Program-made: the position numbers and the translations under genes | IMG/VR virus record: IMGVR_UViG_3300035703_000009 | Coordinates: 1 to 64,000 of that record | DNA: 64,000 bases | DNA from: a virus | Direction: 5' to 3' (one strand) | Shown here: positions 1-64,000 of the stretch, piece after piece | Numbering within the stretch: position 1 is the first letter of the stretch | Layout: each line of letters starts with the position of its first letter | Notes under the pieces: model-generated | Databases searched by the model: none | Told to the model about the DNA's origin: nothing | Seen by the model: only the letters and a program-made list of their open reading frames with translations

Positions 1-13
1 GTTAGTGGTAATT

Positions 14-277
14 TTAATCTTTGTATCTACTCCATACCGCAGAACCATCAATACCATCTTTCCACATTCCTTCGTCATTTTCCTTAACAGTTTTGAAGAA
101 TTCTTTAACTAAATCCAACACTTCTTTTTTATCCATTTTTACACCTTCGTAATATACATCATCTCTTTGATTTCTGAAGAATTCTTCAAAACGATTAAAA
201 CTACCACTAACATCAGATATACGCAATTCTTTTTCTGCGTTTTCCGAAGTTTTGTCTTTATTATTTAAGTTTTCCAT
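14..277 (-). CDS. hypothetical protein (87 aa)
   Basis: Intact ORF. Protein-like composition. No recognisable motif. Confidence 0.4.
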   Translation of the reverse strand: MENLNNKDKTSENAEKELRISDVSGSFNRFEEFFRNQRDDVYYEGVKMDKKEVLDLVKEFFKTVKENDEGMWKDGIDGSAVWSRYKD

Positions 278-319
278 ATCTATTTAATTTTGTGTTAGAA
301 CTGCGTATATCTACAACAG

Positions 320-520
320 TTATAGGCAATGTCTGATGAAGTTCACAGAAAGTATCTCGTATGATGGAAATTTTCGTTTTGCTTTACCTATTGCTCCTTT
401 ATCCGTTTTGGCGAACACTACAATGTCATAATGGGCATAATCCCACCTCATTTTAACCAAGAAGGCACTGCCTATAACAGCAGGTTGCTTCAATGGCTTA
501 GTTTCGTTCTTTTTTGACAT
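320..520 (-). CDS. hypothetical protein (66 aa)
   Basis: Short basic ORF in a same-strand gene series. Confidence 0.3.
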   Translation of the reverse strand: MSKKNETKPLKQPAVIGSAFLVKMRWDYAHYDIVVFAKTDKGAIGKAKRKFPSYEILSVNFIRHCL

Positions 521-627
521 ATCTTCGTTTATTTAAAGGTTGTAATTCTAATTAAGTTTATCGGTTAAAGTCGCCACTAAAGCAACCTGCAAAACGTTAT
601 GTGTAATACTATTATACTAAGTTAGAT

Positions 628-660
628 TAAAAAATAAAAAAGGGATCCTAAGATCCCTTT
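628..660 (-). terminator. rho-independent terminator (minus strand) downstream of 684..1442
   Basis: Hairpin aagggatc-ctaa-gatccctt (640-659), followed on the minus strand by a T-run (an A-run at 628-639 on plus). Confidence 0.5.
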
Positions 661-683
661 AGAGCCTGAAATTAAAATGCGTG

Positions 684-1442
684 TTACTGTTTAGCACCGC
701 AGCTGGGACAGAACTTCCAGCTGGAATTTTTCATCCTGGTGCCGCAGTCGGTGCAATAGTTGCGAATGCTCTGCACTTCTGCTGGCTTGCTCGATTCTGG
801 CAGGATCTGCATCACGATCGATTTGCTAAACCATATAGAATAACTCGAAGAGTCCTGCACAAAGCTTTGGTCGGAGCTCTCGCCCTTTTCAGCTCTGCCG
901 GTCTCGATTGTGCTCTTGCTTTTCACCGAGTTAGTAGACATCAGGGTTCCTGAAGAGTTCGAGGTGGTCGTAAAGCTCCCACCAATTGACTGAGAAGTGC
1001 TTGAGTAATAGCAGTTTACCGTTGTTCCGCCGAATGGAGGAAAACCTGATCCGTTGTAAACGTAGCCAGTCGACCAGTTTGAGGATGGCACGATTTCGTC
1101 ATAGAACTCGATGAGTACCTTGCCGTTCTGCTCGATTGCCTTGGCGGCTTGGGTAGAGTTCTCGACATCATATGTCTCAAATAGGAACTTCTTGGCCTCA
1201 TCGATCCAACGCTCTAAGAAGACGCGTTGGCCTGGACGAAGCACGATCCCTGCAGTCGAGATGGCGACTCCATTCAAGTAGATCTTGGCTAGAACTTTTG
1301 TTTGTTTTGGGTTAAATAACTCGATCTCGAACTGGGTTCCGTTCTTAAGATAGATCGAAGTGCCGTATTGTTTTAGGCGATTGCGATTCACTGCAACGTG
1401 TGCAGTAGGTTCACCCGAACCTGTGGTTGTTGTTTGGTACAT
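684..1442 (-). CDS. hypothetical protein with C-terminal zinc-ribbon (CxxC...CxxC)
   Basis: 252 aa. C-terminal CTDCG...CPSCG motif. Ser/Thr-rich middle region. Confidence 0.5.
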   Translation of the reverse strand: MYQTTTTGSGEPTAHVAVNRNRLKQYGTSIYLKNGTQFEIELFNPKQTKVLAKIYLNGVAISTAGIVLRPGQRVFLERWIDEAKKFLFETYDVENSTQAAKAIEQNGKVLIEFYDEIVPSSNWSTGYVYNGSGFPPFGGTTVNCYYSSTSQSIGGSFTTTSNSSGTLMSTNSVKSKSTIETGRAEKGESSDQSFVQDSSSYSIWFSKSIVMQILPESSKPAEVQSIRNYCTDCGTRMKNSSWKFCPSCGAKQ

Positions 1443-1624
1443 AGTTTACCTGATTATTTTTAATTTAAGCTAACGTCTTTGCGGCAGGTACCGCTCCAAA
1501 GCCACTGGGACTCGACGCCAACTAGAGTTTCAGGCTCTATTACTATATACTCTGTTAAACATCGTTGGTTTTGGAGCAATCAATTGCGTAACAAAAAATA
1601 AGGAAGCAATTAAAAGGCTTCTTT

Positions 1625-2353
1625 TCATGGTTTTGTCAGTTTTTGATGAGCATCGAGCTGTTTAACTAACTCGTTTATCCCAAAGTCAATAGGGCCGTAC
1701 TCTTCGTCTGAGCAGTCAAATACTACGCGATCGTCCACTAATTTTAGGCATGCACGACGGTTCCACTTCGATTCACCAAAATGGACCATGGTCACTACAC
1801 CACCTGAAGTCTCCTCCTTTTCTTGTAGGCCAGCTAAGATATTTTGCAAATCGCTAGTTGTTTTCCAGGACTCTTTAAAGTCAGGCTGCAATACTTTAAT
1901 TCTTTCAATCAGCTCAGCTTTGTAACCTTTTCTATAAACATACTGCTCAATTGCATCTGCTAGGTTCTGTAAGTATTGAGGAGCTGAAATATTGATACGT
2001 AGATCGTAATCGGACCATTTCGTCTTATAGTCCCACATCATGATGCCGTTAGTCAGTCTTTTTTCCAAGTTATGTAGGAATCGGTTGCGTACTCTAACGA
2101 TGGAGTTGTCGCTGCCAAATAGGTGTAAAAAACGAAGGAACCAACGAGGACACCACCAAGGTTTCGCAGCATGGTCCATTGCAACAACCAACGCCTTAAG
2201 CTCGCTCATCCCATCACCATATGGAACAGAGCCTAAATAATGATACTTCTCCCAAAAGTTCTTGGGGAAGAACACCGCTCTGATGTGATCAAGCTCAATA
2301 TCCATTGTGTGTACTGGGCCCACTTTTGCCTTTTTTCCTTTAAATATTTTCAT
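1625..2353 (-). CDS. hypothetical protein (242 aa)
   Basis: Long intact ORF. No recognised motif. Confidence 0.5.
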   Translation of the reverse strand: MKIFKGKKAKVGPVHTMDIELDHIRAVFFPKNFWEKYHYLGSVPYGDGMSELKALVVAMDHAAKPWWCPRWFLRFLHLFGSDNSIVRVRNRFLHNLEKRLTNGIMMWDYKTKWSDYDLRINISAPQYLQNLADAIEQYVYRKGYKAELIERIKVLQPDFKESWKTTSDLQNILAGLQEKEETSGGVVTMVHFGESKWNRRACLKLVDDRVVFDCSDEEYGPIDFGINELVKQLDAHQKLTKP

Positions 2354-2356
2354 AAG

Positions 2357-2689
2357 TTATTCTTTATTTGCTAATTCAAATAAAACGTCTGCGTGACAGG
2401 CTTTTGGATGACACCAACACGCGAGTGTCTTACCCTTCAATTTAGGTAGGTGTTCCAGTAACCACTTGCCTTCGCCCTCAGTGATCCACTCACGATACTT
2501 TTCAACAGCTTCTTCTCTGGTCGCAACTATGTGCTTAGCGAGAGTCTTCTTATCGGCCAGGTGGGTGAACGGGTTCCCCCATTGGGTTGGGCGTCCAACA
2601 TAGACGTCGTAGGCTTCCTTTTTAATGTGTACTACTTTAGGATGATTCATACTTTTCTTTTTCGGCCGCATCAAGCAGGCCCTTACCAA
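2357..2689 (-). CDS. DUF4326-like protein (YDVYVGRP...WGNPF...CWCHP..CHADVL)
   Basis: Motifs resemble the DUF4326 family found in phages and giant viruses. The true start is probably the internal Met near 2650, which gives only a small overlap with the upstream gene. Confidence 0.45.
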   Translation of the reverse strand: MVRACLMRPKKKSMNHPKVVHIKKEAYDVYVGRPTQWGNPFTHLADKKTLAKHIVATREEAVEKYREWITEGEGKWLLEHLPKLKGKTLACWCHPKACHADVLFELANKE

Positions 2690-3086
2690 ATTTTTCTACT
2701 CGCTCAACATATCGAGTTTTCACCCGGTCTGAGATGGCAAGCGGCGTGCCCTCATCATCGATGCGAACGAAGGTGATGTTGGTGTGCACCACTACTGCCT
2801 GCTTACCAGTATAAACGTTGTGCTTGCGAACTTCTAAGTAAACTTTGATTGATGTAGTGCCGAACTTTACCACCTCGCCGTAGATCTTTAGGATGTTGCC
2901 GATCTTTACAGGTGTCTTGAACACCAGCTCATCGATCTTTAGGGTGACGATTCGCTGAGTATCACAGATCTGTGAAACGTAAGATGCAGCCGCATCATCG
3001 ACGATCGAAAGTATTGTGCCCCCAAACATATTGGAGTGGACTCCGATATCGCTGGCTTTGCAAATATATGTTGTGATTAGTTCCAT
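2637..3086 (-). CDS. acyl-CoA thioesterase, hotdog fold (YciA/4HBT-like)
   Basis: HSNMFGGTILSIVDDAAA motif and a size of 149 aa, typical of hotdog thioesterases. Confidence 0.55.
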   Translation of the reverse strand: MELITTYICKASDIGVHSNMFGGTILSIVDDAAASYVSQICDTQRIVTLKIDELVFKTPVKIGNILKIYGEVVKFGTTSIKVYLEVRKHNVYTGKQAVVVHTNITFVRIDDEGTPLAISDRVKTRYVERVEKFGKGLLDAAEKEKYESS

Positions 3087-3090
3087 ATAG

Positions 3091-3438
3091 TTATTTTTTG
3101 ACTACTTTAAAAAGTGCTTTTTCGATGTAGAAACCGTTATTGATGAAATACTTTAAACTATCGACGTTACAGTGCGCGTAAACGGTTTTTTGAACATCCT
3201 TTAATTTAGCATCTCGATAGTTCCATAACATTTTATAGATTCCTCGACTTCTATATTCTTCTTTTACAAATGCATGGCATAAATAAATCACTGTTTCTTG
3301 TTCAACATATGAGACTATTCCTACTAACTCTCCTTTTATGAAACATCCATAATAGGTGGCGATTGCATCAATCAAGTCAGGTTTGATTTCGCTAAATTCC
3401 TTTTTTACTTTAGAATAATCTACTTTTTTTATTTCCAT
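3091..3438 (-). CDS. putative GNAT-family acetyltransferase
   Basis: 115 aa. The VKEEYRSRGIYKML stretch resembles the acetyl-CoA binding motif A. Confidence 0.35.
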   Translation of the reverse strand: MEIKKVDYSKVKKEFSEIKPDLIDAIATYYGCFIKGELVGIVSYVEQETVIYLCHAFVKEEYRSRGIYKMLWNYRDAKLKDVQKTVYAHCNVDSLKYFINNGFYIEKALFKVVKK

Positions 3439-4094
3439 TAGCTTTGAATGTTTGAACCAAACGACTTGTCCTGCACAACTTGGTTAAAGGGTAGCACCAC
3501 TCTAATGTTATACTTACCGGATTGGTTATGGTTATAGCTCATGTGCTGTAGTACTTTCGCATAAAAGTTGTCGATCTCCATGCCGGACCGCGCTCCCATC
3601 TCCAAGATGTCGAGGTAAGTCGTCGACTTGAGAGCGTATGCGTGCGCACACACTATCTGATTACGAAAGAACGGCTCGACAAGGCCTCCAAAGTACAGCT
3701 GGTCCCAATCGTTAAGTATCGATTGATTGATAGTTAGCAGCTCATTAGGGTCTGTCAGGAATAGAGCATCGTCCTCTAAGATGAGGACTCTATCCCAACT
3801 CTTGCTCTTAGCCAGCTGCACGCACTTGAGGTGGCTCGCTCTACAGGAGAGGGATCCCAACCTGTACTTCATGTCGTGCTTGATAAAGTTACGATACTCG
3901 ACCTGGTCAGGTAGCTGAGTGAGCTCGACCGCTTCTACTCTCTCAAAGTTGGTGATGTTCCACTTCTTAAACTGCTGTAGCAGACTAGCCATGCGACTCG
4001 TCTCACTAGCTCGGTTAATGTAGAGAACTCGATCAAAGTAGGAGTCGATTGATGTTGCCCGATAGGTAAAGTCATGCATCATCTCCTGTTCCAA
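3438..4094 (-). CDS. hypothetical protein, possibly GT25-like glycosyltransferase
   Basis: VLYINRASETSRM near the N-terminus and RVLILEDDALF resemble GT25 family motifs. Weak. Confidence 0.3.
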   Translation of the reverse strand: MEQEMMHDFTYRATSIDSYFDRVLYINRASETSRMASLLQQFKKWNITNFERVEAVELTQLPDQVEYRNFIKHDMKYRLGSLSCRASHLKCVQLAKSKSWDRVLILEDDALFLTDPNELLTINQSILNDWDQLYFGGLVEPFFRNQIVCAHAYALKSTTYLDILEMGARSGMEIDNFYAKVLQHMSYNHNQSGKYNIRVVLPFNQVVQDKSFGSNIQS

Positions 4095-4291
4095 ACCACC
4101 TCACCATTTACTTTGACTTTCGTGATTCCCTTGCCGCGAGAGAGCAGAGCGTTGACGTATTTTCTGGGACTCTTGATCTTATCATAGACTCGAGAGTTTC
4201 CTTTTTCATAGATGACAGTCACAGTATCGCCGCCTGGTAAGAGGCTCAATTCGTTGATTCTGTGCTCGTCACTGACGTGTATTGTGCTCAT
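4079..4291 (-). CDS. hypothetical protein (70 aa)
   Basis: ORF translationally coupled to neighbouring genes. Confidence 0.35.
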   Translation of the reverse strand: MSTIHVSDEHRINELSLLPGGDTVTVIYEKGNSRVYDKIKSPRKYVNALLSRGKGITKVKVNGEVVWNRR

Positions 4292-4632
4292 AGTTCAAAT
4301 TTTTTCTTTAGGAATTTATAGGAATTGGAATGACGAATTGGGTGCAACTCTTCAGTGAATTGGTCGATAAGTAAGATCAGAGAAGCTGTATGCGCATCAA
4401 TCAGGTCGACCTTCCTTTGGACAGTGACGTTTAGTCGTTCATCGATCTGCTCCTCAAGCTCTTCTTCGATCCATAGGTTGTCCTCAAGTTGGTGCTTGAA
4501 CTCGTCCATGTGCAAGTCCTCATAGACCCTGCGTGAGATGCCGTCCAGGATCAGCACTCTGGGCACGTGTGCGTACTGTTGTTCAGCGATGAGCGAGTCC
4601 TTTCCGGTGTATTTCCAACTTTTATACGGCAT
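4288..4632 (-). CDS. hypothetical protein (114 aa)
   Basis: ORF within the coupled gene series. No motif. Confidence 0.4.
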   Translation of the reverse strand: MPYKSWKYTGKDSLIAEQQYAHVPRVLILDGISRRVYEDLHMDEFKHQLEDNLWIEEELEEQIDERLNVTVQRKVDLIDAHTASLILLIDQFTEELHPIRHSNSYKFLKKKFEL

Positions 4633-4634
4633 GT

Positions 4635-4904
4635 TTACTTTATTTGGATCATTGATACCGATTCTACTCCGCGATAGATCAAAAGGTTTAGCGTGTCGTT
4701 GACCTGCACTAGGTTTAGACCATGGTCAACTTCGTGAGTCAGCCTGGTAATTTCGATGCCCTTTAGGGTCACGGCGTTGGTGCGGCCGATCTCTTCCACT
4801 TGAGTCGGCAGTTTCTTTGATTTCATCTTAATAAAGTAGGAGATTCCGATCGATGTTAATATTGAGAAGATTAAGATTAAGATAAACGGTTTTAGGTTAT
4901 ACAT
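4635..4904 (-). CDS. small membrane protein (N-terminal TM helix)
   Basis: Hydrophobic N-terminus LKPFILILIFSILTSIGISYFI. Confidence 0.4.
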   Translation of the reverse strand: MYNLKPFILILIFSILTSIGISYFIKMKSKKLPTQVEEIGRTNAVTLKGIEITRLTHEVDHGLNLVQVNDTLNLLIYRGVESVSMIQIK

Positions 4905-5427
4905 GGGCCTCTTGGGTTTTATTCTGGTGATTTAAGATCCTGTCTAAATGTTTCCACATCGCGCTGGCTTCGAGGTGTTCAGGTGTGAACAGGTTATCCC
5001 TAAAGTCCTGGTATTCTGAATAGTACATCTTCACGATGTCGTTGCCCATTCGTTGGCCGTGCTCGATGTTTGCGATGCGATCGGCTAGCTTCACGATGAT
5101 GGCTAACTCACCGCAAGCCCTAATCTTAGGATAGGTTTTGGCCTTGCGCTCCTTACGATTGCGACCTAGTTCGTCAGTGACTGCGAAGACTATCTCTGCC
5201 ACCCTGGTGCCAAAGGCTTGCTTGATCTTTGAATATGTTAGGTCGCCGTCCTCGATCGAGTCGTGCAACCAGCCGGCAATTAGGGCATCGCCGCTGTGAC
5301 CATACCGCTTAAGCACGTCGACCACATCGCGTAGGTGCTTTTCATATGGAAAAATATCGTATGTCTGGTTTCTGTGGGTCAACAGTGATACCATCTCAGC
5401 TTCGTGATATAGTTTTGCGTAATTCAT
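4897..5427 (-). CDS. small alarmone hydrolase (RelA/SpoT-type HD domain, Mesh1/SAH-like)
   Basis: HRNQTYD..FPYEKHLRDV...LIAGWLHDSIEDGD...VKLADRIANI matches the (p)ppGpp hydrolase HD-domain motifs (HD, ED, KLADRLHN). Confidence 0.65.
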   Translation of the reverse strand: MNYAKLYHEAEMVSLLTHRNQTYDIFPYEKHLRDVVDVLKRYGHSGDALIAGWLHDSIEDGDLTYSKIKQAFGTRVAEIVFAVTDELGRNRKERKAKTYPKIRACGELAIIVKLADRIANIEHGQRMGNDIVKMYYSEYQDFRDNLFTPEHLEASAMWKHLDRILNHQNKTQEAHV

Positions 5428-5720
5428 AGTTTATCCTTTAGTTTAGAGTAGCTTTTTTCTATTTTTTCAATGAGACCTAAGTCAACTGTTATCTTTTTTA
5501 AGTCGCTGATCGGCATCGGAGCGTAACAACGTTTGGTTCCTCTTATTTTTCGATACTTAATTCCGAGGCGAGATGTCGTCCAGTGCTTTTTAAGCGAGTC
5601 AGTGTGGCCTAAGTTAAAAGCATCTTCACTACACAAGACCAGAAAACCGACTTGTAAATCCTTTGCCATGAGCAAGGAGTCGTCTATCCAAAGGTCTGTT
5701 AAAATGAGCTGATTGTTCAT
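5424..5720 (-). CDS. hypothetical protein (98 aa)
   Basis: ORF overlapping the downstream gene start by 4 nt. Confidence 0.4.
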   Translation of the reverse strand: MNNQLILTDLWIDDSLLMAKDLQVGFLVLCSEDAFNLGHTDSLKKHWTTSRLGIKYRKIRGTKRCYAPMPISDLKKITVDLGLIEKIEKSYSKLKDKL

Positions 5721-5760
5721 GTGTTTAATATATGATACTAAAAATAGAGACTAATTAAAA

Positions 5761-5790
5761 CAAAAAAGGAGCGATTGCTCGCTCCTTTGT
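5761..5790 (-). terminator. rho-independent terminator (minus strand) downstream of 5807..6988
   Basis: Hairpin aaaggagcg-attgct-cgctccttt, followed on the minus strand by a T-run. Confidence 0.55.
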
Positions 5791-5806
5791 AAAGATAACT
5801 CATTTA

Positions 5807-6988
5807 TTATTTTCTGTCCTCAAGCAACTTCACTCCAAGTAAGCTTTCCAATAGGTTGGCTTGACCGTTTCCGTTGCTGCCTGAAATGTAGGTATTAGGC
5901 AGAGTAACTTTAGATAGTTTTTCAGCAACTCCGACTTTCGTCTTGTACTCCCATTCAGCTTTCTCCTGTGGAGTAAGACCGGCCGCTACTAATTTTGCGT
6001 TCTGATAAGATTGAGCATCAGCTAAGATCTTAATTTTTTGGTTTTCCAACTCAGCTGCCTCTTTTTCAAGTTTAGCAACCTCTTTTCTAGTTTCAGCGGT
6101 AACTACCTGTTTAGTTTGATCTTGTTTTTGTTCATATTCTATCTCCACGAGAGCTTGTTCACCCTTTGCCTTGGCTGTGAGGGCCTGTTGTTGGGCAGTC
6201 ATCAATTCCTGCTTGGAAACGCTAGCCTTAGTCGATGCGGCAACTTTCTTTGAGATCATGTCGTCCACTTGCTTTTCATAATCAACATCAGTGACCTGAG
6301 CGTCAGCTACTGTGATATTGTATTCTTTGATTGAGGAAGTTTTACGTTTGTATGTGCCGTCTCCGTTCTTTTGGATCTCTGTCTTATACACTCGCTTGTC
6401 TTCTTTCTCGAGAGAGTCGAACACAAACTGCTCGCTGGTCATCAAGAGGAAGGATCCATTCTTTAACTGATCGATGAAGTCCTGGGCCATCTGTGCTCGA
6501 CCTCCGGAGTAGTGCATCTCTGAGCTCATCAGCTGGGCTGAAGACTGCAAGCACTCTTTGGTATAAGGAGAGAGGCGTTTGGTCACCAACGACTGCGGAG
6601 TACGATGCGTGTTGTGGATGAGTACCATGTCCTTCTCGTCATTCGGCAAGATGTACTGGGTGATACCTTTCACATTAGCAGTAGTCGCGTCTCCACCAAA
6701 TCGAATGTTAATCACTCCGATCTCGATTGAGTTGTCGTTAAGATCTAAGTCGGCTTCGTTTTGCTGGTACGAAACTGAGATTTGGTTTGGCCATGCGGTC
6801 TGCTTTGCAAAGAAACCTGCATAGTAGACACCGGACTCAAACTGAACGAATTGCTTTCCACTTAATTGCTGGACAACGGTACGTTCACCACCATCGTTCC
6901 AGGAGAATGGGTTGATTATCGAAACTACGATTAACCCTACGATTGCAAGACCGGCAATCACGGCATACTTGATTGGACTTTTTTCCAT
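5807..6988 (-). CDS. SPFH/band-7 (stomatin/HflK-like) membrane protein
   Basis: N-terminal TM helix, then an SPFH-like segment (IINPFSW..GERTVV), then a long Glu/Lys/Ala-rich coiled coil. Confidence 0.5.
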   Translation of the reverse strand: MEKSPIKYAVIAGLAIVGLIVVSIINPFSWNDGGERTVVQQLSGKQFVQFESGVYYAGFFAKQTAWPNQISVSYQQNEADLDLNDNSIEIGVINIRFGGDATTANVKGITQYILPNDEKDMVLIHNTHRTPQSLVTKRLSPYTKECLQSSAQLMSSEMHYSGGRAQMAQDFIDQLKNGSFLLMTSEQFVFDSLEKEDKRVYKTEIQKNGDGTYKRKTSSIKEYNITVADAQVTDVDYEKQVDDMISKKVAASTKASVSKQELMTAQQQALTAKAKGEQALVEIEYEQKQDQTKQVVTAETRKEVAKLEKEAAELENQKIKILADAQSYQNAKLVAAGLTPQEKAEWEYKTKVGVAEKLSKVTLPNTYISGSNGNGQANLLESLLGVKLLEDRK

Positions 6989-7007
6989 TTTATTGTTGTT
7001 TAATTGT

Positions 7008-7280
7008 TTACAGATGTGATATTTTGCTCTTTAGGTCTTGAGCACGAGTGAGCTGATTTTTATAGCTCTCAAGGCGTTGTTCTGCCTCGATGACGCCGTT
7101 TGCAGAGTCAGCTTCTGCCTCTTCAATACGCTTCTTCAGCGTCTCGATGATCTGATCGATGCTTGTAGTGTCTGCCTTTTGCTTTGCTGGTGCCAAGTAA
7201 AACTTAGCAATGTTCCAGATTGCCCAAAAGAAGAGTAGGCTAAAACCTACGATGATGAATGTTACTAATAGTTTAAACAT
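7008..7280 (-). CDS. small membrane protein with coiled-coil tail
   Basis: N-terminal hydrophobic helix. Charged helical C-terminus. Confidence 0.45.
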   Translation of the reverse strand: MFKLLVTFIIVGFSLLFFWAIWNIAKFYLAPAKQKADTTSIDQIIETLKKRIEEAEADSANGVIEAEQRLESYKNQLTRAQDLKSKISHL

Positions 7281-7291
7281 AGTTTGATTGG

Positions 7292-7768
7292 TTATACGGT
7301 GTGCTCAATTCTTACTCTAACGCAAGTCTGAGGTTTATGAAAATTCATGAAAAAGTTATTGATGTAGCCCATTATGTTAGCTGAGCCGATTGGATTTGCC
7401 GAGTGGGTGTATATTGTTGGAAAATATCCACGTTGGTGAGGGTGCCTGACCTCAAACCAGTGTTCAACTAGCCATTTAGCGCAGTCATATCCGGTCTTTT
7501 CCTTGATGTTGTCGTAATTGAGAGTGTAGTTAGGAGAGACGTTTGTGTAATATTCCTGCATCGCAGAATCTCCCAAGTCATGGTCTAACGAGATGGTCTC
7601 TATGTTGTCCAGCCCAAGTTCATTGACTTTAGCTACGAACTCATCGTAACTTCTCACCACTATCCACTCAGGATCGATGGGAGTCCTGACGTCATCTAAA
7701 TAGATTTTATGTTTCATTGGAGCTATTATACTAACTTGAACTACTACTTTAAAATTTGTTTTGTGCAA
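7292..7768 (-). CDS. hypothetical protein (158 aa, TTG start)
   Basis: Intact ORF with conserved-looking YLDDVRTP...ISLDHDLGD...DCAKW segments. Family not recognised. Confidence 0.45.
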   Translation of the reverse strand: MHKTNFKVVVQVSIIAPMKHKIYLDDVRTPIDPEWIVVRSYDEFVAKVNELGLDNIETISLDHDLGDSAMQEYYTNVSPNYTLNYDNIKEKTGYDCAKWLVEHWFEVRHPHQRGYFPTIYTHSANPIGSANIMGYINNFFMNFHKPQTCVRVRIEHTV

Positions 7769-7771
7769 TGC

Positions 7772-7790
7772 GAATAAATAACTAAAAAAG
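7772..7790 (+). promoter_or_regulatory. late-promoter-like motif variant (GAATAAATAACTAAAAAAG)
   Basis: Close variant of the recurrent ATAAATAATAAAAA motif, 8 nt upstream of the ATG at 7798. Confidence 0.4.
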
Positions 7791-7797
7791 AAGCAAT

Positions 7798-8448
7798 ATG
7801 TCAGAACGAGTACTAAATTTCTCAGAATTCTTCACAAAATACTCAAAGGAAGGACACGTAGACCAGGCAAGCCTTGATAACTTTACAGGAGCAGCCGCTA
7901 ACTTTGAAGAAGGATTTGACAAAGACACATACGACCAAGCTCCACTGGGTCCAAAAAAACCGATCGCATCAAGCACTGAGACAACTCCTCCACAACCTGG
8001 AGAAGTAGGAGCTCCTACCTTTAACGCAGAAACAGAAGAAGACATGGTCGCGCCAGACGAGATCGTTGCTGCCGATGAACCTGAAGGAGATGCAGAAGAG
8101 CCAGCCGAAGAGGCTGATGAATCTGATGAGCCGACAGAAGAAAAAGAAGAGAATGATGAGACACCAGAACCGGAAGCCGGCGCTAATCCTAAGAAGAAAG
8201 AAGAAAAGGTAGAAGAAGGATTAGTTGTAGATTTCGCTAACTTCATCAATGAAGAGTTCGATGACTTTGAATACGAAGGAGATGATCACTATCATGAAGA
8301 GCAAGAAGAAGACGACTTATTGGGAGCTAATCCATTTGACGAAGACGATGACTTTGGCCATGAAGAAGACGAATACGAATATTGCGATCAGTGTGACGAA
8401 CCTATCTATCACACGGTAGAAGGAGCAAGCTGCGGATGTAACATGTAA
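7798..8448 (+). CDS. highly acidic protein with C-terminal Cys cluster
   Basis: 216 aa, Asp/Glu-rich, low complexity. C-terminal CDQCDEP...CGC. Promoter-motif variant lies upstream. Confidence 0.5.
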   Translation: MSERVLNFSEFFTKYSKEGHVDQASLDNFTGAAANFEEGFDKDTYDQAPLGPKKPIASSTETTPPQPGEVGAPTFNAETEEDMVAPDEIVAADEPEGDAEEPAEEADESDEPTEEKEENDETPEPEAGANPKKKEEKVEEGLVVDFANFINEEFDDFEYEGDDHYHEEQEEDDLLGANPFDEDDDFGHEEDEYEYCDQCDEPIYHTVEGASCGCNM

Positions 8449-8460
8449 AAAACTTAACGA

Positions 8461-9054
8461 ATGACTGGAATAATTATTGCATTCTTAGCAGGAGCGACGG
8501 CCGCAACATCTGCCTTGCTTGCCAAAAAATACTTGGCAACTAAAAAAAGACCTGACCTGATCGCTGACACAGTGAACAACGCTAACGTGATACACGATCA
8601 ATTAGATAAAATGCTAATAGAGTTTGAAGCCAACCGAATTTGGATAGCACAGTTTCACAATGGCGGACACTATTATCCAACCGGTAAGTCAATCCAAAAA
8701 TTTAGCTTCTTTTTTGAAGTAGTAAAGAACACAAAGGACGCTATTCAATCTAATTTTCAAAACATACCAGTGAACCTGTTTAGCAGAGCGCTAGGACAGA
8801 TACTTGAGAACGACATAATCGCTATCCCAGACTATAAAGACAAGAAGGTCGCTACCTATGGATTAAAATATGTGGCTGAGACCCACAAGTCAAAGAGCTC
8901 ATACCTTTTTGCCATCCGCAACGTTGACAACCGACTGATTGGTGTCATCGGGATCGACTATACCGAAAAAACTAAAAAACTTGATCCTCTTGATGTGACC
9001 CTACTTAAGTTAGAGGCAACCAAGATCGGTGGAGTGTTGATGAGTCACCTATGA
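8461..9054 (+). CDS. membrane-anchored hypothetical protein
   Basis: N-terminal TM helix (IIIAFLAGATAATSALLA). 197 aa. Confidence 0.5.
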   Translation: MTGIIIAFLAGATAATSALLAKKYLATKKRPDLIADTVNNANVIHDQLDKMLIEFEANRIWIAQFHNGGHYYPTGKSIQKFSFFFEVVKNTKDAIQSNFQNIPVNLFSRALGQILENDIIAIPDYKDKKVATYGLKYVAETHKSKSSYLFAIRNVDNRLIGVIGIDYTEKTKKLDPLDVTLLKLEATKIGGVLMSHL

Positions 9055-9326
9055 GACTATTAGAAAGCTTTATGGAGTTCATTCAATCTGCTGCAGTGCA
9101 CCAACAACCCGATGCATATTCATATTATGGCAGCAATCCACGTAGAGCAGGAAAACGACTGATTGATAACTTACGAGAATTTTCTCAATCGTCAAACTCG
9201 TCATCATCAAAATCGTCTAAGTCTCCAGTCGGAGCAGAAGGCACTGAACCTAGTGTAGGAAAGTCCCAATTGAGCAAGACGTCGTCTAACTCATCGCTGA
9301 CCATCGTCAAGACTTGTAAGTCTTGA
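9051..9326 (+). CDS. hypothetical protein (ATGA-coupled; C-terminal Ser-rich part may be an antisense artefact)
   Basis: Start overlaps the upstream stop (ATGA). Second half is low-complexity Ser-rich and overlaps minus ORF 9185..9442. Confidence 0.3.
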   Translation: MRLLESFMEFIQSAAVHQQPDAYSYYGSNPRRAGKRLIDNLREFSQSSNSSSSKSSKSPVGAEGTEPSVGKSQLSKTSSNSSLTIVKTCKS

Positions 9327-9442
9327 ATCGCATGCCCGCTACTCTTCGTTAAAACTCGAGTCTTAATGGCTTCAAGCTTTTTTAAGATCTCATTTTCAAT
9401 CTCTTTAAGCGCAATCTTGATTTCTGGTGATTCTTGTGACAT
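9185..9442 (-). CDS. hypothetical acidic-tail protein (alternative to 9051..9326)
   Basis: 85 aa with C-terminal DLDDFDDDEFDD tail. Convergently overlaps the plus ORF. Only one of the two is likely real. Confidence 0.3.
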   Translation of the reverse strand: MSQESPEIKIALKEIENEILKKLEAIKTRVLTKSSGHAIQDLQVLTMVSDELDDVLLNWDFPTLGSVPSAPTGDLDDFDDDEFDD

Positions 9443-9477
9443 GTTCTATAGTACTAGTAAAAGTTTTTCGAGTTTTA

Positions 9478-9491
9478 GATAAATAATCAAG
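9478..9491 (+). promoter_or_regulatory. late-promoter-like motif variant (GATAAATAATCAAG)
   Basis: Variant of the recurrent motif, 11 nt upstream of the ATG at 9503. Confidence 0.3.
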
Positions 9492-9502
9492 ACAAATAAC
9501 TT

Positions 9503-9895
9503 ATGAACATGCTTAAACTTAGAAGACTAGTAGAACAAGATGAACCGATGTCAGCAATGACTGCACCGGCTCAGCCTGACATGCAAATGCCAGCCATGCC
9601 AGCTGACTTACCTGCACAGCTACCTACTCCAGCTCAATCGACTGTACCTGTTGATCCGATGACAATGACTGTTAGGGACTTTTTAGATAAGTGCAAGTCA
9701 CTTGACCCTCTAGTTTGCATGGGCATAGAGTCATTCATAGAAAAAAATACTGAAGCTTTCGGCGCAGATCAAGCACAAAGTGAGCCAGACCTTACTTTCT
9801 CAAATGCAGTTCAACCTGCAGCACCTCAAGCACCAGCTCAAGTTGAACCATTTTCCCTAGATCAAGCACCGGACGCTCTTAACTTCCCGGGATAA
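9503..9895 (+). CDS. hypothetical Pro/Ala/Met/Gln-rich protein
   Basis: 130 aa. N-terminal low-complexity MPAMPADLPAQLP region. Confidence 0.45.
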   Translation: MNMLKLRRLVEQDEPMSAMTAPAQPDMQMPAMPADLPAQLPTPAQSTVPVDPMTMTVRDFLDKCKSLDPLVCMGIESFIEKNTEAFGADQAQSEPDLTFSNAVQPAAPQAPAQVEPFSLDQAPDALNFPG

Positions 9896-10179
9896 TGAGA
9901 GCAAAGAACTTCGATCAATACTTAAATGAAGTGCTAGGAGCAAATTCGATGGAAACCGACCCATTGGACTTAATCTTACGTCCAGACATTATTAGGCCCA
10001 ACCCAGTGACTTTGGGAGCTGGCTCAAGCTCGACAATACCTATGCATTGGAACAACTCACCATTTCTATCAGGAAGCAGGCTGACCAGTGCTTTTGGAAT
10101 AAATCCAAAGGCTCCGACTAGAAAGAAAGCATTACGCTTCCATGAGTTCATAGGAGCAGTTAAGAAGCTCACTAAATAA
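9895..10179 (+). CDS. hypothetical protein (94 aa)
   Basis: ORF coupled to the upstream gene by an ATGA overlap. Confidence 0.4.
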   Translation: MRAKNFDQYLNEVLGANSMETDPLDLILRPDIIRPNPVTLGAGSSSTIPMHWNNSPFLSGSRLTSAFGINPKAPTRKKALRFHEFIGAVKKLTK

Positions 10180-10190
10180 ATAATAAAAAG
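10175..10190 (+). promoter_or_regulatory. T4-late-like promoter motif AATAAATAATAAAAAG
   Basis: Exact copy of the recurrent 14-mer, 6 nt upstream of the ATG at 10197. Confidence 0.55.
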
Positions 10191-10196
10191 AAGACC

Positions 10197-10562
10197 ATGG
10201 CATACGTCTCAAACTTTAAGAAATTCATCAAAACAGAAGAAAAGAAAACGACTGAAACTGGTGCGAACCCATCAATAGAGGAACAGGTTACATCGACTGA
10301 ACCTACTACTGATACTCCAGACACGAATGCTGCTCAGACCGAGACTCCGGCTGCTCCGGCAAGCGTAGAAGCAGATCCTGCGGTTGCAGCAGCTCGTCAA
10401 TCAGTCGCTCAAGCTATCGCAAATCGTGATAAGACGGTAATGGCAAAACAGGCTGAACTAGATAAACTAAAGACTGATCAGAATAACTTGGTTAACACAG
10501 CTAACACTAACTTAAATAAAGCCCTGCAAGACGCAGCTAAAAAACAAACAACTCAAGCCTAA
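10197..10562 (+). CDS. hypothetical Thr/Ala-rich protein (possible virion/internal protein)
   Basis: 121 aa. Low-complexity TTETGANPS...TETPAAPA region. Preceded by the late-promoter motif. Confidence 0.5.
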   Translation: MAYVSNFKKFIKTEEKKTTETGANPSIEEQVTSTEPTTDTPDTNAAQTETPAAPASVEADPAVAAARQSVAQAIANRDKTVMAKQAELDKLKTDQNNLVNTANTNLNKALQDAAKKQTTQA

Positions 10563-11005
10563 TGGAACCCGTAAAGTCATACTCTGAGTTCGTCAACGAA
10601 GGCACCAAAGAAGTGGTGTACCCTACCAACTTTAAGGGCATGGTACAGAGCACACTAGCCAGCGTTTATACATCAGTGATGGCGATTGCCCAGGAACTAG
10701 CTAACGAAAAGGCAGCTCGTAATCCTTCGCGATATACCGGCACTATCGAGGAAGTTGACATCACCAGAGCGTTGAACATGATCTTTCACAGCGACTGGAA
10801 AAAGAAGCTAAAGCAGAAGGCCCTAGGCCAAATGATGTTAAAATCGGCGGAACGCGCCGGCAAGCAGGACGCAGTCGTCGCTAAGAAGAATCAACGTGCG
10901 ATGGGTAGAATGCTTGGAGACAAGAAATTTAACCTGGAAGTCGATAAACAGAGCGTTCGTTTTAGCGACGAACGTGGAGGTTTTGGACCCGGCTCAAACC
11001 AATAA
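10562..11005 (+). CDS. hypothetical protein (147 aa)
   Basis: ORF coupled to the upstream gene. Confidence 0.5.
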   Translation: MEPVKSYSEFVNEGTKEVVYPTNFKGMVQSTLASVYTSVMAIAQELANEKAARNPSRYTGTIEEVDITRALNMIFHSDWKKKLKQKALGQMMLKSAERAGKQDAVVAKKNQRAMGRMLGDKKFNLEVDKQSVRFSDERGGFGPGSNQ

Positions 11006-11011
11006 AGAGAA

Positions 11012-11746
11012 ATGACTGAACATGAACTCATACGCGACATAAACGACGAGATCACCTTCTCAGGCTCTCTACCTTACTCTTTGCCAGAAAGGGAGATCAA
11101 ACGTATCCTTACTAACGATTCTAGGTTCTTTTGGGACAATTGGAGACACGCAGTTGAGAGTAGATACTTACTCTTACCGACTGAGTTATTTGATACTCCA
11201 CAGTTCAAGAAGCATCGCCAGCTTCAACTACCAGATTGCGTGCAGTTCGTGGTAGACTTTAAAGAGGCCAAGGGTGGATCGATCTTCGCAACAATAGACC
11301 GCGACTTCTCAGAACAAAAATTTATTGGTTCCGAGATCTACTTGACCCCATTCATCGGCGAGAGCATCATGTATCGTACTGTGATCTTCTCATTTTTAGA
11401 CCTAACTAAGGGTCTAATGCTCGATACTATCGCATATGACTATAATAAGAATACCAAGATGCTTGGAGTATTAGGTAGGACTCCAAAGACTAATGCAGTA
11501 CTTAGGATCTATAAAAAGCTAGAACAGGAGAAGCTCTTTGAGGACGAACTCTTTCAGAGATATGTGCGTGCCCATGCAAAGGTAAGACTATCTCACATGC
11601 TACAGACATTTAACTATACCTTACCTGGAGACGTCACTGTGAACTATGCTAACATTGTCACCACTGCTGAAAAGGAGATGGAAGACGTTAAAGCTATGAT
11701 GAAAGGTGAGAATACGCCGGATTGGCTGTACCTTTATCATCAATAA
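11012..11746 (+). CDS. hypothetical protein (244 aa)
   Basis: Intact ORF in a same-strand cluster. Confidence 0.5.
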   Translation: MTEHELIRDINDEITFSGSLPYSLPEREIKRILTNDSRFFWDNWRHAVESRYLLLPTELFDTPQFKKHRQLQLPDCVQFVVDFKEAKGGSIFATIDRDFSEQKFIGSEIYLTPFIGESIMYRTVIFSFLDLTKGLMLDTIAYDYNKNTKMLGVLGRTPKTNAVLRIYKKLEQEKLFEDELFQRYVRAHAKVRLSHMLQTFNYTLPGDVTVNYANIVTTAEKEMEDVKAMMKGENTPDWLYLYHQ

Positions 11747-11755
11747 TCTATTAAA

Positions 11756-12133
11756 ATGCCACAAATTAGAGACTTTTACTTTAGAGACCAAACTGATCCT
11801 GCTTTTAGAGCTGACCAGCTAGAAGTATACGATAGCTTAGAAGAGACTCTACAGCAGGTGAAGATGACTCTGTTTACTCGTAAGGGCGAGGTGCTCGGCG
11901 AACCTAACTTTGGGATCGATGTTGAGAAGTATCTCTTTGAGTTTACAGTAGACCCTTTTTCCCTTTCTAAAGAAGCGACTGACCAGCTCAACACATATGT
12001 TGGTGAAGGTCGCTCTCGCAATATCACGACCCGCCCTGCAACCTATAAAGATTCCAGAGCTGGTCGTGAAATTTTCGTTCTTCTAATTGATATTCCTGAA
12101 TTGAAGAATCCTCTTTCTATTTTTTACGATTAA
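11756..12133 (+). CDS. hypothetical protein (125 aa)
   Basis: Intact ORF. Confidence 0.5.
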   Translation: MPQIRDFYFRDQTDPAFRADQLEVYDSLEETLQQVKMTLFTRKGEVLGEPNFGIDVEKYLFEFTVDPFSLSKEATDQLNTYVGEGRSRNITTRPATYKDSRAGREIFVLLIDIPELKNPLSIFYD

Positions 12134-12135
12134 AT

Positions 12136-13845
12136 TTATAGAGCGCCTGCGCCTTTAGTTTCTCCGCCTTCTATGGTCTCAGCTCCTGCGGCAGGCTGTT
12201 CTGCTGTTGCTGCTGGTGCAGCAGCTGATGCACCTCCTCCTGCTGGAGCAGCCGCTTCTGATGCTGCAGCTTTTTCTTCAGCTGCCTTGCTCGCATCGAT
12301 CCAGTGTTTGTTAGAATCAATTTCGTCAGCAGTTAACCTTAGTTCTTTTCTAATGAGGTATTCGGTTGAGAAATATGGTGTACCATCGTCCTTCATGATT
12401 CCTTTCTTCGCAGTAAACGAAGCGATTCTCTTGGATTCAAGCTCATTCTGCTTCATTTCTTCAAAGACGTTATCGTTATTGAAAGTTATTCCAAGACCAT
12501 TACCGAACTTATAATCAGTCGCAAGATCAGGAAAGTCTAGGCACATCTGCAGGTAAAAAGGTTTAGTAATTAGTTCGGCAAAGACCGTACGCAGACGTCG
12601 AACGAATTTCTGATAACGAATCTCCTCACGAGTGATGCCCTCAGCGTTTAGCGTGAAGGCCCCCATACCGCTCTGTCCTTCCCAACGTGAGTAAGGAATC
12701 TTGGAGTCCATCTTCAGTTTCTTATAGAAGTAGTTTAGCAATTCAGAACCAGATAAGTTTGGGCCAGGCCATTGTAGAGGTTCGATCTTTACTTGTTGGT
12801 TCTGGTCATTGACTGGTAGCACATAGTTCTTATAGAACATCACGTTCGGCTTGCCCTCAACGCTCAGCTCACCAGTGTCACCGTTAAAGTAGATGTCCTC
12901 CTTAAGCAAGTTCATGAACTCTCTAACGTCTTCCTGACTCTTCTGTAAGCTCTTAGAACCAATCGGCACAGTAGTCGTCAGACGAATCGGTGCGTTCATC
13001 ACGTGCCAAATTACTTTGCTGTGTTCGATGATGCGTAATAAGTTAAAAGACCTGATCAAGCGCTCGGTGAAAGAGACGCGTTTGGTCCTAAAGTGGTTTG
13101 AGTAGGAAAGGTAGATGATTTGTGAGTCGTTTAGCACTCTAGTCGAACCGTTTGACTGGTCGTACTGTACCCATTGCAAGAATAACTTGCCCTTAGCATC
13201 CTTTTGTAACTGAGGAGCTAGACTCACAGGATCAAGCTCTTTAAAGCCGATGATCTCGGTAGGTTTCTGTAGGTTGTCATACAGAATCTCAAAGGCCAGG
13301 TGACCCTCAACCAGGAACTGGAAGGCGTACTGCCATGCCGTGATAGCTGTGTCAAACCCCCAAGCTGTATAGATCTTCTCAAAGTTCTCGTTGTACTTGG
13401 TGACAACCTTTTCTTGATAGTTTAGACGCTCGTCCTTAGTATTACCTTGATAGATCATCTTACCGGTAAGGTCTCGGCTGTAACAAAACCTGTTCTCCTC
13501 GTCATAGACGATCATGTCGTCGACGATGGTTTCGAGAATGAATTCAATCTCGCCATTGGCCGCAACGTCACGTAGTCGTTCACGCTTGACAGCATAGTCC
13601 AATTGGAAAAAGGCGATCGCTTTGGTCCTCAGCTGGGAGGTAGTATCGGCGATTGCCATCGAAAACTTGAGCAGGTCTGAGCTGTCTGCGCTAAGCTTGT
13701 TTGAGCGAGCTGCGATCTGGCTCTCGATGAAGCCGATCGCCTGTGAGTTTTTTAGGAGAAGGTCCTCGTATCGAGTGCCGAACTTACTAAGTCCTTCAAG
13801 CGCTCCTCCTGCTCTGTTTTTACGTACGTCTAAGAATCCTGCCAT
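12136..13845 (-). CDS. gp20: portal vertex protein (T4 gp20-like)
   Basis: 569 aa. The EEIRYQKFVRRLRTVFAELITKPF segment resembles T4 gp20 [22 protein letters not shown]. Ala-rich C-terminal tail. Lies adjacent to a gp4-like gene. Confidence 0.5.
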   Translation of the reverse strand: MAGFLDVRKNRAGGALEGLSKFGTRYEDLLLKNSQAIGFIESQIAARSNKLSADSSDLLKFSMAIADTTSQLRTKAIAFFQLDYAVKRERLRDVAANGEIEFILETIVDDMIVYDEENRFCYSRDLTGKMIYQGNTKDERLNYQEKVVTKYNENFEKIYTAWGFDTAITAWQYAFQFLVEGHLAFEILYDNLQKPTEIIGFKELDPVSLAPQLQKDAKGKLFLQWVQYDQSNGSTRVLNDSQIIYLSYSNHFRTKRVSFTERLIRSFNLLRIIEHSKVIWHVMNAPIRLTTTVPIGSKSLQKSQEDVREFMNLLKEDIYFNGDTGELSVEGKPNVMFYKNYVLPVNDQNQQVKIEPLQWPGPNLSGSELLNYFYKKLKMDSKIPYSRWEGQSGMGAFTLNAEGITREEIRYQKFVRRLRTVFAELITKPFYLQMCLDFPDLATDYKFGNGLGITFNNDNVFEEMKQNELESKRIASFTAKKGIMKDDGTPYFSTEYLIRKELRLTADEIDSNKHWIDASKAAEEKAAASEAAAPAGGGASAAAPAATAEQPAAGAETIEGGETKGAGAL

Positions 13846-13848
13846 GTA

Positions 13849-14469
13849 TTAAAGTGTTGATTTTTCTATGAATTCCTCAAAGACTAGCTCCATGTTTAGC
13901 ATTTCTGGAAAGAGCCCAAGTGGTGAGAACTTTGGTCGAACTAGGAGCCCAAATTGATCGAAATCAATGAGCCGAGCTTCGACTACGTCCTCTATTTTAT
14001 ATTTATTTATAGCATAGTCGAGGTTTGTTGCTCCAATCGACTGTGCAAGTAAGCTGGGTGGAAAGAGATAGAACCTCTTGTCAAGGAGACGACGTTGTTC
14101 GATCGGAAGTAAATTACCGTCTTCGAAAAGAGTAGGCAGGCCATTTCGTGAAGCTAACTCATAGTATGCCTCAAGTAGTTTAGATGCGATTTTTGCCGGA
14201 ATCACCTTCAAGTTTAGCATCAACATCGTCTGTTGCCAGTTATCATGATAGAGTAGCAGACCAGTCGGCATCATGTCATAGTATCGCCGACCTCTGGTGA
14301 GAGTCGGTACTGTCTGTTCAGTAAGGGCGACTGCTGGGCTGATCATAGTAAGCGAATAGAATCTTCCAGGAATGATCTGCAGCTTTGGCTGCGGAATTCC
14401 GACCTCCTGGCCTACTGCTGTCAGGGAAAGGCGTCCGTCGTTCTTTTTTATTTGGCTAAAGGTCTTCAC
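13849..14469 (-). CDS. hypothetical protein (206 aa) between gp4-like and portal genes
   Basis: Intact ORF. Family not recognised. Confidence 0.45.
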   Translation of the reverse strand: MKTFSQIKKNDGRLSLTAVGQEVGIPQPKLQIIPGRFYSLTMISPAVALTEQTVPTLTRGRRYYDMMPTGLLLYHDNWQQTMLMLNLKVIPAKIASKLLEAYYELASRNGLPTLFEDGNLLPIEQRRLLDKRFYLFPPSLLAQSIGATNLDYAINKYKIEDVVEARLIDFDQFGLLVRPKFSPLGLFPEMLNMELVFEEFIEKSTL

Positions 14470-14481
14470 TAATTATTTCTT

Positions 14482-14982
14482 TTACATGTTATTGAACAGA
14501 AAGTTTTCGGTGATGATACCAAACTTCATGTTTTGACTCAACGCATACGCTTGAGCGGCCTTAAACTTTGCAGTATTGATGATATACATCTTCGCATGAC
14601 GCGCATAGTTTAATGTCTGTTTTTCAGTGAGCCGAGTAGGAGGCTCAGGTGGAGTCAAGTACTTGTTGGGTTTGATCTCGATAAGCCACTTCGTCACAGA
14701 ATCATCCTGGTTCCTCGTGCACATATAACAGTCGATCCAATATGTACTCTCCTTTTTGAGAATCGGATTAAAGTAAGGGATCCCGTGAGGTTCTGAGGCA
14801 TACTCAAGGACTCGGATATGATTGTCACAGTACTCTAAGAACTTAAATTCCCAGCTAGAACGATAGATGATCTTAGTAAGGTCTCCCTTGTACTTTTCTG
14901 GGTTCTTGGGAGTAAAATAACCCTGACGAACTCTGCCGTTTTGCGGCTTGAGAAAATCATGGATGTCCTTTTTAGCTTTCAT
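14482..14982 (-). CDS. gp4: head completion protein (T4 gp4-like, PD-(D/E)xK fold)
   Basis: GYFTPKNPEKYKGDLTKIIYRSSWEFKF and WLIEIKP motifs match the gp4 family as recalled for T4 and cyanophages. Confidence 0.55.
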   Translation of the reverse strand: MKAKKDIHDFLKPQNGRVRQGYFTPKNPEKYKGDLTKIIYRSSWEFKFLEYCDNHIRVLEYASEPHGIPYFNPILKKESTYWIDCYMCTRNQDDSVTKWLIEIKPNKYLTPPEPPTRLTEKQTLNYARHAKMYIINTAKFKAAQAYALSQNMKFGIITENFLFNNM

Positions 14983-15000
14983 ATAGGATTATTTATCCAA

Positions 15001-15030
15001 AAATAAAAATGGAGCCGACTTGGGCTCCAT
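15001..15030 (-). terminator. rho-independent terminator (minus strand) downstream of 15052..15363
   Basis: Hairpin atggagcc-gacttg-ggctccat, followed on the minus strand by a T-run (an A-run at 15001-15009 on plus). Confidence 0.55.
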
Positions 15031-15051
15031 TCAGTTATCTGTGAGTTAGGC

Positions 15052-15363
15052 TTAACCTACGTTGTCTGCGATGAATTGGTCTGCGTCCTCTGGGCCGATT
15101 TTGCCCTGCTCAACGAGCTTTAGGATTAGTGAGGCAATCGCCAGCTTTTCAGGCACTGCGTCCTCGTCGATCTCTACTTCATTACGTTCGAAAGCGGCGA
15201 CTAGGTCCTCGTGAGCTTCCTTTGCGGCAGCCTCAACTTCTTCTTCAGAACCAACTAGCTCAACCAGTTCGTCCAGCATTTGAGTGTCTAGGTCGAGCGC
15301 ATTTTCCTCATCCGGATTGGCACCAACCACATAATTTTCATCGAGTCTAAGTAACTTAACCAT
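15052..15363 (-). CDS. acidic hypothetical protein (103 aa), late-expressed
   Basis: Asp/Glu-rich. Late-promoter motif lies 9 nt upstream on the minus strand. Confidence 0.5.
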   Translation of the reverse strand: MVKLLRLDENYVVGANPDEENALDLDTQMLDELVELVGSEEEVEAAAKEAHEDLVAAFERNEVEIDEDAVPEKLAIASLILKLVEQGKIGPEDADQFIADNVG

Positions 15364-15371
15364 GGTGGTAT

Positions 15372-15387
15372 GTTTTTATTATTTATC
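15372..15387 (-). promoter_or_regulatory. T4-late-like promoter motif (reverse-complement GATAAATAATAAAAAC)
   Basis: Exact 14-mer in minus orientation, immediately upstream of the start at 15363. Confidence 0.55.
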
Positions 15388-15395
15388 AACCCAAC

Positions 15396-16565
15396 TTACG
15401 CTAAAATGAGATCAAATGCCGAGTCTGAAAAGTATTGAGCGAGCATGGAATTAAAGCTCACAAAGGTTAAAGAAGAATCTCGAATCGAGAGGAAGAGGTA
15501 AAGGTCATTGATGTCTTTCACATCAAGCAAGAGTCGAGCCGATTGGGGATATTTCTTCTTTAGGTCGCTTATCAGCTTGGTCCACAAGAAGACTTGATAT
15601 CCCTGCTTCAGAAGCTCAATCGATTGCTGCTTACCGGCCTTGTCGTTGTCGAAGAGAATACGAGAGTTCTTTTTGGTGACCAAGTTACCGAGTAAGGCCT
15701 TGCTCTTTGTCACGCCGGTGGTGGCGATCGAGTTGTCAAGGAACATCGAATCGATCTGGCCCTCAGTAATAATTATGGGACGCGAGAAGTCAACGTTCAG
15801 CACGTTGAAGTAGTTATTTAACGAGTCGATTTCTTGAATCAGGCTGTCCTCCAGGTCCCTCACGAGGCCGTTCTTTTTGAGTTCAGAATAGTTCTTGATG
15901 TTGTACTTTGGTCCGGGCATGGAATCATCGAGCTTACGTAGGGCAAAGCCCAGCATTCGGCCCGACTTGAGGTCTAGGTTGAATAAGTACACCTTGTCCT
16001 GTCGAGAGTCATAATAACAACTCGACTCAAACACAGGTAGACTGTCAATCTTACGCTTTTTGACGAATCGGCCGACTGGGCTCTCAGGATCGGCCTCACT
16101 GCAAGGTAACAGAGAAAACCTCTCGACTAGGTCATCAAACATTAGCAGTTTCTGACCGATCTCACGATTGATGAGAAGCTCTATTAAAAAGCCTCTCTTC
16201 TTTAGCGTGGTCTCAGGCTTGAACTCTACTCGCTTCTTCTCTAACCCAGGTAGGGTCAAGTTATACTTGGTTGAAAAGTGGGAGATGAACTTTGCAAGCG
16301 GCACCCACACCATGCAACCGTCGTTGTAACACTTATAGGTATGGGTTTTGAGGTAGAGGTTACCTCGTTTCTTGTGTGAATCGGATGCGGAGTCGCCACA
16401 GTAAGGGCAGGCAATGTTTATCTTGTCTCCGTCTGACTCATATATCTCTTGCTTAGTCAACTCGTTTGGAAACCTTCGCTTCAGTACTGCCTTACAGAAC
16501 TGTTGCAGAGAGTAGTCGGTCTTCAGGTCCAGTTGGTTATTCATCGTCAGTGTCATCTTCTCCAT
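15396..16565 (-). CDS. gp61: DNA primase (T4 gp61 / DnaG-like: zinc-binding domain + TOPRIM)
   Basis: CPYCGDSASDSHKKRGNLYL...KCYNDGC zinc finger. ITEGQIDSMFL and LFDNDKAGK match TOPRIM E and DxD motifs. Confidence 0.6.
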   Translation of the reverse strand: MEKMTLTMNNQLDLKTDYSLQQFCKAVLKRRFPNELTKQEIYESDGDKINIACPYCGDSASDSHKKRGNLYLKTHTYKCYNDGCMVWVPLAKFISHFSTKYNLTLPGLEKKRVEFKPETTLKKRGFLIELLINREIGQKLLMFDDLVERFSLLPCSEADPESPVGRFVKKRKIDSLPVFESSCYYDSRQDKVYLFNLDLKSGRMLGFALRKLDDSMPGPKYNIKNYSELKKNGLVRDLEDSLIQEIDSLNNYFNVLNVDFSRPIIITEGQIDSMFLDNSIATTGVTKSKALLGNLVTKKNSRILFDNDKAGKQQSIELLKQGYQVFLWTKLISDLKKKYPQSARLLLDVKDINDLYLFLSIRDSSLTFVSFNSMLAQYFSDSAFDLILA

Positions 16566-17973
16566 TTTCAGCCTCGACTAGTGCGGCTTGTTTCTTCTTA
16601 GTGAGTCGTTTAATGTATTTGTCCAGCTCAAACTTCGGCACGATCACCGAGTTTAGGCCGTACTTTGTGATGGTCGCAAGGTACTCTGGAAAGTCATCCT
16701 CTGAGACTTGAGTTTCAGGATTACCGATTATCTTCCAGAACTTTTGTGGAGTCTCAATGTATTCTAGAGAGTCTTGGTTGACCACATAAAGCGGATAGAT
16801 CTGATCATCCGTGAGATCTTTTTTAGACTTAACAGTCACAACTTCGACTGCTCTTTTTAGATGCGTGTCGATTGAGCTCATCTTCATCGCGACGAGGAGT
16901 CGATTGATGGGTTCGACGATTAAGGTAAAGAATTGTTGGTCACGATCCATAGGCGGAGCGAGCTCAGTAGGATAATTTTCAGGAGCATAGGCAAATACAT
17001 CAAAGTTGTGCTCGTTTGGAGCGCAATAGTAGAACTTGATCTTGTCCTTTTCGCGAATGAGCGAGTACTTTTGGTTGAGTCCGCTCTTAAGCAGAAGATA
17101 GTTATAGTAAGCCGATGCTCGAGGATAGATTGAGATACCCTTCTTAAGGTTTAGGGTCGTAATGTCCTCGACATACTTGTTATAGACTCGCACGTTAAAG
17201 TTAAAGGCTAATTCAGTAGGGTGGAGTTCCATGAACTCTTCCTTAAGAGCTTGTAGCTTGGGAATGAGGTCACGCTCAATATTCAGCTTCTTACCGATCT
17301 CGAGGATGTATTCATCTAGCTTGATCAGGTTCTTACGAGCCCAGTCAGGATAGGAACCTTTGATCGGTTCTAAGCCCTTGATGACTAGGTAACGTTTTTC
17401 TTTAGGCATCAGTGCCAAGTTAGGATTCGGATCGTAAGCTACCTTGATCGCATAGTTCTTTTTCTTGAGCCAGATGCCATACTCAGACAGGTTCTCAAGC
17501 TTGAACTTGAGACGGTTCTTCGTGTTGAAGATCTTTCCGTACTTTTCAAAGCACTGGTCAAAGTATTTCGATAGTCTGTGATGGTCGATGGCGACACAAA
17601 TCGCTAGGGCTTCTTCACGAGTGAATGAAGCGCCTTCTATCGAATCGATAGCTGATTCAAACTGCACGTAAATGGAGTCAGTATCAGTGTAGATTGCAGC
17701 TTCACGCTCGATCTTATTGATCTTGTATCCGTCGATTTTCAATATCTGGTGAAGCTCAGTATCAAGGTGCCACTTTTCTTGAAAGTAGTAGTTCACTGCC
17801 TTGATGGAAAACTTGATCAAGTCTTGGCCCTGTAAAGTTATAGATTGGGCGATGTCTGGGTTGTAAAAATAGAACCACTTGTTACCAAAGGCTCCATAGA
17901 TTGAGTTAATTAAGATCTTGACTGCGTTTTGCTTAAGGTCTAACTTTTTGATCTGCTTTGTTATGTCTTCCAT
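16537..17973 (-). CDS. gp43: family-B DNA polymerase, C-terminal fragment (T4 gp43-like, from motif B onward)
   Basis: KILINSIYGAFGN (motif B, KxxxNSxYG) near the N-terminus and YTDTDSIYV (motif C). No motif A or exonuclease domain. No upstream ORF continues the frame. Confidence 0.8.
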   Translation of the reverse strand: MEDITKQIKKLDLKQNAVKILINSIYGAFGNKWFYFYNPDIAQSITLQGQDLIKFSIKAVNYYFQEKWHLDTELHQILKIDGYKINKIEREAAIYTDTDSIYVQFESAIDSIEGASFTREEALAICVAIDHHRLSKYFDQCFEKYGKIFNTKNRLKFKLENLSEYGIWLKKKNYAIKVAYDPNPNLALMPKEKRYLVIKGLEPIKGSYPDWARKNLIKLDEYILEIGKKLNIERDLIPKLQALKEEFMELHPTELAFNFNVRVYNKYVEDITTLNLKKGISIYPRASAYYNYLLLKSGLNQKYSLIREKDKIKFYYCAPNEHNFDVFAYAPENYPTELAPPMDRDQQFFTLIVEPINRLLVAMKMSSIDTHLKRAVEVVTVKSKKDLTDDQIYPLYVVNQDSLEYIETPQKFWKIIGNPETQVSEDDFPEYLATITKYGLNSVIVPKFELDKYIKRLTKKKQAALVEAENGEDDTDDE

Positions 17974-18109
17974 ACATGGGTATTGTACTTGCTGTTTCCA
18001 TGTAAGTTTATGAAAGCGCTAAGTAAAAAAATTTTTAATTGTTTTGAGCAAGTTCGGCCCATCTGAATAAGATTACTAAATTATAGTGGTGAATTAAAAT
18101 TGACCTTCA

Positions 18110-18125
18110 ATAAATAATAAAAAGC
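18110..18125 (+). promoter_or_regulatory. T4-late-like promoter motif AATAAATAATAAAAAG
   Basis: Exact 14-mer, 8 nt upstream of the ATG at 18134. Confidence 0.55.
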
Positions 18126-18133
18126 CACTCGGC

Positions 18134-18754
18134 ATGGTCGAAGAAGAACTGGAAAGTATTTCAGAGATATGTGACAGCTTACCTTTTATGCAGTCTTTTC
18201 CATTTAGAGACTATGCAATAACTTTGCAAGACACACCTGATCAGTCCACCCAAGACTTAGGCATTGATCCAATACTCATAAAAACATTCGGCCACCTCGA
18301 ACTCAGCAAGAGGGTACACTTTAGCTATGTAGAAGGCGACTCGACCATCATGGTCAGCTTTTACCTAGACGACCTAAAGTTCATCGATGTAAACCAAAAG
18401 AGGATCACCAAGCTGGACTCGGTTCGTGCAGAACTTGAACATGGGCTCGCTTCAAATGACGTTGATACTAAGATCAAGATGATTAAGAGGGGCAAGAGCT
18501 TCGTAAAGAAGTTTAAGTCTTCGATCCTAGACTCACCGTCTTTTGAGAGAATACTGATGGACCTTTGCGAGATAAAGGAGGCCCACCTGGCGACTAACGT
18601 GATGTTAGACTTGCACAAGTTGAATCCTAATGACTCACTTAAACATGGAGACTTTTCAAAAAGAGATCGTGAGACCATCGCAGCATATCTCAATTTTCAA
18701 CTGCACTATGCTAAGATTATCTTAGGAATCGTAATTGCAGCTAAAATATACTAA
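18134..18754 (+). CDS. hypothetical protein (206 aa), late-expressed
   Basis: ORF preceded by the late-promoter motif. Confidence 0.5.
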   Translation: MVEEELESISEICDSLPFMQSFPFRDYAITLQDTPDQSTQDLGIDPILIKTFGHLELSKRVHFSYVEGDSTIMVSFYLDDLKFIDVNQKRITKLDSVRAELEHGLASNDVDTKIKMIKRGKSFVKKFKSSILDSPSFERILMDLCEIKEAHLATNVMLDLHKLNPNDSLKHGDFSKRDRETIAAYLNFQLHYAKIILGIVIAAKIY

Positions 18755-19523
18755 TTACATGGCAAAAACAAGAGGACGCAGAGAAAAAGAAGAACTAGAA
18801 AATCTCGATGACTGGGACAAGAAAAACATCGCTGATCGTATGAAGGCGAGTTTTTCCCAAAAGATCGATATTAAGTGTAAGTCTAACGCACAAAAAGAAG
18901 TTCTTAATGCTATTGAACAGAATTTTATCACCATTATCACTGGTCCTCCAGGCACAGGTAAGACTTACTTATCTTGTGCAAGAGCTCTAAAATACGTAAA
19001 AGATCACAATGAACCCTATCAAAAGATAGTGTTAATTAAATCAGTTAATGTGCCAAAGGACGAGGAGATCGGTTACCTAAAAGGCACTCTCGAAGAAAAG
19101 ATGGAGATGTACATGTACCCGTTCATCTCAAACTTTCACAAGGTCATCGGCAAGACTGCAACCGAAGAGCTTAAGGCTAATGGAGTGATCGAGATCCTGC
19201 CGATCAAGTTTGCGCTTGGAGTCACTCTTGATAACTCGATCGTGCTCATCGACGAGGCTCAGCAGATTGCAAAGGATCACCTTCACACGCTCTCAACCAG
19301 AATAGGAACTAATTCTAAAATGATCTTCCTTGGGGACATCAAGCAAAAATCAGTCAATAAATCCCAAAAGAGCGCGCTGGAAATACTAATGGAACACTTT
19401 GACGGGCACGAAGGAATAGGTTCAGCGAAGCTAGGAGTCGATGACATAGTGCGCCATCCAATCATAAAAACTCTTGAGGAGATCTTCCAAAAGATAGAAG
19501 ACGCCGAGAAGCTTAATAAATAA
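18735..19523 (+). CDS. phoH: PhoH-like ATPase
   Basis: ITGPPGTGKTYLS Walker A, LIDEAQQ Walker B and a GDIKQ motif, typical of PhoH. Confidence 0.8.
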   Translation: MQLKYTNYMAKTRGRREKEELENLDDWDKKNIADRMKASFSQKIDIKCKSNAQKEVLNAIEQNFITIITGPPGTGKTYLSCARALKYVKDHNEPYQKIVLIKSVNVPKDEEIGYLKGTLEEKMEMYMYPFISNFHKVIGKTATEELKANGVIEILPIKFALGVTLDNSIVLIDEAQQIAKDHLHTLSTRIGTNSKMIFLGDIKQKSVNKSQKSALEILMEHFDGHEGIGSAKLGVDDIVRHPIIKTLEEIFQKIEDAEKLNK

Positions 19524-19527
19524 CTCT

Positions 19528-19872
19528 ATGAAAACATTCGTTCACTCTTTTAATTCTTTTTCTCTTAATGAGATGGCAATCAAGTCTCGAGAAGAAATGT
19601 ATCGCCCTGAAAAGATCGAGATCGATCTTTCTGGTCCAGAAGGCAACGCTTTCTACCTCATGGGTTTAGCTAGAAAGTTATACCGTCGAAAATATCCGGA
19701 GCAAAAGGAAGGATTTAACGTTTCTCAAAAGCTTGCCAAAAAGTTCGATCCAGAGATGGAACTAAAATCGGCTGAGGAACTTTTTATGGAGGAGATGATG
19801 AGTGGCGATTACGATCACCTATTAAAGGTGTTTGATGATGAGTTTGGAGACATGGTAACTTTATATCGATAA
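19528..19872 (+). CDS. hypothetical protein (114 aa)
   Basis: ORF with AATAAATAACT motif variant immediately upstream (19515-19525). Confidence 0.45.
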   Translation: MKTFVHSFNSFSLNEMAIKSREEMYRPEKIEIDLSGPEGNAFYLMGLARKLYRRKYPEQKEGFNVSQKLAKKFDPEMELKSAEELFMEEMMSGDYDHLLKVFDDEFGDMVTLYR

Positions 19873-19959
19873 CCACGAGAACTGGTTAAGGAGTCTTAGT
19901 ATTGAATAGTATTCTCAAATAATTTTTCATAATGTACTTAGAAGGTGTAATAGTGTGCG

Positions 19960-21573
19960 TCAATTATGCGGACTTTCTTGCGCACACACTTCCACAGATT
20001 CCTTGGAATTTAATTTAGTTAGGTCAACCTCAATCTTCGCCACCTCAAACTCCTGTTCGTGATAGATCTCTTCACGGATCTTTGCGTGCTTTTCCATGTA
20101 TCCATCGAGCAGATCAATTAGATCCCAAATGATTACCTTGTTCTTTTCGGCAAGCTTACGCATGCCTCGGCCTATAGACTGTCGAATGGTGACCTCAGCT
20201 TTAGTCGACTCTGCAAAGACGATGTGATGTACATTTTTGAGGTCTATTCCAGTAGAAAAAGTGCCGAAGCTTGCTACAATTATCACGTCATTATTGGATT
20301 CCATGATGTCCTTGAATCGATCACGGTCACTGGAGTCGACCTCGCCGTCAATGTAAAAGGTGTTTGGGTTCCACTCAAATAGTTTCTGTTGGATCTTTTT
20401 ACCATAGCCGTTCTTCACGTCAGAAAAGAGGATGAGAGTGTTTTTACTTAGCTTTCGAGTAAGCGAGTCGATAAAGTCTAGCCGTTCTTTGCTCTCAAAG
20501 ATGAATCCACGTTCAATATTAAGCATGTCACGACCATAGTCCTTAGCGCTGTTATACATGGCTTTGCCGTCCTTCTTAAGCGCCCAATACTTTTGTAAGT
20601 ATTGACTCTTGCGATCGTACTTTAGGCCGACTGCCTTTATCTTGATGTTTGGTGAGTAGCCATTGTCGATCAGGTGCTTTGCTGAAAGCACCATCACTAG
20701 CGGACCAACATTCTCTTGCACTCTAAAGAAGTCAGAGTACTGCTCGTCGATTTTTACCGTGCCAGAAAGACCAAGTCGGTACGTCCAATTGACACAAGAC
20801 AGCAGGATGTTACGAATGACGTTGCCTCTGGACTTGTGCACCTCATCGACACACACAGTATGAAATGATTGGAACATGGAGGGTTGCCAGTTCTGTAGGC
20901 TCTGGTAGGTGGAGACCACCACCTCGCTCTCGTCAAACCTCTTCTGGTCGAACTTATCTTCTCCGCCGATAGTGCAGACCTTCCACTGTCTCTTACCTAC
21001 GGAATAGAGCTCGAATTTCTCGGCTGTCTGGCCGACTAGCGAGATGTTTGGGACTATAATTAGCGACTTTTTACTGGAGTCGATCTTGCGACCGTCTCGT
21101 AAAAAAGAATTGAAGATGTAAAAGATTAAGGTCTTACCAGCAGAAGTTGCCAGCTCTTGGGTGCAGAACTTATATTTGATAGCACGGTAGGCTCCCTCGA
21201 TCTGGTAGTCTCTAGGCTTAATTAAGTTGCCATGCTCATCTAGCACTCCATCAAGGAGCTTATTAACGTACTCTAGGTAACGCTCTCTAGGTAAGTTTAG
21301 GTTGAGTAGAGCGTCGATTCCATCGATCTCACAGTCGTAACCATATCGATTGGCACAGTTGTAGACTTCTTTCCACAGGCCGACTGCGATGCGACCCTCT
21401 TTGGTGATGAACTTGTCCTTTCCGTCCCAGATTCCTCTGTCAACTAGAGGATTAAAGTCTCCCTTCTTTGACTTGCGCTTAAAAAAATTGAATAGGTCAT
21501 TGCGCTCAGAATTGAGGTCAAAATCGACTAGAGATATGAAACGTAGGTCGTCGGTTAGCTTAAACTTGAGCAA
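19960..21573 (-). CDS. uvsW: UvsW-like SF2 DNA helicase
   Basis: RDYQ, TSAGKT (motif I) and CVDEVHKS (motif II). The C-terminal VIIVASFGTFSTGIDLKNVHHIVFAEST...QSIGRGMRK is near-collinear with T4 UvsW IIIVASYGVFSTGISVKNLHHVVLAHG...QTIGRVLRK. Confidence 0.8.
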   Translation of the reverse strand: MLKFKLTDDLRFISLVDFDLNSERNDLFNFFKRKSKKGDFNPLVDRGIWDGKDKFITKEGRIAVGLWKEVYNCANRYGYDCEIDGIDALLNLNLPRERYLEYVNKLLDGVLDEHGNLIKPRDYQIEGAYRAIKYKFCTQELATSAGKTLIFYIFNSFLRDGRKIDSSKKSLIIVPNISLVGQTAEKFELYSVGKRQWKVCTIGGEDKFDQKRFDESEVVVSTYQSLQNWQPSMFQSFHTVCVDEVHKSRGNVIRNILLSCVNWTYRLGLSGTVKIDEQYSDFFRVQENVGPLVMVLSAKHLIDNGYSPNIKIKAVGLKYDRKSQYLQKYWALKKDGKAMYNSAKDYGRDMLNIERGFIFESKERLDFIDSLTRKLSKNTLILFSDVKNGYGKKIQQKLFEWNPNTFYIDGEVDSSDRDRFKDIMESNNDVIIVASFGTFSTGIDLKNVHHIVFAESTKAEVTIRQSIGRGMRKLAEKNKVIIWDLIDLLDGYMEKHAKIREEIYHEQEFEVAKIEVDLTKLNSKESVEVCAQESPHN

Positions 21574-21588
21574 TCATCATAGATTATT

Positions 21589-22035
21589 TTACAAGCCAAG
21601 CGTCTTTTCGATGTCGAGGCGAGTCTTGATGCCAAAGATCACATTATCGATTGTTTTGATCGACTCGGTGAAAAAAGAGACCTGGTTCTCAAATATCTCA
21701 AGGAATTCCTTGGTCGCAGAAGTCTTTCCGTCGATCACCATGTTCTTTTCGTTGGCTTGATAACGCAGGGCTAGATTTCTGGAAAGTGTTTCCATTTCAG
21801 CTGCCTTTTCTTCTCGCATCTTCTTACGTAGGGAGGTCAAGTGTTCAAGTAGGGAGTGATTGTCCTCTAAAAGCTGCTGACGTAGTGATAGCATGTTCAC
21901 TTGAGCGTCCTTTAGCGTCTTAAGGTTAGATAACTTTTCTATATTTGCGTAAATTGAGCTAGAAACTTCCTTTCTACGTGCTTCGAACTTCTTTGAGATG
22001 CGGTCTTTGGTCGTTTCTTGGTCTTTTTCTTCCAT
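21589..22035 (-). CDS. coiled-coil protein, possible UvsY-like recombination mediator
   Basis: 148 aa, sits directly upstream of uvsW in the position UvsY holds in T4-like genomes. Sequence similarity is weak. Confidence 0.3.
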   Translation of the reverse strand: MEEKDQETTKDRISKKFEARRKEVSSSIYANIEKLSNLKTLKDAQVNMLSLRQQLLEDNHSLLEHLTSLRKKMREEKAAEMETLSRNLALRYQANEKNMVIDGKTSATKEFLEIFENQVSFFTESIKTIDNVIFGIKTRLDIEKTLGL

Positions 22036-22076
22036 ACAGTGAAATTTACCTTTTATACTAAAACTGGAGCTAAAGT

Positions 22077-22562
22077 TTAACCCTGAAAGTCGTAGAATTT
22101 ATAGCAAGTGGAACCTACTCTAAAGTATTCATCATTCTCAAAGTCCATTGGTTCTATCGTGGAAATGATTTCGTTGCCTAGTTCCACTGAACTGCCGTCT
22201 GGTGAGTACATTTTTGCAGTATCAACGTTGGCTTGACCCGCAATGATTAGCTTGAGGTCATACTTTTCGTAAAGACGATGTGCGGTATCCGAATAGTCTA
22301 CGTCTGAATTAAGGATGATGAAAACTGACGGGTATTTGATCTTTTTACCTTCCTTGTCAAGGGTAGCGACCTGCTTGATGATGTTTTCTTGAGCTTTATT
22401 TTCCTCTAAGTAGCTTAAATAACTGCTCCTGGTCCTAAATACTAGGATGGCAAACGGTCTTTTCATTTGCAAGGTGTCGCGGACCTCAGTCCAAGTCGGA
22501 GAAGGAGTCTCTTGCTGTTCATTAAGATAATGCTGGAAGGTTTTTAGCTTTTTTTGAGCCAC
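22077..22562 (-). CDS. hypothetical protein (161 aa, GTG start), late-expressed
   Basis: Late-promoter motif lies 10 nt upstream on the minus strand. Confidence 0.5.
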   Translation of the reverse strand: MAQKKLKTFQHYLNEQQETPSPTWTEVRDTLQMKRPFAILVFRTRSSYLSYLEENKAQENIIKQVATLDKEGKKIKYPSVFIILNSDVDYSDTAHRLYEKYDLKLIIAGQANVDTAKMYSPDGSSVELGNEIISTIEPMDFENDEYFRVGSTCYKFYDFQG

Positions 22563-22572
22563 TTGGACGAAA

Positions 22573-22588
22573 CTTTTTATTATTTATC
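22573..22588 (-). promoter_or_regulatory. T4-late-like promoter motif (reverse-complement GATAAATAATAAAAAG)
   Basis: Exact 14-mer in minus orientation upstream of the start at 22562. Confidence 0.55.
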
Positions 22589-22624
22589 AATACAAGATAC
22601 TGAAATCTAATTAAGAAATTTAAC

Positions 22625-23185
22625 ATGATTACTCAACTTGACATATATGACTTTGACGAGACGTTAGTCAGAGCTCCAAGCTATACAAACAAAAAAACAG
22701 TAGAAAGAGCTCATCCTGAGCATAATTTTGACACGCCGTATGCCTTTTACGATCACTCAAAGTCCCTGTGTGAGGACTTACACCACATACAGCTCATTGC
22801 ACCAGTATATGAGTGTTGGGGTCAGGCAAACCAAAACCCATCGGCAATCACAGCATTGGTCACGCACAGAGTAGAAAGCCTAGCGGATGAAGTAAAGGAC
22901 GTGTTGAACAGACGTGGCGTATCAATGGACTACTACTTCTTTTATGGAAGGGCTATCCCAAAGTTCAAAGCGATTGAGGAACTGCTCGAAAGGTTTCCAA
23001 ACATCAAGAAAGTAAGGATATTTGATGACTCATACGAACAGATCGACATCTACTTGACATACATTAACATCATCAAAGAAATAGACCATGACATTGAATA
23101 TGAGTTGTGGGCAGTAGACAAGACCAAGATATTTAAAGTAAACTCGCTAAACATTAGCGAACCTAAACGTATAAGTCTGATATGA
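22625..23185 (+). CDS. HAD-superfamily phosphatase, T4 Pnkp 3'-phosphatase-domain-like
   Basis: LDIYDFDETL (DxDxT motif I) and KVRIFDDSYEQIDIY resemble T4 Pnkp KAVIFDVDGTL / KLAIDDRTQVVEMW. Confidence 0.5.
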   Translation: MITQLDIYDFDETLVRAPSYTNKKTVERAHPEHNFDTPYAFYDHSKSLCEDLHHIQLIAPVYECWGQANQNPSAITALVTHRVESLADEVKDVLNRRGVSMDYYFFYGRAIPKFKAIEELLERFPNIKKVRIFDDSYEQIDIYLTYINIIKEIDHDIEYELWAVDKTKIFKVNSLNISEPKRISLI

Positions 23186-23778
23186 TAGTGATGATAGAAG
23201 GCCCACGTAACGTCGGCAAGACCACACTTATGTCCTCTTTTCTTGAAAAGAACAAGGATTCTAACGTGATCTATTACAAGTTTCTCTTTGCAAAGTACAT
23301 CGATCAGTTTAACATGCGAGACCAGGAATCTGGACCAGGCATGCACTACTTTAGCTTAGGCAACATACTTAGCATCTTTGAGCTTAATCAGACTCTATTT
23401 AAAGACAAGATCATCTTATTTGACCGATGCATCCACTCAGCCTATGTCTGGGCGATCTATCGAGAAAGGTTAGGTCGTGAAAAGTTGTTGGCTGAATACT
23501 CAAAGATACTCAACAGTGAGCTCTACACCGATTGCTCTACCTTTTACATCAATCGTCGAGAATCTATCAAGACTAAAACTAGAGGAAAGGACTTATTTGA
23601 TAACTTTGAAAGTCATGATAAAGAGTTGGCCCTGTTTGAAGAGCTGCTCGACTTAAACATGAAACCCGTCTCAGACGCCAATAGAGGAAATCACTTTGTG
23701 AAGTTCATCAATGATTTTAACGATGAAAGCATTAGAGATTTCAACTACGTACTTGGTGACTTGATAAAGAGAGGGTAG
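23182..23778 (+). CDS. P-loop kinase, candidate polynucleotide 5'-kinase (Pnkp kinase-domain-like)
   Basis: IVMIEGPRNVGKTTL Walker A. About 198 aa. Start overlaps the upstream HAD gene (ATGA). Confidence 0.4.
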   Translation: MIVMIEGPRNVGKTTLMSSFLEKNKDSNVIYYKFLFAKYIDQFNMRDQESGPGMHYFSLGNILSIFELNQTLFKDKIILFDRCIHSAYVWAIYRERLGREKLLAEYSKILNSELYTDCSTFYINRRESIKTKTRGKDLFDNFESHDKELALFEELLDLNMKPVSDANRGNHFVKFINDFNDESIRDFNYVLGDLIKRG

Positions 23779-23786
23779 TTTGCCTT

Positions 23787-23802
23787 AATAAATAATAAAA
23801 AA
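23787..23802 (+). promoter_or_regulatory. T4-late-like promoter motif AATAAATAATAAAAAA
   Basis: Exact 14-mer, 10 nt upstream of the ATG at 23813. An extended 20-mer CCTTAATAAATAATAAAAAA recurs at 52846. Confidence 0.55.
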
Positions 23803-23812
23803 CCAAGTAAGG

Positions 23813-24382
23813 ATGCGTAAAGAACTTAGATCCTTTGACCAATATTTAGTCGAACAAGCGGAGACAGCAGTCGCTAACCGTCCGTTAAAAGGATATACTG
23901 CCGAACAAATGATCACCAGGATCGGAGAACTAATGGAAGTTCTATCTGATGACATTCGATTTGGAGTTCCATCTGACACTCTTGGTAGAGTCACTACTTA
24001 TCGTGATGCAAACGGTGCCATCCAAAAGATCCAAGACATGCAGCACTACTATTCAAGCAAGGGCGAAGAAGTTCGCTTCTATGCATGGTCAATCAGTTAT
24101 TCAGGTAGCTGGAAGGCGACCAAGAATCTAAAGAGTAAAATCGAGGCTGCTGGAGGGTTTGGAGAAGAGAAGCTAAATATGAATCTTAAAAAGATCATAG
24201 ACTACTTTACTGAGAACGCAGAGGACTCCGACAACGTTCGTAGCATATCGATCAGCATGGACGCAGAGAGCATTCGCAAGGCCATGCAAAAGCCTGCTGA
24301 AAAACCAGAAGCCGCTGAGACTCCAGCGCCGACTGAAACCGCTAAATCTGAAGAAAAACCAGCTGAAACACCGGCTGAATAA
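23813..24382 (+). CDS. hypothetical protein (189 aa) with Pro/Glu/Ala/Thr-rich tail, late-expressed
   Basis: Late-promoter motif upstream. C-terminal PAEKPEAAETPAPTETAKSEEKPAETPAE. Confidence 0.5.
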   Translation: MRKELRSFDQYLVEQAETAVANRPLKGYTAEQMITRIGELMEVLSDDIRFGVPSDTLGRVTTYRDANGAIQKIQDMQHYYSSKGEEVRFYAWSISYSGSWKATKNLKSKIEAAGGFGEEKLNMNLKKIIDYFTENAEDSDNVRSISISMDAESIRKAMQKPAEKPEAAETPAPTETAKSEEKPAETPAE

Positions 24383-24385
24383 TCT

Positions 24386-26296
24386 ATGGCAGGAATAAAC
24401 AACTTACGAGAAATACGCGACAAGCGCGGGGATGACTTTTTAAATGGCATGATGAATAATTACGTCATCATCAATGAGAAGGTCGATGGCACATTCTTTG
24501 GAGTAAAAAAGACTAAAGGAGACCTATTTAAGTACTTCAAGAAATCGGGAGAGATCAGCTATGTCGATCGAGTGCTGATGAAGTACTACAACCACGTGAT
24601 CGCATATTTTGAGTCGATTCCTCTCGAGAAGAGGCAACGTATTCCAACAAATTTCTTTTTTGGATTCGAGTACTTGACCAAACGTGACGCAGCGGCAAGC
24701 CGATACTCAAGGATGCCAAAGAATGGCTTGGTTCTTTCCTACATCCATAAGTTAGATGATGCTGGAAACGTCATTGCTACAGTTCAAACAAAAGAACATC
24801 TTGATAGATGGGCGGACTATCTAGGAGTAGAGAGACCGCCGATAATCTTTGAAGGCAAGCTCGACGACGAACAAAGAGCCGAGATACTTGAGTTCGTCTA
24901 TGCACCAAACGATAAGTTATACGAAAAATTCAAGACCAAGTCCTTTACCAAGTACATCATCTCGGTTCTAAACAAGGATTATGAGTCGGCCTTCTTAAAG
25001 AACTCTAAGGAAGCTGGAATCGAAGGAATCATTTTTAGGTTCTATGATCAGAACTCTGAAAACCCAGAAGCAAACGTCTTCCTAGCAAAGTTGATAGATC
25101 CGCTATTTCAAGCAAAGGTAAAAGAAGGCGAGCCTGCTCGTAAGAATTCCTCGCAAGACTATATCTGGCTGATCGTCATCGACCTAATGAACCACTTTGA
25201 GATGTATGACCTTTCCGCATTAAAGGAAATGGCAAGCACACCAGGATCCTTTGAAGAAAAGTACGTGCAAATCATCAATTCCATATTTAAAGACTTTATT
25301 AAACAATACGCTGGCAAGTATGCAGGTCTGCATCTAGAGGTTCCAGAATACTTAAATCGACCTGAGTTCAACCTTGATTTTAGCCTAATCCAGGATCCAG
25401 AAGTAAAGAAGTTGGTCGAATCCAGCGAGACCTATGCTGAGATCTATAAGATCTTGCTCAACTTTTTCAGAAAGGCTCGTAAGAAATCGACTTCGGGTTT
25501 CTTCACCAACGAGTTACTGACTCAACTCAACCTCATCGTCGCAAAGATTCGTAACGTGATCATGGGAGACGAGGTGTATGAGGGACTCTTCCCAAGCTTT
25601 AGCGAGTTTGTGGGATCAGCAAACGATGAGTACATGCTGAGCGAGAAAGAAGTCGCTGAGCGCAATAGCAAAAAAGTCGAGGCTAATGAGGTCAATGTTC
25701 TAATTGGAAGCTTTCAGCCAGTGACGATGGGTCACATCAAAGCGGCAAAGAAGCTAAAGGAAAAGAACGGGTTACCGTGCGTCTTTGTTGCGATAAAGCC
25801 TCAATCGCCCACCGCAAAGTCACCTTTTTCTCCACGCTTAACTAAAGCACTATTAGACAAGGTGCAACAGGAGTTTAACGACCTGATAGTCGACGTCAAG
25901 ATAGTCGACTCTGGCCAGATTGAGGATGTAGTAGGCACATTGACTCCAAACTATGAACCTGCTCTTTGGGGAACAACTGAGCGTCGTCTTAAGGACTTTG
26001 CTCTGCAATTAGATTACATCAAAAAAAGAAACATTCCAATAAGGCTCTCTTCGAACCTAAAGTTGACTGAATTACCAGTCTACGTTAGATCAGAAGAAGT
26101 TATTGCTGCCATAAAGAGCTCAGACTTTGCTGAATTCAAAAAGCTAGTGCCAATATCTGTCGCATCAGAGTTCTTTAACTTACAAAAAGAGCTCGGATCG
26201 AAGATTGATGAAGCGACTAATTCAATGCAGAAGATATTTGAATCCGCAGAGATCTCGATTGAGATCGAGGATCCAAAGCTAAAGGAATCGGACTAA
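24386..26296 (+). CDS. RNA ligase (Rnl2-like nucleotidyltransferase) fused to a C-terminal HxGH nucleotidyltransferase-like (NMNAT/cytidylyltransferase-fold) domain
   Basis: N-terminal EKVDGTFFG (motif I KxDG), EGIIFRF (motif IV) and FLAKLIDP (motif V). The C-terminal 200 aa carries VLIGSFQPVTMGHIKAAKKL (a GxFxPxHxGH-like motif) and an SxxxIR-like segment. Confidence 0.55.
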   Translation: MAGINNLREIRDKRGDDFLNGMMNNYVIINEKVDGTFFGVKKTKGDLFKYFKKSGEISYVDRVLMKYYNHVIAYFESIPLEKRQRIPTNFFFGFEYLTKRDAAASRYSRMPKNGLVLSYIHKLDDAGNVIATVQTKEHLDRWADYLGVERPPIIFEGKLDDEQRAEILEFVYAPNDKLYEKFKTKSFTKYIISVLNKDYESAFLKNSKEAGIEGIIFRFYDQNSENPEANVFLAKLIDPLFQAKVKEGEPARKNSSQDYIWLIVIDLMNHFEMYDLSALKEMASTPGSFEEKYVQIINSIFKDFIKQYAGKYAGLHLEVPEYLNRPEFNLDFSLIQDPEVKKLVESSETYAEIYKILLNFFRKARKKSTSGFFTNELLTQLNLIVAKIRNVIMGDEVYEGLFPSFSEFVGSANDEYMLSEKEVAERNSKKVEANEVNVLIGSFQPVTMGHIKAAKKLKEKNGLPCVFVAIKPQSPTAKSPFSPRLTKALLDKVQQEFNDLIVDVKIVDSGQIEDVVGTLTPNYEPALWGTTERRLKDFALQLDYIKKRNIPIRLSSNLKLTELPVYVRSEEVIAAIKSSDFAEFKKLVPISVASEFFNLQKELGSKIDEATNSMQKIFESAEISIEIEDPKLKESD

Positions 26297-26360
26297 ATTA
26301 AAACCTTTTATCAAAAAAGGATATAATATTGGTAAGCAAAAAAAAGCTTTACTCGACCGA

Positions 26361-27932
26361 ATGAAGTATACAGAACTCGAAGAAGCTGACATAGATTACA
26401 TTTCTGAAATCTATTTCAACAAGGAAATTTCATGGGATCAGCGACTTCGCATGCTCTCTGAACGCTATAAAAGATCTGAGCGCACGATTCAACACTGGAT
26501 CTCAAAGCTAGGATTTAGCACCAAACAACAAGAAGAATCTCCGCAGCTGATCGCTGCCAAGTCCCGAGAGCTAGATCGAAGCAAATCGAAGTTCATCATC
26601 ACCTGGGCACAAAACAATACTGACGTTCACGAAAGGTTTATCACCAACCTAGAAGCATATGCTGCTGAGCTGGATGCCAGCATTCACGTGATTGCAGGTA
26701 GATACAAGAACCCAACATCTGTGTTTACCGATCGCAAGTATGACGTATGGTCAGACCGAATCGAAAGGTACTTGGACGCGAATCGTCATGATGTGCATAA
26801 GTACGTCTCAATCATGTCTGACGTGAAGATACAGCCGACTGCGGTCGATCCGATGACGGGCTTACAGGGCATGAGCGGTATCAATTCCTGCGTTTTTGGT
26901 TCGCCTAAGGTGCAGATGGAAATGATCCCAGTTTTGACTGGCAACAGACCAAAGATGATGGTAACTACTGGCGCATGCACAGTGAAGAACTACACCGACT
27001 CAAAGGCCGGTAAAAAGGGCGAGTTTCATCACACTCTAGGATTTGCCATCATTGAGATCAAGGACGATGACACTTTTTTCATAAGACAAGTAACAGCTTC
27101 AGATAACGGAGACTTTAACGACCTATACTTTAACGTAAAGTACTCTGAAGGTGAGGGTAAGAGCTCAATTAGTCGTAACTCATCGATCGCTGCACTAGTG
27201 TTAGGCGATCTACACTATGGTCAACATGATCCTCAAGTATTAGACCAATCATTTAACCTGATGGCCAAGTTAAGTCCCGATCACGTCATCATCCACGACG
27301 CGTTTGACGGAACCTCAATCAACCATCATGAGACCAAGGACCCATTTGTCCAATACCAAAAGGAAATGGCTGGCACAAACTCGCTAAAGAAGGAGATAGA
27401 TGCCTTGTTGCTTGGCCTTGAAGACTTTCAAGACTATAACGTGGTCATCGTTCGCAGCAACCACGACGACTTCATCGATCGTTGGTTAAAGGACACCGAT
27501 TGGAGAAAGACTGTCACCCCAAAGAACTCTCTCGAATACATGCAATACTCGGCAGCCATACTAAGCGGCCAAGCTCCAAACGGAGTCATTCCATACCTGA
27601 TCAACCAAAAGTTTCCTCACTTTAAGACACTAGGCAGAAACGATAGCTACCTGGTGAAGGGCTGGGAACTAGGTCAGCATGGAGATATCGGTTCGAGCGG
27701 AACCAGGGGATCGCTATTACAGTTACGCAAGCTCAACACCAAGATAGTGGTAGGCCACTATCATGCTCCAGGCAGAAAAGACGGTGCTTTGTCAGTTGGA
27801 ACCTCGACCAAGCTTCGCCTAAACTATAACCTAGGCGCTAGCAGTTGGTTACAGTCTCACGTAATCATCCATCAAGACGGAAAAGCACAACACATTAACT
27901 TTATTAACGGCGAATTCACTACTCTAGAATAA
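26361..27932 (+). CDS. calcineurin-like metallophosphoesterase with N-terminal HTH-like region
   Basis: LVLGDLHYGQHD (GDxHG), VVIVRSNHDD (GNHD/E) and later GQHGD / VVGHYH motifs. Confidence 0.55.
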   Translation: MKYTELEEADIDYISEIYFNKEISWDQRLRMLSERYKRSERTIQHWISKLGFSTKQQEESPQLIAAKSRELDRSKSKFIITWAQNNTDVHERFITNLEAYAAELDASIHVIAGRYKNPTSVFTDRKYDVWSDRIERYLDANRHDVHKYVSIMSDVKIQPTAVDPMTGLQGMSGINSCVFGSPKVQMEMIPVLTGNRPKMMVTTGACTVKNYTDSKAGKKGEFHHTLGFAIIEIKDDDTFFIRQVTASDNGDFNDLYFNVKYSEGEGKSSISRNSSIAALVLGDLHYGQHDPQVLDQSFNLMAKLSPDHVIIHDAFDGTSINHHETKDPFVQYQKEMAGTNSLKKEIDALLLGLEDFQDYNVVIVRSNHDDFIDRWLKDTDWRKTVTPKNSLEYMQYSAAILSGQAPNGVIPYLINQKFPHFKTLGRNDSYLVKGWELGQHGDIGSSGTRGSLLQLRKLNTKIVVGHYHAPGRKDGALSVGTSTKLRLNYNLGASSWLQSHVIIHQDGKAQHINFINGEFTTLE

Positions 27933-27943
27933 ATAACTAAAAG
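27927..27943 (+). promoter_or_regulatory. late-promoter-like motif variant (GAATAAATAACTAAAAG)
   Basis: Same variant as at 7772. Overlaps the stop codon of the upstream gene. Confidence 0.35.
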
Positions 27944-27945
27944 AG

Positions 27946-28143
27946 TTGCTAGTGAAACACGTCAAAGCTAAACCAGAGAGCTGGTCAAACGTCGAAAAAT
28001 ATCGTAAGGGTAAGGCTCGATTAGAGAATGCAGTGATGCAACACCCAGAAGACGATCCAAAGACCTCAATCTACGATTTTGTGAAACGCAACATCAAGCG
28101 TAAGCTTTGGGTCATTCCTTATGACAAGCTTAAGGCAAAGTAA
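27946..28143 (+). CDS. small hypothetical protein (65 aa, TTG/GTG start)
   Basis: Short basic ORF. Non-ATG start. Confidence 0.3.
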   Translation: MLVKHVKAKPESWSNVEKYRKGKARLENAVMQHPEDDPKTSIYDFVKRNIKRKLWVIPYDKLKAK

Positions 28144-28158
28144 ATAATTAAACGATAG

Positions 28159-29853
28159 ATGCGACACATCACTAGAATATTTGAATCCTTTGACCTTTCA
28201 GCAATCAAGTCACAGCTTGAAGGCAAGGTCGGCGGCAACATACAGGATGATAAGACCAAGATCACTTCCTTTGAAGGACTGGAAAAGGTGTTTGACCTCA
28301 TTCCTTTAGAGCTGACTGAGTCTGCAAATTCACCGGAGATGAATGACCTAGTCGGGTTGTTGATCGATAAGGATCGAATTGACTTTCTAAAGGCATATGT
28401 CGAGAAAGAGGCCAAGGTTGTCAATCAAATAGCCAATGACCTAAAGCCGATCTTCACACCAAAGGACGAGCTCAACTTTGCTCGTTCGATCCAAGCATAC
28501 ACTACAGTCTCACAAAGACTTCTTAAGATCCATAACCTAATGAGTCCGGCTCCAGCAAAGGCTAACGAGTCGAGGCTGGTTGAGGAGTTAAATCCCGACG
28601 AAGACACAAAGAAAAAGATGGAGGAGATTGCGAGAGTGAGCAAGGAGAGCCTAGCGAACAGCTACGCCAAGATCTTTAACATTCAGACAAAAAACATTGA
28701 GTCGATACCAGAGACGGGTGAAGGCGCTGACAAGCTAGAGAGCCTCATTGAGTTATTAAGTTCGCTTGGAGTGCTATCCCTAGTTAAGGAAGAAGCGGCA
28801 AAGAAAAAGAGTCGCATGCCCAAAGAAGAGTCCCTCTCCACCAAAAAGAAGAAAAGGATTAGCGTACGACTACTTAGAGCGATAGCCATCTCGCAGTTGC
28901 CGGCAATCTCAAACCAACAGATAGACAAACCCGGTGACTATTTTAGACTATTCAAGTCATTAGAGTCCCAAAACCCAGCATGGATGGACCTTTCAATCGA
29001 AAAATACGTCTTTGGTGGAAACGCCAAGGAGGTATCTGACTTCAACGCTACTGCTCGTGGCACTGAAAGCGCGACCGAAGAGAACCAGATCAACTACTTG
29101 CGAGCGAATCGTTCATGGATCCTAAGCTACATCAAGAGCGACAAGGACGGAACCTTGACCGATAAGGAAGAAAATAATTATGTCTCACAGCTTGAGACCA
29201 CCTGCACTGAAAAGGAAAAGGAGATCAAGAACTATTACTTGTCCCGTGACTTCAACATCAGTAACGTGAGCGGCATACAAATTAAGCCAGAGATTAAGCT
29301 TCCTCTCTACTCAAAAGTAAGGTTAGCTGTGTCTGAAAGCGACAGGCTAAAGGAAAGCCCGCTTAGAAACATCGTAGGAGGAGCTCTGGCAATAGTCGGT
29401 GGACTCTTTTCAAGAATAGAGGACAAAGTTGACTCAGGAGCGCTGGCTGCATCCAAAGCTAGAAACGAAGCCATATTCAAGGGAATTAGTGCAATCGCTA
29501 AAGGAACTGTAACACTAGTCGGTGGCAAACAAGCCGGTCGAGACTATGAAGCTGGCCTAGAGAAGATAAGTTCTAAGTTAAACCCAGAACGCATCACCCT
29601 ATCCCAAGACGAAAGGAAAGGTAGAGTTAAAGAAGATATGATCGCGACGACTGATGCGACAGGATATGCTCCAGTGAATCCAGAAGCACCAGGTCAGTTC
29701 ATGCAGACTCCTAATTCCATGGCAGGTACCATGGACACTTTCTCACTACTTGGTCCAGGTAAAAAGAGCGAGGCTAAGAAAAAGTCAAAGACTGCAGGTT
29801 CAAAGGTGTTAACCTTTGCCGATTTCATCGATAGTAAAAGCAAAGTTGATTAA
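28159..29853 (+). CDS. hypothetical large protein (564 aa), probable virion/structural module
   Basis: Long ORF at the head of the same-strand structural gene block. Lys-rich, no motif. Confidence 0.5.
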   Translation: MRHITRIFESFDLSAIKSQLEGKVGGNIQDDKTKITSFEGLEKVFDLIPLELTESANSPEMNDLVGLLIDKDRIDFLKAYVEKEAKVVNQIANDLKPIFTPKDELNFARSIQAYTTVSQRLLKIHNLMSPAPAKANESRLVEELNPDEDTKKKMEEIARVSKESLANSYAKIFNIQTKNIESIPETGEGADKLESLIELLSSLGVLSLVKEEAAKKKSRMPKEESLSTKKKKRISVRLLRAIAISQLPAISNQQIDKPGDYFRLFKSLESQNPAWMDLSIEKYVFGGNAKEVSDFNATARGTESATEENQINYLRANRSWILSYIKSDKDGTLTDKEENNYVSQLETTCTEKEKEIKNYYLSRDFNISNVSGIQIKPEIKLPLYSKVRLAVSESDRLKESPLRNIVGGALAIVGGLFSRIEDKVDSGALAASKARNEAIFKGISAIAKGTVTLVGGKQAGRDYEAGLEKISSKLNPERITLSQDERKGRVKEDMIATTDATGYAPVNPEAPGQFMQTPNSMAGTMDTFSLLGPGKKSEAKKKSKTAGSKVLTFADFIDSKSKVD

Positions 29854-29874
29854 TTATCACCTGCTTCTTATCTC

Positions 29875-29890
29875 AATAAATAATAAAAAG
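29875..29890 (+). promoter_or_regulatory. T4-late-like promoter motif AATAAATAATAAAAAG
   Basis: Exact 14-mer, 11 nt upstream of the ATG at 29902. Confidence 0.55.
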
Positions 29891-29901
29891 AAGCGCAGCT
29901 C

Positions 29902-31773
29902 ATGAGAAACATAATTAAGATGGGTCAGAACTCAAATCCTACTGGAGGAGAGAATGAGCCAGCATTTGGAAAGTCTCTTGATAGCCTGCTCAATGTTGAT
30001 CAGGACACCTTTAACCACCTGGCATCCACATATGATCCCAACGTCAAGCCAATCGGCGTGACTGATGGACCAGGAGCAGAAGGAATCACGGTCGAGGCAG
30101 CTGACTCTATTTTCAACCCATTCTACCTATTTAGATACGCAAAGTATGGAAATGTTGCAGGTGCATCTAAGGGTTATTCAACTGAGTATCACCGAGATGT
30201 CAATCCAATTTCTCAGAACTCAAACAGTGCTGTGCAGAAGGATACCGTTACCTTAATCAACGAAAACAAGAAGTTCATCAATAACCCGACTGCAAGTCAA
30301 ATCATCGAGTGGGCAGCAAATGATGCCGATCGCAAGACAGCAAACACTTTGGGTCCGACTCCATATCAGTGGAACGACTTTTTATGGTGTAAGTGGTATG
30401 GTCGTATACCAAACAATCGTCTATTGACTCTGCGTAGGTACCCGATTCCGGTAGAAGATAACCTGCTTATCGCGTCTGAAAAGATGCCGCTTGTTCCAAT
30501 CGCTCAAGCTGTGACTTGGTGGGGAGGAGAGACTGAAAACTCGTTAGACAACATACTTGGTCTATCATATGGTTTTAATTGGACGTCAAAGACCGCTGAA
30601 GTCACTGATGCTAACGGTAATGAGATTTCAGTCGACGCGTTAAATGGATCGCTCGGAATAGAAAATAAGACTTTGCGACAGTTCTTAAACGCTGCTCTTG
30701 GAGGAAGTGATAATCCGTACGCTGCGACTGGCTTGGATAAAAAGTTACAAGACTGGGTCAAAGAATCATACACGAAGGGACCGTATTGGAACCGAGTGTT
30801 AGGTCCGATTAACGTGATCAACAAGACTCAAATCAGAGACACTGGCTATACTTTCACTCACCAAATCCAATTAAAGTTTTCCTATGCGTTAAGGTCATTT
30901 AATAACATCAATCCTAAGATCGCGATGTTGGACCTAATTACTAACTTTTTAGCTTTGACTTACAATAAAGCTGAGTTCTGGGGAGGCAGCATACGTTATT
31001 TTAAACAAACAGGCTTGCTCTTACCGGGTTTGCCGCAGGCTGATTTTGAAAAAGGCGACTACATCACTGGAATCAAGGAAACGCTCAAGGCTCTCTTACA
31101 AAGGGCTCAAGAACAAGCAAAAGATGTTTCAACGCTAATCGGAAAGGTGGTTGCCAAAGAAGAGTCTATTGATGCAGCACTGGCTAAGGTTGAGAGCTCA
31201 CAGATAGCTCGAAACATTGCCGGCTCTTGGGTAAAGGACTTGATTCAGGGACCGATTGCGATGCGTGCTATCCTAGACGGCAGGGCCGTTGGTGAATGGC
31301 ACTTAACAGTTGGCAACCCAATCGATCCGATCGCAGTGATTGGGAACTTGTGTCTAAAGAACACTAAAATAAAGTTTTCTGACGCTCTTGGACTAGATGA
31401 CTTTCCTACCGAAGTAAGCTTCACGGTCACGTTAGAGCCAGGCAGAGCCAGAGCAAAGCAAGACATTGAGTCGATGTTTAATGCTGGTGGCGGAGACATG
31501 TCATTCACTCCACTACCTCTTCCTTCTTCTGCATACAACTCATATGGAGAAAGAAACTCAATTGTTGCAAACTCGCTTAGGGCTGGAAACAATGCTGACC
31601 CTAATGCAAAGGATGCATACACTGGATCAAACAAGTCAGTTACATCAAACCAATCTGGAGCAGAAAACATTGCAAACTACTTTAGAACAAACGTCACTAA
31701 GGCATACGGTTCAAAGTTTGCAGCATCGCCTGTGTTAGATGACTACTTTTTACAACTAAAAACTAAGGACTAA
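29902..31773 (+). CDS. putative structural (baseplate/tail) protein (623 aa)
   Basis: Large late-promoter-driven ORF upstream of the baseplate-like genes. Confidence 0.5.
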   Translation: MRNIIKMGQNSNPTGGENEPAFGKSLDSLLNVDQDTFNHLASTYDPNVKPIGVTDGPGAEGITVEAADSIFNPFYLFRYAKYGNVAGASKGYSTEYHRDVNPISQNSNSAVQKDTVTLINENKKFINNPTASQIIEWAANDADRKTANTLGPTPYQWNDFLWCKWYGRIPNNRLLTLRRYPIPVEDNLLIASEKMPLVPIAQAVTWWGGETENSLDNILGLSYGFNWTSKTAEVTDANGNEISVDALNGSLGIENKTLRQFLNAALGGSDNPYAATGLDKKLQDWVKESYTKGPYWNRVLGPINVINKTQIRDTGYTFTHQIQLKFSYALRSFNNINPKIAMLDLITNFLALTYNKAEFWGGSIRYFKQTGLLLPGLPQADFEKGDYITGIKETLKALLQRAQEQAKDVSTLIGKVVAKEESIDAALAKVESSQIARNIAGSWVKDLIQGPIAMRAILDGRAVGEWHLTVGNPIDPIAVIGNLCLKNTKIKFSDALGLDDFPTEVSFTVTLEPGRARAKQDIESMFNAGGGDMSFTPLPLPSSAYNSYGERNSIVANSLRAGNNADPNAKDAYTGSNKSVTSNQSGAENIANYFRTNVTKAYGSKFAASPVLDDYFLQLKTKD

Positions 31774-31774
31774 T

Positions 31775-32362
31775 ATGTTACTAGGCAGAATACTAAGGGC
31801 AAAACGAACTTTCACGACTAAGCTAAACGATGTCATCATTGACTTAATTAGCTCTACGTTCAATTTTGAAGCGGCCAGTGGACCTGCTCAAGGTTACGTT
31901 AGAGTAAAAGAGTTTGAAGTGATGCGTCCAGACCTGATCTCGATTAGGATGTATGCCGATCACCAGTACTATGAGCCATTGTTAAAGTACAATGGAATCT
32001 CCAATCCTTTTTCCCTAGACGTAAACGAAGTGTTACTCGCTCCGCCATTTAAGAACTTAGACGCGATGGTGGTTGCACCAAAGAGTGTTGTCGAAAAAGG
32101 ATTAGAGCTTGCAGCAAACAACGAGTCTAAACTAGTCGTGCCAAAAACAGTTAAAGATAAGAAGAGACTTGATGCTCTCAAAGATAAGGTAAAGGAGATA
32201 GTTCCACCTAATGTTAATACCTCAGGAAACAAAAACGTGAAAGTAAGAGATGGAAAGGTCATATTCGGTGAGGACGTGACCCAAGTGAACAAGGATAACT
32301 GTCCGGTGCCAATATCAAGAGCAAGACTCATTCAACAACTCACAAAAGCTAACCTATTCTAA
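31775..32362 (+). CDS. LysM-like domain protein, possible baseplate wedge (gp53-like)
   Basis: VMRPDLISIRMYADHQYYEPLLKYNGISNPFSLDVNEVLLAP fits the LysM pattern. Confidence 0.35.
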   Translation: MLLGRILRAKRTFTTKLNDVIIDLISSTFNFEAASGPAQGYVRVKEFEVMRPDLISIRMYADHQYYEPLLKYNGISNPFSLDVNEVLLAPPFKNLDAMVVAPKSVVEKGLELAANNESKLVVPKTVKDKKRLDALKDKVKEIVPPNVNTSGNKNVKVRDGKVIFGEDVTQVNKDNCPVPISRARLIQQLTKANLF

Positions 32363-33855
32363 TGTCATTTAACCAGACCATAAAAGGCACGGTGTTGCCA
32401 AAGGTTCCCTTAAAAACTCTGTTTGAGGAGGACACTTCAGTCGATAGCCAGAGCGATGCCTCAAGGAAGGCTCCAAAGTACATGCCGGACTCAGGGCAGC
32501 TGACTGGCGCAAGGGAACCCTATGTCAAAATAGGAGGACAGATCGTCAAAGGGATTGACATGTTGACAATCGATGAGACTGGATTTATCCCTACTGTCTC
32601 AATGACGTTCGTCGATCCATTAGGCGAGTTTGCCGGCGATTACTTTCCAAAGACGAATCTTATCATGAACGTCTACCTAAAATCAGGTAGCGAGAAGTTT
32701 AAGCCGATTCGCTGTGATTTCTTAATCAAGTCAGTAAAATCGATTCCGCCTAAGTTTACAGGTAAAAAGGATGCGATTGCAATGGGCACCACTTACATGG
32801 TAAAAGGAGAGCTCTACATTCCTAACATCTATCGTAGCATCTCAAAGAGTTATGCTAAGTTGAACTCTAAGGACGCCTTAAAAAAGATATGTGATGAGTT
32901 AGGCTTAGGATTTGCAGAAAATGAGAGCAAGCCTGCCGATTCAATGACTTGGATCAATACTAACATGAGTAATCTACAGTTCATCCAAAAGATAGTTGAA
33001 CACTCATATCAGAGCGATGACACTTTTTTCATGGCATTCATCGACAAGTACTATTACTTAAACTTTATTGAAGTCAATGAGCAGTTAAAAGTAGGTGAAG
33101 CACAAAAGACATTCATCACTTCAGGCAATGCGTTATTGCCTAGTTTTAACCAAAGATCAAAGGACGATGCAGGTGCGGCTGCCATTCAAGACGACACTAC
33201 TTACAACTATTTGACTACTGAAGTCGACTATAAGAACTCGATAAACTACATTCACACATTGAACTTGGTCTCGGCACAAGGGGACGTTTTAAAAAACCAG
33301 GGATATAAAAAGGAGATCTACTATTATGATCACCTTAAAAAAGCAGACACGCCGAGGGACAAGTTCATCAACTTCTTCATGGCTCCGCTACGTAGTCAGG
33401 ATCGAGATACCTCGACTTTTCTAATTCCAGAAGAGCAAAGCCTAGCTGAAAACAAGATAAAAAAGTGGATGAACATTGACTACGGTAACACTCACATCCA
33501 TTGGAACGCGGCTAGAGTCATAAATAACCATAACTTGAAGGAGTTGGAGAAAATTAAGCTAAAGGTCGTGCTAAATAACATTAACTTTCAAGCTATTCGA
33601 GGATTCATGATACCTGTGGCGATAACCGTTCAACAGGCTGAAAAGATATTAAAATCAACTGAATCTGGCGATGAGGCTAATCAAAAGGCTAATGTTAGAA
33701 CTAATCTTAATGACCAAGCGATTGACGAACAACTTACGGGTTACTACTACATTAGCGGAGCAAAATATCACTATGACGCATTGCACCCGAATGGCCTCTA
33801 CACTGAGCTTTTCCTCGCACGTAGAGAGTGGAGACCTTCGAAAAAAACTAGTTAA
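32362..33855 (+). CDS. putative baseplate-module protein (497 aa)
   Basis: ATGA-coupled to its neighbours in the structural block. Confidence 0.45.
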   Translation: MSFNQTIKGTVLPKVPLKTLFEEDTSVDSQSDASRKAPKYMPDSGQLTGAREPYVKIGGQIVKGIDMLTIDETGFIPTVSMTFVDPLGEFAGDYFPKTNLIMNVYLKSGSEKFKPIRCDFLIKSVKSIPPKFTGKKDAIAMGTTYMVKGELYIPNIYRSISKSYAKLNSKDALKKICDELGLGFAENESKPADSMTWINTNMSNLQFIQKIVEHSYQSDDTFFMAFIDKYYYLNFIEVNEQLKVGEAQKTFITSGNALLPSFNQRSKDDAGAAAIQDDTTYNYLTTEVDYKNSINYIHTLNLVSAQGDVLKNQGYKKEIYYYDHLKKADTPRDKFINFFMAPLRSQDRDTSTFLIPEEQSLAENKIKKWMNIDYGNTHIHWNAARVINNHNLKELEKIKLKVVLNNINFQAIRGFMIPVAITVQQAEKILKSTESGDEANQKANVRTNLNDQAIDEQLTGYYYISGAKYHYDALHPNGLYTELFLARREWRPSKKTS

Positions 33856-33857
33856 CG

Positions 33858-34916
33858 ATGCATAATTTTTTGGGAATAAGATATAAGACCGATAACTTTC
33901 GTAAGGGAGTCTTTACTGATCCTTATGATGAGCCTACTTTCTTGACCTTTGCCATCGACTTTAAGTTTGAAGACACAGCGGCTAGCGTCATCACCAGTCA
34001 CCACCTATGGGACTCTCCTCTCTTTAACGAAAAGAGTGGCAGCGCCCTTAAGTTCTTAGAGAATCGAGGATACGCAGATGACGCGCATGGAGTCAAGGTC
34101 TTTAAGGAGATCCTACGTTACTTGACGTTTGATGCACCTTGGTACTTTCAGTCGATTTCCGGTCTGAATGGAATGTGGAAACAGGCGACTGACATGGCTT
34201 CAGGCAACAAGACTAAGGGCACATCTCTTACTATCGAGACGCTAGAGGCAGTAGATCTACGCATCACTGAGCTGGCCAGCATCTATCGCAAGGCCATGTT
34301 CGATAAGGTCCACATGCGTGAAAAGGTTCCAGATAACCTGCGATGGTTTGCAATGGACATCTACATCGCAGAGGCACGTAATCTTAGGTATCGTCTACCA
34401 GGCATAGGTCAAAACACGGCTCAACTCTTTGGTGTAAACACGGCGGCAATCGGTAACGTGCTAGGAGGAGGCAACATCTTATCCAACGTGTTGGAGCAGT
34501 ATGGCTACGTCAAATTTAGGTGCAGACAGTGTGAGTTTGACTTTTCAGACTCTTTTGCCGGAGGCAGCAAGCTCGACGTCACCACGACCAATAAACCGGC
34601 GACTAACTCATTTAAGATCAATGTAGGTTACTTTGAGGAGGAGACTAGGTTTGCAGACGGCTCGAGAATATTCGATGACCTAATCAGGTCTGAGATCGAG
34701 AATCCATGGAGCTTACGCAATGTGGGAACTGACATCAAGAATGCAGGTTCGTTCTTGTCAGGCTTACCCCTGATCGGAGACGACATACAGAGGGCAGGTC
34801 AGAAAGTACAGAATGCTTTTGCTCAAGTCGGAGGACTCTTGAATCCTGCGCTGGGTGCAGCCTCTCAATTCATTGACCCGCCAGTAAAAACGCTAGGTAA
34901 CGCATATCGTCGATAA
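33858..34916 (+). CDS. putative baseplate-module protein (352 aa)
   Basis: Same operon, directly upstream of the spike gene. Confidence 0.45.
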   Translation: MHNFLGIRYKTDNFRKGVFTDPYDEPTFLTFAIDFKFEDTAASVITSHHLWDSPLFNEKSGSALKFLENRGYADDAHGVKVFKEILRYLTFDAPWYFQSISGLNGMWKQATDMASGNKTKGTSLTIETLEAVDLRITELASIYRKAMFDKVHMREKVPDNLRWFAMDIYIAEARNLRYRLPGIGQNTAQLFGVNTAAIGNVLGGGNILSNVLEQYGYVKFRCRQCEFDFSDSFAGGSKLDVTTTNKPATNSFKINVGYFEEETRFADGSRIFDDLIRSEIENPWSLRNVGTDIKNAGSFLSGLPLIGDDIQRAGQKVQNAFAQVGGLLNPALGAASQFIDPPVKTLGNAYRR

Positions 34917-34948
34917 AACTTTAGTGCTTAACTTGATATAATTAAAAG

Positions 34949-35743
34949 ATGGAAGAACGTTATCATGACATTAACCGCCGGGAGATTGACCTAATCGACA
35001 AACAATTCTTGGGAGTCGTCGAAGACCCAAACGATCCTCGAAAGGAGGGCCGTGCCAAAGTAAGAGTAGTCAGCATATATGACGATATTCCAGTCGATGA
35101 CCTACCTTGGGCATATCCCAAGCAGAAGAGCGCCTTTTTTGGTAAGGAAGGCAGAGGCGGGTCGCTTTCAGTGCCGAAAAAAGGCTCGATAGTTGCAGTT
35201 AGGTTCGATAACGGTAACCCATACTGTCCAGAGTATTACTCGCTACATGAGATTGCTGAAGACGTTCGAGAAGAACTGGGCAAGAACGGTGAGTATTTAG
35301 GTTCTCACGTGGTTCTCTTTGATGGAGATGAGGAACTAAAGATTTGGTTTACCATCTCAAAGGGAATCACCATGCAGCTTAAGGGATCCCGAGTAAATAT
35401 AGGTCGAGACAAGGCCATCACCATTGAACACGACCAGACTCAATCGATCATCGAATTACGAGGAGGTAATATCTCTATACACGCGAATTCAAGAGTCGAG
35501 GTGACCTCCGGAAGCGAAATAGAGGCGGCCTCCAACGACATATGGATTAACGGTAATTTCGTGAAGGTGGGTCATAATCCAGTAACTGGACCAGCTGTGC
35601 TCGGAGACACTTTATTTTTGCTGCTTAGTGCCATGGCCAGCGCAATCGACGGCAAGTTCCCACCGACTCCAGGTGCGGTCACAGCAGCGGTCAATGCCGC
35701 AAAGGAGGCGGTCCTCTCTAAGACCGTTAAAGTCTCAATGTAA
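34949..35743 (+). CDS. baseplate hub/spike protein, gp5 N-terminal OB-fold / gpV-like
   Basis: LGVVEDPNDPRKEGRAKVRVV...LPWAYP...GSLSVPKKGSIVAVRFDNGNPYCPEYY matches the gpV/gp5 OB-domain pattern. No lysozyme domain. Confidence 0.6.
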   Translation: MEERYHDINRREIDLIDKQFLGVVEDPNDPRKEGRAKVRVVSIYDDIPVDDLPWAYPKQKSAFFGKEGRGGSLSVPKKGSIVAVRFDNGNPYCPEYYSLHEIAEDVREELGKNGEYLGSHVVLFDGDEELKIWFTISKGITMQLKGSRVNIGRDKAITIEHDQTQSIIELRGGNISIHANSRVEVTSGSEIEAASNDIWINGNFVKVGHNPVTGPAVLGDTLFLLLSAMASAIDGKFPPTPGAVTAAVNAAKEAVLSKTVKVSM

Positions 35744-35747
35744 GAAT

Positions 35748-36101
35748 ATGGAAAAATTTGAAATTAGACCTTGGGGCTGGTTTGAAGTGTTAACTGAAGA
35801 CGTTAACTATAAAGTTAAAAGATTAGTAGTATGTCCAGGCAAAAGACTCTCATATCAATACCATAATAAAAGAAAAGAACATTGGGTTGTTGTGCAAGGA
35901 GATGGAGTTTTTATCTATGGAAATGATAATTCGACTTTTGAAAAAACTGTGGAAACAGGTAGTTCAATTTTTATTGAAATTGGTGAGTATCATCGTATAC
36001 AAAATACAGGAGAAAGTGATCTGATCATCATTGAAACCCAATTAGGTCAGTGTGATGAAGAAGACATTGTAAGAATAGTTGACGACTTCAATCGAGTCTA
36101 A
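35748..36101 (+). CDS. cupin-domain protein (mannose-6-phosphate isomerase type II C-terminal-like)
   Basis: RPWGWFEVL...KVKRLVVCPGKRLSYQYHNKRKEHWVVVQGDGVF matches the PMI/ManC cupin signature. The start taken is the ATG at 35748, not the upstream in-frame Met of the ORF track. Confidence 0.55.
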   Translation: MEKFEIRPWGWFEVLTEDVNYKVKRLVVCPGKRLSYQYHNKRKEHWVVVQGDGVFIYGNDNSTFEKTVETGSSIFIEIGEYHRIQNTGESDLIIIETQLGQCDEEDIVRIVDDFNRV

Positions 36102-36694
36102 CGATATAGAGTTTCAATGCTCTCATACCTTAAAAAAGAATTAAGGCTTGAATTTGGATTGACTGAAACCATTGAAATCCCTTTACTTTTAAGCAGCTGC
36201 ATATTGAATTTAATCTTTTCAAATCTAGGTAGATACCAATCAGCTCCAACTGAATGGCCGATTTGATTTGAGGAGGAGTTGGATTTTTTCCAAAAATGAC
36301 TGGGGTCTTGCCACTTCAATGAGACTCCAGCAATGTAAAAAATTGAATTTGGAATGTAGTTTGTGTTGAAAAGATCAATTGCGTTTGAAATTGAGTCAGG
36401 AAAGAGTCTCGTATTTTTTCTAGAGTAAACTTTAGTCCATCCTGGTATTTTATTTTTGATGTTCTTTTGTAACCAGTCACTTGAATAAATTGTGGAATTT
36501 CTTTTAAGCTCTTCTAGTTTTTCAGGATAGCGCGAAAGTTCATTTGAAATGATAAGATCAGAAAAAAAGAAATAATTAGGAATAAATTTAAGCCAAATTC
36601 GATTTACACCGAGCGTCACAATGTTTGGATGAATTTTCTCAAAGTCAATTGAATTGATTTGTGGATCGTTACCTAAAACTAAAACTTTAGCCAT
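36098..36694 (-). CDS. Cst-II/GT42-like or Maf(DUF115)-like nonulosonate glycosyltransferase
   Basis: MAKVLVLGNDPQINSIDFEKIHPNIVTLGVNRIWL parallels Cst-II MKKVIIAGNGPSLKEIDYSRLPNDFDVFRCNQFYF. The IGHS motif aligns with the Cst-II catalytic His (YIGHS). Confidence 0.45.
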   Translation of the reverse strand: MAKVLVLGNDPQINSIDFEKIHPNIVTLGVNRIWLKFIPNYFFFSDLIISNELSRYPEKLEELKRNSTIYSSDWLQKNIKNKIPGWTKVYSRKNTRLFPDSISNAIDLFNTNYIPNSIFYIAGVSLKWQDPSHFWKKSNSSSNQIGHSVGADWYLPRFEKIKFNMQLLKSKGISMVSVNPNSSLNSFLRYESIETLYR

Positions 36695-36986
36695 TCAACC
36701 AGTCTCTAGAGTTCATATTTTTATCGTCAATGAAGACATCATATGCTGGCTTACCAAACTTTAGTTCGTGATACTGGACACCCCAAGTCCTAAGTTGTTG
36801 CTCAGTTAATTGTCTCCAATCGATTCCACTTTTAGTGCCCCTGGCAGTCCAGAAAACGATCTGGTGACCTTCCTCGTATAAAGCATTGACTTTTGCGATT
36901 GCCTGAGGAATCGGAGTCGCAGTTTCATACTTTAGGGACTCAGCTAGAGTGCAGATGGTGTCGTCAATGTCGATGTAGTAGGTCAT
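36687..36986 (-). CDS. small HAD-superfamily phosphatase
   Basis: YIDIDDTICTL (DxDxT), FWTARGT and KPAYDVFIDDK motifs. 99 aa. Confidence 0.5.
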   Translation of the reverse strand: MTYYIDIDDTICTLAESLKYETATPIPQAIAKVNALYEEGHQIVFWTARGTKSGIDWRQLTEQQLRTWGVQYHELKFGKPAYDVFIDDKNMNSRDWLNG

Positions 36987-37266
36987 CTATCTTAATGTTG
37001 TTTTCTTCTTTGAACTTTTCCCAAGCAGCCGCATCCATCATGTCTGGAAAGCGTGAGCCTCCATTGCAAGACTCCTTTACATAGATCTTGCCGGGAAAGG
37101 AACATCCGCAATTGATGCAAAATTCATATACGGCACAGTCATTCTTACAGACCTGTGAACGATAAAAGACTTGCTCTTTTTCGTGCTTAGGCAAGAGGTG
37201 GAACTGGTCGCCCAGCATCTTTAGGTTGCCCTCAATGAACTGGTAGATTTTCTTAGGGGTTATCAT
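36964..37266 (-). CDS. Cys-rich hypothetical protein (100 aa)
   Basis: CKNDCAVYEFCINCGCSFPGK cluster. Overlaps its neighbours by a few nt. Confidence 0.35.
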   Translation of the reverse strand: MITPKKIYQFIEGNLKMLGDQFHLLPKHEKEQVFYRSQVCKNDCAVYEFCINCGCSFPGKIYVKESCNGGSRFPDMMDAAAWEKFKEENNIKIDDLLHRH

Positions 37267-38153
37267 TTTCCTCTTAATGTTTTTCTTTTGTCAAGTTCAG
37301 ACTTAAGAACTTCTCTGGGGCCGTAACCTCCTCTAGCGCTTTCGATATCACGAATGCTCTTTATCAGCTTAATGAGTCCTTGGGGCTCGACTGAAGCTAT
37401 TTGATCACTGCCCCAAAGAGAACGATCGACTGTGATGTGACGTTCGATCCAGGTGGCTCCAAGCAAAGTTGCAGCAATGGTCGTAGTAAGTCCAAACTCA
37501 TGACCGGAATACCCCACCGCAAATGACTTTGGAAAGTCTTTACCCTTACTGATGTGGCTCAAGTAGGTGATATAGTCGAGATTAAGTTCATGATTTGGAG
37601 CAGGATAAGTAGAGTTAGTATGAAAAACTACATCAGGTCTACATTCAACTACTGCTAAGTCTATTTCCTCTTGTGTGCTCATACCGGTGGAGATAAGGAG
37701 AAAGTCTGAACAGTCTCGTGCGTATTGAATTAGCTCGAGGTCATGGATTAGGGCCGATGGTATTTTCATCATCACTCCCCACTTGCCATTAGGTAAGAGG
37801 GTCTCAAATTTTCGCGCAAAGTCAACTGACTTTTTGTCCCACACTGAGGTAAACCAACGCATTTTTCGAGCTTCGCAATAGTCATCTATTTCCTTGTACT
37901 GTTCATGGGAAAGCTCAATGTCGAGTTTATATTGAAAGTAAGTGGTCGCCTCTTTGCGCCAGGGCACCCTTTTTGTTTTTGACCTTTCCGCTTGAGGAAC
38001 ACACGATTCAGGATCACGTTTTTGAAACTTTACATAATCAACTCCGGAAACTGCCGCAATATCAATAAGTTTTTTTACATTATTGATGAATTCCTTCGTA
38101 GAGGAACCATATGCATAATTTATGCCTATTTCTGCAATTATCGTGGTTTTCAT
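37263..38153 (-). CDS. neuB: NeuB-family nonulosonic acid (sialic/legionaminic/pseudaminic acid) synthase
   Basis: IIAEIGINYAYGS, VKFQ, ISTGMST, VGYSGHEFG and IERHITVD match NeuB motifs IIAEIGCNHNG / ISTGMAT / VGYSDHSLG / IEKHFTLD. The start is set at the internal Met, which gives an ATGA overlap with the upstream gene. The ORF-track 5' extension reaches 38225. Confidence 0.75.
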   Translation of the reverse strand: MKTTIIAEIGINYAYGSSTKEFINNVKKLIDIAAVSGVDYVKFQKRDPESCVPQAERSKTKRVPWRKEATTYFQYKLDIELSHEQYKEIDDYCEARKMRWFTSVWDKKSVDFARKFETLLPNGKWGVMMKIPSALIHDLELIQYARDCSDFLLISTGMSTQEEIDLAVVECRPDVVFHTNSTYPAPNHELNLDYITYLSHISKGKDFPKSFAVGYSGHEFGLTTTIAATLLGATWIERHITVDRSLWGSDQIASVEPQGLIKLIKSIRDIESARGGYGPREVLKSELDKRKTLRGK

Positions 38154-39184
38154 GAGTTTACTAGAGAGTTTATCCAAGAAAAAGTTTTTTTCATTCCATC
38201 TACTAAAGGCTGGGAGACTTTCCAACCCATTTTTTCTTCATAAAGTTGGTTGTCTGAATTTCTACCTTTGACTCCAATTGGACACTTGAATCCGTACTTT
38301 TTCTTGAATTCTTCGCCTTCTATATTTTCAATAGAGATATTTTTATTTGAGATTAAGATCGCCATTTCAGCAAGTTGATTAATTGTAACCATCTCTTCAG
38401 AACCGATGTTGACAGGTCCTAAGAATCCATCTTGTCTCATGAATCTAAGAACTGCTTCAACACAATCATCAATGTACAAAAAAGAGCGAGTCTGCATACC
38501 GTCTCCCCAAACTTCTATGATACCTCCGCTCTGGGTTTCTGCTACTTTGCGGCACATTGCAGCGGGAGCCTTTTCCTTACCTCCTTTCCAAGTTCCATAG
38601 GGGCCAAATATGTTATGGAACCTGGCAATTCGCACGTCTAGCCCGTAGTTTCTATGAAAAGCTAAATAAAGTCGCTCACTAAAAAGTTTTTCCCAACCGT
38701 ATTCTGAGTCAGGATTTGCTGGATATGCTGATGACTCTTCACAATTTGGGTTATTTGGATCGAGCTGATTGTGCTCTGGGTACATGCACGCAGAAGAGCT
38801 ATAGAAAATCTTCTTTACTGATTTTTTGACGGCTTCATGTGCAACATTTAAGTTTATTAGAGATGAGTTATGCATTACATTAGCATCGTTATTACCTGTA
38901 AAAATATAACCAGCTCCTCCCATGTCAGCAGCAAGTTGATAAACTTCATCGAAAGATTTTTCTCTGTCCCCTTCAAAAGTTTGATTAGGAGATAACATGA
39001 CACAACTTACAAACTTAGGGTCTCTAAGATCACCTAAAATAAACTCATCACAAAAATCATCTTTATCAAAGTACTCATGAACTTTAATGTCAACTGCTCT
39101 GACCCAAAAGCCTTCTTCCTTTAATTTTTTAGCCAGGTGGCCTCCTATGAAGCCTCCTCCACCAAGTACTAGTGCCTTTTTCAT
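38150..39184 (-). CDS. NAD-dependent epimerase/dehydratase (GDP-L-fucose synthase-like extended SDR)
   Basis: LVLGGGGFIGGHL Rossmann motif. YSSSACMYP and VWGDGMQTRSFLYIDD resemble Fcl LGSSCIYP / VWGSGTPMREFLHVDD. Confidence 0.55.
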   Translation of the reverse strand: MKKALVLGGGGFIGGHLAKKLKEEGFWVRAVDIKVHEYFDKDDFCDEFILGDLRDPKFVSCVMLSPNQTFEGDREKSFDEVYQLAADMGGAGYIFTGNNDANVMHNSSLINLNVAHEAVKKSVKKIFYSSSACMYPEHNQLDPNNPNCEESSAYPANPDSEYGWEKLFSERLYLAFHRNYGLDVRIARFHNIFGPYGTWKGGKEKAPAAMCRKVAETQSGGIIEVWGDGMQTRSFLYIDDCVEAVLRFMRQDGFLGPVNIGSEEMVTINQLAEMAILISNKNISIENIEGEEFKKKYGFKCPIGVKGRNSDNQLYEEKMGWKVSQPLVDGMKKTFSWINSLVNS

Positions 39185-39921
39185 AATTTTCTTTTATTTT
39201 TTTCAAAAATTTTGTCTCCTGGAAAGGAGGCTGTATTTATGAATCCTTTTTGAGTTAAGAAAGCCATCATTTCATCTAGTGAATTTCCTGCCTGAACCGT
39301 ATGCTTTTGGTCCCACTCAATTATAAGAGTAAGGTTATTTGCTTTTTCTAAAAAATCGCTCATACCTTTTAATACATTCATCTCAAACCCTTGAACATCA
39401 ATTTTTATTAACCCAATATCGTAACTTGGATTTTCAAGTAAAAACGTGTCTAATTTTTTACAGACAACTTGCTCAGTAATGTAATTTTTAGAATTCATAT
39501 TAGAGATCGCAACCTCTTTGTTAAAGGAAGCATTGTCTGAGCAATAAGGAATGAATATTTCTTGAGTAGTATCAGAATCAAATAGAGCAAAGTTTAGAAT
39601 TTGCATGTTTTTACAAGAGTTTGCACTTTTACTCTGCTCTAACAATGAAACATTCATACTAAGCGGCTCAACTGATAGTACGGAATAACCATATTTTTCA
39701 GCAGGTATTGAAAACATTCCGCAATTTGCACCAACATCTAACACAGACCTAGATTTATCCATTTTTCTTACAAGATTAAGCATCATAGTGTAATCCTTCA
39801 TCTCATTGAGGTTTGTTCTAGCTTTTATTTTATAGTCAGTGACAAAATAGTCAAAATTAAAGATTACGTATTCAAAATTAGCGTTTTTAAAAATAAATCT
39901 TTCAGGTTTAGTAGAAATCAT
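39181..39921 (-). CDS. FkbM-family methyltransferase
   Basis: VLDVGANCGMFSIPAEK...VLSVEP matches the FkbM DVGANxG...EP signature. Confidence 0.5.
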   Translation of the reverse strand: MISTKPERFIFKNANFEYVIFNFDYFVTDYKIKARTNLNEMKDYTMMLNLVRKMDKSRSVLDVGANCGMFSIPAEKYGYSVLSVEPLSMNVSLLEQSKSANSCKNMQILNFALFDSDTTQEIFIPYCSDNASFNKEVAISNMNSKNYITEQVVCKKLDTFLLENPSYDIGLIKIDVQGFEMNVLKGMSDFLEKANNLTLIIEWDQKHTVQAGNSLDEMMAFLTQKGFINTASFPGDKIFEKNKRKL

Positions 39922-39932
39922 GAGCGTTTAGA

Positions 39933-40715
39933 TTATTTGAAGTAAGAATCATAATTAAAATCAGATAACTTATTTGAATAGTAATGAGGTCCTATTATTT
40001 TTAAGAATGCGTTTTGGTCCTTGATTCCACCGTCAGTGTCGCTAGCATTAGTCAACTGATTAGCCATACCGGGAGTAAATGAATAGCAGTTTAACGAAGG
40101 CTCAATTAGTATGAATGAGTGATCTATTGCTCGAGATCGGTGCACACACGCGTCCAGTAACTCTACTATTTTAGGTATTGAACTTGGATTAATTAAATAT
40201 GAGTGGCCGCAAAAAGAACCATATACTCGGTGTATGTACTTGATTCCAGTTAACTCATAATCCCCTCCTTTATTCCAACGACTGGGATCATTGTTTAGAT
40301 GATAAAAAGAAGAAAGGAAAAATATGTCCCAATCTAGGTTAAATTTTTCTTCAATGTACTTAAATCTTTCGTTAAAATCTTCGCAGAGAATGACATCATC
40401 TTCAAATATTCCAAGTATCTTATCACTGCTAGTATCGTATTCTTTAATTAGAGTGTAGTGGGAGCGATAGCATTTTTTCTGTCCTTCAGAAAAGGCTGAA
40501 CTAAATGGTATGCTGCAGCCAGATAAGTCTTCGTACGCTCTAAATTTTTTAGCATCGATGTTATGCTTTTTTAATTCAGAATTAACGTGGGCAAGTCTGT
40601 CTACTCTTCTGTCTAAATTTATGAAATAGAAGTCAATGTTCTTTCTTTCTATTTTTAAGAAGGTTTTTGTGTGAGCCATATACTTATGTATTATTTTTGT
40701 CTTATTTTTATCCAT
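39933..40715 (-). CDS. GT25-family glycosyltransferase
   Basis: FYFINLDRRVDRLAHV N-terminal motif and FEDDVIL, typical of GT25. Confidence 0.5.
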   Translation of the reverse strand: MDKNKTKIIHKYMAHTKTFLKIERKNIDFYFINLDRRVDRLAHVNSELKKHNIDAKKFRAYEDLSGCSIPFSSAFSEGQKKCYRSHYTLIKEYDTSSDKILGIFEDDVILCEDFNERFKYIEEKFNLDWDIFFLSSFYHLNNDPSRWNKGGDYELTGIKYIHRVYGSFCGHSYLINPSSIPKIVELLDACVHRSRAIDHSFILIEPSLNCYSFTPGMANQLTNASDTDGGIKDQNAFLKIIGPHYYSNKLSDFNYDSYFK

Positions 40716-41530
40716 CTTTCTGGAGTCAAAGCATTAGTATCAAAGCTTTGATAGTCTGGTCCAAACCACTCATCTGGATAAGGACAGTAAACAAGCTTAT
40801 CCGTAGATTTTGATAAATATGCAGCCCACCATGAAAAAGTACTGTTTGCAATAATGAAGTGGTCACACAAAGACTGAGCTATGAAGTCACTAATATAATC
40901 ATCGCTATAGTCAAAATAAGTAATAGGTTTTTGATATTTTTCAAATTTTCCAAATATGAATTCTTTAGTATCTTCATTATCAGTAAAGATGCATATTTCA
41001 TCGATGCTTTTTTTAGATAAAATGTCTTCTATACTTCTTTGATAGTATTCTAAAGTAAGAACTGGGTGTCTATGCTCGACACCTTTATGCCCTCCTCCAA
41101 ATTTACGATCATACTGATCACCCCAGCGTATGTGAATCGAAAGTTTCTTTGAGTTCTGATTCATTTTACTATTAACCTTTTCTATAATAGTTGGGTCAAA
41201 GACCAAATACTCAAGTACTTTTTTTTCATAATCATCAAAAAACAAAGAGGACTGAAAATATCCTACTATTTCTACTAATTTATCACTAGTTGGAATATTG
41301 TGGATTCCAAATTTAGATTCCTTATGAGTCAGTGAAATATTTGACTTTATTTTGACAGAGGAACGTGTAGGTAGATTTGGAAAAAGCTTTGCGTGCTCCC
41401 ACTCAGATGGAACAAAAAAGCTACTGTTGTTCTTAATTGCTTGACCAATAATAGTCGCAACTCTAAACAATTGATTGCCAAGGCGTCCATGACGATGGTC
41501 TAATATTTGCAAAGTAGTGAAACCTTTCAT
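40691..41530 (-). CDS. GT11-like alpha-1,2-fucosyltransferase
   Basis: HGRLGNQLF (GGLGNQMFQ-like) and LSIHIRWGDQY (HxRRGDY-like) motifs. Confidence 0.5.
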   Translation of the reverse strand: MKGFTTLQILDHRHGRLGNQLFRVATIIGQAIKNNSSFFVPSEWEHAKLFPNLPTRSSVKIKSNISLTHKESKFGIHNIPTSDKLVEIVGYFQSSLFFDDYEKKVLEYLVFDPTIIEKVNSKMNQNSKKLSIHIRWGDQYDRKFGGGHKGVEHRHPVLTLEYYQRSIEDILSKKSIDEICIFTDNEDTKEFIFGKFEKYQKPITYFDYSDDYISDFIAQSLCDHFIIANSTFSWWAAYLSKSTDKLVYCPYPDEWFGPDYQSFDTNALTPERWIKIRQK

Positions 41531-41546
41531 ATTTAAAAATTGTTTT

Positions 41547-42464
41547 TTATGAGTTTTGTACTACACTAGACTCAATGAGTTTAGACGGAAGCATTATTTT
41601 CGGTTCACTGAAACTTGCACTTTTAAAAAATTTATCATTATAATTGATAGTGTTTCGAGTAAGTGTGTGATGAAAGATTCCATCGTAATAGCTTTGGCTA
41701 TGATATACACTAGCTACATAGCTAAGAGAACTCTTTGACATTATGAATGCATCTGATTTGATTATTCTATCTAGCGTTTTTACAGGGTGCTCATCTAAAT
41801 GAAAAAATACTTTTCCATGCGCATTAAGTTCATTAAAATATTGAAAATCTAAAATGTCACCTTGAGAGTAAATATGAAATTGAATATTTTTATTAGTGGG
41901 CATGATTTCTTTAACGAAGTCAATGGAGCCGTTAGGAATATTGGGGTAATAATATCTACGCCATTCGGAGAAATCAGTGTCCTCGTCAGTAGCTCGTCTA
42001 ACATGAATAGAAATAATGAAATCTGAATTTTCTTCTCTTGGGTATTTTTTAATTAACTCTTCTTGAATATTGTTTAATAGAAAAATGTTATGGTCAGTTA
42101 GTGTCTTTAGATCTGCCCAGTGAAGATTAACTATTGATTTTTCTAAAGAGGAAGGATTATATATTAAAGTGTCTAACAATTCATATACACTCAGCTCTAC
42201 TACAGGAAGCGAATCAGACTCAGTAATCGAGTCTCTTAATAAAAAATCTCGAGTATATTCAAAAAAATGAAGATCCCATTCTTCTTGAGAAAAATTAAAT
42301 TTTTGAATGTGTCCAACGTTTTTCATTGGAGTTAATAAAAAATCAACTCCATAGTGTTTAGCCAATGCATAGCCGCCTAATTGAAGTTGAAAGGCAGAAC
42401 CAAAACCTTCGTTGTGTCCAGGAAGGTATAAATTTGAACAATCTATCTCACATTTTATTATCAT
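41547..42464 (-). CDS. putative glycosyltransferase (GT11-like?)
   Basis: GFGSAFQLQLGGYA and SIHVRRATDED weakly resemble GT11 motifs. Confidence 0.3.
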   Translation of the reverse strand: MIIKCEIDCSNLYLPGHNEGFGSAFQLQLGGYALAKHYGVDFLLTPMKNVGHIQKFNFSQEEWDLHFFEYTRDFLLRDSITESDSLPVVELSVYELLDTLIYNPSSLEKSIVNLHWADLKTLTDHNIFLLNNIQEELIKKYPREENSDFIISIHVRRATDEDTDFSEWRRYYYPNIPNGSIDFVKEIMPTNKNIQFHIYSQGDILDFQYFNELNAHGKVFFHLDEHPVKTLDRIIKSDAFIMSKSSLSYVASVYHSQSYYDGIFHHTLTRNTINYNDKFFKSASFSEPKIMLPSKLIESSVVQNS

Positions 42465-43171
42465 TACATTCCTCCAGTAAAATTTGAAAAATCTTTATTT
42501 AAAATTATATTATTCTGAAAACGAAGATTTCCATCAAAAGTTTGATAAAAAGTAAAATTTTGAGTTTTCATAAAATCTAATATTTCTTCTCTAGAAGAAG
42601 CATTTTCATACTGATATCGACAATCGTCTTCCATGTCCAAAAATTGAACTCTACGCAAATGTGGACCTAAACTCTTTGTAATATCTAAATCTTTTCCTTG
42701 AGCATCTATTTTTATTAATTCGATGTGTTCATATACTAGTGAGTCCAATAACATCTTAAGAGAAAAGGTTTCCACGTCAATTTCGCAATCTATTTCACAC
42801 TCTGGAATATTTTGCAATTTTGGAGTCAATAGACTAGAACAGCCAACATTTCCACTAAGAAGGTAAAATTTACTTTCACGTAAGGTGTCAACATTATCAC
42901 AAGCACCAATTATATGATAATAGTTTTCTTTTTGTTCATTTTCTTTAAATACATCTAATATGTTCCAGGTTTTTCCATCCCACTCATTTATTCCATCCAA
43001 ACAATAAGGATTAGGTTCGATTCCAATTACAAAAATATTTTTGACATTAGAGAACCACTGACGTGTGACTGGAGCGCTTATTGACGTGCCTATGTCAAAT
43101 CGCAATTTTTTATTTTTTAACTTTGAATTTAGTAATTTAAAATCACAATTTGAAAATTTACTAAAATTCAT
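42464..43171 (-). CDS. FkbM-like methyltransferase (divergent)
   Basis: RFDIGTSISAPV...VIGIEPNP pattern. Confidence 0.35.
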   Translation of the reverse strand: MNFSKFSNCDFKLLNSKLKNKKLRFDIGTSISAPVTRQWFSNVKNIFVIGIEPNPYCLDGINEWDGKTWNILDVFKENEQKENYYHIIGACDNVDTLRESKFYLLSGNVGCSSLLTPKLQNIPECEIDCEIDVETFSLKMLLDSLVYEHIELIKIDAQGKDLDITKSLGPHLRRVQFLDMEDDCRYQYENASSREEILDFMKTQNFTFYQTFDGNLRFQNNIILNKDFSNFTGGM

Positions 43172-43809
43172 TTTGTAAAAATATAATTTTCTCCATCAAA
43201 AACTTCTTTTTCAAAATATCCTATTGACTCCAAGTAATTTTTAGCATCTTGAATAGTATGACCTCGCTTTTCAAGAGCGTGATTGAGCTCTATGATAATT
43301 AAAGGAGACTGCTCTCTTAAAAACTTTTCACCGCCTAAGAGCACTTCATAATCATAGGAGTCAACATCAATTTTTATTAAGTCTATTTTTTTTCCAATTT
43401 GTTCAACAAAAGAATTTAGAGTTATGAAATCATGTTCGCGATCATCAGTTATACCTTGAGACCAAACTTTAAAAATTTTATCTAGTTTAAGGCCATCTTC
43501 TTTTCCAAGAGGTCTATTAATTAGAATTACGTTCTCTTTACAGTCATTGTATGCCAAGTTTTTCTCTAACATATCGACAATATCAGTAGGTTCAAATGCA
43601 TAAACTGTTCCTTTTGATGCAAGTTTAGAAAAAGGAATTGTGTACATTCCTATGTTTGCACCTGCGTCTATGATATTAAATTCAGGCTTTACGTAAGAAT
43701 GTATAAACTTTTTAGTGGAAATCTCAGCAGAAGAAAACCAGCCGGCGTCACATTCGTTATATGATGGAAAAGAATATGAAATTTCTGAAGTATATTGAAT
43801 TGAGATCAT
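43168..43809 (-). CDS. FkbM-family methyltransferase
   Basis: NIIDAGANIGMYTIP...VYAFEPT signature. Confidence 0.5.
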   Translation of the reverse strand: MISIQYTSEISYSFPSYNECDAGWFSSAEISTKKFIHSYVKPEFNIIDAGANIGMYTIPFSKLASKGTVYAFEPTDIVDMLEKNLAYNDCKENVILINRPLGKEDGLKLDKIFKVWSQGITDDREHDFITLNSFVEQIGKKIDLIKIDVDSYDYEVLLGGEKFLREQSPLIIIELNHALEKRGHTIQDAKNYLESIGYFEKEVFDGENYIFTK

Positions 43810-44366
43810 AGTTGTGGGGTTATGTAAGCTACACCGCTATTTGTGAGGCTAGACGTGCTAAAGGTTACAGTATAATTAAGTTTTCCATAAATTTCATCTA
43901 GCGAGTTGTTCACGTAGCTCAAATTAAGAGGTTGGCCTCGATAGATATCGTATCCGAACTTAGGATTTTCATTTTCATCAGGAACAAAAAAATCATGAAT
44001 AGCAATAACTGGGATTATTTGCTTTTTTTTAATCTCAAAAAGTTCATCTAAAAGAGGCCAGTACTCTTCCCAATGCGCATCTAAAAAGAAAAAAGTATTT
44101 GAAGTTAAGGATTTGCTGCGTATAATTTCTGGGCTATTTCCTAAAATTAGCTCACAATTTGTAATCTCTTTTAAAGTCTGTTCAGCTATCTTGTAGTTTT
44201 GCAAATCATTTTCTACTGTAAAAACCTTGGAAAAATACGGCGCAACTATCCTGGCAGATTCTCCAAGATAAGATCCAGTTTCAAAAAAAACATCTATTTT
44301 GTATTTTTTGGATAAGTTAATAGTCCACTCTAATAGTTGAGGATCTGAATACGCAGGTCTAGTCAT
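43806..44366 (-). CDS. TylF/MycF-like class I SAM-dependent O-methyltransferase
   Basis: FFETGSYLGESARIVA resembles ETGVFRGGS. A D..H motif (FLDAHW) lies downstream. Confidence 0.4.
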   Translation of the reverse strand: MTRPAYSDPQLLEWTINLSKKYKIDVFFETGSYLGESARIVAPYFSKVFTVENDLQNYKIAEQTLKEITNCELILGNSPEIIRSKSLTSNTFFFLDAHWEEYWPLLDELFEIKKKQIIPVIAIHDFFVPDENENPKFGYDIYRGQPLNLSYVNNSLDEIYGKLNYTVTFSTSSLTNSGVAYITPQL

Positions 44367-44376
44367 CGTAGTTCAT

Positions 44377-45138
44377 TTATTTTTTAAACACTGGGATGTT
44401 TTGCATCTTGTGTGAATTTTGAGTGTTAAAACTTCGGTAAATCCCTATTACTTCTTTTTCTCTAGCTGAAAGCTTGTCCAGATCAGCGGCAGTAAAATAA
44501 GGATTTTTTTCTAAAAACTGCATAGCCCATTCAAGTTCAGCATAGGAAGCACCTATTTGATCTTCATCGCTTCGTCCGTCTTCCCAGAGTCCATCAGTTG
44601 GTTTTGCTTTAATAATTGATCTAGATATTCCCAAATCTTCCCCTAGCTCCCATACCTCAGTTTTTAATAAATCAGCAATAGGGCTAATATCTACTCCTCC
44701 ATCTCCATATTTTGTAAAGAAACCGACTCCAAAGTCTTCTACTTTGTTGCCTGTTCCAACAACCAGCCCATGATTCTCAGTAGCGATTTGATAGAGAGTC
44801 ATCATTCTGAGTCTTGACCTAGAGTTAGCCAACGCAAGTTTGTTATCTTTTGTAAACAACGACTTAAAATTTTCAAAAACTTGGGTAAGATTCAACTCAA
44901 TTGATTCAACATTTGAGAAGTTGCTCTTTAACCAAGAAATGTGTTCATCTGCTCTAGTTAACTGATCTGGCGCTTGATGAATAGGCATGCTTACAACAAT
45001 GGTTTTTATTCCGGTCATTGCACAAAGAGTAGAAACAACGGCAGAGTCTATTCCTCCAGAAACTCCTATAATAAATGTTTTAAGATTAGCCGATTTTAAA
45101 TAATCATTCAACCACTTTGAAATTTGTTGTTGTAACAT
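44377..45138 (-). CDS. nadE: NH3-dependent NAD+ synthetase
   Basis: FIIGVSGGIDSAV PP-loop. GFFTKYGDGGVDISPI is nearly identical to E. coli NadE GFFTKYGDGGTDINPL. 253 aa. Confidence 0.8.
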   Translation of the reverse strand: MLQQQISKWLNDYLKSANLKTFIIGVSGGIDSAVVSTLCAMTGIKTIVVSMPIHQAPDQLTRADEHISWLKSNFSNVESIELNLTQVFENFKSLFTKDNKLALANSRSRLRMMTLYQIATENHGLVVGTGNKVEDFGVGFFTKYGDGGVDISPIADLLKTEVWELGEDLGISRSIIKAKPTDGLWEDGRSDEDQIGASYAELEWAMQFLEKNPYFTAADLDKLSAREKEVIGIYRSFNTQNSHKMQNIPVFKK

Positions 45139-46204
45139 TCTTGATTTGATTTTTTACTTCTTCTCGATTATCTAATACTAACACTTCATATCCAAGTTCT
45201 GCTAAAGCTACTGCGTATTTTAGCTGTTGAGACTCCTCAATTAAGGTACTTTCTGCCTTATATGTAACGTATGGTAACTCTACTTTAATTGATTTATCGG
45301 GATTAGCTTTAATAAAGTCCTCGATTTGATATTGTAAATGTTTTTCATTCATTTCATCGGTTGCTTTAGAGATTACTGCATCGATTCCTACTTCTTCGCC
45401 ACACTTAGCTAGTGCTCTATTATCCCTAGGAAAACAGGGACCTCCGAATCCAAAACCAGGTCTTAAATATTTGTTTCCAATTCTTGAGTCAGTTCCGATC
45501 GCCTTTAAAACGACATCTGCATTGCACTCTAGTCTTTTTGCAATATCGCCGACCATGTTTGCAAAACTGATCTTGGTTGTCAAAAAGCAGTTTACTGAAA
45601 GTTTAGTCAATTCAGCTTCGGTGCAGCTCATCCTATTAAAAATTGGGCTAGAATCACACAGTCTTTCGTAAACTTGCTGTATACGATTGCCTGCATCAAG
45701 GTCAGCTTGCCCAATCAATACGTTATCACAATTTAGTTGATCTTTAATGATTGTGCCTTGTGCTATAAATTCTGGATTATAGGAGACTTTATAATTGTAT
45801 TCAGATAGCTTATTTTGAAGAGTCTCGCAATATCCAGGAAAGGTGGTACAATTTATTATTAAGTCTTTTCTTGTTTCTTGTTTTCCAAAAGAGATTAGCT
45901 TTTCTGCAATCTGCTCTATTTGTGAATGGTCATATTTCCAATCGTTAGTTGAAGGAGTTCTGACCACAACAAAAATGAGATTACTCTCTAGCGCTCTTTC
46001 CAAATTAGTTGTAAATTCTACATTTTTAGATTCAATCAAAAATTCATTTACGTATGGTTCTGATGTTCGAAAAGACTTTGAAGAAAGAGCATCTATGTAA
46101 TCTTGAGAAACATCTACGCCTAGTACAAAATATCCTTTTCTCTCTAAATTTAAAGCTAAACATAAGCCAAGTTTACCTACTCCGATTATCGAAATTTTGT
46201 TCAT
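45104..46204 (-). CDS. nucleotide-sugar 6-dehydrogenase (UDP-glucose/UDP-ManNAc dehydrogenase family)
   Basis: ISIIGVGKLG N-terminal Rossmann motif. GFGFGGPCFPRD contains the catalytic Cys motif. Confidence 0.75.
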   Translation of the reverse strand: MNKISIIGVGKLGLCLALNLERKGYFVLGVDVSQDYIDALSSKSFRTSEPYVNEFLIESKNVEFTTNLERALESNLIFVVVRTPSTNDWKYDHSQIEQIAEKLISFGKQETRKDLIINCTTFPGYCETLQNKLSEYNYKVSYNPEFIAQGTIIKDQLNCDNVLIGQADLDAGNRIQQVYERLCDSSPIFNRMSCTEAELTKLSVNCFLTTKISFANMVGDIAKRLECNADVVLKAIGTDSRIGNKYLRPGFGFGGPCFPRDNRALAKCGEEVGIDAVISKATDEMNEKHLQYQIEDFIKANPDKSIKVELPYVTYKAESTLIEESQQLKYAVALAELGYEVLVLDNREEVKNQIKNVTTTNFKVVE

Positions 46205-46868
46205 TTTTTACCATTTTTTGATTATTTATCGTTTTTTTAGTTAAGTGCTTAGTATTTTTGATAAAACGATCTATTATGAAATCGTAATTTACTTCTTTTT
46301 TTTCTATGTCGCTATGTCCTGGAATCTGAATAGCAGCTAACGGATAGCTACCGAAACACTCAAACTTACTTTGAACATTTTTTGCGAGCCATACATCAAT
46401 TATTTCGATGTTATTATTTTCAAAAGCATGCAATATAAAGTCAAATATTGTAGAATTATACGCTATTGCGTGTGCAGCATAACAGTTAGTTATTTTTAAG
46501 AGGTTTGGGCTCACTTGACTAAGTGAGGAATGACTATTATATCCAAGGTAATAGAGAGCCCAATGAGTCCTCTGTAGCTGATCTATCGCAGGAGGAATAA
46601 AGTTAATATTCATTAGTTCAAAGTCATCTTCGAAGACCAAAACATTTTTTAAGCCTAATGCTTTTGCTCTTTTGATTGTTTCTATGTGAGAAAGTAGACA
46701 GCCTTGACGACCGTTGCCGTCTGGAGGAACTATGCCTGAGAGTCTCTCAACGCGATCAGCTATTCCTAGCTGGTTAAAAATAGTCAACGCTCTAGCTAAG
46801 CGATCTGGTCTAGAATCTAAATTAATTAAGTAAATCTTTTGAAAATAATTAAATGCTTCCTTTATCAT
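46173..46868 (-). CDS. GT25-family glycosyltransferase
   Basis: IYLINLDSRPDRL and VFEDDFEL motifs. Confidence 0.5.
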   Translation of the reverse strand: MIKEAFNYFQKIYLINLDSRPDRLARALTIFNQLGIADRVERLSGIVPPDGNGRQGCLLSHIETIKRAKALGLKNVLVFEDDFELMNINFIPPAIDQLQRTHWALYYLGYNSHSSLSQVSPNLLKITNCYAAHAIAYNSTIFDFILHAFENNNIEIIDVWLAKNVQSKFECFGSYPLAAIQIPGHSDIEKKEVNYDFIIDRFIKNTKHLTKKTINNQKMVKNEQNFDNRSR

Positions 46869-47482
46869 GCGTCAATTTTACCCAGATGACAAACAACGTA
46901 ATCTGGAGTATCTATTTTATAGTGTTTTTCCTTTAAGATATGACTAATACTGGTCCAATCATGGCCATATCCGTCCGCCCATTGAAATGAGCAAGCACGA
47001 CGGTGGCAAATTGAACTTGTACCGATCCTATTTGCCTTGGGCTCGACCGTCCTTTTCCATTTTTTTTCTCCATTAAAGATATAATCGTCATAGTAACACC
47101 AAACATACTCTGAATCTTTAAAGCCACTAAGTATCTCAAGGTGTGTACTTCCAAAATAATCATCACTGTCTAAATAGCACACAATCTCGCCTGTGGATTG
47201 AGTTAAACCGGCTTGCCTAACTGTTCCGCTAAATAAGGGTTGTTTTGGAAGTTCAATCAAACGCACAGCTGAAAAATTAGAGTATTTTTCTCGAGTTATT
47301 TTTGAAGTTTTTTCGCAGCCGTCACTCACAATTATGAGCTCAGCACTCTTAAAAGTCTGGTCCAAAAAAGAATTTACTGCGCGTCTAAATTTGAACTCAC
47401 GATTTGAGGCAGCTTCAAACCCTCCACTAGTGTAGTGATCTAAATATGAAGCCATGATTACAGTTATCCTTGGAGAATTCAT
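46865..47482 (-). CDS. GT2-family glycosyltransferase
   Basis: ITVIMASY...IIVSDGC and YLDSDDYF (DxD) motifs. Confidence 0.5.
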   Translation of the reverse strand: MNSPRITVIMASYLDHYTSGGFEAASNREFKFRRAVNSFLDQTFKSAELIIVSDGCEKTSKITREKYSNFSAVRLIELPKQPLFSGTVRQAGLTQSTGEIVCYLDSDDYFGSTHLEILSGFKDSEYVWCYYDDYIFNGEKKWKRTVEPKANRIGTSSICHRRACSFQWADGYGHDWTSISHILKEKHYKIDTPDYVVCHLGKIDA

Positions 47483-48195
47483 GACAGTTCGTTGATTTTT
47501 AAAAAAGTTGGCTTAAAAGCACATAGATCAAAACATACATCCAGCTTTCCATGAGAAAAACCCATCTTTTTATACTCAGAAACATCACGATTTGAGATCC
47601 CAGGAATCCTAGGAGTTATTCCTTGAAAATGTATTATTGGAGAACTAGTAATGATTGCAAAATTCCATCCTTTTCTATAGAGCATATCATATAGGTAATC
47701 ATCTCCGCAAAAAAAGTGCAGATTTCTTGGAATTTGAGAGTATGCGGACCTACGCATGGTAAAGTCCCAACCTTGACGGTACTTACCATGAAAAATTCGA
47801 TATTCAAGTTGTGTACAAGACTGATAATTTGGGTGATTTGTTGAGTGAGCAACGCAGCCTACTCGCGGTTCTCTTTCAAAGACGTCAAGAGTGTCCTTAA
47901 TGAAATTTTTTGGAATTATTAGGTCGTTATTTAAAAAACAGCACAACTCATAATTATTTTTAAGAGCAAAATCGTTCCACACGTGGTTTAGTGGACGATT
48001 TTGTCCTGTATATTCTATCTTCTTTAAAAAGGAAAAAGAAAGTTGATCTAGGGACTCTCTAGTGCCGGGCTCAGTAGACCCATTATCGACGACTGTCAAC
48101 TCGAAATCCAGGCAACTCTGAACCGACAGTTGCGTAATTAGATCAATTGTATACTTTATATGATTTCTGTTAATTATTATTACGCCTAATTTCAT
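47479..48195 (-). CDS. GT2-family glycosyltransferase
   Basis: LGVIIINRN...LTVVDNGS N-terminal GT-A signature. Confidence 0.5.
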   Translation of the reverse strand: MKLGVIIINRNHIKYTIDLITQLSVQSCLDFELTVVDNGSTEPGTRESLDQLSFSFLKKIEYTGQNRPLNHVWNDFALKNNYELCCFLNNDLIIPKNFIKDTLDVFEREPRVGCVAHSTNHPNYQSCTQLEYRIFHGKYRQGWDFTMRRSAYSQIPRNLHFFCGDDYLYDMLYRKGWNFAIITSSPIIHFQGITPRIPGISNRDVSEYKKMGFSHGKLDVCFDLCAFKPTFLKINELS

Positions 48196-49052
48196 AAAGA
48201 ATCGTATATTTTAGTAAATTCGTTTACTATTGTTTGAGGATGCCAGTGTTGTTCCATCCAACTCCTACTTTCCTTTCCTTTTTCAAGAATAAAATCAAGA
48301 CCGGCATCGACTATTTTGTTTAGTTCCGTCTCAAGGGAATTGATCCAAACGTTGAAAAAAGGAGAAACTTGAGCACCAGAGGAAGAGAGTAGTATTTTTT
48401 CAACGTCTGGAGAAAGAGAGCATATTGTGAGTTTGCCAAGTGCAAGTCCTTCTAAACCTGATCTATGATAGCTTGAAGTAACGCACTCATCTATAATTAT
48501 GTTGCATTTTGATTTGCGAGCAATACAAGCATCAAGAGAGACTCCAGTTATCACATCAATTTCTACAGAGGTGCCATACTCTCTTTTAATCTTGTTAAGT
48601 ACTGCAAGAGTCTGATCATATCCCTTATCGTGCCACTTACCGAGTTTTTTTGTTCGGCTTGGAGAAAAACCTATTTTAATTGCATGTGAAACCTGCTGAG
48701 AAGAATATTGCGGAGTTGTGAAGTCAATCACATTTCTAACTATTGAGCAGCCTGAATACTCTGGCAGAGTTGCATGATATTGAGAAATTACTAACTTGCG
48801 GTCAACTCGGCTTTTTAGGTCTACTTGAAAAGGTTCGCTATGGTATTGCAAAACAGTTTTGATCCCATGCCGATTGCCAGGTAAGAGATTATGAGCATGT
48901 AGAATACTACCTGCTGGGAAGGCACGCATAGCCGGTGCACCTAATCCTGCCATCTCGCATCGATAGCCTTGACCGAATTTATTGATGGCTTTAGCTAATT
49001 CTAAAGGAGCTTGAGCAATAGGTGTTTGTCTATAGTGATAAACTATTTTCAT
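48192..49052 (-). CDS. hypothetical protein (286 aa), possible glycosyltransferase
   Basis: Embedded in the glycosyltransferase run. No motif recognised. Confidence 0.3.
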   Translation of the reverse strand: MKIVYHYRQTPIAQAPLELAKAINKFGQGYRCEMAGLGAPAMRAFPAGSILHAHNLLPGNRHGIKTVLQYHSEPFQVDLKSRVDRKLVISQYHATLPEYSGCSIVRNVIDFTTPQYSSQQVSHAIKIGFSPSRTKKLGKWHDKGYDQTLAVLNKIKREYGTSVEIDVITGVSLDACIARKSKCNIIIDECVTSSYHRSGLEGLALGKLTICSLSPDVEKILLSSSGAQVSPFFNVWINSLETELNKIVDAGLDFILEKGKESRSWMEQHWHPQTIVNEFTKIYDSL

Positions 49053-49055
49053 TAT

Positions 49056-50513
49056 TTACTTTTTTTTTAATATTCCTGGTTCGCCTTTTTCAAATTTACA
49101 AGTAAGATACTTTAACTCTAACAAGTAATTATGCACACTAGAAATATTCTTATCTGAATTTGATCTAAATATTGAATTTAATCCGTTTGTGTAGCCGTTA
49201 AAACCAAACAGGGACAGTGAATAGTGCGGAATCTTTAACTCCTCTAATAACAAAATCATGCTAAGTCCACTAGTTGGAAGAAGATAGCTTTTTTTTAAAG
49301 CGGCAGATATAGAAATTAGAGCAGGGTAGTGGTAGTTTAGTATTTTCTTGCTAGGATAACTAGCACAAATGTCACTGACTGCTTTGTGCCAAAGATCAAT
49401 AGGTTTTGAGAAAACTATCAAATAATCTGAGGGTTGGTCTAAATTAAATCTAGCCTGCCGAAATATGCAGTGAACGCTTGTTTTAGTGCCGGTGTGAGTA
49501 GGTTCGATTGGATAACCGTTGAATCTAATAACTACATCATGTGAATCAATTAGTTCTCCATGTTGGTGTTCTAAAAGTTCTGAAGAATTTGCGATTATTG
49601 CTATTTTTTTGCCAGTTAAATACTCTTTGAATGAACTTAATGAAGTTAACTTAGATTTAAGTAAAAATCTGTTTTCAGAAGATCTATTCAGTGTAATTGG
49701 TATTGAACTATTTTGCTGTTTTACATGAGGAATCGGCCTAGGTTGTTCTTCGGCATTTATAGTTTGTCTATCAGAATTAAAAGAACTCGGCTGGACTAAA
49801 AATTGGCTACTTTCTTTGTTTTTAAAAAGCCACACTTGATTGATTTTAGAATATTGAGCTGAGTTGTTTAGAGTTGTGAAAAGAATTACATCTTTAGACT
49901 CTAAGGAAGCTCGCATAGTTATAAATTTAGAGTCTAAGTATTCATTTGAAAAAGAAATGTTAGCTTCAGAATAAAAACTAGGATTTAGACAAGAATTCAA
50001 GTGATTATTTAGTTGTAAATCTAACGAATTGGAAGTTAACATTCTATTTGAGAGTTCATGGTAAACTTCTTCAGATAATGATATTTTTTCACTTAGGTGA
50101 AAAAAGAGAACTGAATTGAGCGCTTTGCCTAACTTATTTTCAGATATGAAATTACAGCTTTTTTGAAAAATTGAATAGTTAGAAAAGTATAGTAAACTTT
50201 CGTTTTCTGTAGATTCATTAAATACTGTCCATTTTAGAGCAGAGTTCACCAGTTCAAAATATTGCACTCGTCCCTTATATTTGTCTATTACACTAAAAAT
50301 AGGATGCGACGTTTGTAATTTTATTGCGAGCTTTGGATAAATTTTAAGAAGAATGTCATAATTCCTAGTGGATAATTGATCCATAGGATGATCGAGTAGG
50401 TTAATTGTACCAGTAAACCATGGATTGTTTTTTATAAAAGAAAAAATACTGGTTCTAAGTAGGTGAAAATTTTTGTTAGTGGCCTCAGTATACGCATTAA
50501 CTATCTTATCCAT
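49056..50513 (-). CDS. two-domain protein with C-terminal GT29-like (eukaryotic-type) sialyltransferase domain
   Basis: KKIAIIANSSELLEHQHGELIDSHDVVIRFNGYPIEPTHTGTKTSVHCIF matches sialylmotif L (C.VVGNSG.L..S..G..ID.HD.V.R.N.AP....DVG.KT). LPTSGLSMILLLEE...FGF matches motif S, and HNYLLE matches motif VS (Hx4E). The N-terminal 280 aa are unassigned. Confidence 0.55.
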   Translation of the reverse strand: MDKIVNAYTEATNKNFHLLRTSIFSFIKNNPWFTGTINLLDHPMDQLSTRNYDILLKIYPKLAIKLQTSHPIFSVIDKYKGRVQYFELVNSALKWTVFNESTENESLLYFSNYSIFQKSCNFISENKLGKALNSVLFFHLSEKISLSEEVYHELSNRMLTSNSLDLQLNNHLNSCLNPSFYSEANISFSNEYLDSKFITMRASLESKDVILFTTLNNSAQYSKINQVWLFKNKESSQFLVQPSSFNSDRQTINAEEQPRPIPHVKQQNSSIPITLNRSSENRFLLKSKLTSLSSFKEYLTGKKIAIIANSSELLEHQHGELIDSHDVVIRFNGYPIEPTHTGTKTSVHCIFRQARFNLDQPSDYLIVFSKPIDLWHKAVSDICASYPSKKILNYHYPALISISAALKKSYLLPTSGLSMILLLEELKIPHYSLSLFGFNGYTNGLNSIFRSNSDKNISSVHNYLLELKYLTCKFEKGEPGILKKK

Positions 50514-51151
50514 TTTACTTGATCTAAGTCTTTTTGAGTGTCGACGTCAACTACATCTTCGATCGGGTAGAACACGGTAGACGGGCCGTACATATTCTTA
50601 TTTAATTTATAGAGAGCAGAAGCTCTAAAGATGCACATGTAGTGACTGATCTCAAAGCACTTTGGATAGTCTTGGCGTCGGTATAGATCGTGTTCAAGTA
50701 AAGGCTTGCCGAAAACGCCGTCTGCTCCATGCTCCTGTAACATGAGATAAGGTGAGACTTTAAGTTCCTTCTTACATAGCATAGAATCAGCAAGACCTAA
50801 GTCAGCAAACTGACAGTAATATTCATAAGCCGCGTAAATCTCTTTCCAGGTCCTCTCTGGATAGGTTAAGTAGAGCATTATTACTTCAGCAGACATGGGA
50901 AGCCCGACGTTTTTTACGGCGTGTTGCATCACGTCCCGAATGTTAGCAGAGTCGTCTGATAGTTCAGAAGGACGATCGATTGCACAACACCCATGCTTAA
51001 TGGCTAACTGAAATATCTCAGGGTCGTCGGTCGTCACAAAAACACGTCTACGAAGAGACTCTGGAATCGAGTCTATTGTCGCTTTAAAAAGCTTACGGTT
51101 CTTAAAGGGTAGGCCCTTGGAACCCAGTCTGGCTGGAATGATGATGTTCAT
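50501..51151 (-). CDS. neuA: CMP-nonulosonic acid synthetase (NeuA-like acylneuraminate cytidylyltransferase)
   Basis: MNIIIPARLGSKGLPFKNRKLF matches NeuA/KdsB IIPARGGSKGIxxKN. Confidence 0.75.
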   Translation of the reverse strand: MNIIIPARLGSKGLPFKNRKLFKATIDSIPESLRRRVFVTTDDPEIFQLAIKHGCCAIDRPSELSDDSANIRDVMQHAVKNVGLPMSAEVIMLYLTYPERTWKEIYAAYEYYCQFADLGLADSMLCKKELKVSPYLMLQEHGADGVFGKPLLEHDLYRRQDYPKCFEISHYMCIFRASALYKLNKNMYGPSTVFYPIEDVVDVDTQKDLDQVKWIR

Positions 51152-51765
51152 AGTTGATCGAACTCTTTGAGAGTTATTTTTGGAATCTGTAGGTTACTAG
51201 ACTCGCTCAAGTTGTAAAAAGATACTCCGCGCCTTTCAAGCTCAGCTCTAAGCTTTTGATAAGCAAGATTGACCTTAGTCAGGTGCTTAGTCTTAACGAC
51301 ACTGTGCGCTCCATCCTTGGGATTATAAAAGTGCCCGTCTGTAAAGTCGACACCAATAACGCCGATGTGTTTTGCTCCCAATCGATACGCTAGGCAGACC
51401 GCACAATACGGCGAATTCAAATAGTGATCGAGATGGTTCTTTTTATCTAGACAAGTCAGCTCTCGAGTACCTAACTCAAAATAGATTAGGCTAGTGTGTC
51501 GCCAGCCCCTGGCGCAAGTAAAGAGGTGTTTTGACTTTGACTGTACTACTAGGTCCTTGCGTTTACCGACAAACCGTAATGGGCTGTCTGTGACTAGTAA
51601 ATAGGTCGGAGTAAAAAGGGCCGGCACGTCGTTGACTCCGATCGTGGTGTATCGTTCCGCATGTTCAGCAAAGCCCAGCAGAGAAGTGCCACAGCCACAG
51701 ACTATGATCTTTTCACCTGAATGCGGACGGTCAATGTCCTTAAGAGATTTGATTAAGCTAGACAC
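51148..51765 (-). CDS. hypothetical protein, possible Maf/DUF115-like glycosyltransferase
   Basis: KIIVCGCGTSL resembles the xIxGNGPSL motif of Maf/Cst-II-like enzymes. Weak. Confidence 0.25.
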   Translation of the reverse strand: MSSLIKSLKDIDRPHSGEKIIVCGCGTSLLGFAEHAERYTTIGVNDVPALFTPTYLLVTDSPLRFVGKRKDLVVQSKSKHLFTCARGWRHTSLIYFELGTRELTCLDKKNHLDHYLNSPYCAVCLAYRLGAKHIGVIGVDFTDGHFYNPKDGAHSVVKTKHLTKVNLAYQKLRAELERRGVSFYNLSESSNLQIPKITLKEFDQL

Positions 51766-51830
51766 TTAGATAAATTATTTTAAAACCTAGTCTTCAATTT
51801 TTATACAAGATCAGGAACATAAGTTTTAAA

Positions 51831-52826
51831 ATGGATCATTATTCAACCCTTGGTGTCTCTAAGAACGCAACAGACGATGAGATTAAAAAAGCCTATCGTC
51901 AAATGACGTTAAAGTACCATCCCGACAGAAATCAGGACGATCCAGGAGCGGCTGACCAGTTTAAGAAGATAGCGGCTGCTTATGAAGTGTTAAGCGATTT
52001 AAAAAAGAAGGCAGAATACGATGGAGCTGCACAAAAGGCCTCACATGACTGGAACTATAACTTTAACGACGATTTTACCACCTTTTCAAATAACTTTAGG
52101 AACTCAGAGTTTAGAAGAAAGTCAAACGAACGTGCTAGAGCCTCACAGGGCAAGACCCACATGGGTCCAGTCGATACTTCATACTTGGACATCAATTTAA
52201 ACTGTGAAATCGATTTTAAAGAGACTGTCTTGGGTAAAAAGGTCGACATCACGTTTACTCGCAAAAAAATCGTCTATACTGGAGCGGCTGGCAACTTACT
52301 TAAGTACGTCAAAGAGGACGAAGAGAAGGAGATCAAGGTAAACTTTGACTTGCGTAAAACCTATTTACAGATCAAAAAGGAGGGACAAAACTATGTGGCT
52401 AAGGTCCGAGTGAGTAAGTTCGGTAACGAGGACGTCTCAGTAAGACCCAACATCTGGGGAGACATGGAGCAGTATCCTCTTACTGGAGAGTTATACATCA
52501 CAGTAACTATCATTATGCCTCCAGGAGTCGAACTTGAAAACAATAACATCATACACAGGGTTGAGATCCCACTATATAAGGCAATCATACCTGGAGAAAA
52601 AGTAGAGATTGAGACCGTCCTAGATAAAAAATATGAGGCTGAGATCAAGAGCCCAACTCACCTAAACGATCTTAAGCTAGTGATTAAGGAACAGGGCATA
52701 GCCGACTCATTTGGCACGATCGGTGATTATATCGTTAGATTCTCCATACTGGCTCCAAGAGTTGCTGATTTTAGTAAATCCAAAGTAGAGAGTTTGCGTA
52801 CAATATTGGTTGACTCCGGCGCATAA
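51831..52826 (+). CDS. J-domain (DnaJ-like) protein
   Basis: N-terminal [53 protein letters not shown] carries the HPD motif. The remaining 260 aa lack DnaJ zinc-finger motifs. Confidence 0.75.
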
Positions 52827-52850
52827 CTTAAAAAATCTCCCAAAAGCCTT

Positions 52851-52867
52851 AATAAATAATAAAAAAA
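52851..52867 (+). promoter_or_regulatory. T4-late-like promoter motif AATAAATAATAAAAAAA
   Basis: Exact 14-mer, 10 nt upstream of the TTG start at 52877. Flanked by complementary aaagcctt / aaggcttt arms. Confidence 0.55.
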
Positions 52868-52876
52868 TTTAAGGCT

Positions 52877-54856
52877 TTGACAAGTACAAATTTAAGCTTC
52901 AATGGAGACAATCAGGACTGGGTCCTTATTGTTGAGAACATCGGCGAGACACTGGCTCAAGTCAAGTCTGGCGAAAACAACTCAGTTCTCGAAGGAGTCT
53001 GTGCAGTATTCGGCAGAATGAACAACAATCGCCGCGTTTACGAAAAAGAAGAATATTTACCCCACCTTTCATACTTAAAGGATAAGATCGCAAAACGACA
53101 ACTTGTCGGAGACTTGGATCATCCACCTCACTTTGATGTTAGCTTAAAGAGCGCATCACACATCATCGAAGAGCTTAAATATGATGGCGGAGACAAGGTT
53201 TACATTAAACTACGTATCCTCGAAAACACTCCAAACGGAAAAATTGCAAAGGCACTATTGGATGGCGGAGTTCAACTTTCGATCTCATCCAGAGCAGCCG
53301 GTCAAGTCTTTGAAGGCGGCAAAGTAAAACTACAAAGAATCTTTACTTACGATCTAGTAGGAGAGCCTGGATTCACAGAAGCGATCCTTAGAAAAACAGT
53401 TAGCGAGTCACTTAAGCATGACTTTCAGATGATAACTGAGAGCTACAACCACCTTAAAGAGGAGTCAGTAGTACAAACTCAAAACTTGACAGACATTTCA
53501 GAAAGTCTCAATTTTTCTGAAAATTTCAAAGTCTACAAGATAAATAAAACTAATGAAGATCTAGGATTAAACTTCCAATCGTCTTCAATTCAACAAAAAA
53601 ATAAAACAACCATGGTTGAATATGTAACTAAAGATCAGATGGATCAGTACTCTGAAGTATTAAAGAACCAGTTCGCCGGTCTTAAGAAAGAAATCAAATC
53701 TCAAAAGGAGCTACTTGAGTCAGCTAACTCATCTAATCCTACTGACATTAAGTTAGTTGGTTTTGTGAATTACTTGGCAGAACAACTCGAAGGAGTTGTA
53801 AACTATGCTAACTACATTTCAGGTAAGCTTAATGAGTCGATCAAGTACTCAGAGCACGTTGCAGAGACCACTAACAATTCTATCGCGTACTCAAGCTATG
53901 TTGGTGAACAGCTAAACAAATCGATCCAACATCAAGATCACATCGCTGAAAAGCTCAACCAAACTATTAACTATTCCGAGTACATCAAGGAAAACTTAAA
54001 TAACTCAATCAAATATCAAAACTATTTAGCTGAAGAGATAGACAAAGGAATCCAGTACACTGAATACGTTGCTGAAGGCTCAAACCGCGGCTTAGAATTC
54101 TCTGACTACTTAGCAGAACAACTCAACCTTAACCGCGATTACGCAGGCTATATTGCTGAAAAGCTTGGTCAGAGCATTGGTTATACTGAGTATATCGTTG
54201 AGTCTCTAAACGAAGGCACAACTGTTGGAAGCAAACGAAACGTTCTAAACGGAGTTGAAAAACTCGATGAGTCAGTTTCAGTTGACGCTCTAATCGCTAA
54301 GGTTGACCAAGTGATAACTGAAGTAAGCGACAAGTCTTCTAAAGCGGTTCTTGAAAGCAGATACCCATTCTTAAAGGTAATGAGTGAAGCTAAAAAGAAA
54401 GCATTCTTCGCTCTTGAAACAGACACTAAACAAGCGATTGTTGAAGCCCTAAACGGAGCTATCTGGTTCAACGAAAACGATGTAGCTGGAATCATGGAAG
54501 CAGTGGTTGATCATAAGACTCAAAACCTACCAGTTCACATAAGATTTATGCCTGCTGACTACAAAGCACTATGGAACGAGATGCATGAGAGCGAAAAGAA
54601 TCGCATCCACGCTAAGTCTCAGATGTATGACATTCGTACTCCATACCAAGCAAAAGCTTTCTGGGATGAAATGGACCTAAGAGGAGTTCAAGAAAGAATC
54701 GCAATCGAAAAGAATAACACAAAAATACAAGCACAGCTCAACGAAAGCCAAAGTACAGAAGGCCTAATACCTGTAAACCAGGTGGTTGAGATGCAGAGAG
54801 GTTACTCTCAAAACTATCTCGAGAAACTCCAACGCCAGGCGGACTATCGTAGATAA
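52877..54856 (+). CDS. prohead protease (T4 gp21-like, S77) fused to a repeat-containing scaffold-like domain (gp22 analogue); TTG start
   Basis: N-terminal 190 aa carry NNNRRVYEKEEY, GDLDHPPHF and LSISSRAAG, resembling the gp21 NGRIYP, GELDHP and SSRGxG motifs. The remainder is acidic and helical with 11 tandem 14-aa repeats (xYxEYxAExLNxSI) and Gln/Glu-rich coiled coil. Confidence 0.55.
   Translation: MTSTNLSFNGDNQDWVLIVENIGETLAQVKSGENNSVLEGVCAVFGRMNNNRRVYEKEEYLPHLSYLKDKIAKRQLVGDLDHPPHFDVSLKSASHIIEELKYDGGDKVYIKLRILENTPNGKIAKALLDGGVQLSISSRAAGQVFEGGKVKLQRIFTYDLVGEPGFTEAILRKTVSESLKHDFQMITESYNHLKEESVVQTQNLTDISESLNFSENFKVYKINKTNEDLGLNFQSSSIQQKNKTTMVEYVTKDQMDQYSEVLKNQFAGLKKEIKSQKELLESANSSNPTDIKLVGFVNYLAEQLEGVVNYANYISGKLNESIKYSEHVAETTNNSIAYSSYVGEQLNKSIQHQDHIAEKLNQTINYSEYIKENLNNSIKYQNYLAEEIDKGIQYTEYVAEGSNRGLEFSDYLAEQLNLNRDYAGYIAEKLGQSIGYTEYIVESLNEGTTVGSKRNVLNGVEKLDESVSVDALIAKVDQVITEVSDKSSKAVLESRYPFLKVMSEAKKKAFFALETDTKQAIVEALNGAIWFNENDVAGIMEAVVDHKTQNLPVHIRFMPADYKALWNEMHESEKNRIHAKSQMYDIRTPYQAKAFWDEMDLRGVQERIAIEKNNTKIQAQLNESQSTEGLIPVNQVVEMQRGYSQNYLEKLQRQADYRR
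53765..54215 (+). repeat. in-frame 42-nt (14-aa) tandem repeat array inside the protease-scaffold gene
   Basis: Eleven degenerate repeats: KYSEHVAETTNNSI / AYSSYVGEQLNKSI / QHQDHIAEKLNQTI / NYSEYIKENLNNSI and so on. Confidence 0.65.
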
Positions 54857-54883
54857 TCAAAAACTAAAAAAATCAACTCAAAA

Positions 54884-56554
54884 ATGGCACGTACTAAAAT
54901 TTTCAGACGTTCAAGTGATAAGAACTTGGCCGCAACCTGGAAGCCAGTCCTTGAGAGCTATGGTGCAAATGTTGAAAAGACACCTTGGTTAGCAGAATAT
55001 GCTCACAACCACGGAATCTTCGACAACACTACTCCATTGTTCGAACAGGCTACTGCTCCCGGTCTATTCTTCCAACAACCAGCCTCTTTAGGCGGCTATG
55101 CTGGACAGATCTCCGCACCAACTAACTCGATGACTCCGTTCTCGGGTGGTGCAAAAAATGCATACGGTAACGTAGGCGACACCGTAGGTTCTGGTGACAA
55201 ATTTCCTTCATTGCTTCCTGTAGCTATCCAAGTTGCAGCTAAGACAATTGGATTTGACCTTGTTCCAGTTATCCCAATGGATTCTCCAGTAGGATTCCTT
55301 CCTTATCTTGATTACTTGTACACAGGTGGTCGTACAGATAAAGCATTTGATCCTTACATGGTAAAAGTTGTAGGAATCAACGCGAATGACTTCCCAGCTG
55401 GTCCAGCGTATGGTGATTCAATCACTGTATCTGGTAGTGGAGCTGGCGATTTCGATCTAGAATTCGTAGGCTACTCTCGTGTTGACGGTAACTTGATCAT
55501 CAAAATAGTTGCAGATAATGGCTCAAACATCATCGCTACTTCTCTTGAAGGTAACACTTTGACGATTGGAGTTGATACTTCAGCTACAGTTGATGCTGGT
55601 GCAGTACAATTAGTTTCTGCTCTTGAAAACCACATCTCTGGTTTCACTTCAGTATCTGATGATGACTATGCAAATTCTGGAAACTTTGTTGGTCCTTACC
55701 TTCCAACTACCGGAGCAGTTCCTGGTTCAATGAAGCGTGAAGCTTCTGAGCTTTCTAAGTTCCGTCAAATGGGCTTAAGAATGTTTACCAAATTCGTTGA
55801 GGCTGAAACTGATCAAGTTGCTATCTCTGCAACTGTTGAGCAGATCCAAGACCTTAACCGCGTTTGGAACTATGACGTTATCTCAATGCTTGAGAACGTT
55901 GCAGTTAACGACATCGCTCAATCAATCAACAAGCGTCTTGTAGACCGCGTGTTCACCCTTGCTGACGTTCACTCTAATGAAATCGATCTAGTTGAAGGTA
56001 CTGGAATCACTAACCTAGACTTAACTGCAGGTTCTGGTGGTTTCGAAAACATCTCAACTTTACAACGTAGAGTTGTTACCAAGATCCTTGAACTTGCTAA
56101 CTTGATCTACCACAGAGGTCGTTTCGGAGCAGCTTCTTACCTTGTTACCACAGGTCGTGTTGCTTCTGCTCTTGCAGACGTAGCTGGTTACTCAATCGCT
56201 CAAGTTCCATCTGACATGTCAACTACTGCAGGTCAATTGTACCCAGCAGGTAAAGTGTATGGCGTTCAGGTATATGTTGATCCTAACTTAAGTTGGGGAG
56301 ATACGCGTATCGTTCTTGGACGTAAGGGTGCTGACGAAGAACCAGGTGTTAAATTCATGCCTTACATCATGGCGGAATCACTTCAAACTATCGCTGAAGG
56401 AACAATGTCTCCTAAGATCGGTATGAAGTCGCGTTACGCTATCACCGAGGCTGGATGGCATCCTGAGACTCAGTATGTTAGCATGAACCTTCAAGGTCAA
56501 GACCTTGGTGTTCTAACTGGTAGCATCGCTCCACAGCCAAGCGGCACGCTATAA
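54884..56554 (+). CDS. gp23: major capsid protein (T4 gp23-like)
   Basis: ATWKPVLESYGANVEK resembles gp23 NKWKPLLEGEGLPE. AAKTIGFDLVPVIPMDSPVG resembles IPNLIAFDICGVQPMNSPTG. C-terminal GMKSRYAI resembles GFKTRYGI. 556 aa. Confidence 0.7.
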   Translation: MARTKIFRRSSDKNLAATWKPVLESYGANVEKTPWLAEYAHNHGIFDNTTPLFEQATAPGLFFQQPASLGGYAGQISAPTNSMTPFSGGAKNAYGNVGDTVGSGDKFPSLLPVAIQVAAKTIGFDLVPVIPMDSPVGFLPYLDYLYTGGRTDKAFDPYMVKVVGINANDFPAGPAYGDSITVSGSGAGDFDLEFVGYSRVDGNLIIKIVADNGSNIIATSLEGNTLTIGVDTSATVDAGAVQLVSALENHISGFTSVSDDDYANSGNFVGPYLPTTGAVPGSMKREASELSKFRQMGLRMFTKFVEAETDQVAISATVEQIQDLNRVWNYDVISMLENVAVNDIAQSINKRLVDRVFTLADVHSNEIDLVEGTGITNLDLTAGSGGFENISTLQRRVVTKILELANLIYHRGRFGAASYLVTTGRVASALADVAGYSIAQVPSDMSTTAGQLYPAGKVYGVQVYVDPNLSWGDTRIVLGRKGADEEPGVKFMPYIMAESLQTIAEGTMSPKIGMKSRYAITEAGWHPETQYVSMNLQGQDLGVLTGSIAPQPSGTL

Positions 56555-56587
56555 GCGAACCTTTTAGCTAAACTAGCTATATCAAAA

Positions 56588-56618
56588 AAGAGGACCCGTA
56601 AGTCCTCTTTTTTTGTTT
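56588..56618 (+). terminator. rho-independent terminator after the capsid gene
   Basis: Hairpin aagaggac-ccgtaa-gtcctctt followed by tttttgtttt. Confidence 0.65.
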
Positions 56619-56624
56619 TAGCGG

Positions 56625-56640
56625 GATAAATAATAAAAAC
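56625..56640 (+). promoter_or_regulatory. T4-late-like promoter motif GATAAATAATAAAAAC
   Basis: Exact 14-mer, 11 nt upstream of the ATG at 56652. Confidence 0.55.
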
Positions 56641-56651
56641 TTACAGATCAC

Positions 56652-57020
56652 ATGGCAACTATCATGTCAACTTTTTTGGGAATACAAGCACAGTTTAAAG
56701 TGCTACACTGGCAGACCCAAACCTACTCAAAACACATGGCCTATGGAGGCATATACGAGACTCTTGACGGACTAGTCGACGAGTTCATGGAAACTTACAT
56801 GGGCAAGCATGGTCGTATCGCTCTAGAAGGAGAAAAAGACGCAATCATCCTAAGCAACATCGGCGAGATGAAAATCGAGGACTTCCTAGAAACTCTTACA
56901 GGTTTCTTATTGTCCTTTAATAATCAACTAGATAGTAGCAAGGACAGCGATCTCCTGAACCTTAGGGACGAAATGTTAGGGGCAGTCAACAAGCTAAAAT
57001 ACTTGCTCACCTTAAAATAA
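56652..57020 (+). CDS. hypothetical protein (122 aa), late-expressed
   Basis: ORF driven by the late-promoter motif. Confidence 0.5.
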   Translation: MATIMSTFLGIQAQFKVLHWQTQTYSKHMAYGGIYETLDGLVDEFMETYMGKHGRIALEGEKDAIILSNIGEMKIEDFLETLTGFLLSFNNQLDSSKDSDLLNLRDEMLGAVNKLKYLLTLK

Positions 57021-57029
57021 TAAGAAAAG

Positions 57030-57278
57030 ATGTTTGCAATACTCATACAATATGGAGCGCTTGGTGTCCTGATCCTTGGGTTGGGTGCAGCACTCTGGTA
57101 TCTACTTAAAAGGCAGATCGAAAACGAAGAAAAACTAAAGGCTAGACTCGATGCAGTCGAGCAAGACCTAGGCGATTATCTTAGAGCTGATCAGGGAAAG
57201 ATGCTGCAGGTGATTGAAAACAACACTAAGGCGCTAAAGGAACTAAGAGAAATAATCGTCAAATCCAATGAAGAATAA
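57030..57278 (+). CDS. small membrane protein with coiled coil
   Basis: N-terminal hydrophobic helix ALGVLILGLGAALWYLL. 82 aa. Confidence 0.45.
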   Translation: MFAILIQYGALGVLILGLGAALWYLLKRQIENEEKLKARLDAVEQDLGDYLRADQGKMLQVIENNTKALKELREIIVKSNEE

Positions 57279-57729
57279 AGTACTACTTCCGATCGTCTTT
57301 TTTGCGACCATTGCTGTTGCCATCGGGTACATAGCGGTCAGCGGTAAGAATCACGTAGATGCGGTCCAAGAGTCGGCTGTTCTAATTGAGCAAAGGGCTC
57401 AATTGAAAGACTCAGTCGTTAGCCTAGAATGCGTTAAGAAAGAGTCGATCAAAAAGCTAAAGGAGGCAGACTCAGTTCTCACTTCCCAAAATGAGCTGAT
57501 CACCAGCCAACAGAAAAAGATCGTCTCGCTCGACAAGGAGGCGAAGGTGGCAAAGGCCCAACCCAAGTCAGTGATGGCTATTGAGCCCAAGATAATCTAT
57601 GTGCACGACACGGTGTTCGTCACCGAAAAGAAAAACTTTTGGGGCAGGACCAAAAAGACAGTCGTCTCAGTGCAGGCCATCGACAGCGTGTTCAGCGAAG
57701 AGCAGGTCGATAGCTTAGAGACCAAATAA
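57268..57729 (+). CDS. membrane-anchored protein (153 aa)
   Basis: N-terminal TM helix VLLPIVFFATIAVAIGYIAV. Confidence 0.45.
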   Translation: MKNKVLLPIVFFATIAVAIGYIAVSGKNHVDAVQESAVLIEQRAQLKDSVVSLECVKKESIKKLKEADSVLTSQNELITSQQKKIVSLDKEAKVAKAQPKSVMAIEPKIIYVHDTVFVTEKKNFWGRTKKTVVSVQAIDSVFSEEQVDSLETK

Positions 57730-57745
57730 AATAATTAACTAGCCA

Positions 57746-59518
57746 ATGTACTCATCTGGAATCGAAATACCTAAAGTCCAATTTTCTCTGATCGCTTTTA
57801 GCCAGATCGAGCCCGGAAGCTTTTTCTTGGGCTTTGACCTGGACAATGCAGGTACGCTATCAAAAATAGACAATACTGGAACCATTACTGTGATCGAGGG
57901 AGCCGGCGGAGGCAGCTCAATTATGATTGAGGACAGTGGGTTAGGCTCAACTGTTCGTATCAATAACTGTAATTCAGCAAGCAGTTGCTCTTCAACAGTC
58001 AGTGGCGGTTATTCAAACACTGCATCGGGTAATTATGCCACAGTTAGTGGCGGTTATTCAAACACTGCATCGGGTAATTATGCCACAGTTAGTGGCGGTG
58101 AGAGCAATACCGCATCGGTTTATCATTCCACAGTTAGTGGCGGTTTTGGCAACACGACATCGGGTGGTGCTTCCACCATTGGCGGCGGGTGTAGCAACAC
58201 GGCATCGGGTTATATTTCCACAGTTAGTGGCGGTAGCCAAAATACGGCATCGGGTTATAATTCCACAGTTAGTGGCGGTATATGCAACACGTCATCGAGT
58301 AGTTCTTCCACAGTCGGCGGTGGTGCGAGCAACACGGCATCGGGTTATTGTTTTTCCACAGTCAGTGGCGGTGTGGTTAACACCGCATCGGGTGCTGCTT
58401 CCACAGTGGGTGGCGGTAGCCAAAATACGGCATCTGGTGCTGTTTCTACAGTCGGTGGCGGATGTAACAACACGGCATCGGGTTGTTCTTCCACAGTGGG
58501 TGGCGGTAGACAAAACACGGCATCGGGTTGTAATTCAACAGTCAGTGGCGGTTGCGGTAATACTATTAATGCTTTTACAACATGTTTAGGTTATAGCGTA
58601 GTTGGAAATACCATAGGCGGTGGTCAACAAAATACAATAAATTCAAATAGCGCTTATAATGCAAATGCTGGTGGTGTTACAATAGCAGGCGGTTTTAACA
58701 ATACAACATGTTCAGGTTCTTATGGGTTTAATACCATAGGTGGTGGTCGTAGCAACACGTCATCTGGTGATTATTCCACAGTAAGCGGCGGAAATGCCAA
58801 CATGGCATCGGGTTATTTTTCCACATTAAGTGGCGGTTTTAGCAACACGGCATCGAATTCTTCTTCCACAGTCGGTGGCGGTAGCCAAAATACGGCATCT
58901 GGTGCTGTTTCAACAGTCGGTGGCGGATGTAGAAACACGGCATCAGGTTATTGTTCAACAGTCGGTGGCGGTTTTTGCAATAATGCATCGGGTGCTCGCT
59001 CTACTATTGGAGGAGGGTGTCGCAACACGGCATCGTGTACTTATTCTACAGTCGGTGGCGGTAGGAGCAACACGGCATCGGGTGCTTATTCCACAGTCGG
59101 TGGCGGTTTTTGCAACACGACATCGGGTTCTATTTCCACAGTTGGTGGCGGATATTGCAACACGGCGTCGAGTAATTCTTCCACAGTGGGTGGCGGATGT
59201 TGCAACACAGCATCTGGTGCTTGTTCCACAGTAAGCGGCGGGGTTAACAACACGGTATCGGGTGGTTATTCCACAGTCGGTGGCGGATGTAGAAACACGG
59301 CATCGGGTTGTAGAAGTTTTGTTGCAGGTGGTCAATGTAATAACACAAACAGTTGCAATGACGCTATGATAGTGGGCAGCTGTATCACGGCTGATCGCGC
59401 ATGTGCTACATTTGTCAATAACCTATCAATCAAGAGCATACCTACTTCGAGCGCGGGCTTACCTAGCGGCTCAGTCTGGCGGTGCACAGCTGACAATACT
59501 TTGCGTATCATTGCATAA
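57746..59518 (+). CDS. fibre/decoration-like protein with about 30 tandem 15-aa Gly/Ser/Thr/Asn/Cys-rich repeats
   Basis: 590 aa. After a 75-aa N-terminal domain, the repeat unit is TVSGGYSNTASGNYA (consensus S/GGxxNTASGxxSTV) through residue 530. Distinct C-terminal domain. Confidence 0.6.
   Translation: MYSSGIEIPKVQFSLIAFSQIEPGSFFLGFDLDNAGTLSKIDNTGTITVIEGAGGGSSIMIEDSGLGSTVRINNCNSASSCSSTVSGGYSNTASGNYATVSGGYSNTASGNYATVSGGESNTASVYHSTVSGGFGNTTSGGASTIGGGCSNTASGYISTVSGGSQNTASGYNSTVSGGICNTSSSSSSTVGGGASNTASGYCFSTVSGGVVNTASGAASTVGGGSQNTASGAVSTVGGGCNNTASGCSSTVGGGRQNTASGCNSTVSGGCGNTINAFTTCLGYSVVGNTIGGGQQNTINSNSAYNANAGGVTIAGGFNNTTCSGSYGFNTIGGGRSNTSSGDYSTVSGGNANMASGYFSTLSGGFSNTASNSSSTVGGGSQNTASGAVSTVGGGCRNTASGYCSTVGGGFCNNASGARSTIGGGCRNTASCTYSTVGGGRSNTASGAYSTVGGGFCNTTSGSISTVGGGYCNTASSNSSTVGGGCCNTASGACSTVSGGVNNTVSGGYSTVGGGCRNTASGCRSFVAGGQCNNTNSCNDAMIVGSCITADRACATFVNNLSIKSIPTSSAGLPSGSVWRCTADNTLRIIA
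57990..59330 (+). repeat. 45-nt tandem repeat array (about 30 copies) within the fibre-like gene
   Basis: Unit acagttagtggcggttattcaaacactgcatcgggtaattatgcc and close variants. High nucleotide identity between copies. Confidence 0.8.
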
Positions 59519-59522
59519 AAAT

Positions 59523-59556
59523 AAAAAAGGAGAACTTAACGTTCTCCTTTGTATTA
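59523..59556 (+). terminator. rho-independent terminator after the fibre-like gene
   Basis: Hairpin aaggagaac-ttaac-gttctcctt followed by a T-rich tail. Confidence 0.6.
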
Positions 59557-59750
59557 TAAGGTGGGCAGCCTTTAACTTTGGAAATTAGAGATTATAAATG
59601 ATTTTTGAATTCTTACAGTTATACTCTTTGAAATCTTGAATCTTGAAGTTTGTACGGCAATATCATATCCGGCATCCTGATCAAGTATTGTTAAAACCAA
59701 ACGGTTTCGACGATAATTCTAGTTGCCTCAGTCTCCGGCTACCCTTTTCT

Positions 59751-60182
59751 TTAAATTTCTGTGGTATGATTAAACGTGTCCAGCTTTTCTTGGATAGATT
59801 CAATAGTCTGTTCCAACACCTCAACTTGTGTGTCCTTCCACTTGATGTCGAAGTGTGCTACCATTTCGATAGGTGTAGCTGAATCATAACGATTCGTTTG
59901 CTTACCCTTGTTTGTGCTGACTGATTGAATACGATTCATGTGGCTCTTTAGCTCAGACAAGGAAAAGATCTCAGATCGAACTGGAGCTGACGCCAGGTGA
60001 ATACGTGTCTTTAGACTGATTAGCTCGGAGGTCTCCTTATTGAGTTCTTCCCAAACTTTGTCCAGGTCATATGGAGTCTCAGACTCAGCTATTACTGAGT
60101 TGTACGAATAGATTTTCTGCCACAGCTTATTGATCTTAGCTGCCTTCTTGTTTTTCTCCTTTAGAGCTTGTGCGATTGTCAT
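59751..60182 (-). CDS. hypothetical protein (143 aa)
   Basis: Intact ORF downstream of the topoisomerase genes. Confidence 0.45.
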   Translation of the reverse strand: MTIAQALKEKNKKAAKINKLWQKIYSYNSVIAESETPYDLDKVWEELNKETSELISLKTRIHLASAPVRSEIFSLSELKSHMNRIQSVSTNKGKQTNRYDSATPIEMVAHFDIKWKDTQVEVLEQTIESIQEKLDTFNHTTEI

Positions 60183-60197
60183 GTTTATTGATGGTTT

Positions 60198-60482
60198 TTA
60201 GTTTTCGTTGATTTTAGTCCATTCACCGGCTGGAGGAACCACTACTTCTTCATAATTTTTCCAAACACAAGGAGTTCCCTCCTTAACGGTTTCAGCACCA
60301 GTCGGTACTGCTAATAAGATCTGGCCGGTGTCGTCCTTAGCGATTGCCAAGAAGCCGAATCCTTCGCAAATGATCTCGGTGTATTCTTCGTTGTTTAAAC
60401 CATCCGCGATTTCAAGTATATCAAAGTCGTGCGGCATTTCTGGATCGTGTAGTTCGCAATACTGCTTGGAAAAGTCTGCCAT
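60198..60482 (-). CDS. hypothetical acidic protein (94 aa)
   Basis: Intact ORF. Confidence 0.45.
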   Translation of the reverse strand: MADFSKQYCELHDPEMPHDFDILEIADGLNNEEYTEIICEGFGFLAIAKDDTGQILLAVPTGAETVKEGTPCVWKNYEEVVVPPAGEWTKINEN

Positions 60483-60580
60483 AGTTATGAGTGTTTAGCT
60501 ATTGTACTTGGTTTGGGTAAAGAGTTTAAATTTTGGCTAAAAATTATTAGAGATTACCGGTTAGGCCTGAGTCTACCGGA

Positions 60581-61942
60581 TCAATATGACTTAACTGCCA
60601 CTTTTTTAAGGTCTAGAAGGTCCTCCTTGTACATCTGGGAAGGATCCTTCTGCTTAATTGAGTCTAACTCTTTTTCTTTTTGAGCCACCTGTACGAGCAG
60701 TTCCTCGTATTTTTCCTTAGTCAAGGTATGGATCGGCATCGAGAGCAAGTATGAATAGGAACCGTCAATCTCGTCAAAGCCATTTGTTTGTAGATAAGCG
60801 ATGATGTCCTTACGTGGCACGTTATTGATCTTTAGCTTGCCATCAATGATCGATTTGATGAAGTTTGCACGGTTAGTGAGCAAGCTCAGCTCGGCTGAGA
60901 TGGTCGAGATTAGGTATGCCTTACGCTTATGATAGTAAGTCAGTCTAAACTTCACAAAGTAGTCGATGATCTCAGATGCAGAATTAAAGACTTTAAGCTC
61001 GCCGTTCTCGTCAAGCACCGTGAAATTTTCGCTCTGCTTTTCTTCCATCTTCAAGAATCGATCAAGTCGACCGCTGTCTTGTAACTGCTTAAGGTCTTCA
61101 CGACGAAACTTTAGCGTGTAGCTGATGTTTGACTTGCAGTTGTTTTCGTAACCAGCGACCCGTCGAGAGTCTTCTAAGTCGCTCAGATAGTTGTCAAACT
61201 TCTCATAAGTCATTGAAGGAGGTAGCTCAGAGATCTCGACAGTCGAGGTATTTTTTACCTCGTACTTGCCCTTAAATATCCACGACTTTTCGGTTTCTTC
61301 CACCTGAAAGCATCCACCGCTAAATCCATTGAACCATGGAGCAGGGTCCTTAAACGTTTTGCCCTCAAGCGATTTTAAGCAGGCTTCGATGAGCTCGACT
61401 GGGTTACGGTTTAGGATGTTAGTCGCAAAGCCGACTGCGATACCGCTGCCGCCATTAAGCAATATCGTTGGAATTACTGGCAAGAAGAACTTAGGTTCGA
61501 TCTCACAGCCCTCTTCCCAACGCGACTCCAGCAACTCAAAGTCCTTGTATAGAGACCTAAAGTTAGGGTGCAGTTTAGTTGAGATGTAACGTGGAGCGCC
61601 GGCTTCAGGCGAACGCAAGGAGCCGAACTGGCCGATTGCATCAAGCACTGGCATCGAGTTCTTAAAGGACTGGGCCATGCCGACTATCGCGCCGTTGAGC
61701 GAGCCGTCACCGTGATGGTAGTGAGCATCACTCGCGACTTTACCGGCCAACTGAAAGATCTTTAACGGTTTTTCGCTGCCGCTTTTCCAGACCCTATCGG
61801 CCACAAAGATGACCTTACGTTGAGTTGGCTTGAATCCATCGATCACTGATGGAATGGCGCGTTCTTCGACCACATAGATCGCATATTCTCGATAGTCTTG
61901 ATCGAGATATTGGGTGACTGTTTTTATTTCAGGCTTTTGCAT
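60581..61942 (-). CDS. gp52: DNA topoisomerase II medium subunit (T4 gp52-like, GyrA/ParC-like)
   Basis: YREYAIYVVEERAIPSVIDGFKPTQRKVIF matches the GyrA-type N-terminal signature (RALPDVRDGLKPVQRR). Size (453 aa) matches gp52. Confidence 0.8.
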   Translation of the reverse strand: MQKPEIKTVTQYLDQDYREYAIYVVEERAIPSVIDGFKPTQRKVIFVADRVWKSGSEKPLKIFQLAGKVASDAHYHHGDGSLNGAIVGMAQSFKNSMPVLDAIGQFGSLRSPEAGAPRYISTKLHPNFRSLYKDFELLESRWEEGCEIEPKFFLPVIPTILLNGGSGIAVGFATNILNRNPVELIEACLKSLEGKTFKDPAPWFNGFSGGCFQVEETEKSWIFKGKYEVKNTSTVEISELPPSMTYEKFDNYLSDLEDSRRVAGYENNCKSNISYTLKFRREDLKQLQDSGRLDRFLKMEEKQSENFTVLDENGELKVFNSASEIIDYFVKFRLTYYHKRKAYLISTISAELSLLTNRANFIKSIIDGKLKINNVPRKDIIAYLQTNGFDEIDGSYSYLLSMPIHTLTKEKYEELLVQVAQKEKELDSIKQKDPSQMYKEDLLDLKKVAVKSY

Positions 61943-62264
61943 CAGTTATAGGTACTTTAAAATAGTTATTTTTTACTAGATACTCATAAAGACCCTTAAG
62001 GTCTTCACAGATCGGAGTTTCGTCGTCGTGTGCAGTAAGATCAGCACGACCGACACCATCACCAACATAATCCTTTTCGTACATGAACCACATGAACCAA
62101 TCGAACCCATGGTCAGTTAATATACACGACCATAATTTGTGAACCAGATCGGCATATTGCTCGGTAAAATCATATAACTTGATGCCGAGTTGAAGTGCAG
62201 AATCTGTCCTTTCTGTTTGTTTTACCATGAGATCGGTAAGTTCTTTGAAGTGAGTAAACGTCAT
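61929..62264 (-). CDS. hypothetical protein (111 aa) between topoisomerase subunit genes
   Basis: ATGA-type overlaps on both sides. No recognisable motif. Confidence 0.45.
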   Translation of the reverse strand: MTFTHFKELTDLMVKQTERTDSALQLGIKLYDFTEQYADLVHKLWSCILTDHGFDWFMWFMYEKDYVGDGVGRADLTAHDDETPICEDLKGLYEYLVKNNYFKVPITDAKA

Positions 62265-64000
62265 TATTCTTGAGGTATGTTTAAAATTCTTTCTTTACGA
62301 GGAGCAGAGTCAGCACCGAACCACACATTTAAGGAGTCGCGGTGAGCAATGTCGTTTTTGATCTGCACGATCTTGGGATCCTTAATGATCTCAGCATACT
62401 CAAAATCTTCGAGTGCAGCTAATCCTTTCTTATATTCTATGTTCCAACCTTTTGATTGGCTTTTTTGTGACCATTGGTCAAACTCCTGATTAGTATAAAA
62501 ATTGAGCACGTCCTTGCCTTTTTTTGCGACTACTAGCGGAGTCATCACCTTGTAGACTCTGCCTTGGTCGAAGAGCTCTGGCCAAAATCGGTTAAAGAAG
62601 TTGATGAGTAGAGCAGCGATCGAGTTTCCGTCTGGATCGGCATCAGTGTAGATGTAGATGCGGCCATATCGTAAGCCTCGAGGCTCTTCTCCAAGCTTTA
62701 GTCCTAATGATGCCATTAGCTGAACTGCCTCGTCGTTCTTGATGATCTCTGAGCTCTTCATTTCGCTAACGTTAAGGAACTTACCTTTGAGAGGAAAGGC
62801 TCCCTGGGTTTGAGTATCGCGAAACTTGCGCACTGCGGAAAGGGCTGAAAGTCCTTCATAGATTCCCAAGATGCAGGGACCACGGTCTCCTTTCTTTTGA
62901 GCGTCGATTAACTTTGGAATCTTCGTCTTATCTAACGTGCTGTTGAGCTTACGTAGCTCTGCACGTTCTTGGGCAAGTGCTTTCTTTTCTACCCAGTCAA
63001 GCACCGATTGAATAATCTCCGACTTAAATATCGCTTTAGCTAGCTTGTCGCTAACCTCGTGCGAGGTCTCGAACTCCTTGGGCTCGGTGATCAGCTTTTC
63101 TTTGGTTTGTGAGCTAAATGCGGAGTTGACTATCGTGCAGTCTATAAAGACCATCATGTGTTGGCGAATGTCGCTGGGTTTTACGTCAACTTTGTGCTTC
63201 TTTTTGATCATCTCACGCAGCTGTGCGATGAGCTGATTGGTGATGTACTCGACGTGAGTACCTCCGTCTTTAGTGTGGACAGAGTTCACAAAGCTTACGG
63301 TAGCGAACCCCTTTTCAGACTTAGCAAAGCCTATGTTCCAGTCCTTTGACTCTTCGTAATGGAAGTCGGTCGTGTAGAGCTTGATGTACTCTTCAAAGCT
63401 CTTAAACTTGATCGTGTGTTCCCAACTCTGACCATTGTCAGTCTTTGCAAACTTTAAGGTCAGCTTAGGGTTGCAGGCAACCACGTCCAAGCAGCGCTTA
63501 AAGATCATGAAATAAGTAGTCTCATCGATTGAGCTCATCTTAAAGCGCTCAAGGTCAGGTTGATACACGATTTGGGTAAATCCGCGCTTGGCTGGAGTGA
63601 TCACTGCTTTGCTGCGTTTGTGCATGTTATCAGTGAACTCCTGCTCAAACTTATTTTTTCCATCACAAGTAGCGATGAAGAAACTCTTACTGAAGATGTT
63701 GGTGAGAGTCGCACCCACGCCATTGGTTCCAGCAACAGTTCTCTTTTCAGAGTCATCGAAGTTTGAACCGGCCTTGAGATTGGAAAAGATCATTTCTGGA
63801 ATCCACTCTTTGTGCACTCGGTGTTTCTCGACTGGAATTCCACCATTATCCATCACTGAGATGGCGTTGGTGGTCATGTTGATTGCTACCTGGATCTCAT
63901 TGAGCTTTGGATTGCGACGATGTTCGTCGACCGAGTTAGAGATGATCTCATCGAAAAGCTTAATAAAGCCTGGATTGTAGGTCACCTCTTGCGACCAAAT
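62264..64000 (-). CDS. gp39: DNA topoisomerase II large subunit (T4 gp39-like, GyrB-like ATPase + TOPRIM), 5' end beyond window
   Basis: GFIKLFDEIISNSVDE (gp39 GLVKLIDEIIDNSVDE), the GTNGVGATL GHKL motif and the TOPRIM IYEGLSA...YTDADPDGNSIAALL. The frame stays open to the window edge. Confidence 0.8.
   Translation of the reverse strand: MWSQEVTYNPGFIKLFDEIISNSVDEHRRNPKLNEIQVAINMTTNAISVMDNGGIPVEKHRVHKEWIPEMIFSNLKAGSNFDDSEKRTVAGTNGVGATLTNIFSKSFFIATCDGKNKFEQEFTDNMHKRSKAVITPAKRGFTQIVYQPDLERFKMSSIDETTYFMIFKRCLDVVACNPKLTLKFAKTDNGQSWEHTIKFKSFEEYIKLYTTDFHYEESKDWNIGFAKSEKGFATVSFVNSVHTKDGGTHVEYITNQLIAQLREMIKKKHKVDVKPSDIRQHMMVFIDCTIVNSAFSSQTKEKLITEPKEFETSHEVSDKLAKAIFKSEIIQSVLDWVEKKALAQERAELRKLNSTLDKTKIPKLIDAQKKGDRGPCILGIYEGLSALSAVRKFRDTQTQGAFPLKGKFLNVSEMKSSEIIKNDEAVQLMASLGLKLGEEPRGLRYGRIYIYTDADPDGNSIAALLINFFNRFWPELFDQGRVYKVMTPLVVAKKGKDVLNFYTNQEFDQWSQKSQSKGWNIEYKKGLAALEDFEYAEIIKDPKIVQIKNDIAHRDSLNVWFGADSAPRKERILNIPQE

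Follow-up and report, generated by a model that had tools for sequence, protein, structure and literature searches.

Sialylmotifs L, S, and VS occur in canonical order in the C-terminal part of a 485-aa phage protein, and this locus raises the question of whether a phage has captured an animal-type sialyltransferase or carries an enzyme of other descent, and of what such an enzyme would transfer. The window, which is the whole 64,000-nucleotide stretch of DNA that was analyzed, represents 64 kb of the genome of a T4-like jumbo phage, whose total length is about 200 kb. Near-identical proteins are encoded on contigs of 198.8 and 207.1 kb. That the carrier is a phage was confirmed by the hallmark genes in the window (Gp23 capsid, portal, prohead protease, and baseplate hub). 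The capsid protein is at most 30-38% identical to those of huge phages, and no deposited phage was matched by tblastn with the protein under study or by megablast with 20 kb. The phage is probably of freshwater origin and looks lytic. The gene under study, here called gene X, and its parts are as follows.

49056..50513, minus strand: gene X, ATG start, 485 aa; soluble two-domain glycosyltransferase with a GT8-derived N-module, a linker, and a GT29 domain
49794..50513, minus strand: N-module, residues 1-240; GT8-type GT-A fold with S111-N112-x113 instead of DxD
49629..49793, minus strand: linker, residues 241-295; rich in S, Q, P, and N, variable in length and sequence
49059..49628, minus strand: GT29 domain, residues 296-485; compact, cysteine-free, without anchor, GT-A variant 2 fold
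49461..49610, minus strand: sialylmotif L, residues 302-351; predicted CMP-donor binding region, from Pfam and PDB alignments
49200..49277, minus strand: sialylmotif S, residues 413-438; region aligned by the family profile to motif S of ST3Gal-I
49116..49133, minus strand: sialylmotif VS, H461-x4-E466 (HNYLLE, residues 461-466); H461 is the predicted catalytic base

Membership in family GT29

By sequence and by fold, residues 296-485 belong to family GT29. The three motif strings reported in the original prediction are present in order (motif L at residues 304-351, motif S at 413-438, and HNYLLE at 461-466), and the Pfam model Glyco_transf_29 (PF00777) matched gene X above its gathering score (35.4 bits against 23, E 9.7e-9) over residues 301-351, i.e., motif L only. 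Pig ST3Gal-I was matched by gene X at E 3.6e-6 (phmmer, PDB), and with the family profile the alignment to this enzyme extended from motif L to motif S (PDB, E 2e-10). ST6Gal1, ST6GalNAc2, and ST8SiaIII were also matched by the family profile (four GT29 subfamilies in PDB), and motif L was also aligned to that of ST6Gal1. No GT42 match was obtained with the family profile, and the best match was not GT42 in either sequence or fold. The predicted structure of the C-domain (AF2 pLDDT 95.6) shows the GT-A variant 2 fold.

Fifteen full-length homologues of the gene X protein were identified, with identities of 34-43%. Fifteen positions of motif L (K302, A308, N309, S310, D323, S324, D326, R330, F331, N332, T341, G342, K344, T345, and H348) and four of motif S (T414, G416, G437, and F438) are invariant in the family alignment, and the linker columns (about 268-340) are gap-rich and weakly conserved. 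Across 39 diverse relatives, D323, D326, R330, N332, G342, T345, G416, G437, and E466 are invariant, and H461 and Y441 are nearly so; relative P0017 has Asn at the H461 position. The motif VS consensus of GT29 enzymes is H-x4-E, and their mechanism is inverting and metal-independent, with the His acting as base (PMC8433944). At the position of sialylmotif III ((H/y)-Y-(Y/W/F/h)-(D/E/q/g)), S447-I-F-R450 lies under the eukaryotic H-Y-Y/F, as four residues in a variable loop; S447 and R450 are invariant in the family, conserved Y441 is close by, and the motif is also degenerate in the bacterial GT29 sequences of Petit et al. (2018). That gene X transfers a sialic or nonulosonic acid supplied as a CMP-sugar is a prediction suggested by genomic context.

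Phylogenetic placement of the GT29 domain

The domain had originally been described as eukaryotic-type, and this description was not upheld. No membrane anchor was detected in gene X (maximum 19-residue hydropathy 1.11, no hydrophobic segment), and its N-terminal part folds as a GT8-like domain, with no type II anchor or stem. The cysteines of motifs L and S, which form an essential disulfide in animal GT29 enzymes (PMC8433944), are missing: the motif L position is I304/A305, motif S contains no Cys, and no such cysteine is conserved across the family. This is the pattern of the bacterial GT29 clade described by Petit et al. (2018), which has neither anchor nor L/S cysteines and was placed basal to the eukaryotic enzymes, and in the same work the function of non-animal GT29 proteins was considered not predictable (PMC5811610). 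The motif strings of Pseudovibrio and other bacteria resemble those of the phage family.

Relatives are encoded in 60 bacterial species genomes of GTDB and on 93 IMG/VR contigs, and a phage member has already been named GT29, which contradicts the statement that such proteins are essentially absent from bacteriophages. HMM scores were 190-333 bits for phage sequences, about 128 bits for Isoptericola, 25-74 bits for other bacteria, and 13-59 bits for eukaryotes (13-34 bits for animal ST3Gal), and the nearest cellular relatives are the actinobacterial ones (Isoptericola, 128 bits). An NJ tree of 176 sequences was calculated, in which the deep nodes are without support and for which the eukaryotic and bacterial reference sequences were taken from an OCR'd PDF. 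All 19 eukaryotic sequences formed an exclusive clade (46% bootstrap), and the phage family (99%) fell outside it, joining viral, metagenomic, and Isoptericola sequences at 56%.

Because the L/S cysteines and the anchor are missing, the pattern is that of Petit et al., the relatives are bacterial and viral, and both score ranking and NJ tree agree, the GT29 domain of gene X is assigned by its sequence to the prokaryotic/viral branch and not to the animal branch. Capture of an animal-type GT29 sialyltransferase from a eukaryote is very improbable. Although the best matches among solved structures are animal enzymes, to our knowledge no prokaryotic GT29 structure has been solved; the prasinophyte Bathycoccus protein 16g00850 reaches 59 bits and thereby equals the best of Petit's bacteria, but no eukaryote exceeds this value, which Isoptericola and the other phages far surpass. 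The capture scenario also has to contend with the absence of signal anchor, stem, and cysteines, the separation of the eukaryotic clade from the phage family, the prior description of basal bacterial GT29 (PMC5811610), and a host that is bacterial, since the phage is T4-like. A eukaryotic donor was thus rejected on anchor, cysteines, score ranking, and tree.

N-terminal module and exchange of C-terminal domains

The N-terminal 280 aa had been regarded as an unassigned second domain; a separate domain is indeed present, and it can now be assigned, residues 1-240 to a GT8-type fold and residues 241-295 to the linker. No Pfam or PDB match was found for the N-module by sequence, and its identity was resolved only by fold search and exhaustive HMMER search. 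The Pfam GT8 model (PF01501) matched one of 11 family members (E 0.024) and none at threshold. Structural neighbours include LgtC, a GT8 enzyme of LOS synthesis, and GlyE, a GT8 enzyme of protein O-glycan synthesis. S111-N112-x113 occupies the exact columns of the D-x-D that follows beta-4 in remote GT8 relatives, and DxD is lost in all strong members of the N-module family. A nucleotide-binding-like motif common to real GT8 proteins, T-x-x-x-D-x-x-F, is retained, its aspartate D13 being N13 in the window protein, and the near-invariant polar residues include R20, H42, K94, K196, K223, and Q226. The N-module is therefore described as a GT-A fold derived from GT8 whose DxD has been lost.

Such a module would serve as a constant docking or acceptor-recognition module and not as a second active site. 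Two-domain hexosyl/sialyl enzymes are known in the capsule polymerases of Neisseria meningitidis W and Y, and the N-module could still be active without metal because the nucleotide-binding-like motif and many near-invariant polar residues are kept. Gene X would then be bifunctional, with the N-module as a metal-independent retaining hexosyltransferase, for which a bacterial GT6 enzyme, reported to be a metal-independent GT-A protein with NxN replacing DxD (PMC3516806), offers a precedent. This is unlikely, given that DxD is gone from all strong members, that D13 is replaced by N13 in the window protein, and that 18 clusters pair the module with a complete DxD-bearing GT8 domain, an arrangement in which two active hexosyltransferases would duplicate each other.

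Among 77 strong N-module proteins, the C-domain is GT29 in 22, GT2 in 28, and GT8 in 18, and syntenic sister phages have the constant N-module joined to a GT29, GT2, or canonical GT8 C-domain. L150 and L151 show the synteny of the window. Between L141 and L150, flanking genes are 92-99% identical and the N-modules 71%, and the C-domains are unrelated. Judged from these comparisons, gene X keeps its N-module constant, and catalytic C-domains are interchangeable at one syntenic locus. The DxD-less GT8-derived fusion partner is confined to this phage lineage, and what is new here is a GT8-derived N-module in which DxD became S-N-x and which carries GT29, GT2, or GT8 C-domains. Exchange of the C-domain along with downstream genes would change the glycan 'serotype', and domain shuffling on a constant module at one locus suggests how large phages may diversify a surface glycan.

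Glycan island and neighbouring genes

Gene X lies at the margin of the variable central part of a glycan island, for which the following features were recorded.

36098..51765, minus strand: glycan island, 15.7 kb, 21 co-directional, tightly packed genes; conserved ends, variable centre
50501..51151, minus strand: CMP-(non)ulosonic acid synthetase-like cytidylyltransferase, PF02348 CTP_transf_3; 13-nt overlap with gene X
37263..38225, minus strand: NeuB-family nonulosonic acid synthase, constant flank; PF03102, E 5.6e-55
36687..36986, minus strand: 99-aa HAD-type phosphatase, candidate nonulosonate-9-phosphate phosphatase; DxDxT motif 'IDIDDT'
51148..51765, minus strand: constant protein of 205 aa with weak MptE similarity (DUF115/Maf-type fold); sub-threshold PF01973
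48192..49052, minus strand: 286-aa protein, found with the GT29 gene in two clades of phages; homologues in L141, L143, and L147-L149

The GC content of the island is 0.31-0.40, compared with 0.40-0.47 in the flanks. Its families include NeuB, an Fcl-like SDR, three FkbM methyltransferases, two GT25, GT11, NadE, a UDP-Glc/GDP-Man dehydrogenase, and two GT2, and the whole window holds three GT25. The constant ends comprise NeuB, the HAD phosphatase, the CMP-transferase, and the MptE-like protein. None of the 21 island proteins is a predicted membrane protein (maximum 19-residue hydropathy 1.66), and no flippase, polymerase, ligase, or priming transferase was found among them. Promoter and terminator scans of the island gave counts equal to those of shuffles, and a tRNA scan found none.

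The NeuB and NeuA genes originally noted alongside were confirmed as NeuB (74-95% identical among sister phages) and a CMP-sugar cytidylyltransferase (constant in all sister phages). With NCBIfam models, NeuB_NnaB outscored PseI for the former, and PseF was the best match for the latter, followed by KdsB models. The nonulosonic acid is left untyped because both proteins score below every equivalog cut-off. The HAD phosphatase had weak NCBIfam matches to BT0820-type and capsule-biosynthesis phosphatases and has conserved counterparts in L141 and L145. The same cassette recurs in a second clade of large phages, there beside PhoH, dUTPase, and holin genes, and the synthase that stays constant across all loci examined is of the NeuB family, not KdsA.

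The 205-aa protein is a candidate second nonulosonic-acid transferase: PF01973 was matched sub-threshold in all three orthologues (best 21.3 bits against 34.6), and a few of its 389 clusters carry a precomputed PF01973 assignment. Its interpretation as a GT29 paralogue was not established (hhalign E 0.14 and 0.045, not significant; no PDB match); at its position in L148, an ORF matches PF00777. The product of 36098-36694, originally called Cst-II/Maf-like, lost that label, as there was no Pfam or NCBIfam match and profile-profile tests were not significant (hhalign against GT29, E 0.43); at its N-terminus it weakly resembles the 205-aa protein (E 7e-4, probability 27%), and it is left unassigned. 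Homologues of the 286-aa protein in L141, L143, and L147-L149 are 46-70% identical, and the gene is absent after GT8 and GT2 variants; no Pfam or PDB match was found for the protein.

Proposed function, donor, and target

Gene X is most likely a transferase of CMP-activated nonulosonic acid. The best explanation as a whole, to which we give a probability of roughly 0.7, is a soluble cytoplasmic two-domain GT29 enzyme with a swappable C-domain and a DxD-less module that transfers nonulosonic acid within a glycan island. The donor pathway lies in cis (NeuB, HAD phosphatase, and CTP_transf_3), in a cassette that recurs in the second large-phage clade, and would supply CMP-activated nonulosonic acid to the GT29 domain. 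Transfer would be inverting and metal-independent, with H461 of motif VS as base, to a sugar hydroxyl of the glycan built by the neighbouring transferases, and this glycan may decorate phage proteins or a surface glycolipid of the infected cell. No characterized prokaryotic or phage GT29 enzyme that could anchor donor or acceptor was found in the literature.

A CMP-Kdo-type donor has been proposed for plant GT29-like proteins. Use of CMP-Kdo or another ulosonic acid by the C-domain would fit the KdsB models as second-best family matches of the cytidylyltransferase and the view that non-animal GT29 function is not predictable (Petit et al., 2018; PMC5811610), but this is improbable considering that PseF is the best match and that the constant synthase is of the NeuB family and not KdsA. 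DNA hypermodification was also considered as a target, but no hydroxymethylase-type gene was present in the 64 kb examined.

For the target, two readings were weighed. Tentatively placed first is glycosylation of capsid, tail, or fibre proteins in the cytoplasm, giving a variable virion coat with nonulosonic acid as its cap. The 21 island proteins are all soluble and the export and priming functions named above are missing among them. The constant 205-aa protein bears a weak resemblance to MptE/Maf proteins, and flagellin is a direct substrate of Maf enzymes. The island is placed between baseplate hub and head genes in this clade, although the cassette of the sister clade adjoins PhoH, dUTPase, and holin genes and not structural ones. 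A 590-aa Ser/Thr-rich repeat, fibre-like protein is encoded after the head module, but its gene is not syntenic in relatives, and no glycosylation site or tagged substrate was found. GlyE among the structural neighbours of the N-module is also consistent with a protein target, and glycosylated mycobacteriophage virions are a precedent as far as cited in PMC12619734 (Freeman 2023).

Remodelling of the LOS, LPS core, or another envelope glycan of the infected host, e.g., against superinfection or progeny re-adsorption, is also possible and is ranked after virion glycosylation. The family mix (three GT25 in the window, GT11, GT2, sialyltransferase, NeuB, CMP-synthetase, and FkbM) resembles LOS outer-core loci, for which such a mix is typical in Campylobacter, Haemophilus, and Neisseria; the enzymes of these loci work on lipid A-core at the membrane's inner face, without requiring a dedicated flippase. 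Among bacteria, the nearest homologue is located in a cell-wall polysaccharide locus, and LgtC is among the structural neighbours of the N-module. Seroconversion, however, is classically associated with temperate phages, and the phage here looks lytic and T4-like; we also know of no precedent for LOS sialylation in Bacteroidota, which would count against this target if the host belongs there. Bacteroidota is the host predicted for the similar moraphages (PMC12619734). A wider proposal built on virion glycosylation, which is speculative and rather unlikely in its entirety, is that an abundant freshwater jumbo-phage lineage has its own cytoplasmic, nonulosonic-acid-capped virion glycosylation, whose serotype would be switched by GT29/GT2/GT8 domain exchange on a pseudo-glycosyltransferase module.

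Comparison with known systems

The phage resembles the moraphages (PMC12619734), which are freshwater jumbo phages with DnaJ beside head genes, several core glycosyltransferases, and a capsid protein distantly related to that of Lak-phage; GT29, sialyltransferases, and nonulosonic acids are not mentioned in the moraphage paper. The same two-domain family includes A0A6J5NLG3 / CAB4159542.1 (NCBI nr, UniProt), a protein of a different phage with the automatic name 'Glycosyl transferase family 29 [uncultured Caudovirales phage]'. This protein is a member of the P0013 cluster; P0013 itself shows 34% identity to gene X over the full length. The predicted structure of A0A6J5NLG3 superimposes on the C-domain of gene X with a TM of 0.96 and 48% identity. 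No paper analyzing this protein, or any on phage GT29, was found in the literature.

Compared with GT8 enzymes (LgtC, glycogenin, GlyE, and 3tzt), the N-module has S-N-x for DxD and no Pfam GT8 match at threshold, and it serves as the constant N-terminal partner of unrelated catalytic domains. The GT42 enzymes CstI and CstII and the Maf (MptE-like/DUF115) proteins have a superfold related to that of GT29 and use the kind of donor predicted here, a CMP-nonulosonate.

The bacterial GT29 proteins (Petit et al., 2018; PMC5811610) are like gene X in having motifs L, S, and VS, no transmembrane anchor, no L/S cysteine pair, and an uncharacterized function. Fusion to other glycosyltransferase domains is frequent among them, as in the GT2-GT29 protein of Helicobacter pullorum and the longer proteins of Sinorhizobium and Leucothrix, whereas gene X is phage-borne, groups with phage and Isoptericola sequences, and combines a GT29 domain of about 190 aa with a DxD-less GT8-derived partner. 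GT29 motifs in a phage thus do not signal gene capture from animals; the branch is prokaryotic/viral, broad, and barely studied.

The animal Golgi sialyltransferases (ST3Gal-I, ST6Gal1, ST6GalNAc2, and ST8SiaIII) are only 17-24% identical to gene X, which differs from them in having no type II anchor or stem, no essential disulfide, a non-canonical motif III, and a GT29 domain that is ~80-100 residues shorter. The disulfide makes animal sialyltransferases hard to produce. The GT29 domain of gene X is predicted to be soluble, about 190 aa long, and disulfide-free, and therefore could provide a practical entry point to enzymology, glyco-engineering, and the question of whether eukaryotic sialyltransferases originated in bacteria, as has been proposed. 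If a virion-decorating, domain-exchanging system is confirmed, it would represent a modular glycan diversification new for phages and would provide the first tractable, disulfide-free, minimal GT29 enzyme, with relevance to a prokaryotic origin of the eukaryotic sialyltransferases.

GT29 domain of gene X

The C-terminal domain of gene X, the two-domain glycosyltransferase gene, belongs to GT29 in family, fold and conserved motif residues. The ORF (49056..50513, minus strand) is real and codes for 485 aa, and the three motifs quoted in the original prediction were present in the right order (L 304-351, S 413-438, VS 461-466). GT29 membership was confirmed with Pfam Glyco_transf_29 (E 9.7e-9; 35.4 bits against a gathering score of 23), the match covering residues 301-351 only. 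Using phmmer, the gene X protein matched pig ST3Gal-I (E 3.6e-6) and ST6Gal1 (E ~0.006) in PDB. A C-terminal-domain profile was aligned with ST3Gal-I from motif L to motif S (E 2e-10) and also matched ST6Gal1, ST6GalNAc2, and ST8SiaIII in PDB, where it matched no GT42 chains. A homologue search provided 15 full-length two-domain relatives (34-43% identity), in whose alignment K302, A308, N309, S310, D323, S324, D326, R330, F331, N332, T341, G342, K344, T345, and H348 in the motif L region, and T414, G416, G437, F438, Y441, S447, R450, and E466 further on, were invariant, and H461 nearly so. Across 39 more diverse relatives, D323, D326, R330, N332, G342, T345, G416, G437, and E466 were still invariant. 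By analogy with GT29 enzymology (PMC8433944), the domain would transfer a nonulosonic acid from its CMP-activated form in an inverting SN2 reaction that needs no metal and has H461 as the putative base.

Phylogenetic placement

The enzyme had been described as eukaryotic-type and essentially absent from bacteriophages; neither this evolutionary interpretation nor the rarity claim holds. The gene X protein has no type II membrane anchor and, in the alignment, lacks the motif L and motif S cysteines, which pair in an essential disulfide in animal sialyltransferases (PMC8433944). Relatives were found on 93 viral contigs in an IMG/VR scan and in 60 genomes of many phyla when GTDB was scanned with a single genome for each species, Isoptericola being closest in the latter (35-37% identity across the whole domain). 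Scores against the phage-family HMM were highest for viral proteins (same family 310-333 bits, second viral clade 190-210), followed by Isoptericola (~128), other bacteria (25-74), and eukaryotic sequences (13-59 for the supplement of Petit et al., 13-31 for human ST3Gal). A tree was built by NJ, a crude method, from 176 sequences and 161 columns with 200 bootstraps; reference sequences were drawn from an OCR'd PDF, and ST6Gal, ST8Sia, and ST6GalNAc were left out. The phage family, recovered at 99%, fell outside the eukaryotic clade, which held 19/19 eukaryotic sequences exclusively (46%), and formed a clade with 15 metagenomic, 4 IMG/VR, and 2 Isoptericola sequences (56%); deeper nodes were unresolved. 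Petit et al. (2018, PMC5811610) reported 23 anchor-less bacterial GT29 sequences without the L/S cysteines, basal to the eukaryotic enzymes, and their motif strings closely resemble those of the phage family.

The closest cellular GT29 homologue, 470 aa long, comes from Isoptericola halotolerans (L002 7209-8621), where it is encoded within a locus for cell-wall polysaccharide that includes GT4, phosphomannomutase, pyruvyl transferase, and GlfT2-like genes. Over its first 270 aa it did not match the phage N-module.

N-module and exchange of the C-terminal domain

The N-terminal part of gene X, formerly an unassigned second domain, is a degenerate GT8-derived module. Searched exhaustively with HMMER, the N-domain profile returned 229 clusters, 110 of them at E ≤ 1e-10. 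In alignment with the profile, the short and weak matches were ordinary GT8-like proteins with 'LYLDxDmlv', and every strong family member carried 'LLYFSNxSLF' in exactly the same columns; thus D-x-D became S111-N112-x113. An N-terminal T-x-x-x-D-x-x-F motif is common to both groups. The architecture suggests that the N-module has a constant role in docking or in recognizing the acceptor; a less likely possibility is that it is itself an active, metal-independent enzyme.

Counting strong N-module proteins no shorter than 400 aa (77 in total), the C-domain was GT2 in 28, GT29 in only 22, and a complete, DxD-bearing GT8 in 18, with other partners in a few. The top-ranking GT8 (P0087, at L150) and GT2 (P0092, at L151) variants are both on phage contigs with the gene order of the window: Gp23, protease, and DnaJ to one side, then the 205-aa weakly MptE-like protein, cytidylyltransferase, and gene X. 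L150 continues via NeuB and small ORFs to a baseplate-V gene, and the L151 contig stops just past gene X. Between the sister phages L141 (GT29) and L150 (GT8), identity was 94% for DnaJ, 99% for the 205-aa protein, 92% for the cytidylyltransferase, and 95% for NeuB, but only 71% for the N-module, and the C-domains were unrelated. Gene X therefore spans the border between a constant flank and a variable island centre, and the catalytic module at its C-terminus is exchangeable, GT29 being one of several. With 389 clusters of the 205-aa protein family at 90% identity, against 15 (90% identity) and 22 (50% identity) of the GT29 fusion, GT29 occurs in only a minority of this abundant lineage.

Four proteins of 734-761 aa (P0098, P0123, P0125, P0128) represent a three-part gene X, with the N-module at 1-250, GT29 at ~530-750, and ~280 residues between.

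Glycan island

Donor-pathway genes lie in cis with gene X. The surrounding island (36098-51765, minus strand) contains 21 co-directional genes, gene X included, separated by gaps of at most 16 nt or overlapping, with a GC content of 0.31-0.40 versus 0.40-0.47 in the flanks. Its families include NeuB, an Fcl-like SDR, UDP-Glc/GDP-Man dehydrogenase, a CTP_transf_3 cytidylyltransferase, and NadE, so the NeuB and cytidylyltransferase predicted alongside gene X are both present; there are also three FkbM methyltransferases, two GT25, one GT11, and two GT2, and several proteins have no family assignment. No membrane segments were predicted in any island protein. Individual features inside and outside the island were:

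3438-4094, minus: third GT25-family glycosyltransferase, 32 kb from the island
35628-36101, plus: mannose-6-phosphate isomerase-type cupin ORF, overlapping the baseplate hub gene end by ~115 nt and abutting the island
36098-36694, minus: constant 198-aa protein at the island end, no family match
36964-37266, minus: cysteine-rich 100-aa ORF (CxxDC…CxxCGC), directly downstream of NeuB
44377-45138, minus: NAD synthase (NadE), between UDP-Glc/GDP-Man dehydrogenase and an unassigned ORF
within the island, minus: 99-aa HAD phosphatase, motif IDIDDT

No family hit bore out the label Cst-II/Maf-like for 36098-36694; resemblance to the 205-aa protein was weak and confined to the first ~45 residues (hhalign E 7e-4). 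The cysteine-rich ORF, which had no family match, is kept in all sister phages and has a ~100-aa counterpart in the sister clade. L141 has no room for the cupin ORF at the equivalent position. NAD+ synthesis by jumbo phages is reported elsewhere (PMC11662467). Speculatively, the constant pair of NeuB and HAD phosphatase hints at a 9-phosphate route; NCBIfam scores for NeuB and the cytidylyltransferase were below every equivalog cut-off and gave no sugar type.

Second phage clade

A sister group of the fusion family, made up of single-domain GT29 proteins of ~310 aa, was found on contigs of 187-270 kb that carry holin, dUTPase, and PhoH genes. The cassette around them is the one seen with gene X: an MptE-like gene, cytidylyltransferase, GT29, and a protein of ~280 aa, followed by NeuB and an ORF of ~100 aa. 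In L148, of this clade, the MptE-like position (6853-7386, plus strand) holds a 177-aa PF00777 match, so in some phages the cytidylyltransferase lies between two genes of GT29 type. The ~285-aa protein following the GT29 gene is located at:

window 48192-49052, minus
L141 11422-12285
L147 8914-9756

It had no Pfam or PDB match, shares 46-49% identity between the two clades (46-70% over all compared), and is missing after the GT8 and GT2 variants of gene X. It looks like a dedicated GT29 partner.

Possible glycosylation targets

The target may be phage proteins glycosylated in the cytoplasm, a tentative reading with a probability of about 0.4. Consistent with it, every island enzyme is soluble, the constant 205-aa neighbour is weakly Maf-type, the island sits between tail and head genes in the window's clade, and a Ser/Thr-rich repeat protein is encoded nearby:

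57746-59518, plus: 590-aa repeat protein just past the head module, Pfam UspA1_rep and beta-roll matches

In this protein a ~14-residue unit rich in Ser/Thr/Gly/Asn and Cys ('STVSGGxxNTASG') recurs ~30 times. It resembles a fibre or adhesin and may serve as a substrate for glycosylation; its gene has no syntenic counterpart in the sister phages. Remodelling of the host envelope, which is possible at odds of perhaps one in three, is favored by the closest bacterial homologue lying in a cell-wall polysaccharide locus, by a sister-clade cassette not beside structural genes, and by the resemblance of the island's family mix to LOS outer-core loci.

Phage genome and comparison with known systems

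The window codes for a T4-type major capsid protein, portal, prohead protease, and gp5-like baseplate hub, as well as DNA polymerase, helicase, topoisomerase II, and PhoH. No close relative among deposited phages was found by tblastn with the gene X protein or megablast with 20 kb; the capsid protein shares 30-38% identity with those of huge phages, e.g. LR7565xx records and Lak phages. Mates of the gene X protein in its 90% cluster are on contigs 198.8 and 207.1 kb long, which indicates a jumbo phage of ~200 kb. Individual gene positions were:

5807-6988, minus: SPFH/Band-7 domain protein, replication and morphogenesis region
18735-19523, plus: PhoH-like ATPase, same region
51831-52826, plus: full-length DnaJ (J domain and C-terminal domain), divergent from the island, immediately upstream of the genes for prohead protease and capsid

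A 2025 study (PMC12619734) describes 'moraphages' from freshwater, 200-307 kb in size, that have DnaJ, are related to Lak phages, and encode multiple core glycosyltransferases. The present phage would fit that description; sialyltransferases are not mentioned in the study. DnaJ is kept in all sister phages and recalls the same description.

Phage GT29 is already known at annotation level: CAB4159542.1 / A0A6J5NLG3, 'Glycosyl transferase family 29 [uncultured Caudovirales phage]', shares a 90% cluster with family member P0013, and its predicted structure was the top viral match of the GT29-domain model (TM 0.96, 48% identity), followed by herpesvirus, poxvirus, and Mimiviridae GT29-like proteins. 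A literature search found no paper discussing a phage GT29. What is new relative to these records is the two-domain architecture and its modular exchange.

What the first reader, a model, noticed from the sequence alone, without database searches (positions are those of the whole stretch)
52877..54856. Prohead protease fused to a scaffold-like domain with eleven in-frame 14-aa repeats
In T4, gp21 (protease) and gp22 (scaffold) are separate. Here a single 659-aa ORF (TTG start, late promoter 10 nt upstream) has gp21-like motifs in its first 190 aa (NNRRVY, GDLDHP, SSRAAG). It continues into an acidic, helical domain with a regular 42-nt / 14-aa repeat (xYxEYxAExLNxSI, 53765-54215) and a Gln/Glu-rich coiled coil. 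This is a protease-scaffold fusion of the P2 gpO / lambda C-Nu3 type placed in a T4-like head module. The repeat number may tune scaffold length and capsid size.
Basis: partly seen in the sequence, partly recalled or inferred. Interest (0 to 1): 0.55.

Follow-up and report, generated by a model that had tools for sequence, protein, structure and literature searches.

The report
Capsid protease fused to repeat-built scaffold
A jumbo phage encodes its capsid-maturation protease and a probable capsid scaffold as one protein, and conserved signals inside the gene suggest the scaffold half is also made on its own, as in herpesviruses and phage lambda.

Summary
ORF 52877-54856 (659 aa, conserved TTG start) has a T4 gp21-type (Peptidase_S77) protease domain with invariant His82/Ser137/Asp159. 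Eleven in-register 14-aa repeats follow (aa 295-448; z=14 against shuffles), then a confident helical C-terminal domain. The major capsid gene starts 27 nt downstream.

It is not a frameshift artefact. More than 100 relatives are 654-664 aa, and the C-terminal half has 393 cluster representatives, nearly all fused. These include the largest known phage genomes (462-735 kb).

New here: Met246, at the linker/scaffold boundary, is 85-90% conserved. Two independent clades have a trough of synonymous variation just upstream of it, the deepest in the gene in one and the second deepest in the other. Each clade's own gene-upstream motif recurs there.

The best reading is a fused gp21-gp22 equivalent with a nested, internally started scaffold (414 aa), comparable to lambda C/Nu3 and herpesvirus UL26/UL26.5.

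Scaffold function and internal initiation are inferred, not shown. The C-terminal half has no detectable homology to gp22 or to any solved structure. Repeat number is narrowly fixed (mode 12), so the idea that it tunes capsid size has only weak support.

This is a new variant of a known kind, of moderate interest.

The parts
52844..52877 (+). Upstream control region. It contains the promoter-like motif ATAAATAAT (52852-52860, extended TAATAAATAATAAAAAA), bracketed by the inverted repeat AAGCCTTAA (52844-52852) / TTAAGGCTT (52869-52877). The 3' arm of the repeat abuts the TTG start.
   Evidence: The motif occurs 11 times in the window against 0.93 expected, and every copy lies 12-17 nt upstream of an ORF start in the correct orientation. 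It is invariant in 12 homologs whose flanks have diverged.
52877..54856 (+). Full-length protease-scaffold ORF: 659 aa, 74.9 kDa, TTG start.
   Evidence: There are 120 listed homologs of 644-664 aa at 68-100% identity.
52919..53446 (+). Peptidase_S77 (T4 gp21-type, assemblin-fold) protease domain, aa ~15-190. Catalytic His82 is at nt 53120-53122, Ser137 at 53285-53287 and Asp159 at 53351-53353.
   Evidence: Pfam and PHROG matches. In the alignment to 5jbl, His82 and Ser137 sit at the two positions mutated to Ala in the crystal. Foldseek gives 5jbl at E=2e-9 and TM 0.65-0.69, followed by weak herpesvirus protease hits. H82, S137, S138 and D159 are invariant in 104 sequences. A pairwise alignment to T4-like gp21 matches all three residues. 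AF2 pLDDT is 70-89.
53432..53443 (+). Candidate autocleavage site I-T-E188|S, which would release the protease from the scaffold part (alternative site V-S-E178|S).
   Evidence: E188 is invariant in 104 family members, with consensus V-N-E-S. T4-like gp21 has ITES at the equivalent place. T4 gp21 cleaves after L/I-X-E and is itself C-terminally processed (PMC9026906). The assignment is an inference.
53447..53611 (+). Variable, gap-rich linker (aa ~191-245) that carries nucleotide-level constraint. It includes the promoter-like core GATAAATAA (53539-53547) and an invariant A-rich stretch, CAA AAA AAT A, just before ATG246.
   Evidence: AF2 pLDDT is below 50 and the alignment columns are gappy. 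Synonymous obs/exp is 0.35-0.63 across aa 211-255, against a gene mean of 0.99 with sd 0.20. Invariant codons AAG ATA AAT AA and CAA AAA AAT are seen in 15 sequences at 63-80% aa identity. It is only a partial match to the full promoter profile: 4.6 bits, rank 73 of 127,962 positions.
53612..54856 (+). Proposed nested gene: in-frame internal start at Met246 giving a scaffold-only product of 414 aa (47.3 kDa, pI 5.08).
   Evidence: Met246 is conserved in 212 of 248 diverse family members and in at least 90% of the 104 in A1. It lies at the boundary between the variable linker and the conserved block. One standalone homolog starts near the homologous position, directly upstream of a capsid gene (L008/P0264). 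There are no expression data.
53759..54220 (+). Array of eleven 14-aa (42-nt) repeats, aa 295-448. The family consensus is x-Y-[STA]-E-Y-[LIV]-A-E-x-L-[ND]-x-[SG]-I. It is predicted to be one continuous alpha-helix of about 156 residues (about 23 nm).
   Evidence: z=14. Family-wide column frequencies come from 3,512 units. AF2 predicts a helix at aa 290-445 with low confidence, pLDDT 40-55. 88% of units carry [LIVM]-x-E at positions 6-8.
54278..54853 (+). Conserved C-terminal helical domain (aa ~468-659) with the signature F/M-P-x-x-Y-K-x-x-W ... Y-Q-x-x-x-F-W-x-x-x-D-L. It is the candidate capsid-protein-binding end of the scaffold.
   Evidence: AF2 pLDDT is 72-87 in two independent runs. F498, F595, W596, D600 and E623 are invariant. 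The motif is shared with the cultured Tenacibaculum phages PTm1 and pT24. There is no PDB fold match; the best hit has E=2.7.
54737..54810 (+). Nucleotide block inside the 3' end of the ORF that is conserved at synonymous sites and has predicted stem-loops. It lies 75-150 nt upstream of the capsid gene start.
   Evidence: Synonymous obs/exp is 0.28-0.40. RNAalifold predicts 19 pairs with 1 compensatory change. Its role is unknown.
54884..56554 (+). gp23-like major capsid protein gene, 27 nt downstream. It has no canonical promoter motif of its own. Its likely propeptide ends at L-F-E54|Q.
   Evidence: Pfam Gp23 at 2.2e-34. The best promoter-profile score upstream is only 9.2 bits, against 16.7-27.2 for the 14 gene-upstream training sites. 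The cleavage site is an inference.

Best explanation
This gene is the head-assembly core of a jumbo myovirus of T4-like head lineage. The host is probably a Bacteroidota bacterium. The equivalents of T4 gp21 (prohead protease) and gp22 (scaffold) are joined in one reading frame.

Full-length product. The 659-aa protein starts from a conserved, weak TTG codon behind a strong phage promoter motif. It carries an active Ser/His/Asp protease on a flexible linker. After the linker come a 31-residue helix, a rod of about 23 nm built from eleven 14-residue helical repeats, and a compact helical C-terminal domain.

Inferred assembly. The C-terminal part co-assembles with the capsid protein encoded immediately downstream and so carries the protease into the prohead.

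Inferred second product. A scaffold-only protein of 414 aa is started at the conserved internal Met246. It would come from an A-rich, unstructured initiation region embedded in the linker codons, possibly helped by a weak internal promoter. This would give far more scaffold than protease, as in T4 (about 580 gp22 to about 55 gp21), in lambda C/Nu3 and in herpesvirus UL26/UL26.5.

Inferred clearance. After shell completion the protease frees itself at the invariant (V/I)-x-E188|S site. It trims the capsid protein propeptide at L-F-E|Q. It cuts the scaffold after Glu at the [LIV]-A-E present in almost every repeat, so the rod falls into peptides of about 14 residues that can leave the shell.

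Shown here: the domain architecture, the catalytic residues, family-wide conservation of the fusion, the repeat, the conserved Met, and the synonymous constraint. Inferred: scaffold function, internal initiation, and the cleavage sites.
For: Protease:
- Pfam S77 above its cut-off and PHROG 207.
- 5jbl is matched by sequence and by fold at E=2e-9.
- H82, S137 and D159 are invariant in 104 sequences and align to the T4-like gp21 triad (the triad is His/Ser/Asp per PMC5694885).

The fusion is real and old:
- The 120 listed close homologs are 644-664 aa, nearly all 654-664, and a second clade is 559-667 aa.
- Searching the C-terminal half alone gives 393 representatives at E<=1e-3, nearly all 560-980 aa with the match starting at aa ~160-200.
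- The same fused ORF lies directly upstream of the capsid gene in huge phages of 462-735 kb and in cultured Tenacibaculum phages PTm1 and pT24.

Scaffold role:
- The region occupies the gp22 slot between protease and gp23, as in the T4-type order shown.
- No other ORF lies between them.
- It is acidic and predicted all-helical, like gp22.
- T4 gp21 is thought to be targeted to the core by its cleaved C-terminal propeptide (PMC9026906).

Nested start:
- Met246 is conserved in 212 of 248 sequences, at the edge of a gappy linker.
- In the window's clade (15 DNAs) synonymous obs/exp drops to 0.35 at codons 236-250. That is about 3 sd below the mean and matched only by the region upstream of the capsid gene start.
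- In an independent marine clade (57 DNAs) the deepest trough of the whole gene (0.45, z about -4.3) sits immediately upstream of the homologous Met.
- Each clade's own gene-upstream motif recurs there. The window has ATAAATAA. The marine clade has ATAAAACAAATAAAAC against its TATAAATCAAATAAAC. The huge phages have GGATATATG against their ATATATA.
- There is no overlapping ORF of 40 aa or more in other frames at 53500-53650.
- One standalone scaffold homolog lies upstream of a capsid gene (L008).

Cleavage logic:
- The L/I-X-E specificity, and gp22 being cut into multiple fragments, are documented for T4 (PMC9026906).
- 88% of 3,512 repeat units carry [LIVM]-x-E.
Against: - There are no expression, proteomic or structural data for any member of the family.
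- The C-terminal half has no detectable homology to gp22, to any PHROG or Pfam family, or to any solved fold.
- The internal promoter-like site is only a partial match: 4.6 bits, against 16.7-27.2 for the 14 gene-upstream training sites. In the window it lies 64 nt from the ATG rather than the usual 12-17 nt.
- The conserved I-Y-E / V-Y-K peptide in that stretch may be conserved for protein reasons, since AF2 predicts a strand at aa 217-222.
- [LIVM]-x-E is barely enriched in the repeat region: 0.065 per residue against 0.053 elsewhere in the same proteins. The cleavage-per-repeat idea is therefore consistent with the data but not distinctive.
- Most apparently standalone homologs turned out to be artefacts of contig ends, an N-gap or a homopolymer indel.
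- AF2 confidence for the repeat helix is low, pLDDT 40-55.
Confidence: 0.62

Rival explanations
1. Single-product fusion of the P2 gpO type. Only the full-length protein is made. It acts as both scaffold and protease at 1:1 stoichiometry and then digests itself. Met246 and the nearby nucleotide conservation exist for other reasons, such as protein structure, codon or mRNA-stability constraints, or a promoter that serves only the downstream capsid gene.
For: - The fusion is nearly universal in the family.
- The internal promoter-like site is a weak match.
- The capsid gene lacks its own canonical motif, so an internal promoter could exist for its sake alone.
- The I-Y-E / Y220 peptide is conserved at the protein level.
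Against: - A Met retained at 85-90% at a linker/domain boundary across lineages sharing only about 30% identity is hard to explain structurally.
- The constraint includes the A-rich codons immediately 5' of the ATG, in two clades.
- A 1:1 protease-to-scaffold ratio is far from the roughly 1:10 seen in T4 and in herpesviruses.
Confidence: 0.2
2. The C-terminal extension is not the scaffold. It would instead be an enlarged capsid-targeting propeptide or an internal head (core or ejection) protein attached to the protease. This would resemble the C-terminal targeting regions of phiKZ gp175 and SPN3US gp245. The true scaffold would be encoded elsewhere, or the capsid protein's own N-terminal domain would serve as scaffold.
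For: - Giant-phage proteases are known to carry autocleaved C-terminal regions thought to target them into the prohead, and no gp22 counterpart has been confirmed in phiKZ-like phages (PMC5694885).
- There is no sequence or fold similarity to any known scaffold.
- The head module is scattered, with the portal 40 kb away, so a scaffold could lie elsewhere.
Against: - At 414-470 residues, with a 23-nm repeat rod and a conserved globular end, the region is far larger than known targeting peptides.
- It occupies the gp22 position next to the capsid gene in every lineage examined.
- None of the other window ORFs scanned matched a head scaffolding family, though only a subset of ORFs was scanned.
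Confidence: 0.12
3. Assembly or sequencing artefact: two separate genes (protease and scaffold) joined by a missed stop codon or an indel.
For: One relative (L007) shows the two parts in different frames, overlapping by 13 nt.
Against: - Hundreds of independent assemblies from different sources keep one uninterrupted frame of the same length.
- The L007 split sits at an A6 run and gives the protease a junk-like tail, so it is itself the probable indel.
Confidence: 0.01

Closest known systems
T4 gp21 (prohead protease, MEROPS/Pfam S77) plus gp22 (major core scaffold)
   Same: The protease domain is a true homolog in sequence, fold and catalytic His/Ser/Asp. The gene order protease, scaffold-position, gp23-like capsid gene is the same. 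The middle part is acidic and helical, and rich in (L/I)-x-E. The protease has a conserved (I/V)-x-E-S site at its C-terminal end.
   Different: T4 has two separate genes. Here there is one frame. The scaffold-position part (414 aa against 269-271) has no detectable homology to gp22, is built on a strict 14-residue repeat, and ends in a globular domain. The portal gene is 40 kb away rather than adjacent.
Herpesvirus UL26 / UL26.5 (assemblin protease-scaffold fusion with a nested, separately expressed scaffold)
   Same: The protease fold class is the same: S77 proteases share the assemblin fold, and weak Foldseek hits to PRV, HCMV, VZV and KSHV proteases were found. The protease is N-terminal and the scaffold C-terminal in one frame. 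There is evidence for an in-frame internal start preceded by promoter-like sequence. The expected excess of scaffold over protease is also shared, since scaffold transcripts are about 10-fold more abundant in herpesviruses.
   Different: Internal expression is not demonstrated here. The scaffold parts share no sequence similarity. The cleavage chemistry is presumably after Glu (T4 type) rather than at the herpesvirus Ala|Ser R and M sites.
Lambda C / Nu3, and P2 gpO
   Same: The architecture is the same: a protease N-terminal to a scaffold in one frame. In lambda, Nu3 is translated from an internal in-frame start of gene C (from general knowledge of lambda; C and Nu3 as protease and scaffold appear in PMC3224144).
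   Different: The protease families are unrelated (lambda C is ClpP/SppA-like and gpO is S73). Those phages have small T=7 capsids and lack a repeat rod.
Tenacibaculum phages PTm1 (564 aa) and pT24 (527 aa), 'prohead core scaffolding protein and protease'
   Same: These are cultured jumbo phages (225-235 kb) of Bacteroidota with the same fused layout directly upstream of the capsid gene. They share the C-terminal MP..Y...W ... FW motif.
   Different: They lack the 14-aa repeat. PTm1 has a 16-aa repeat (W..F...LSEGIEKW) and a long acidic spacer. BLAST does not detect similarity in the C-terminal half. Their annotation is the legacy name of T4 gp21, not a recognition of the fusion.
phiKZ gp175 / SPN3US gp245 (Peptidase_S80 giant-phage proteases)
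   Same: They are distant homologs (S80 hit at E=8e-7). [quoted passage not shown]
   Different: Their C-terminal regions are short (total length about 260 aa) and are not scaffold-like. No scaffold is known for those phages.

Membership tests
Peptidase_S77 (T4 gp21 prohead protease) | Profile match above the curated threshold | tested here: met
   PF03420 scores 41.7 bits against a cut-off of 27, E=1.1e-10. PHROG 207 matches at 2.5e-38.
Peptidase_S77 (T4 gp21 prohead protease) | Catalytic His, Ser and Asp present at the aligned positions | tested here: met
   His82 and Ser137 align to the two residues mutated in 5jbl. His82, Ser137 and Asp159 align to T4-like gp21 NHPP, VSSRG and GVDAV. All three are invariant in 104 homologs.
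Peptidase_S77 (T4 gp21 prohead protease) | gp21 / assemblin fold | tested here: met
   The AF2 domain has pLDDT 70-89. Foldseek gives 5jbl at E=2e-9 with target-normalised TM 0.65-0.69.
Peptidase_S77 (T4 gp21 prohead protease) | Cleavage after Glu in L/I-X-E, and autoprocessing | not testable with these tools
   Candidate sites only: the invariant E188, L-F-E54 in the capsid protein, and [LIV]-A-E in the repeats.
T4 gp22 scaffold family | Sequence homology to gp22 | tested here: not met
   hhalign of the 248-sequence C-terminal profile against a T4-like gp22 gives probability 0.25%. The template was a single sequence, so power is limited. No PHROG or Pfam hit was found.
T4 gp22 scaffold family | Position between protease and major capsid gene; acidic, alpha-helical | tested here: met
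Nested protease/scaffold genes (lambda C/Nu3, herpes UL26/UL26.5 type) | Protease and scaffold in one reading frame, with the protease N-terminal | tested here: met
   The arrangement is conserved family-wide. Scaffold identity itself is inferred.
Nested protease/scaffold genes (lambda C/Nu3, herpes UL26/UL26.5 type) | Independent in-frame internal start producing the scaffold alone | tested here: inconclusive
   In favour: Met246 is 85-90% conserved, synonymous troughs occur in two clades, and clade-specific upstream motifs recur. Against: the promoter match is weak and there are no expression data.
Nested protease/scaffold genes (lambda C/Nu3, herpes UL26/UL26.5 type) | Homology of the protease to lambda C (S49-like) or P2 gpO (S73) | tested here: not met
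   Only S77 and S80 profiles match. The only PDB relative by sequence is gp21.

The most novel reading that the evidence does not exclude
The fused, internally re-started protease-scaffold gene may be the ancestral state of the assemblin-fold protease lineage shared by herpesviruses and T4-like phages. On this reading T4's separate gp21 and gp22 arose by fission. The strictly periodic 14-residue rod, about 2.1 nm per unit and 11-16 units, would be the long-sought scaffold or ruler that lets phages build capsids for genomes of 250-735 kb. Each unit would double as a protease cut site so that the rod can be cleared.
Probability: 0.15. Interest if true: 0.8.

Novelty: new variant of a known kind. 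Interest (0 to 1): 0.55.

Why it matters
How very large phage capsids are scaffolded is unresolved. For phiKZ-like giants no counterpart of T4 gp22 has been confirmed (PMC5694885).

This family supplies a concrete, testable candidate. It is present in the largest phage genomes known (462-735 kb) and in many freshwater and marine jumbo phages. The candidate has a measurable periodic rod and a conserved capsid-proximal domain.

There is also evidence for an internal start on an assemblin-fold protease gene. If confirmed, it would extend the expression logic of herpesvirus UL26/UL26.5 to tailed phages with the homologous protease. That bears on the shared ancestry of Duplodnaviria head assembly.

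In practical terms, gene callers and annotators currently label these proteins only as 'T4 prohead protease'. They miss both the scaffold half and the probable nested product.

Tried and rejected
- TRF on the DNA found no tandem repeat. The units are only 49% identical at the nucleotide level, so the repeat is ancient and not a recent expansion.
- PHROG and Pfam scans of the C-terminal half, in three different cuts, gave nothing below E=0.04.
- hhalign against T4-like gp22 showed no relation.
- Foldseek of the aa 246-659 model against the PDB showed nothing; the best hit had E=2.7. Against BFVD it found only family members, plus a 389-aa 'Virus NIOZ-UU157' protein whose genomic context I could not check.
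- tblastn of the C-terminal half against 50,697 phage records found only the six huge uncultured phages.
- I looked for unfused 'standalone scaffold' homologs as evidence that the two parts occur as separate genes. P0241, P0262 and P0271 sit at contig ends. P0289 is split by an N-gap. P0273/L007 is split at an A6 run with a junk tail. P0277 has a 117-aa partial gene overlapping its start by 46 nt, but no DNA was available to check it. Only P0264/L008 looks genuine.
- A promoter profile built from 14 gene-upstream sites scores the internal site at only 4.6 bits, rank 73 of 127,962. I therefore do not claim a canonical internal promoter.
- I tested whether [LIVM]-x-E is enriched in the repeat region. 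The enrichment is marginal, 0.065 against 0.053 per residue.
- Repeat count against protein length gives r=0.04, which argues against copy number as a freely tuned variable.
- A megablast of 15 kb around the locus against GenBank phages found no near relative.
- Literature searches found no description of this fusion family. The held library is incomplete, so this is not proof of absence.
Full report
**1. Observation.**
The window has one uninterrupted ORF, 52877-54856 (+), of 659 aa, beginning with TTG. Its first ~190 residues match Pfam Peptidase_S77 above the curated cut-off (E=1.1e-10) and, more weakly, Peptidase_S80. They also match PHROG 207 'head maturation protease' at 2.5e-38. The only solved relative by sequence is T4 gp21 (5jbl). 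In that alignment His82 (GDLDHP) and Ser137 (SSRAAG) fall on the two positions that are alanine in the inactive crystal form.

The next ORF, 27 nt downstream, is a gp23-type major capsid protein (Pfam Gp23, 2.2e-34).

The 14-residue repeat is real. Eleven units lie in perfect register at aa 295-448 (nt 53759-54220). Lag-14 similarity is 14 sd above shuffles, with no lag-7 signal, so the unit is not two similar heptads. At the DNA level the units are only 49% identical and TRF finds nothing. The array is therefore old and maintained at the protein level.

**2. Not an artefact, and not rare.**
The 120 close homologs listed are 644-664 aa long, nearly all 654-664, at 68-100% identity. They sit on contigs of up to 275 kb, and some are named only 'Peptidase U9, T4 prohead protease'. 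A second clade of 559-667 aa is just as populous and includes marine Tara sequences.

I searched the C-terminal 459 residues alone against 1.84 billion cluster representatives. This returned 393 proteins at E<=1e-3 and 209 at E<=1e-10. Almost all are 560-980 aa, with the match beginning at residue ~160-200, which means they are fused to a protease.

The same fused gene lies immediately upstream of the capsid gene in the huge uncultured phages LR756500-LR756504 and LR745206 (462-735 kb). It also lies there in the cultured Tenacibaculum jumbo phages PTm1 (564 aa) and pT24 (527 aa). These two share the C-terminal motif but have a different middle region, with a 16-aa repeat in PTm1.

**3. Anatomy.**
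AlphaFold2 with a 104-sequence alignment gives the following:
- a confident protease domain, aa 15-165, pLDDT 70-89;
- a disordered, gap-rich linker, aa ~190-250;
- a helix at aa 252-282;
- one continuous helix at aa 290-445 covering the repeats, with low confidence as expected for a monomeric rod (about 156 residues, about 23 nm);
- a compact helical C-terminal domain, aa ~490-625, pLDDT 72-87.

A second run on aa 246-659 reproduced the C-terminal domain. The protease domain matches 5jbl by fold (E=2e-9, TM 0.65-0.69), followed by weak hits to herpesvirus proteases.

H82, S137/S138, D159 and E188 are invariant in the 104 sequences. The first three align with the His/Ser/Asp of a T4-like gp21. 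The triad is as given in PMC5694885.

The C-terminal half has no PHROG or Pfam family, no relation to gp22 (hhalign probability 0.25%) and no PDB fold match.

Within the repeat, positions 7, 10, 14 and 3' (A, L, I, small residue) form a continuous 3-4-spaced seam. Tyr2, Tyr5 and Ile6 form a second patch that recurs every ~2.1 nm. This reading comes from the sequence consensus and is an inference.

**4. A probable nested gene.**
In an alignment of 248 diverse family members, Met246 (MVEYVTKDQ) is conserved in 212. It is at least 90% conserved in the 104-sequence set. It sits exactly where a variable, gappy linker gives way to a conserved block.

I then built codon alignments. In the window's clade (15 distinct DNAs, 63-80% aa identity) synonymous variation is near expectation over most of the gene (obs/exp 0.99 +/- 0.20). 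It collapses in two places. One is codons 211-255, with a minimum of 0.35 at codons 236-250, right at ATG246. The other is codons 606-655, upstream of the capsid gene start.

The nucleotide alignment shows invariant AAG ATA AAT AA (53537-53547) and CAA AAA AAT A directly before the invariant ATG.

In an independent marine clade (57 distinct DNAs) the single deepest trough of the gene (0.45, about 4.3 sd) lies just upstream of the homologous Met.

Each clade's own gene-upstream motif recurs at that place:
- In the window, ATAAATAAT occurs 11 times against 0.93 expected, and every copy lies 12-17 nt upstream of an ORF start, including the TTG start of this gene. Its core GATAAATAA recurs at 53539-53547.
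- In the marine clade, ATAAAACAAATAAAAC, 10 nt before the internal ATG, mimics TATAAATCAAATAAAC upstream of the gene.
- In the huge phages, GGATATATG about 40 nt upstream of the internal ATG resembles their ATATATA motif.

There are caveats. With a profile built from 14 bona fide sites, the window's internal site is weak (4.6 bits, rank 73 of 127,962). It is also 64 nt from the ATG. I therefore regard an internal translation-initiation region as well supported and an internal promoter as only possible.

Genes in this window have A-rich leaders without Shine-Dalgarno sequences. This fits the Bacteroidota hosts of the cultured Tenacibaculum-phage relatives and of other freshwater jumbo phages (PMC9723584). 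It also fits the constraint to keep the codons before ATG246 A-rich.

**5. Split versions.**
I looked for relatives in which the two halves are separate genes. Most 'standalone' hits are artefacts. Three sit at contig ends (L006, L010 and P0262). One is split by an N-gap (L009). One is split at an A6 run and leaves a junk-like protease tail (L007). P0277 could not be checked, because no DNA was available for its contig.

One looks genuine. P0264 in L008 is 403 aa, starts close to the homologous position, and lies directly upstream of a capsid gene with no protease upstream. A 389-aa BFVD entry from 'Virus NIOZ-UU157' may be another, but I could not check it. The fused form is thus the rule.

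**6. Mechanism proposed.**
By analogy with T4, the acidic helical C-terminal part is the scaffold, and the fusion delivers the protease into the prohead. T4 packs ~580 gp22 and ~55 gp21 into the core, and gp21 cuts after L/I-X-E (PMC9958956). T4 gp21 dices gp22 into fragments and is itself C-terminally processed, and its propeptides may target it to the core (PMC9026906).

A weak TTG start for the full-length protein and an internal ATG for the scaffold would give the needed excess of scaffold. This is the logic of lambda C/Nu3 (general knowledge) and of herpesvirus UL26/UL26.5. In herpesviruses the standalone scaffold transcripts are about 10-fold more abundant (bioRxiv 10.1101/2024.05.03.592320).

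The invariant (V/I)-x-E188|S, which matches ITES at the same place in T4-like gp21, is the likely release site. L-F-E54|Q is the likely end of the capsid propeptide.

88% of 3,512 repeat units carry [LIVM]-x-E, so the rod could be cut once per unit. That motif is barely enriched over the rest of the protein (0.065 against 0.053 per residue). This step is a hypothesis, not a finding.

**7. Repeat number and capsid size.**
Across 347 full-length family members the number of units is narrowly distributed. The mode is 12, and 11-13 accounts for 73%. The count does not correlate with protein length (r=0.04).

For six phages with known or approximate genome sizes, the in-register span is as follows:

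| Phage | Genome size | Units |
|---|---|---|
| window clade | contigs up to 275 kb | 11 |
| LR756500 | 462 kb | 12 |
| LR756504 | 636 kb | 12 |
| LR745206 | 635 kb | 13 |
| LR756502 | 642 kb | 14 |
| LR756501 | 735 kb | 16 |

This is a mild upward trend, but n is small and the phages are related. The ruler idea is not excluded, but the evidence points to a module of roughly fixed length.

**8. Comparison and novelty.**
The protease is a member of S77, and all testable defining features are met. The scaffold part is not a detectable member of the gp22 family, although it occupies gp22's place.

The architecture is that of lambda C/Nu3, P2 gpO and, closest in protease fold, herpesvirus UL26/UL26.5. 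It is not homologous to the lambda or P2 enzymes. Fused proteins of this family are already in public databases under the legacy gp21 name.

I found no paper that describes the fusion, the repeat or a nested start. The library searched is incomplete. I rate the finding a new variant of a known kind.

**9. Verdict.**
It is extended by evidence for a nested scaffold gene. Its capsid-size corollary is weakly supported. Interest is moderate (0.55). It would be higher if the internal start and the scaffold role were shown experimentally.

Noticed in passing
window-wide; e.g. 9479, 10176, 14996(-), 15386(-), 18110, 22587(-), 23788, 29876, 46229(-), 52852, 56626: A strong phage promoter-like motif, ATAAATAAT(A/C)AAAA, occurs 11 times against 0.93 expected. 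Every copy lies 12-17 nt upstream of an ORF start in the right orientation, followed by A-rich leaders without Shine-Dalgarno sequences. Variants ending ...AAC lie upstream of the ORFs at 7798 and 19528, and a third lies at 27929 with no ORF start confirmed. The motif resembles the T4 late promoter TATAAATA.
   Followed up: partly
window 54737-54810: A nucleotide block inside the 3' end of the protease-scaffold ORF is conserved at synonymous sites (obs/exp 0.28-0.40). Predicted stem-loops include CUCAAC/GUUGAG enclosing two hairpins, followed by GAGAG-GUUA-CUCUC. It lies 75-150 nt upstream of the capsid gene start. Only one compensatory pair was seen. The element is absent from the marine clade. 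It may be an RNA element controlling capsid-gene expression.
   Followed up: partly
window 52844-52877: A 9-bp inverted repeat, AAGCCTTAA / TTAAGGCTT, brackets the promoter motif, and its 3' arm ends on the first base of the TTG start. It could be a terminator for the upstream DnaJ-like gene, or a structure that masks the start codon on read-through transcripts.
   Followed up: no
window 51831-52826 (+): A phage-encoded DnaJ/Hsp40-like protein (J domain plus DnaJ C-terminal domain, Pfam 5e-27 and 5e-14) sits directly upstream of the protease-scaffold gene. It is conserved at that position in all 9 close relatives that have upstream flank (36-50% identity). It is absent there in the huge phages and the Tenacibaculum phages. 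It may be a dedicated co-chaperone for head assembly.
   Followed up: partly
window ~36100-51765 (-): A run of about 16 consecutive minus-strand ORFs forms a sugar-modification cluster. It includes a cytidylyltransferase (CTP_transf_3), a GT29 sialyltransferase-like protein, GT2, GT25, UDP-glucose/GDP-mannose dehydrogenase and an NAD-dependent epimerase/dehydratase. The cluster abuts the head genes. It may serve glycosylation of virion proteins or of the host surface.
   Followed up: partly
window 57746-59518 (+): A 590-aa protein is made almost entirely of ~13-residue Gly/Ser/Thr/Asn repeats (STVSGGxxNTASG). It matches Pfam UspA1_rep (2.6e-27) and an ice-binding beta-roll. It lies about 1.2 kb downstream of the capsid gene, with three small ORFs between. 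It may be a head fibre or decoration protein; pT24 has a giant 'chlorovirus glyco repeat' gene near its capsid gene.
   Followed up: no
window 12136-13845 (-) versus 52877-56554 (+): The head module is scattered. The T4-type portal gene lies 40 kb from the protease-scaffold and capsid genes and on the opposite strand. In the huge phages and Tenacibaculum phages the portal is 0.1-1.8 kb upstream of the protease gene.
   Followed up: no
L007 3940-4013 (JGI contig Ga0613763_0099, 204.6 kb): In this relative the protease and scaffold parts are in different frames, overlapping by 13 nt. The shift maps to an A6 run, and the protease frame ends in a junk-like tail (IKKIIYIIKKIKWII). This is probably an assembly indel, but a programmed frameshift was not excluded.
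   Followed up: partly

What the first reader, a model, noticed from the sequence alone, without database searches (positions are those of the whole stretch)
57990..59330. About 30 near-identical 45-nt tandem repeats encoding a Cys-containing Gly/Ser/Thr beta-helix-like fibre
The repeats are conserved at the nucleotide level (for example ccacagttagtggcggt recurs many times). This implies recent expansion or ongoing homogenisation and makes the fibre length hypervariable through slipped or unequal recombination. The unit (SGGxxNTASGxxSTV) contains periodic Gly-Gly and frequent Cys. It is compatible with a triangular beta-helix or needle, like T4 gp5 or gp12 C-termini, or a YadA-like head. All three forward frames and the reverse frames stay open across the array, which produces spurious overlapping ORFs.
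Basis: seen in the sequence. Interest (0 to 1): 0.6.

Follow-up and report, generated by a model that had tools for sequence, protein, structure and literature searches.

The report
Phage adhesin fibre with UspA1-like beta-roll
A T4-like phage known only from metagenomes carries an accessory 590-residue fibre gene whose roughly 30 fifteen-residue repeats have the same beta-roll fold as the sticky head of bacterial trimeric adhesins; this is a common but uncharacterised kind of phage fibre, and here the exposed corner residues of the repeats change unusually fast.

Summary
The repeat array is real, but it is not near-identical. Gene 57746-59518 (+) holds two 45-nt arrays (57991-58553 and 58753-59309). 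They give 25 canonical units, STV[S/G]GGxxNTASGxx, plus about 5 irregular ones. Mean unit identity is 72%.

Only the coding frame is open throughout, so the claim that all frames stay open fails.

The fold is a left-handed parallel beta-roll of the 15-residue UspA1 type:
- Pfam UspA1_rep, E=2.6e-27
- phmmer to PDB 3PR7, E=3e-30

It is not a T4 gp5/gp12 beta-helix. It is also not a true autotransporter: it has no membrane anchor, no stalk and no signal peptide.

The protein is modular. A 75-80 aa N-terminal adapter is shared with tandem fibre paralogues in related phages, and a Cys-rich C-terminal cap is shared with many fibres.

Relatives that share both ends carry 5-21 units, so shaft length varies between lineages.

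In 62 related phage contigs the DnaJ-protease-capsid-...-topoisomerase synteny is conserved. None has this gene in that slot, so it is accessory cargo there.

Synonymous codons are position-specific and often rare, which shows the units share ancestry. The x-codons have dN far above dS.

Verdict: an ordinary class of protein, a new member of it, with a clear signal of diversifying selection.

The parts
57746..59518 (+). Fibre/adhesin gene, 590 aa. G+S+T+N make up 60% of residues; there are 28 Cys.
   Evidence: The ORF and its translation. More than 5900 homologues in the protein database, many named 'tail fiber domain-containing protein' or carrying Peptidase_S74.
57746..57991 (+). N-terminal adapter domain, aa 1-82 (MYSSGIEIPKV...GFDLDN.G.LSKID..G.ITVIEG). 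Presumed docking module.
   Evidence: 52-65% identical to the N-termini of P0040, P0065, P0087 and P0091. Found on 22 further loci, often on several tandem paralogues, and also fused to shafts that lack the canonical repeat units. No PDB relative. AF2 confidence is low, pLDDT 41-67.
57992..58579 (+). Beta-roll block 1: 13 units of 15 aa (aa 83-278), with one single-residue insertion at aa 203.
   Evidence: TRF array 57991-58553; unit register and codon table; AF2 pLDDT 84-91 with periodic strands.
58580..58774 (+). Irregular middle segment (aa 279-343): degenerate or longer beta-roll turns (NTIGGG... motifs). Possibly a kink or hinge.
   Evidence: Breaks the 45-nt periodicity. Homologous segments recur several times in P0086 and P0031. 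AF2 pLDDT 45-60.
58775..59314 (+). Beta-roll block 2: 12 units of 15 aa (aa 344-523), richer in Cys.
   Evidence: TRF array 58753-59309; unit table. phmmer aligns aa 328-566 to the UspA1 head, 3PR7 residues 14-249.
59315..59515 (+). C-terminal cap (aa 524-590): the last irregular turns plus a terminal beta-hairpin (SF[VI].GG.CNN...ITADR.C.TFVN.LSIK.IPTS..GLPSG.VW....L.I).
   Evidence: 47-70% identical to the C-termini of 15 of the 120 listed homologues, which have different N-termini. In the AF2 model of aa 464-590 the last 25 residues have pLDDT 92-93 and form a hairpin. No Peptidase_S74, no YadA anchor.
58001..58099 (+). Exact 54-nt tandem duplication (58001-58054 = 58046-58099). The most recent unit duplication.
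   Evidence: Longest exact internal repeat; units 83 and 98 share 42 of 45 nt.
58398..58479 (+). 82-nt tract that is 95% identical (78/82) to 58863-58944 in block 2. A segmental duplication or gene conversion between the blocks, variable codons included.
   Evidence: Alignment; units 219 and 374 share 44 of 45 nt, units 234 and 389 share 39 of 45.
59526..59550 (.). GC-rich hairpin flanked by A and T runs. Terminator-like site at the point where the + operon converges with the minus-strand topoisomerase operon.
   Evidence: and the sequence itself.
57030..57729 (+). orf82 (57030-57278) and orf153 (57268-57729): two small proteins, each with an N-terminal hydrophobic segment and a charged, helix-prone remainder. 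They occupy the same lineage-specific slot as the fibre gene.
   Evidence: Sequences. Only a weak Rz-like spanin hit for orf153, E=0.002. Absent from 61 of 62 related loci; orf82 is present only in the near-identical L004.

Best explanation
Gene 57746-59518 encodes a modular phage fibre or adhesin with three parts.

1. A conserved N-terminal adapter of about 80 aa. The same adapter heads several tandem fibre paralogues in related phages. I infer that it docks the protein onto the virion.
2. [quoted passage not shown] It is homologous to the 15-residue, double-glycine 'UspA1-type' head of trimeric autotransporter adhesins. Each 45-nt unit encodes one full turn: STV[S/G]GG forms one strand and corner, and NTASG forms the other.
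3. A Cys-containing C-terminal cap of about 65 aa that ends the roll.

Inferred from UspA1, BpaC and YadA: three chains pack into a rod roughly 14-15 nm long (about 30 layers at 4.8 A each).

The two dipeptides x7x8 and x14x15 vary in every layer. I take them to lie at the turns and to form the ligand-binding surface. That placement is inferred from the repeat pattern, not read from coordinates.

Shown here:
- the fold class;
- the modular architecture;
- the common DNA ancestry of the units;
- strongly accelerated amino-acid change at the x codons;
- variable unit number among relatives;
- the gene's status as accessory cargo in a variable slot between the head-gene operon and the topoisomerase operon.

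Inferred, not shown:
- trimerisation;
- attachment to the virion;
- a role in binding the host surface, and hence in host range;
- stabilisation by disulfides.
For: Fold:
- Pfam UspA1_rep E=2.6e-27; LbR_Ice_bind E=4e-7.
- phmmer to the UspA1 head 3PR7, E=3e-30 over aa 328-566, running into the end of the head.
- The AF2 model has mean pLDDT 75.5 (85-91 in block 1), a strictly periodic beta pattern and no real helix (one 3-residue turn at aa 18-20 only).
- UspA1 is the one solved beta-roll head with 15-residue layers and an extra Gly (PMC9543794). That matches the GG/GGG seen here.

Fibre context:
- Among more than 5900 homologues, many carry Peptidase_S74 and are named tail fibre or trimeric autotransporter adhesin.
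- The cap-sharing homologue P0035 sits downstream of a 2129-aa lysozyme-bearing protein.
- In relatives the N-terminal adapter heads 2-4 tandem fibre paralogues of 338-1502 aa.

Accessory status:
- 62 loci with a 51-96% identical capsid protein keep the order DnaJ-protease-MCP-DUF5856-[gap]-orf143-orf94-topoII.
- The gap runs from 265 bp to 8.8 kb and never holds this gene.
- A relative (L028 and L070 are the same 176-kb contig) keeps its adapter-bearing fibres about 80 kb from the capsid gene.

Evolution:
- Rare codons are fixed by position: TCC, ACG and TCG, each 10-11% of genome usage, are the major codons at positions 1, 10 and 12. Thr is ACA at position 2 and ACG at position 10.
- Pooled Nei-Gojobori estimates: scaffold codons dS 0.50, dN 0.11; x codons dS 0.50, dN 1.29; codons 14-15 dS 0.14, dN 1.23.
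- Codon 14 is NNT in 25 of 25 units, against 11 expected from codon usage.
Against: - There is no direct evidence that the protein is in the virion. Its neighbours are two small membrane-type proteins and a DUF5856 protein, not baseplate genes.
- PHROGs and NCBIfam give no hit.
- The AF2 model is a monomer, so trimerisation is untested. The plant ice-binding protein with the same roll is not a TAA-type trimer fibre (my recollection that it is monomeric; not checked here).
- The N-terminal adapter has no solved relative and a low-confidence model.
- The dN/dS estimates pool 300 non-independent pairs of very short units and are near saturation at non-synonymous sites.
- The assignment of the x positions to exposed corners was not checked against model coordinates.
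Confidence: 0.65

Rival explanations
1. It is a triple-stranded (intertwined) beta-helix needle or fibre of the T4 gp5 C-terminal or gp12 type, in which three chains wind around a common axis.
For: Periodic Gly-rich short repeats in a T4-like phage (gp23-like capsid protein, gp20-like portal). Both folds are trimeric beta-solenoids.
Confidence: 0.03
2. It is a monomeric beta-roll of the ice-binding or antifreeze type (LbR_Ice_bind), or another soluble surface-binding protein released at lysis. On this reading it is not a virion fibre.
Against: The match to trimeric adhesin heads is far stronger. The N-terminal adapter shared by tandem paralogues, and shafts and caps exchanged between proteins, are typical of phage fibres. 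Many homologues end in the Peptidase_S74 chaperone of trimeric fibres. There is no signal peptide for export (sequence).
Confidence: 0.1
3. It is a head fibre or capsid decoration protein (functionally like Hoc or the phi29 head fibres), encoded with the head genes.
For: It is the last gene on the strand that carries the prohead protease and the gp23-like capsid protein, 1.2 kb downstream of the capsid gene.
Against: A terminator-like hairpin follows the capsid gene. The slot is empty or filled with unrelated cargo (guanylate-cyclase-like, LRR) in 61 of 62 relatives. Relatives keep adapter-bearing fibres at a separate locus about 80 kb from the capsid gene. A cap-sharing homologue lies beside a lysozyme-bearing giant protein that looks tail-associated.
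Confidence: 0.12
4. The NNT pattern at the x codons is written by a mutagenic mechanism (a diversity-generating retroelement or similar), not by selection.
For: Codons in which the first two bases are randomised and the third is fixed are what adenine mutagenesis of AAY codons produces (established knowledge of DGRs). Codon 14 is NNT in 25 of 25 units.
Against: None of the roughly 75 window ORFs scanned against Pfam or PHROGs matched a reverse transcriptase. There is no template copy of the array elsewhere in the window. Scaffold adenines (AAC at position 9, ACA at position 2) are invariant, which is unlike DGR targets. The variation is between units of one gene, not between a template repeat and a variable repeat.
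Confidence: 0.03

Closest known systems
UspA1 head domain of Moraxella catarrhalis (PDB 3PR7, 3NTN; Pfam PF18792 UspA1_rep)
   Same: 15-residue layers with a double or triple Gly corner and an Asn: STIGGGxxNxAxGxY in UspA1 against STV[S/G]GGxxNTASGxx here. About 34% identity over about 240 residues. Same left-handed parallel beta-roll.
   Different: UspA1 is a bacterial outer-membrane protein with a signal peptide, neck, long coiled-coil stalk and beta-barrel anchor. The phage protein has none of these. It has a phage-specific N-terminal adapter and a short C-terminal cap, about twice as many layers, and many Cys.
BpaC C-terminal head (PDB 7O23) and YadA head (PDB 1P9H)
   Different: Those heads have 14-residue layers. 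The BpaC repeats are nearly identical and acidic. Here the layers differ at four positions each and are almost uncharged.
Metagenomic 'tail fiber domain-containing proteins' with beta-roll repeats and a C-terminal Peptidase_S74 chaperone (for example P0005, P0020, P0037). Similar proteins occur in uncultured Caudovirales, Klosneuvirus and Solivirus.
   Same: Same repeat family (E down to 1e-122; BFVD matches). Same modular logic of adapter, shaft and tip.
   Different: This protein lacks S74. It belongs instead to a subfamily with a 65-aa Cys-containing cap. In that subfamily Cys makes up 2.8% of residues, against 0.6% in the other homologues.
Lolium perenne ice-binding protein (PDB 3ULT; Pfam PF21300)
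   Same: The same two-strand-per-turn beta-roll with 14-15-residue layers.
   Different: A single-domain protein of about 115-130 residues with no adapter or cap (chain length); a plant protein, and monomeric as far as I recall. The similarity is weaker than to the adhesin heads.
Bdellovibrio mosaic adhesive trimer (MAT) chimeric fibres (PMC10769870; NCBIfam NF053851)
   Same: Trimeric fibres built from exchangeable modules and used for prey recognition. A homologue of the query (P0005) weakly matches the MAT N-terminal model, E=2e-5, below the cut-off.
   Different: The query itself has no match to that model. The relationship is one of design, not of demonstrated homology.

Membership tests
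Left-handed parallel beta-roll (YadA-like / UspA1-type head repeat, PF18792) | Tandem 14-15-residue layers with a conserved Gly corner and an Asn/hydrophobic inward pattern; significant profile match. | tested here: met
   UspA1_rep scores 93.1 bits against a cut-off of 27. phmmer E=3e-30 to 3PR7. 25 units in register with invariant T2, G5, G6 and N9.
Left-handed parallel beta-roll (YadA-like / UspA1-type head repeat, PF18792) | Three-dimensional fold: two short strands per layer stacked into a roll. | tested here: met
Left-handed parallel beta-roll (YadA-like / UspA1-type head repeat, PF18792) | Obligate homotrimer with the rolls packed around a three-fold axis. | not testable with these tools
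   Only single-chain prediction was available. Trimerisation is inferred from homology.
Trimeric autotransporter adhesin (type Vc secretion) | C-terminal YadA-type beta-barrel membrane anchor (PF03895). | tested here: not met
   No such Pfam hit. The protein ends in a 65-aa cap with a beta-hairpin.
Trimeric autotransporter adhesin (type Vc secretion) | Coiled-coil stalk and neck connectors. | tested here: not met
   The AF2 secondary structure contains no helix of 4 or more residues.
Trimeric autotransporter adhesin (type Vc secretion) | N-terminal Sec signal peptide. | tested here: inconclusive
   By eye the N-terminus (MYSSGIEIPKVQFSLIAFSQIEPG...) lacks a basic n-region and a hydrophobic core. 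No signal-peptide predictor was available.
Phage tail fibre or spike with an intramolecular chaperone (Peptidase_S74, PF13884) | C-terminal S74 auto-cleaving chaperone domain. | tested here: not met
   Absent from the query, although present in many homologues.
T4 gp5C / gp12-type triple-stranded beta-helix | Intertwined three-chain helix with its own repeat signature; structural match to gp5 or gp12. | tested here: not met
Ice-binding beta-roll (LbR_Ice_bind, PF21300) | Profile match above the gathering score. | tested here: met
   30.4 bits against a cut-off of 30, so marginal. This overlaps the UspA1-type repeats and reflects the shared fold.
Ice-binding beta-roll (LbR_Ice_bind, PF21300) | Ice-binding activity; small stand-alone protein. 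| not testable with these tools
   Needs an experiment.
DGR variable protein | A nearby reverse transcriptase and a template repeat with adenine-specific differences. | tested here: not met
   No RT among the window ORFs scanned. No second copy of the array. Only the 64-kb window could be tested.

The most novel reading that the evidence does not exclude
The array works as a self-diversifying binding surface. New layers arise by unit or segment duplication. Their four corner residues are then rapidly replaced under positive selection (dN/dS about 2.6 overall and about 9 at codons 14-15), giving a Tyr/Cys/Ser/Ala-rich multivalent face. The phage thereby retunes host recognition without a mutagenic retroelement.

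In addition, the many Cys may lock the rod with disulfides after release. The Ser/Thr-rich faces may be decorated by the phage's own sugar-synthesis genes. A nonulosonic-acid and glycosyltransferase operon lies at 36-52 kb, and sulfotransferase/glycosyltransferase clusters adjoin the fibre loci of relatives.
Probability: 0.2. Interest if true: 0.6.

Novelty: new member of a known kind. Interest (0 to 1): 0.33.

Why it matters
Beta-roll fibres of this kind are abundant in uncultured phages and giant viruses: more than 5900 database relatives were found. Three full-text literature searches turned up no paper describing a phage fibre with this repeat (two returned nothing; for the third only titles and abstracts were screened).

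This gene gives a clean example of how such a fibre is put together: an exchangeable adapter, a shaft of variable length and a cap. It also shows how the fibre evolves, with a conserved scaffold and fast-changing corner residues.

That makes the gene a usable guide for predicting receptor-binding residues and for engineering binding surfaces on a very regular scaffold.

It does not reveal a new kind of system.

Tried and rejected
- tblastn and megablast against 50,697 phage records found nothing for the gene or its 5.3-kb surroundings. For the protein query the low-complexity filter probably played a part.
- The exact protein is not on record, and neither is P0065.
- An exact 26-mer from the gene start has no match in viral or metagenome contigs. 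The adapter-profile scan of metagenomes found only 46-69% identical relatives. Repeat-number polymorphism within one phage population therefore could not be assessed.
- PHROGs and NCBIfam give no hit for the fibre.
- The adapter profile has no PDB relative.
- The T4 late-promoter consensus TATAAATA is not enriched: 1 site against 3 expected, and none near the gene.
- A DGR was considered because of the NNT codons and rejected (no RT, no template, invariant scaffold adenines).
- A link between the fibre gene and the glycan operon was considered. The operon's left-end genes (CMP-sugar synthetase, GT29-like, orf205, NeuB) are conserved in most relatives that lack the fibre in this slot. The association is therefore not specific to this gene.
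- There are no paralogues of the adapter, cap or repeats elsewhere in the window.
Full report
**1. The observation**

Tandem Repeats Finder reports two 45-nt arrays, at 57991-58553 and 58753-59309. Each has 12.4 copies and 73% matches. Periods of 90, 135 and 180 nt score only slightly better.

Both arrays lie in one ORF, 57746-59518 (+), 590 aa. Put in register, the protein holds 25 canonical units, S-T-V-[S/G]-G-G-x-x-N-T-A-S-G-x-x:
- 13 units span aa 83-278, with one single-residue insertion;
- 12 units span aa 344-523;
- 65 residues of irregular units separate the two blocks, and there are degenerate units at both ends.

Shuffled sequence gives 0. There are 28 Cys, mostly at the x positions.

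Two statements in the finding are wrong.
- The units are not near-identical. Mean pairwise identity is 72% (82% in the eleven scaffold codons, 43% in the four x codons). Only two pairs exceed 90%.
- The other frames are not open. Only the coding frame is free of stops. One alternative forward frame stays open for 199 aa and again for 134 aa. The third forward frame has 35 stops, and the reverse frames have 13-22.

**2. What the protein is**

The evidence converges on a left-handed parallel beta-roll of the type found in the heads of trimeric autotransporter adhesins.
- Pfam gives UspA1_rep (E=2.6e-27) and, marginally, the grass ice-binding beta-roll (30.4 bits against a cut-off of 30).
- phmmer against all PDB sequences finds the UspA1 head, 3PR7, at E=3e-30. 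It aligns aa 328-566 of the query to residues 14-249 of the chain, that is, through the last layers of that head.
- An AlphaFold2 model built with 40 homologues has mean pLDDT 75.5 (85-91 in block 1). It has a strictly periodic strand pattern and no helices.
- Foldseek failed on the long curved model.

The BpaC paper notes that UspA1 is the special case with 15-residue layers and an extra conserved glycine (PMC9543794). That is exactly the GG/GGG layer seen here. At 4.8 A per layer (same paper), about 30 layers give a rod of roughly 14-15 nm.

**3. It is not an autotransporter**

No YadA-type anchor is found, and no helix long enough for a stalk is predicted. The N-terminus does not look like a signal peptide (by inspection only).

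Instead the protein is modular in the way phage fibres are.
- **N-terminal adapter.** The first 80 or so residues are 52-65% identical to the N-termini of P0040, P0065, P0087 and P0091.
- **C-terminal cap.** The last 65 or so residues (…ITADRxCxTFVNxLSIKxIPTSxxGLPSGxVW…) are 47-70% identical to the C-termini of 15 of the 120 best homologues, which have quite different N-termini. A separate AF2 model of aa 464-590 gives the final 25 residues pLDDT 92-93 as a beta-hairpin.
- **Cysteine.** This cap-bearing subfamily is Cys-rich: 2.8% of residues against 0.6% in the other homologues. The query has 4.7%.
- **Wider family.** It has more than 5900 database members. Many end in the Peptidase_S74 chaperone and are named tail-fibre or adhesin proteins. 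BFVD matches are uncharacterised proteins of uncultured Caudovirales and of giant viruses.

**4. Genomic setting**

The window is from a T4-like phage. It encodes a gp23-like capsid protein, prohead protease, gp20-like portal, UvsW-like helicase, family-B polymerase and topoisomerase II. The capsid protein is below 40% identical to that of any of 50,697 deposited phages.

IMG/VR, however, holds 62 loci with a 51-96% identical capsid protein. In these loci the order DnaJ-protease-capsid-DUF5856-[gap]-orf143-orf94-topoII is conserved. The gap ranges from 265 bp (empty) to 8.8 kb. It carries unrelated cargo such as guanylate-cyclase-like and LRR proteins, and never this fibre gene.

Only the near-identical but truncated contig L004 shares orf82. 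The three-gene stretch orf82-orf153-fibre (57030-59518) is therefore lineage-specific cargo in a variable slot at the convergence of two operons. It ends at a hairpin at 59526-59550.

The phage clade does have adapter-bearing fibres elsewhere.
- On the 176-kb contig that also gave L028, they lie about 80 kb from the capsid gene.
- There they form a conserved locus: a 439-aa and a 297-aa protein, then 2-4 tandem beta-roll paralogues, then a 158-aa protein, then sulfotransferase and GT25 genes.
- The same arrangement is seen in L001, L066 and L067.
- In L067 the fibre follows a 2129-aa lysozyme-bearing protein, which suggests a tail-associated module.

The window has a 62% identical homologue of that GT25 at 3438-4094, but no fibre locus beside it. 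Whether the phage has another fibre locus outside the window is unknown.

**5. Repeat evolution**

*The units share DNA ancestry.* The major codon at each scaffold position is position-specific and often rare in this genome.
- TCC (10% of Ser codons) at position 1; TCG (11%) at position 12.
- ACA at position 2 but ACG (10%) at position 10.
- GGC at position 5 but GGT at positions 6 and 13.

Protein-level constraint alone cannot produce this pattern, so the units derive from one 45-nt ancestor.

*Most relatives have lost this signal.* Their arrays are saturated at synonymous sites: pairwise differences of 0.5-0.66 at four-fold sites, against 0.30 here. A few independent lineages also have 'young' arrays (L072, L075, L066, L067). 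This suggests recurrent array turnover.

*The array as a whole is not new.* Pooled Nei-Gojobori dS between units is about 0.5. Two recent events are visible:
- an exact 54-nt tandem duplication (58001-58054 = 58046-58099);
- an 82-nt tract (58398-58479) that is 95% identical to 58863-58944 in the other block.

*The corner residues change fast.*

| Codon set | dS | dN |
|---|---|---|
| Scaffold codons | 0.50 | 0.11 |
| x codons, all four | 0.50 | 1.29 |
| x codons 14-15 | 0.14 | 1.23 |

Codon 14 is NNT in 25 of 25 units and codon 15 in 22 of 25, against about 11 expected from codon usage. The ancestral third base has been kept while the first two bases are near saturation. I read this as diversifying selection on the residues at the x positions, which I take to be exposed turns.

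The caveats are that the 300 unit pairs are not independent, the units are short, and non-synonymous sites are near saturation. A DGR-like mutagenic origin was considered and rejected. No reverse transcriptase was found in the ORFs scanned, there is no template copy, and the scaffold adenines are invariant (and others).

*Length varies between lineages.* Complete proteins with the same adapter and cap have 5-21 recognisable units and are 338-719 aa long; the window protein, at 590 aa, has the most units, 25. Neighbouring paralogues reach 39 units in 1502 aa. The adapter is also fused to shafts in which the canonical unit pattern is not detected (317-1076 aa). Within-population variation could not be tested, because no near-identical copy was found.

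**6. Mechanism and rivals**

The best-supported reading (confidence about 0.65) has these steps:
- the adapter docks the protein on the virion;
- three beta-rolls pack into a 14-15 nm rod, as in UspA1, BpaC and YadA;
- the variable dipeptides of about 30 layers form an extended multivalent binding surface for a host-surface ligand;
- the cap ends the roll.

Fold, modularity and evolutionary pattern are shown. Trimerisation, virion attachment and receptor binding are inferred.

The rivals are:
- a head-decoration fibre (0.12), favoured only by position;
- a soluble ice-binding-like beta-roll (0.10), favoured by a marginal Pfam hit and the confident monomer model;
- a gp5/gp12-type helix (0.03);
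- DGR-written variation (0.03).

**7. Novelty**

This is a new member of a widespread but experimentally uncharacterised class: phage and giant-virus fibres built from adhesin-head beta-rolls. Of three full-text searches for such phage fibres, two returned nothing. The third listed 15 papers, and none of those titles and abstracts describes one.

The accessory location, the high Cys content and the clear contrast between scaffold and x-position evolution are the noteworthy points. None of them makes it a new kind of system.

Noticed in passing
window 36098-51765, minus strand: An operon of about 18 genes for sugar synthesis and transfer. It encodes a NeuB-type nonulosonic-acid synthase, an NAD epimerase/dehydratase, three FkbM methyltransferases, two GT25, a GT11, two GT2, a GT29 sialyltransferase-like protein, a CMP-sugar cytidylyltransferase, a UDP-Glc/GDP-Man dehydrogenase and an NAD synthase. 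Homologues of its left-end genes (CMP-sugar synthetase, orf205, often the GT29-like protein or NeuB) recur in most related contigs. Its target (virion, host surface or DNA) is unknown.
   Followed up: partly
L001 7122-10109; L066 16592-20689; L067 11401-18869; L070 11587-13924: In relatives the tandem fibre genes are directly followed by a recurring set of genes. Not every locus has all of them: DUF7936, glycosyltransferases, a sulfotransferase, APS kinase, GT25, a cytidylyltransferase-like protein and DUF2061. This raises the untested idea that the Ser/Thr-rich fibres are glycosylated or sulfated by phage enzymes.
   Followed up: partly
window 57020-59750, and the equivalent gap in L005-L065: The interval between DUF5856 and orf143 is a hot spot for cargo across the clade. 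It is empty (265-300 bp) in about 10 loci. Elsewhere it holds guanylate/adenylate-cyclase-like proteins (L026, L062), an LRR protein (L012), unannotated 300-aa and 936-aa proteins, or up to 8.8 kb of genes that include an AAA ATPase (L047).
   Followed up: partly
window 57030-57278 and 57268-57729: Two small overlapping genes sit upstream of the fibre. Each encodes an N-terminal hydrophobic segment followed by a charged, helix-prone sequence. orf153 has a weak Rz-like spanin hit (E=0.002). They might be lysis or membrane proteins, or have something to do with the fibre.
   Followed up: no
window 51831-52826: A full-length DnaJ-type co-chaperone (J domain plus DnaJ_C) is encoded immediately upstream of the prohead protease and capsid genes. 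It is conserved at that position in nearly all 62 relatives.
   Followed up: no
window 54884-56554 and loci L004-L065: The gp23-like capsid protein is below 40% identical to any of 50,697 deposited phage genomes. The nearest are an uncultured 462-kb phage and the Lak megaphages. It nevertheless has 62 relatives at 51-96% identity in IMG/VR, on contigs up to 246 kb. This looks like a sizeable uncultured T4-like clade.
   Followed up: partly
L075 5468-9976; L074 1828-4986; L082 2410-4725: Some paralogues at the canonical fibre locus are extreme: 1502 aa with 39 units and 66 Cys (L075), 1052 aa with 28 Cys (L074), and 771 aa with 45 Cys (L082).
   Followed up: no
L076 91-2526; L077 1013-3412; L082 4749-7979; L083 8001-10715; L084 680-1633: The same N-terminal adapter is fused to bodies of 317-1076 aa in which the canonical beta-roll unit pattern is not detected. 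The adapter is therefore an exchangeable module, and the beta-roll is only one of several shafts it carries.
   Followed up: no
window 56652-57020: A DUF5856 protein (PHROG name 'starvation-inducible transcriptional regulator') follows the capsid gene after a strong terminator-like hairpin (56584-56613). It is conserved at that place in most relatives.
   Followed up: no
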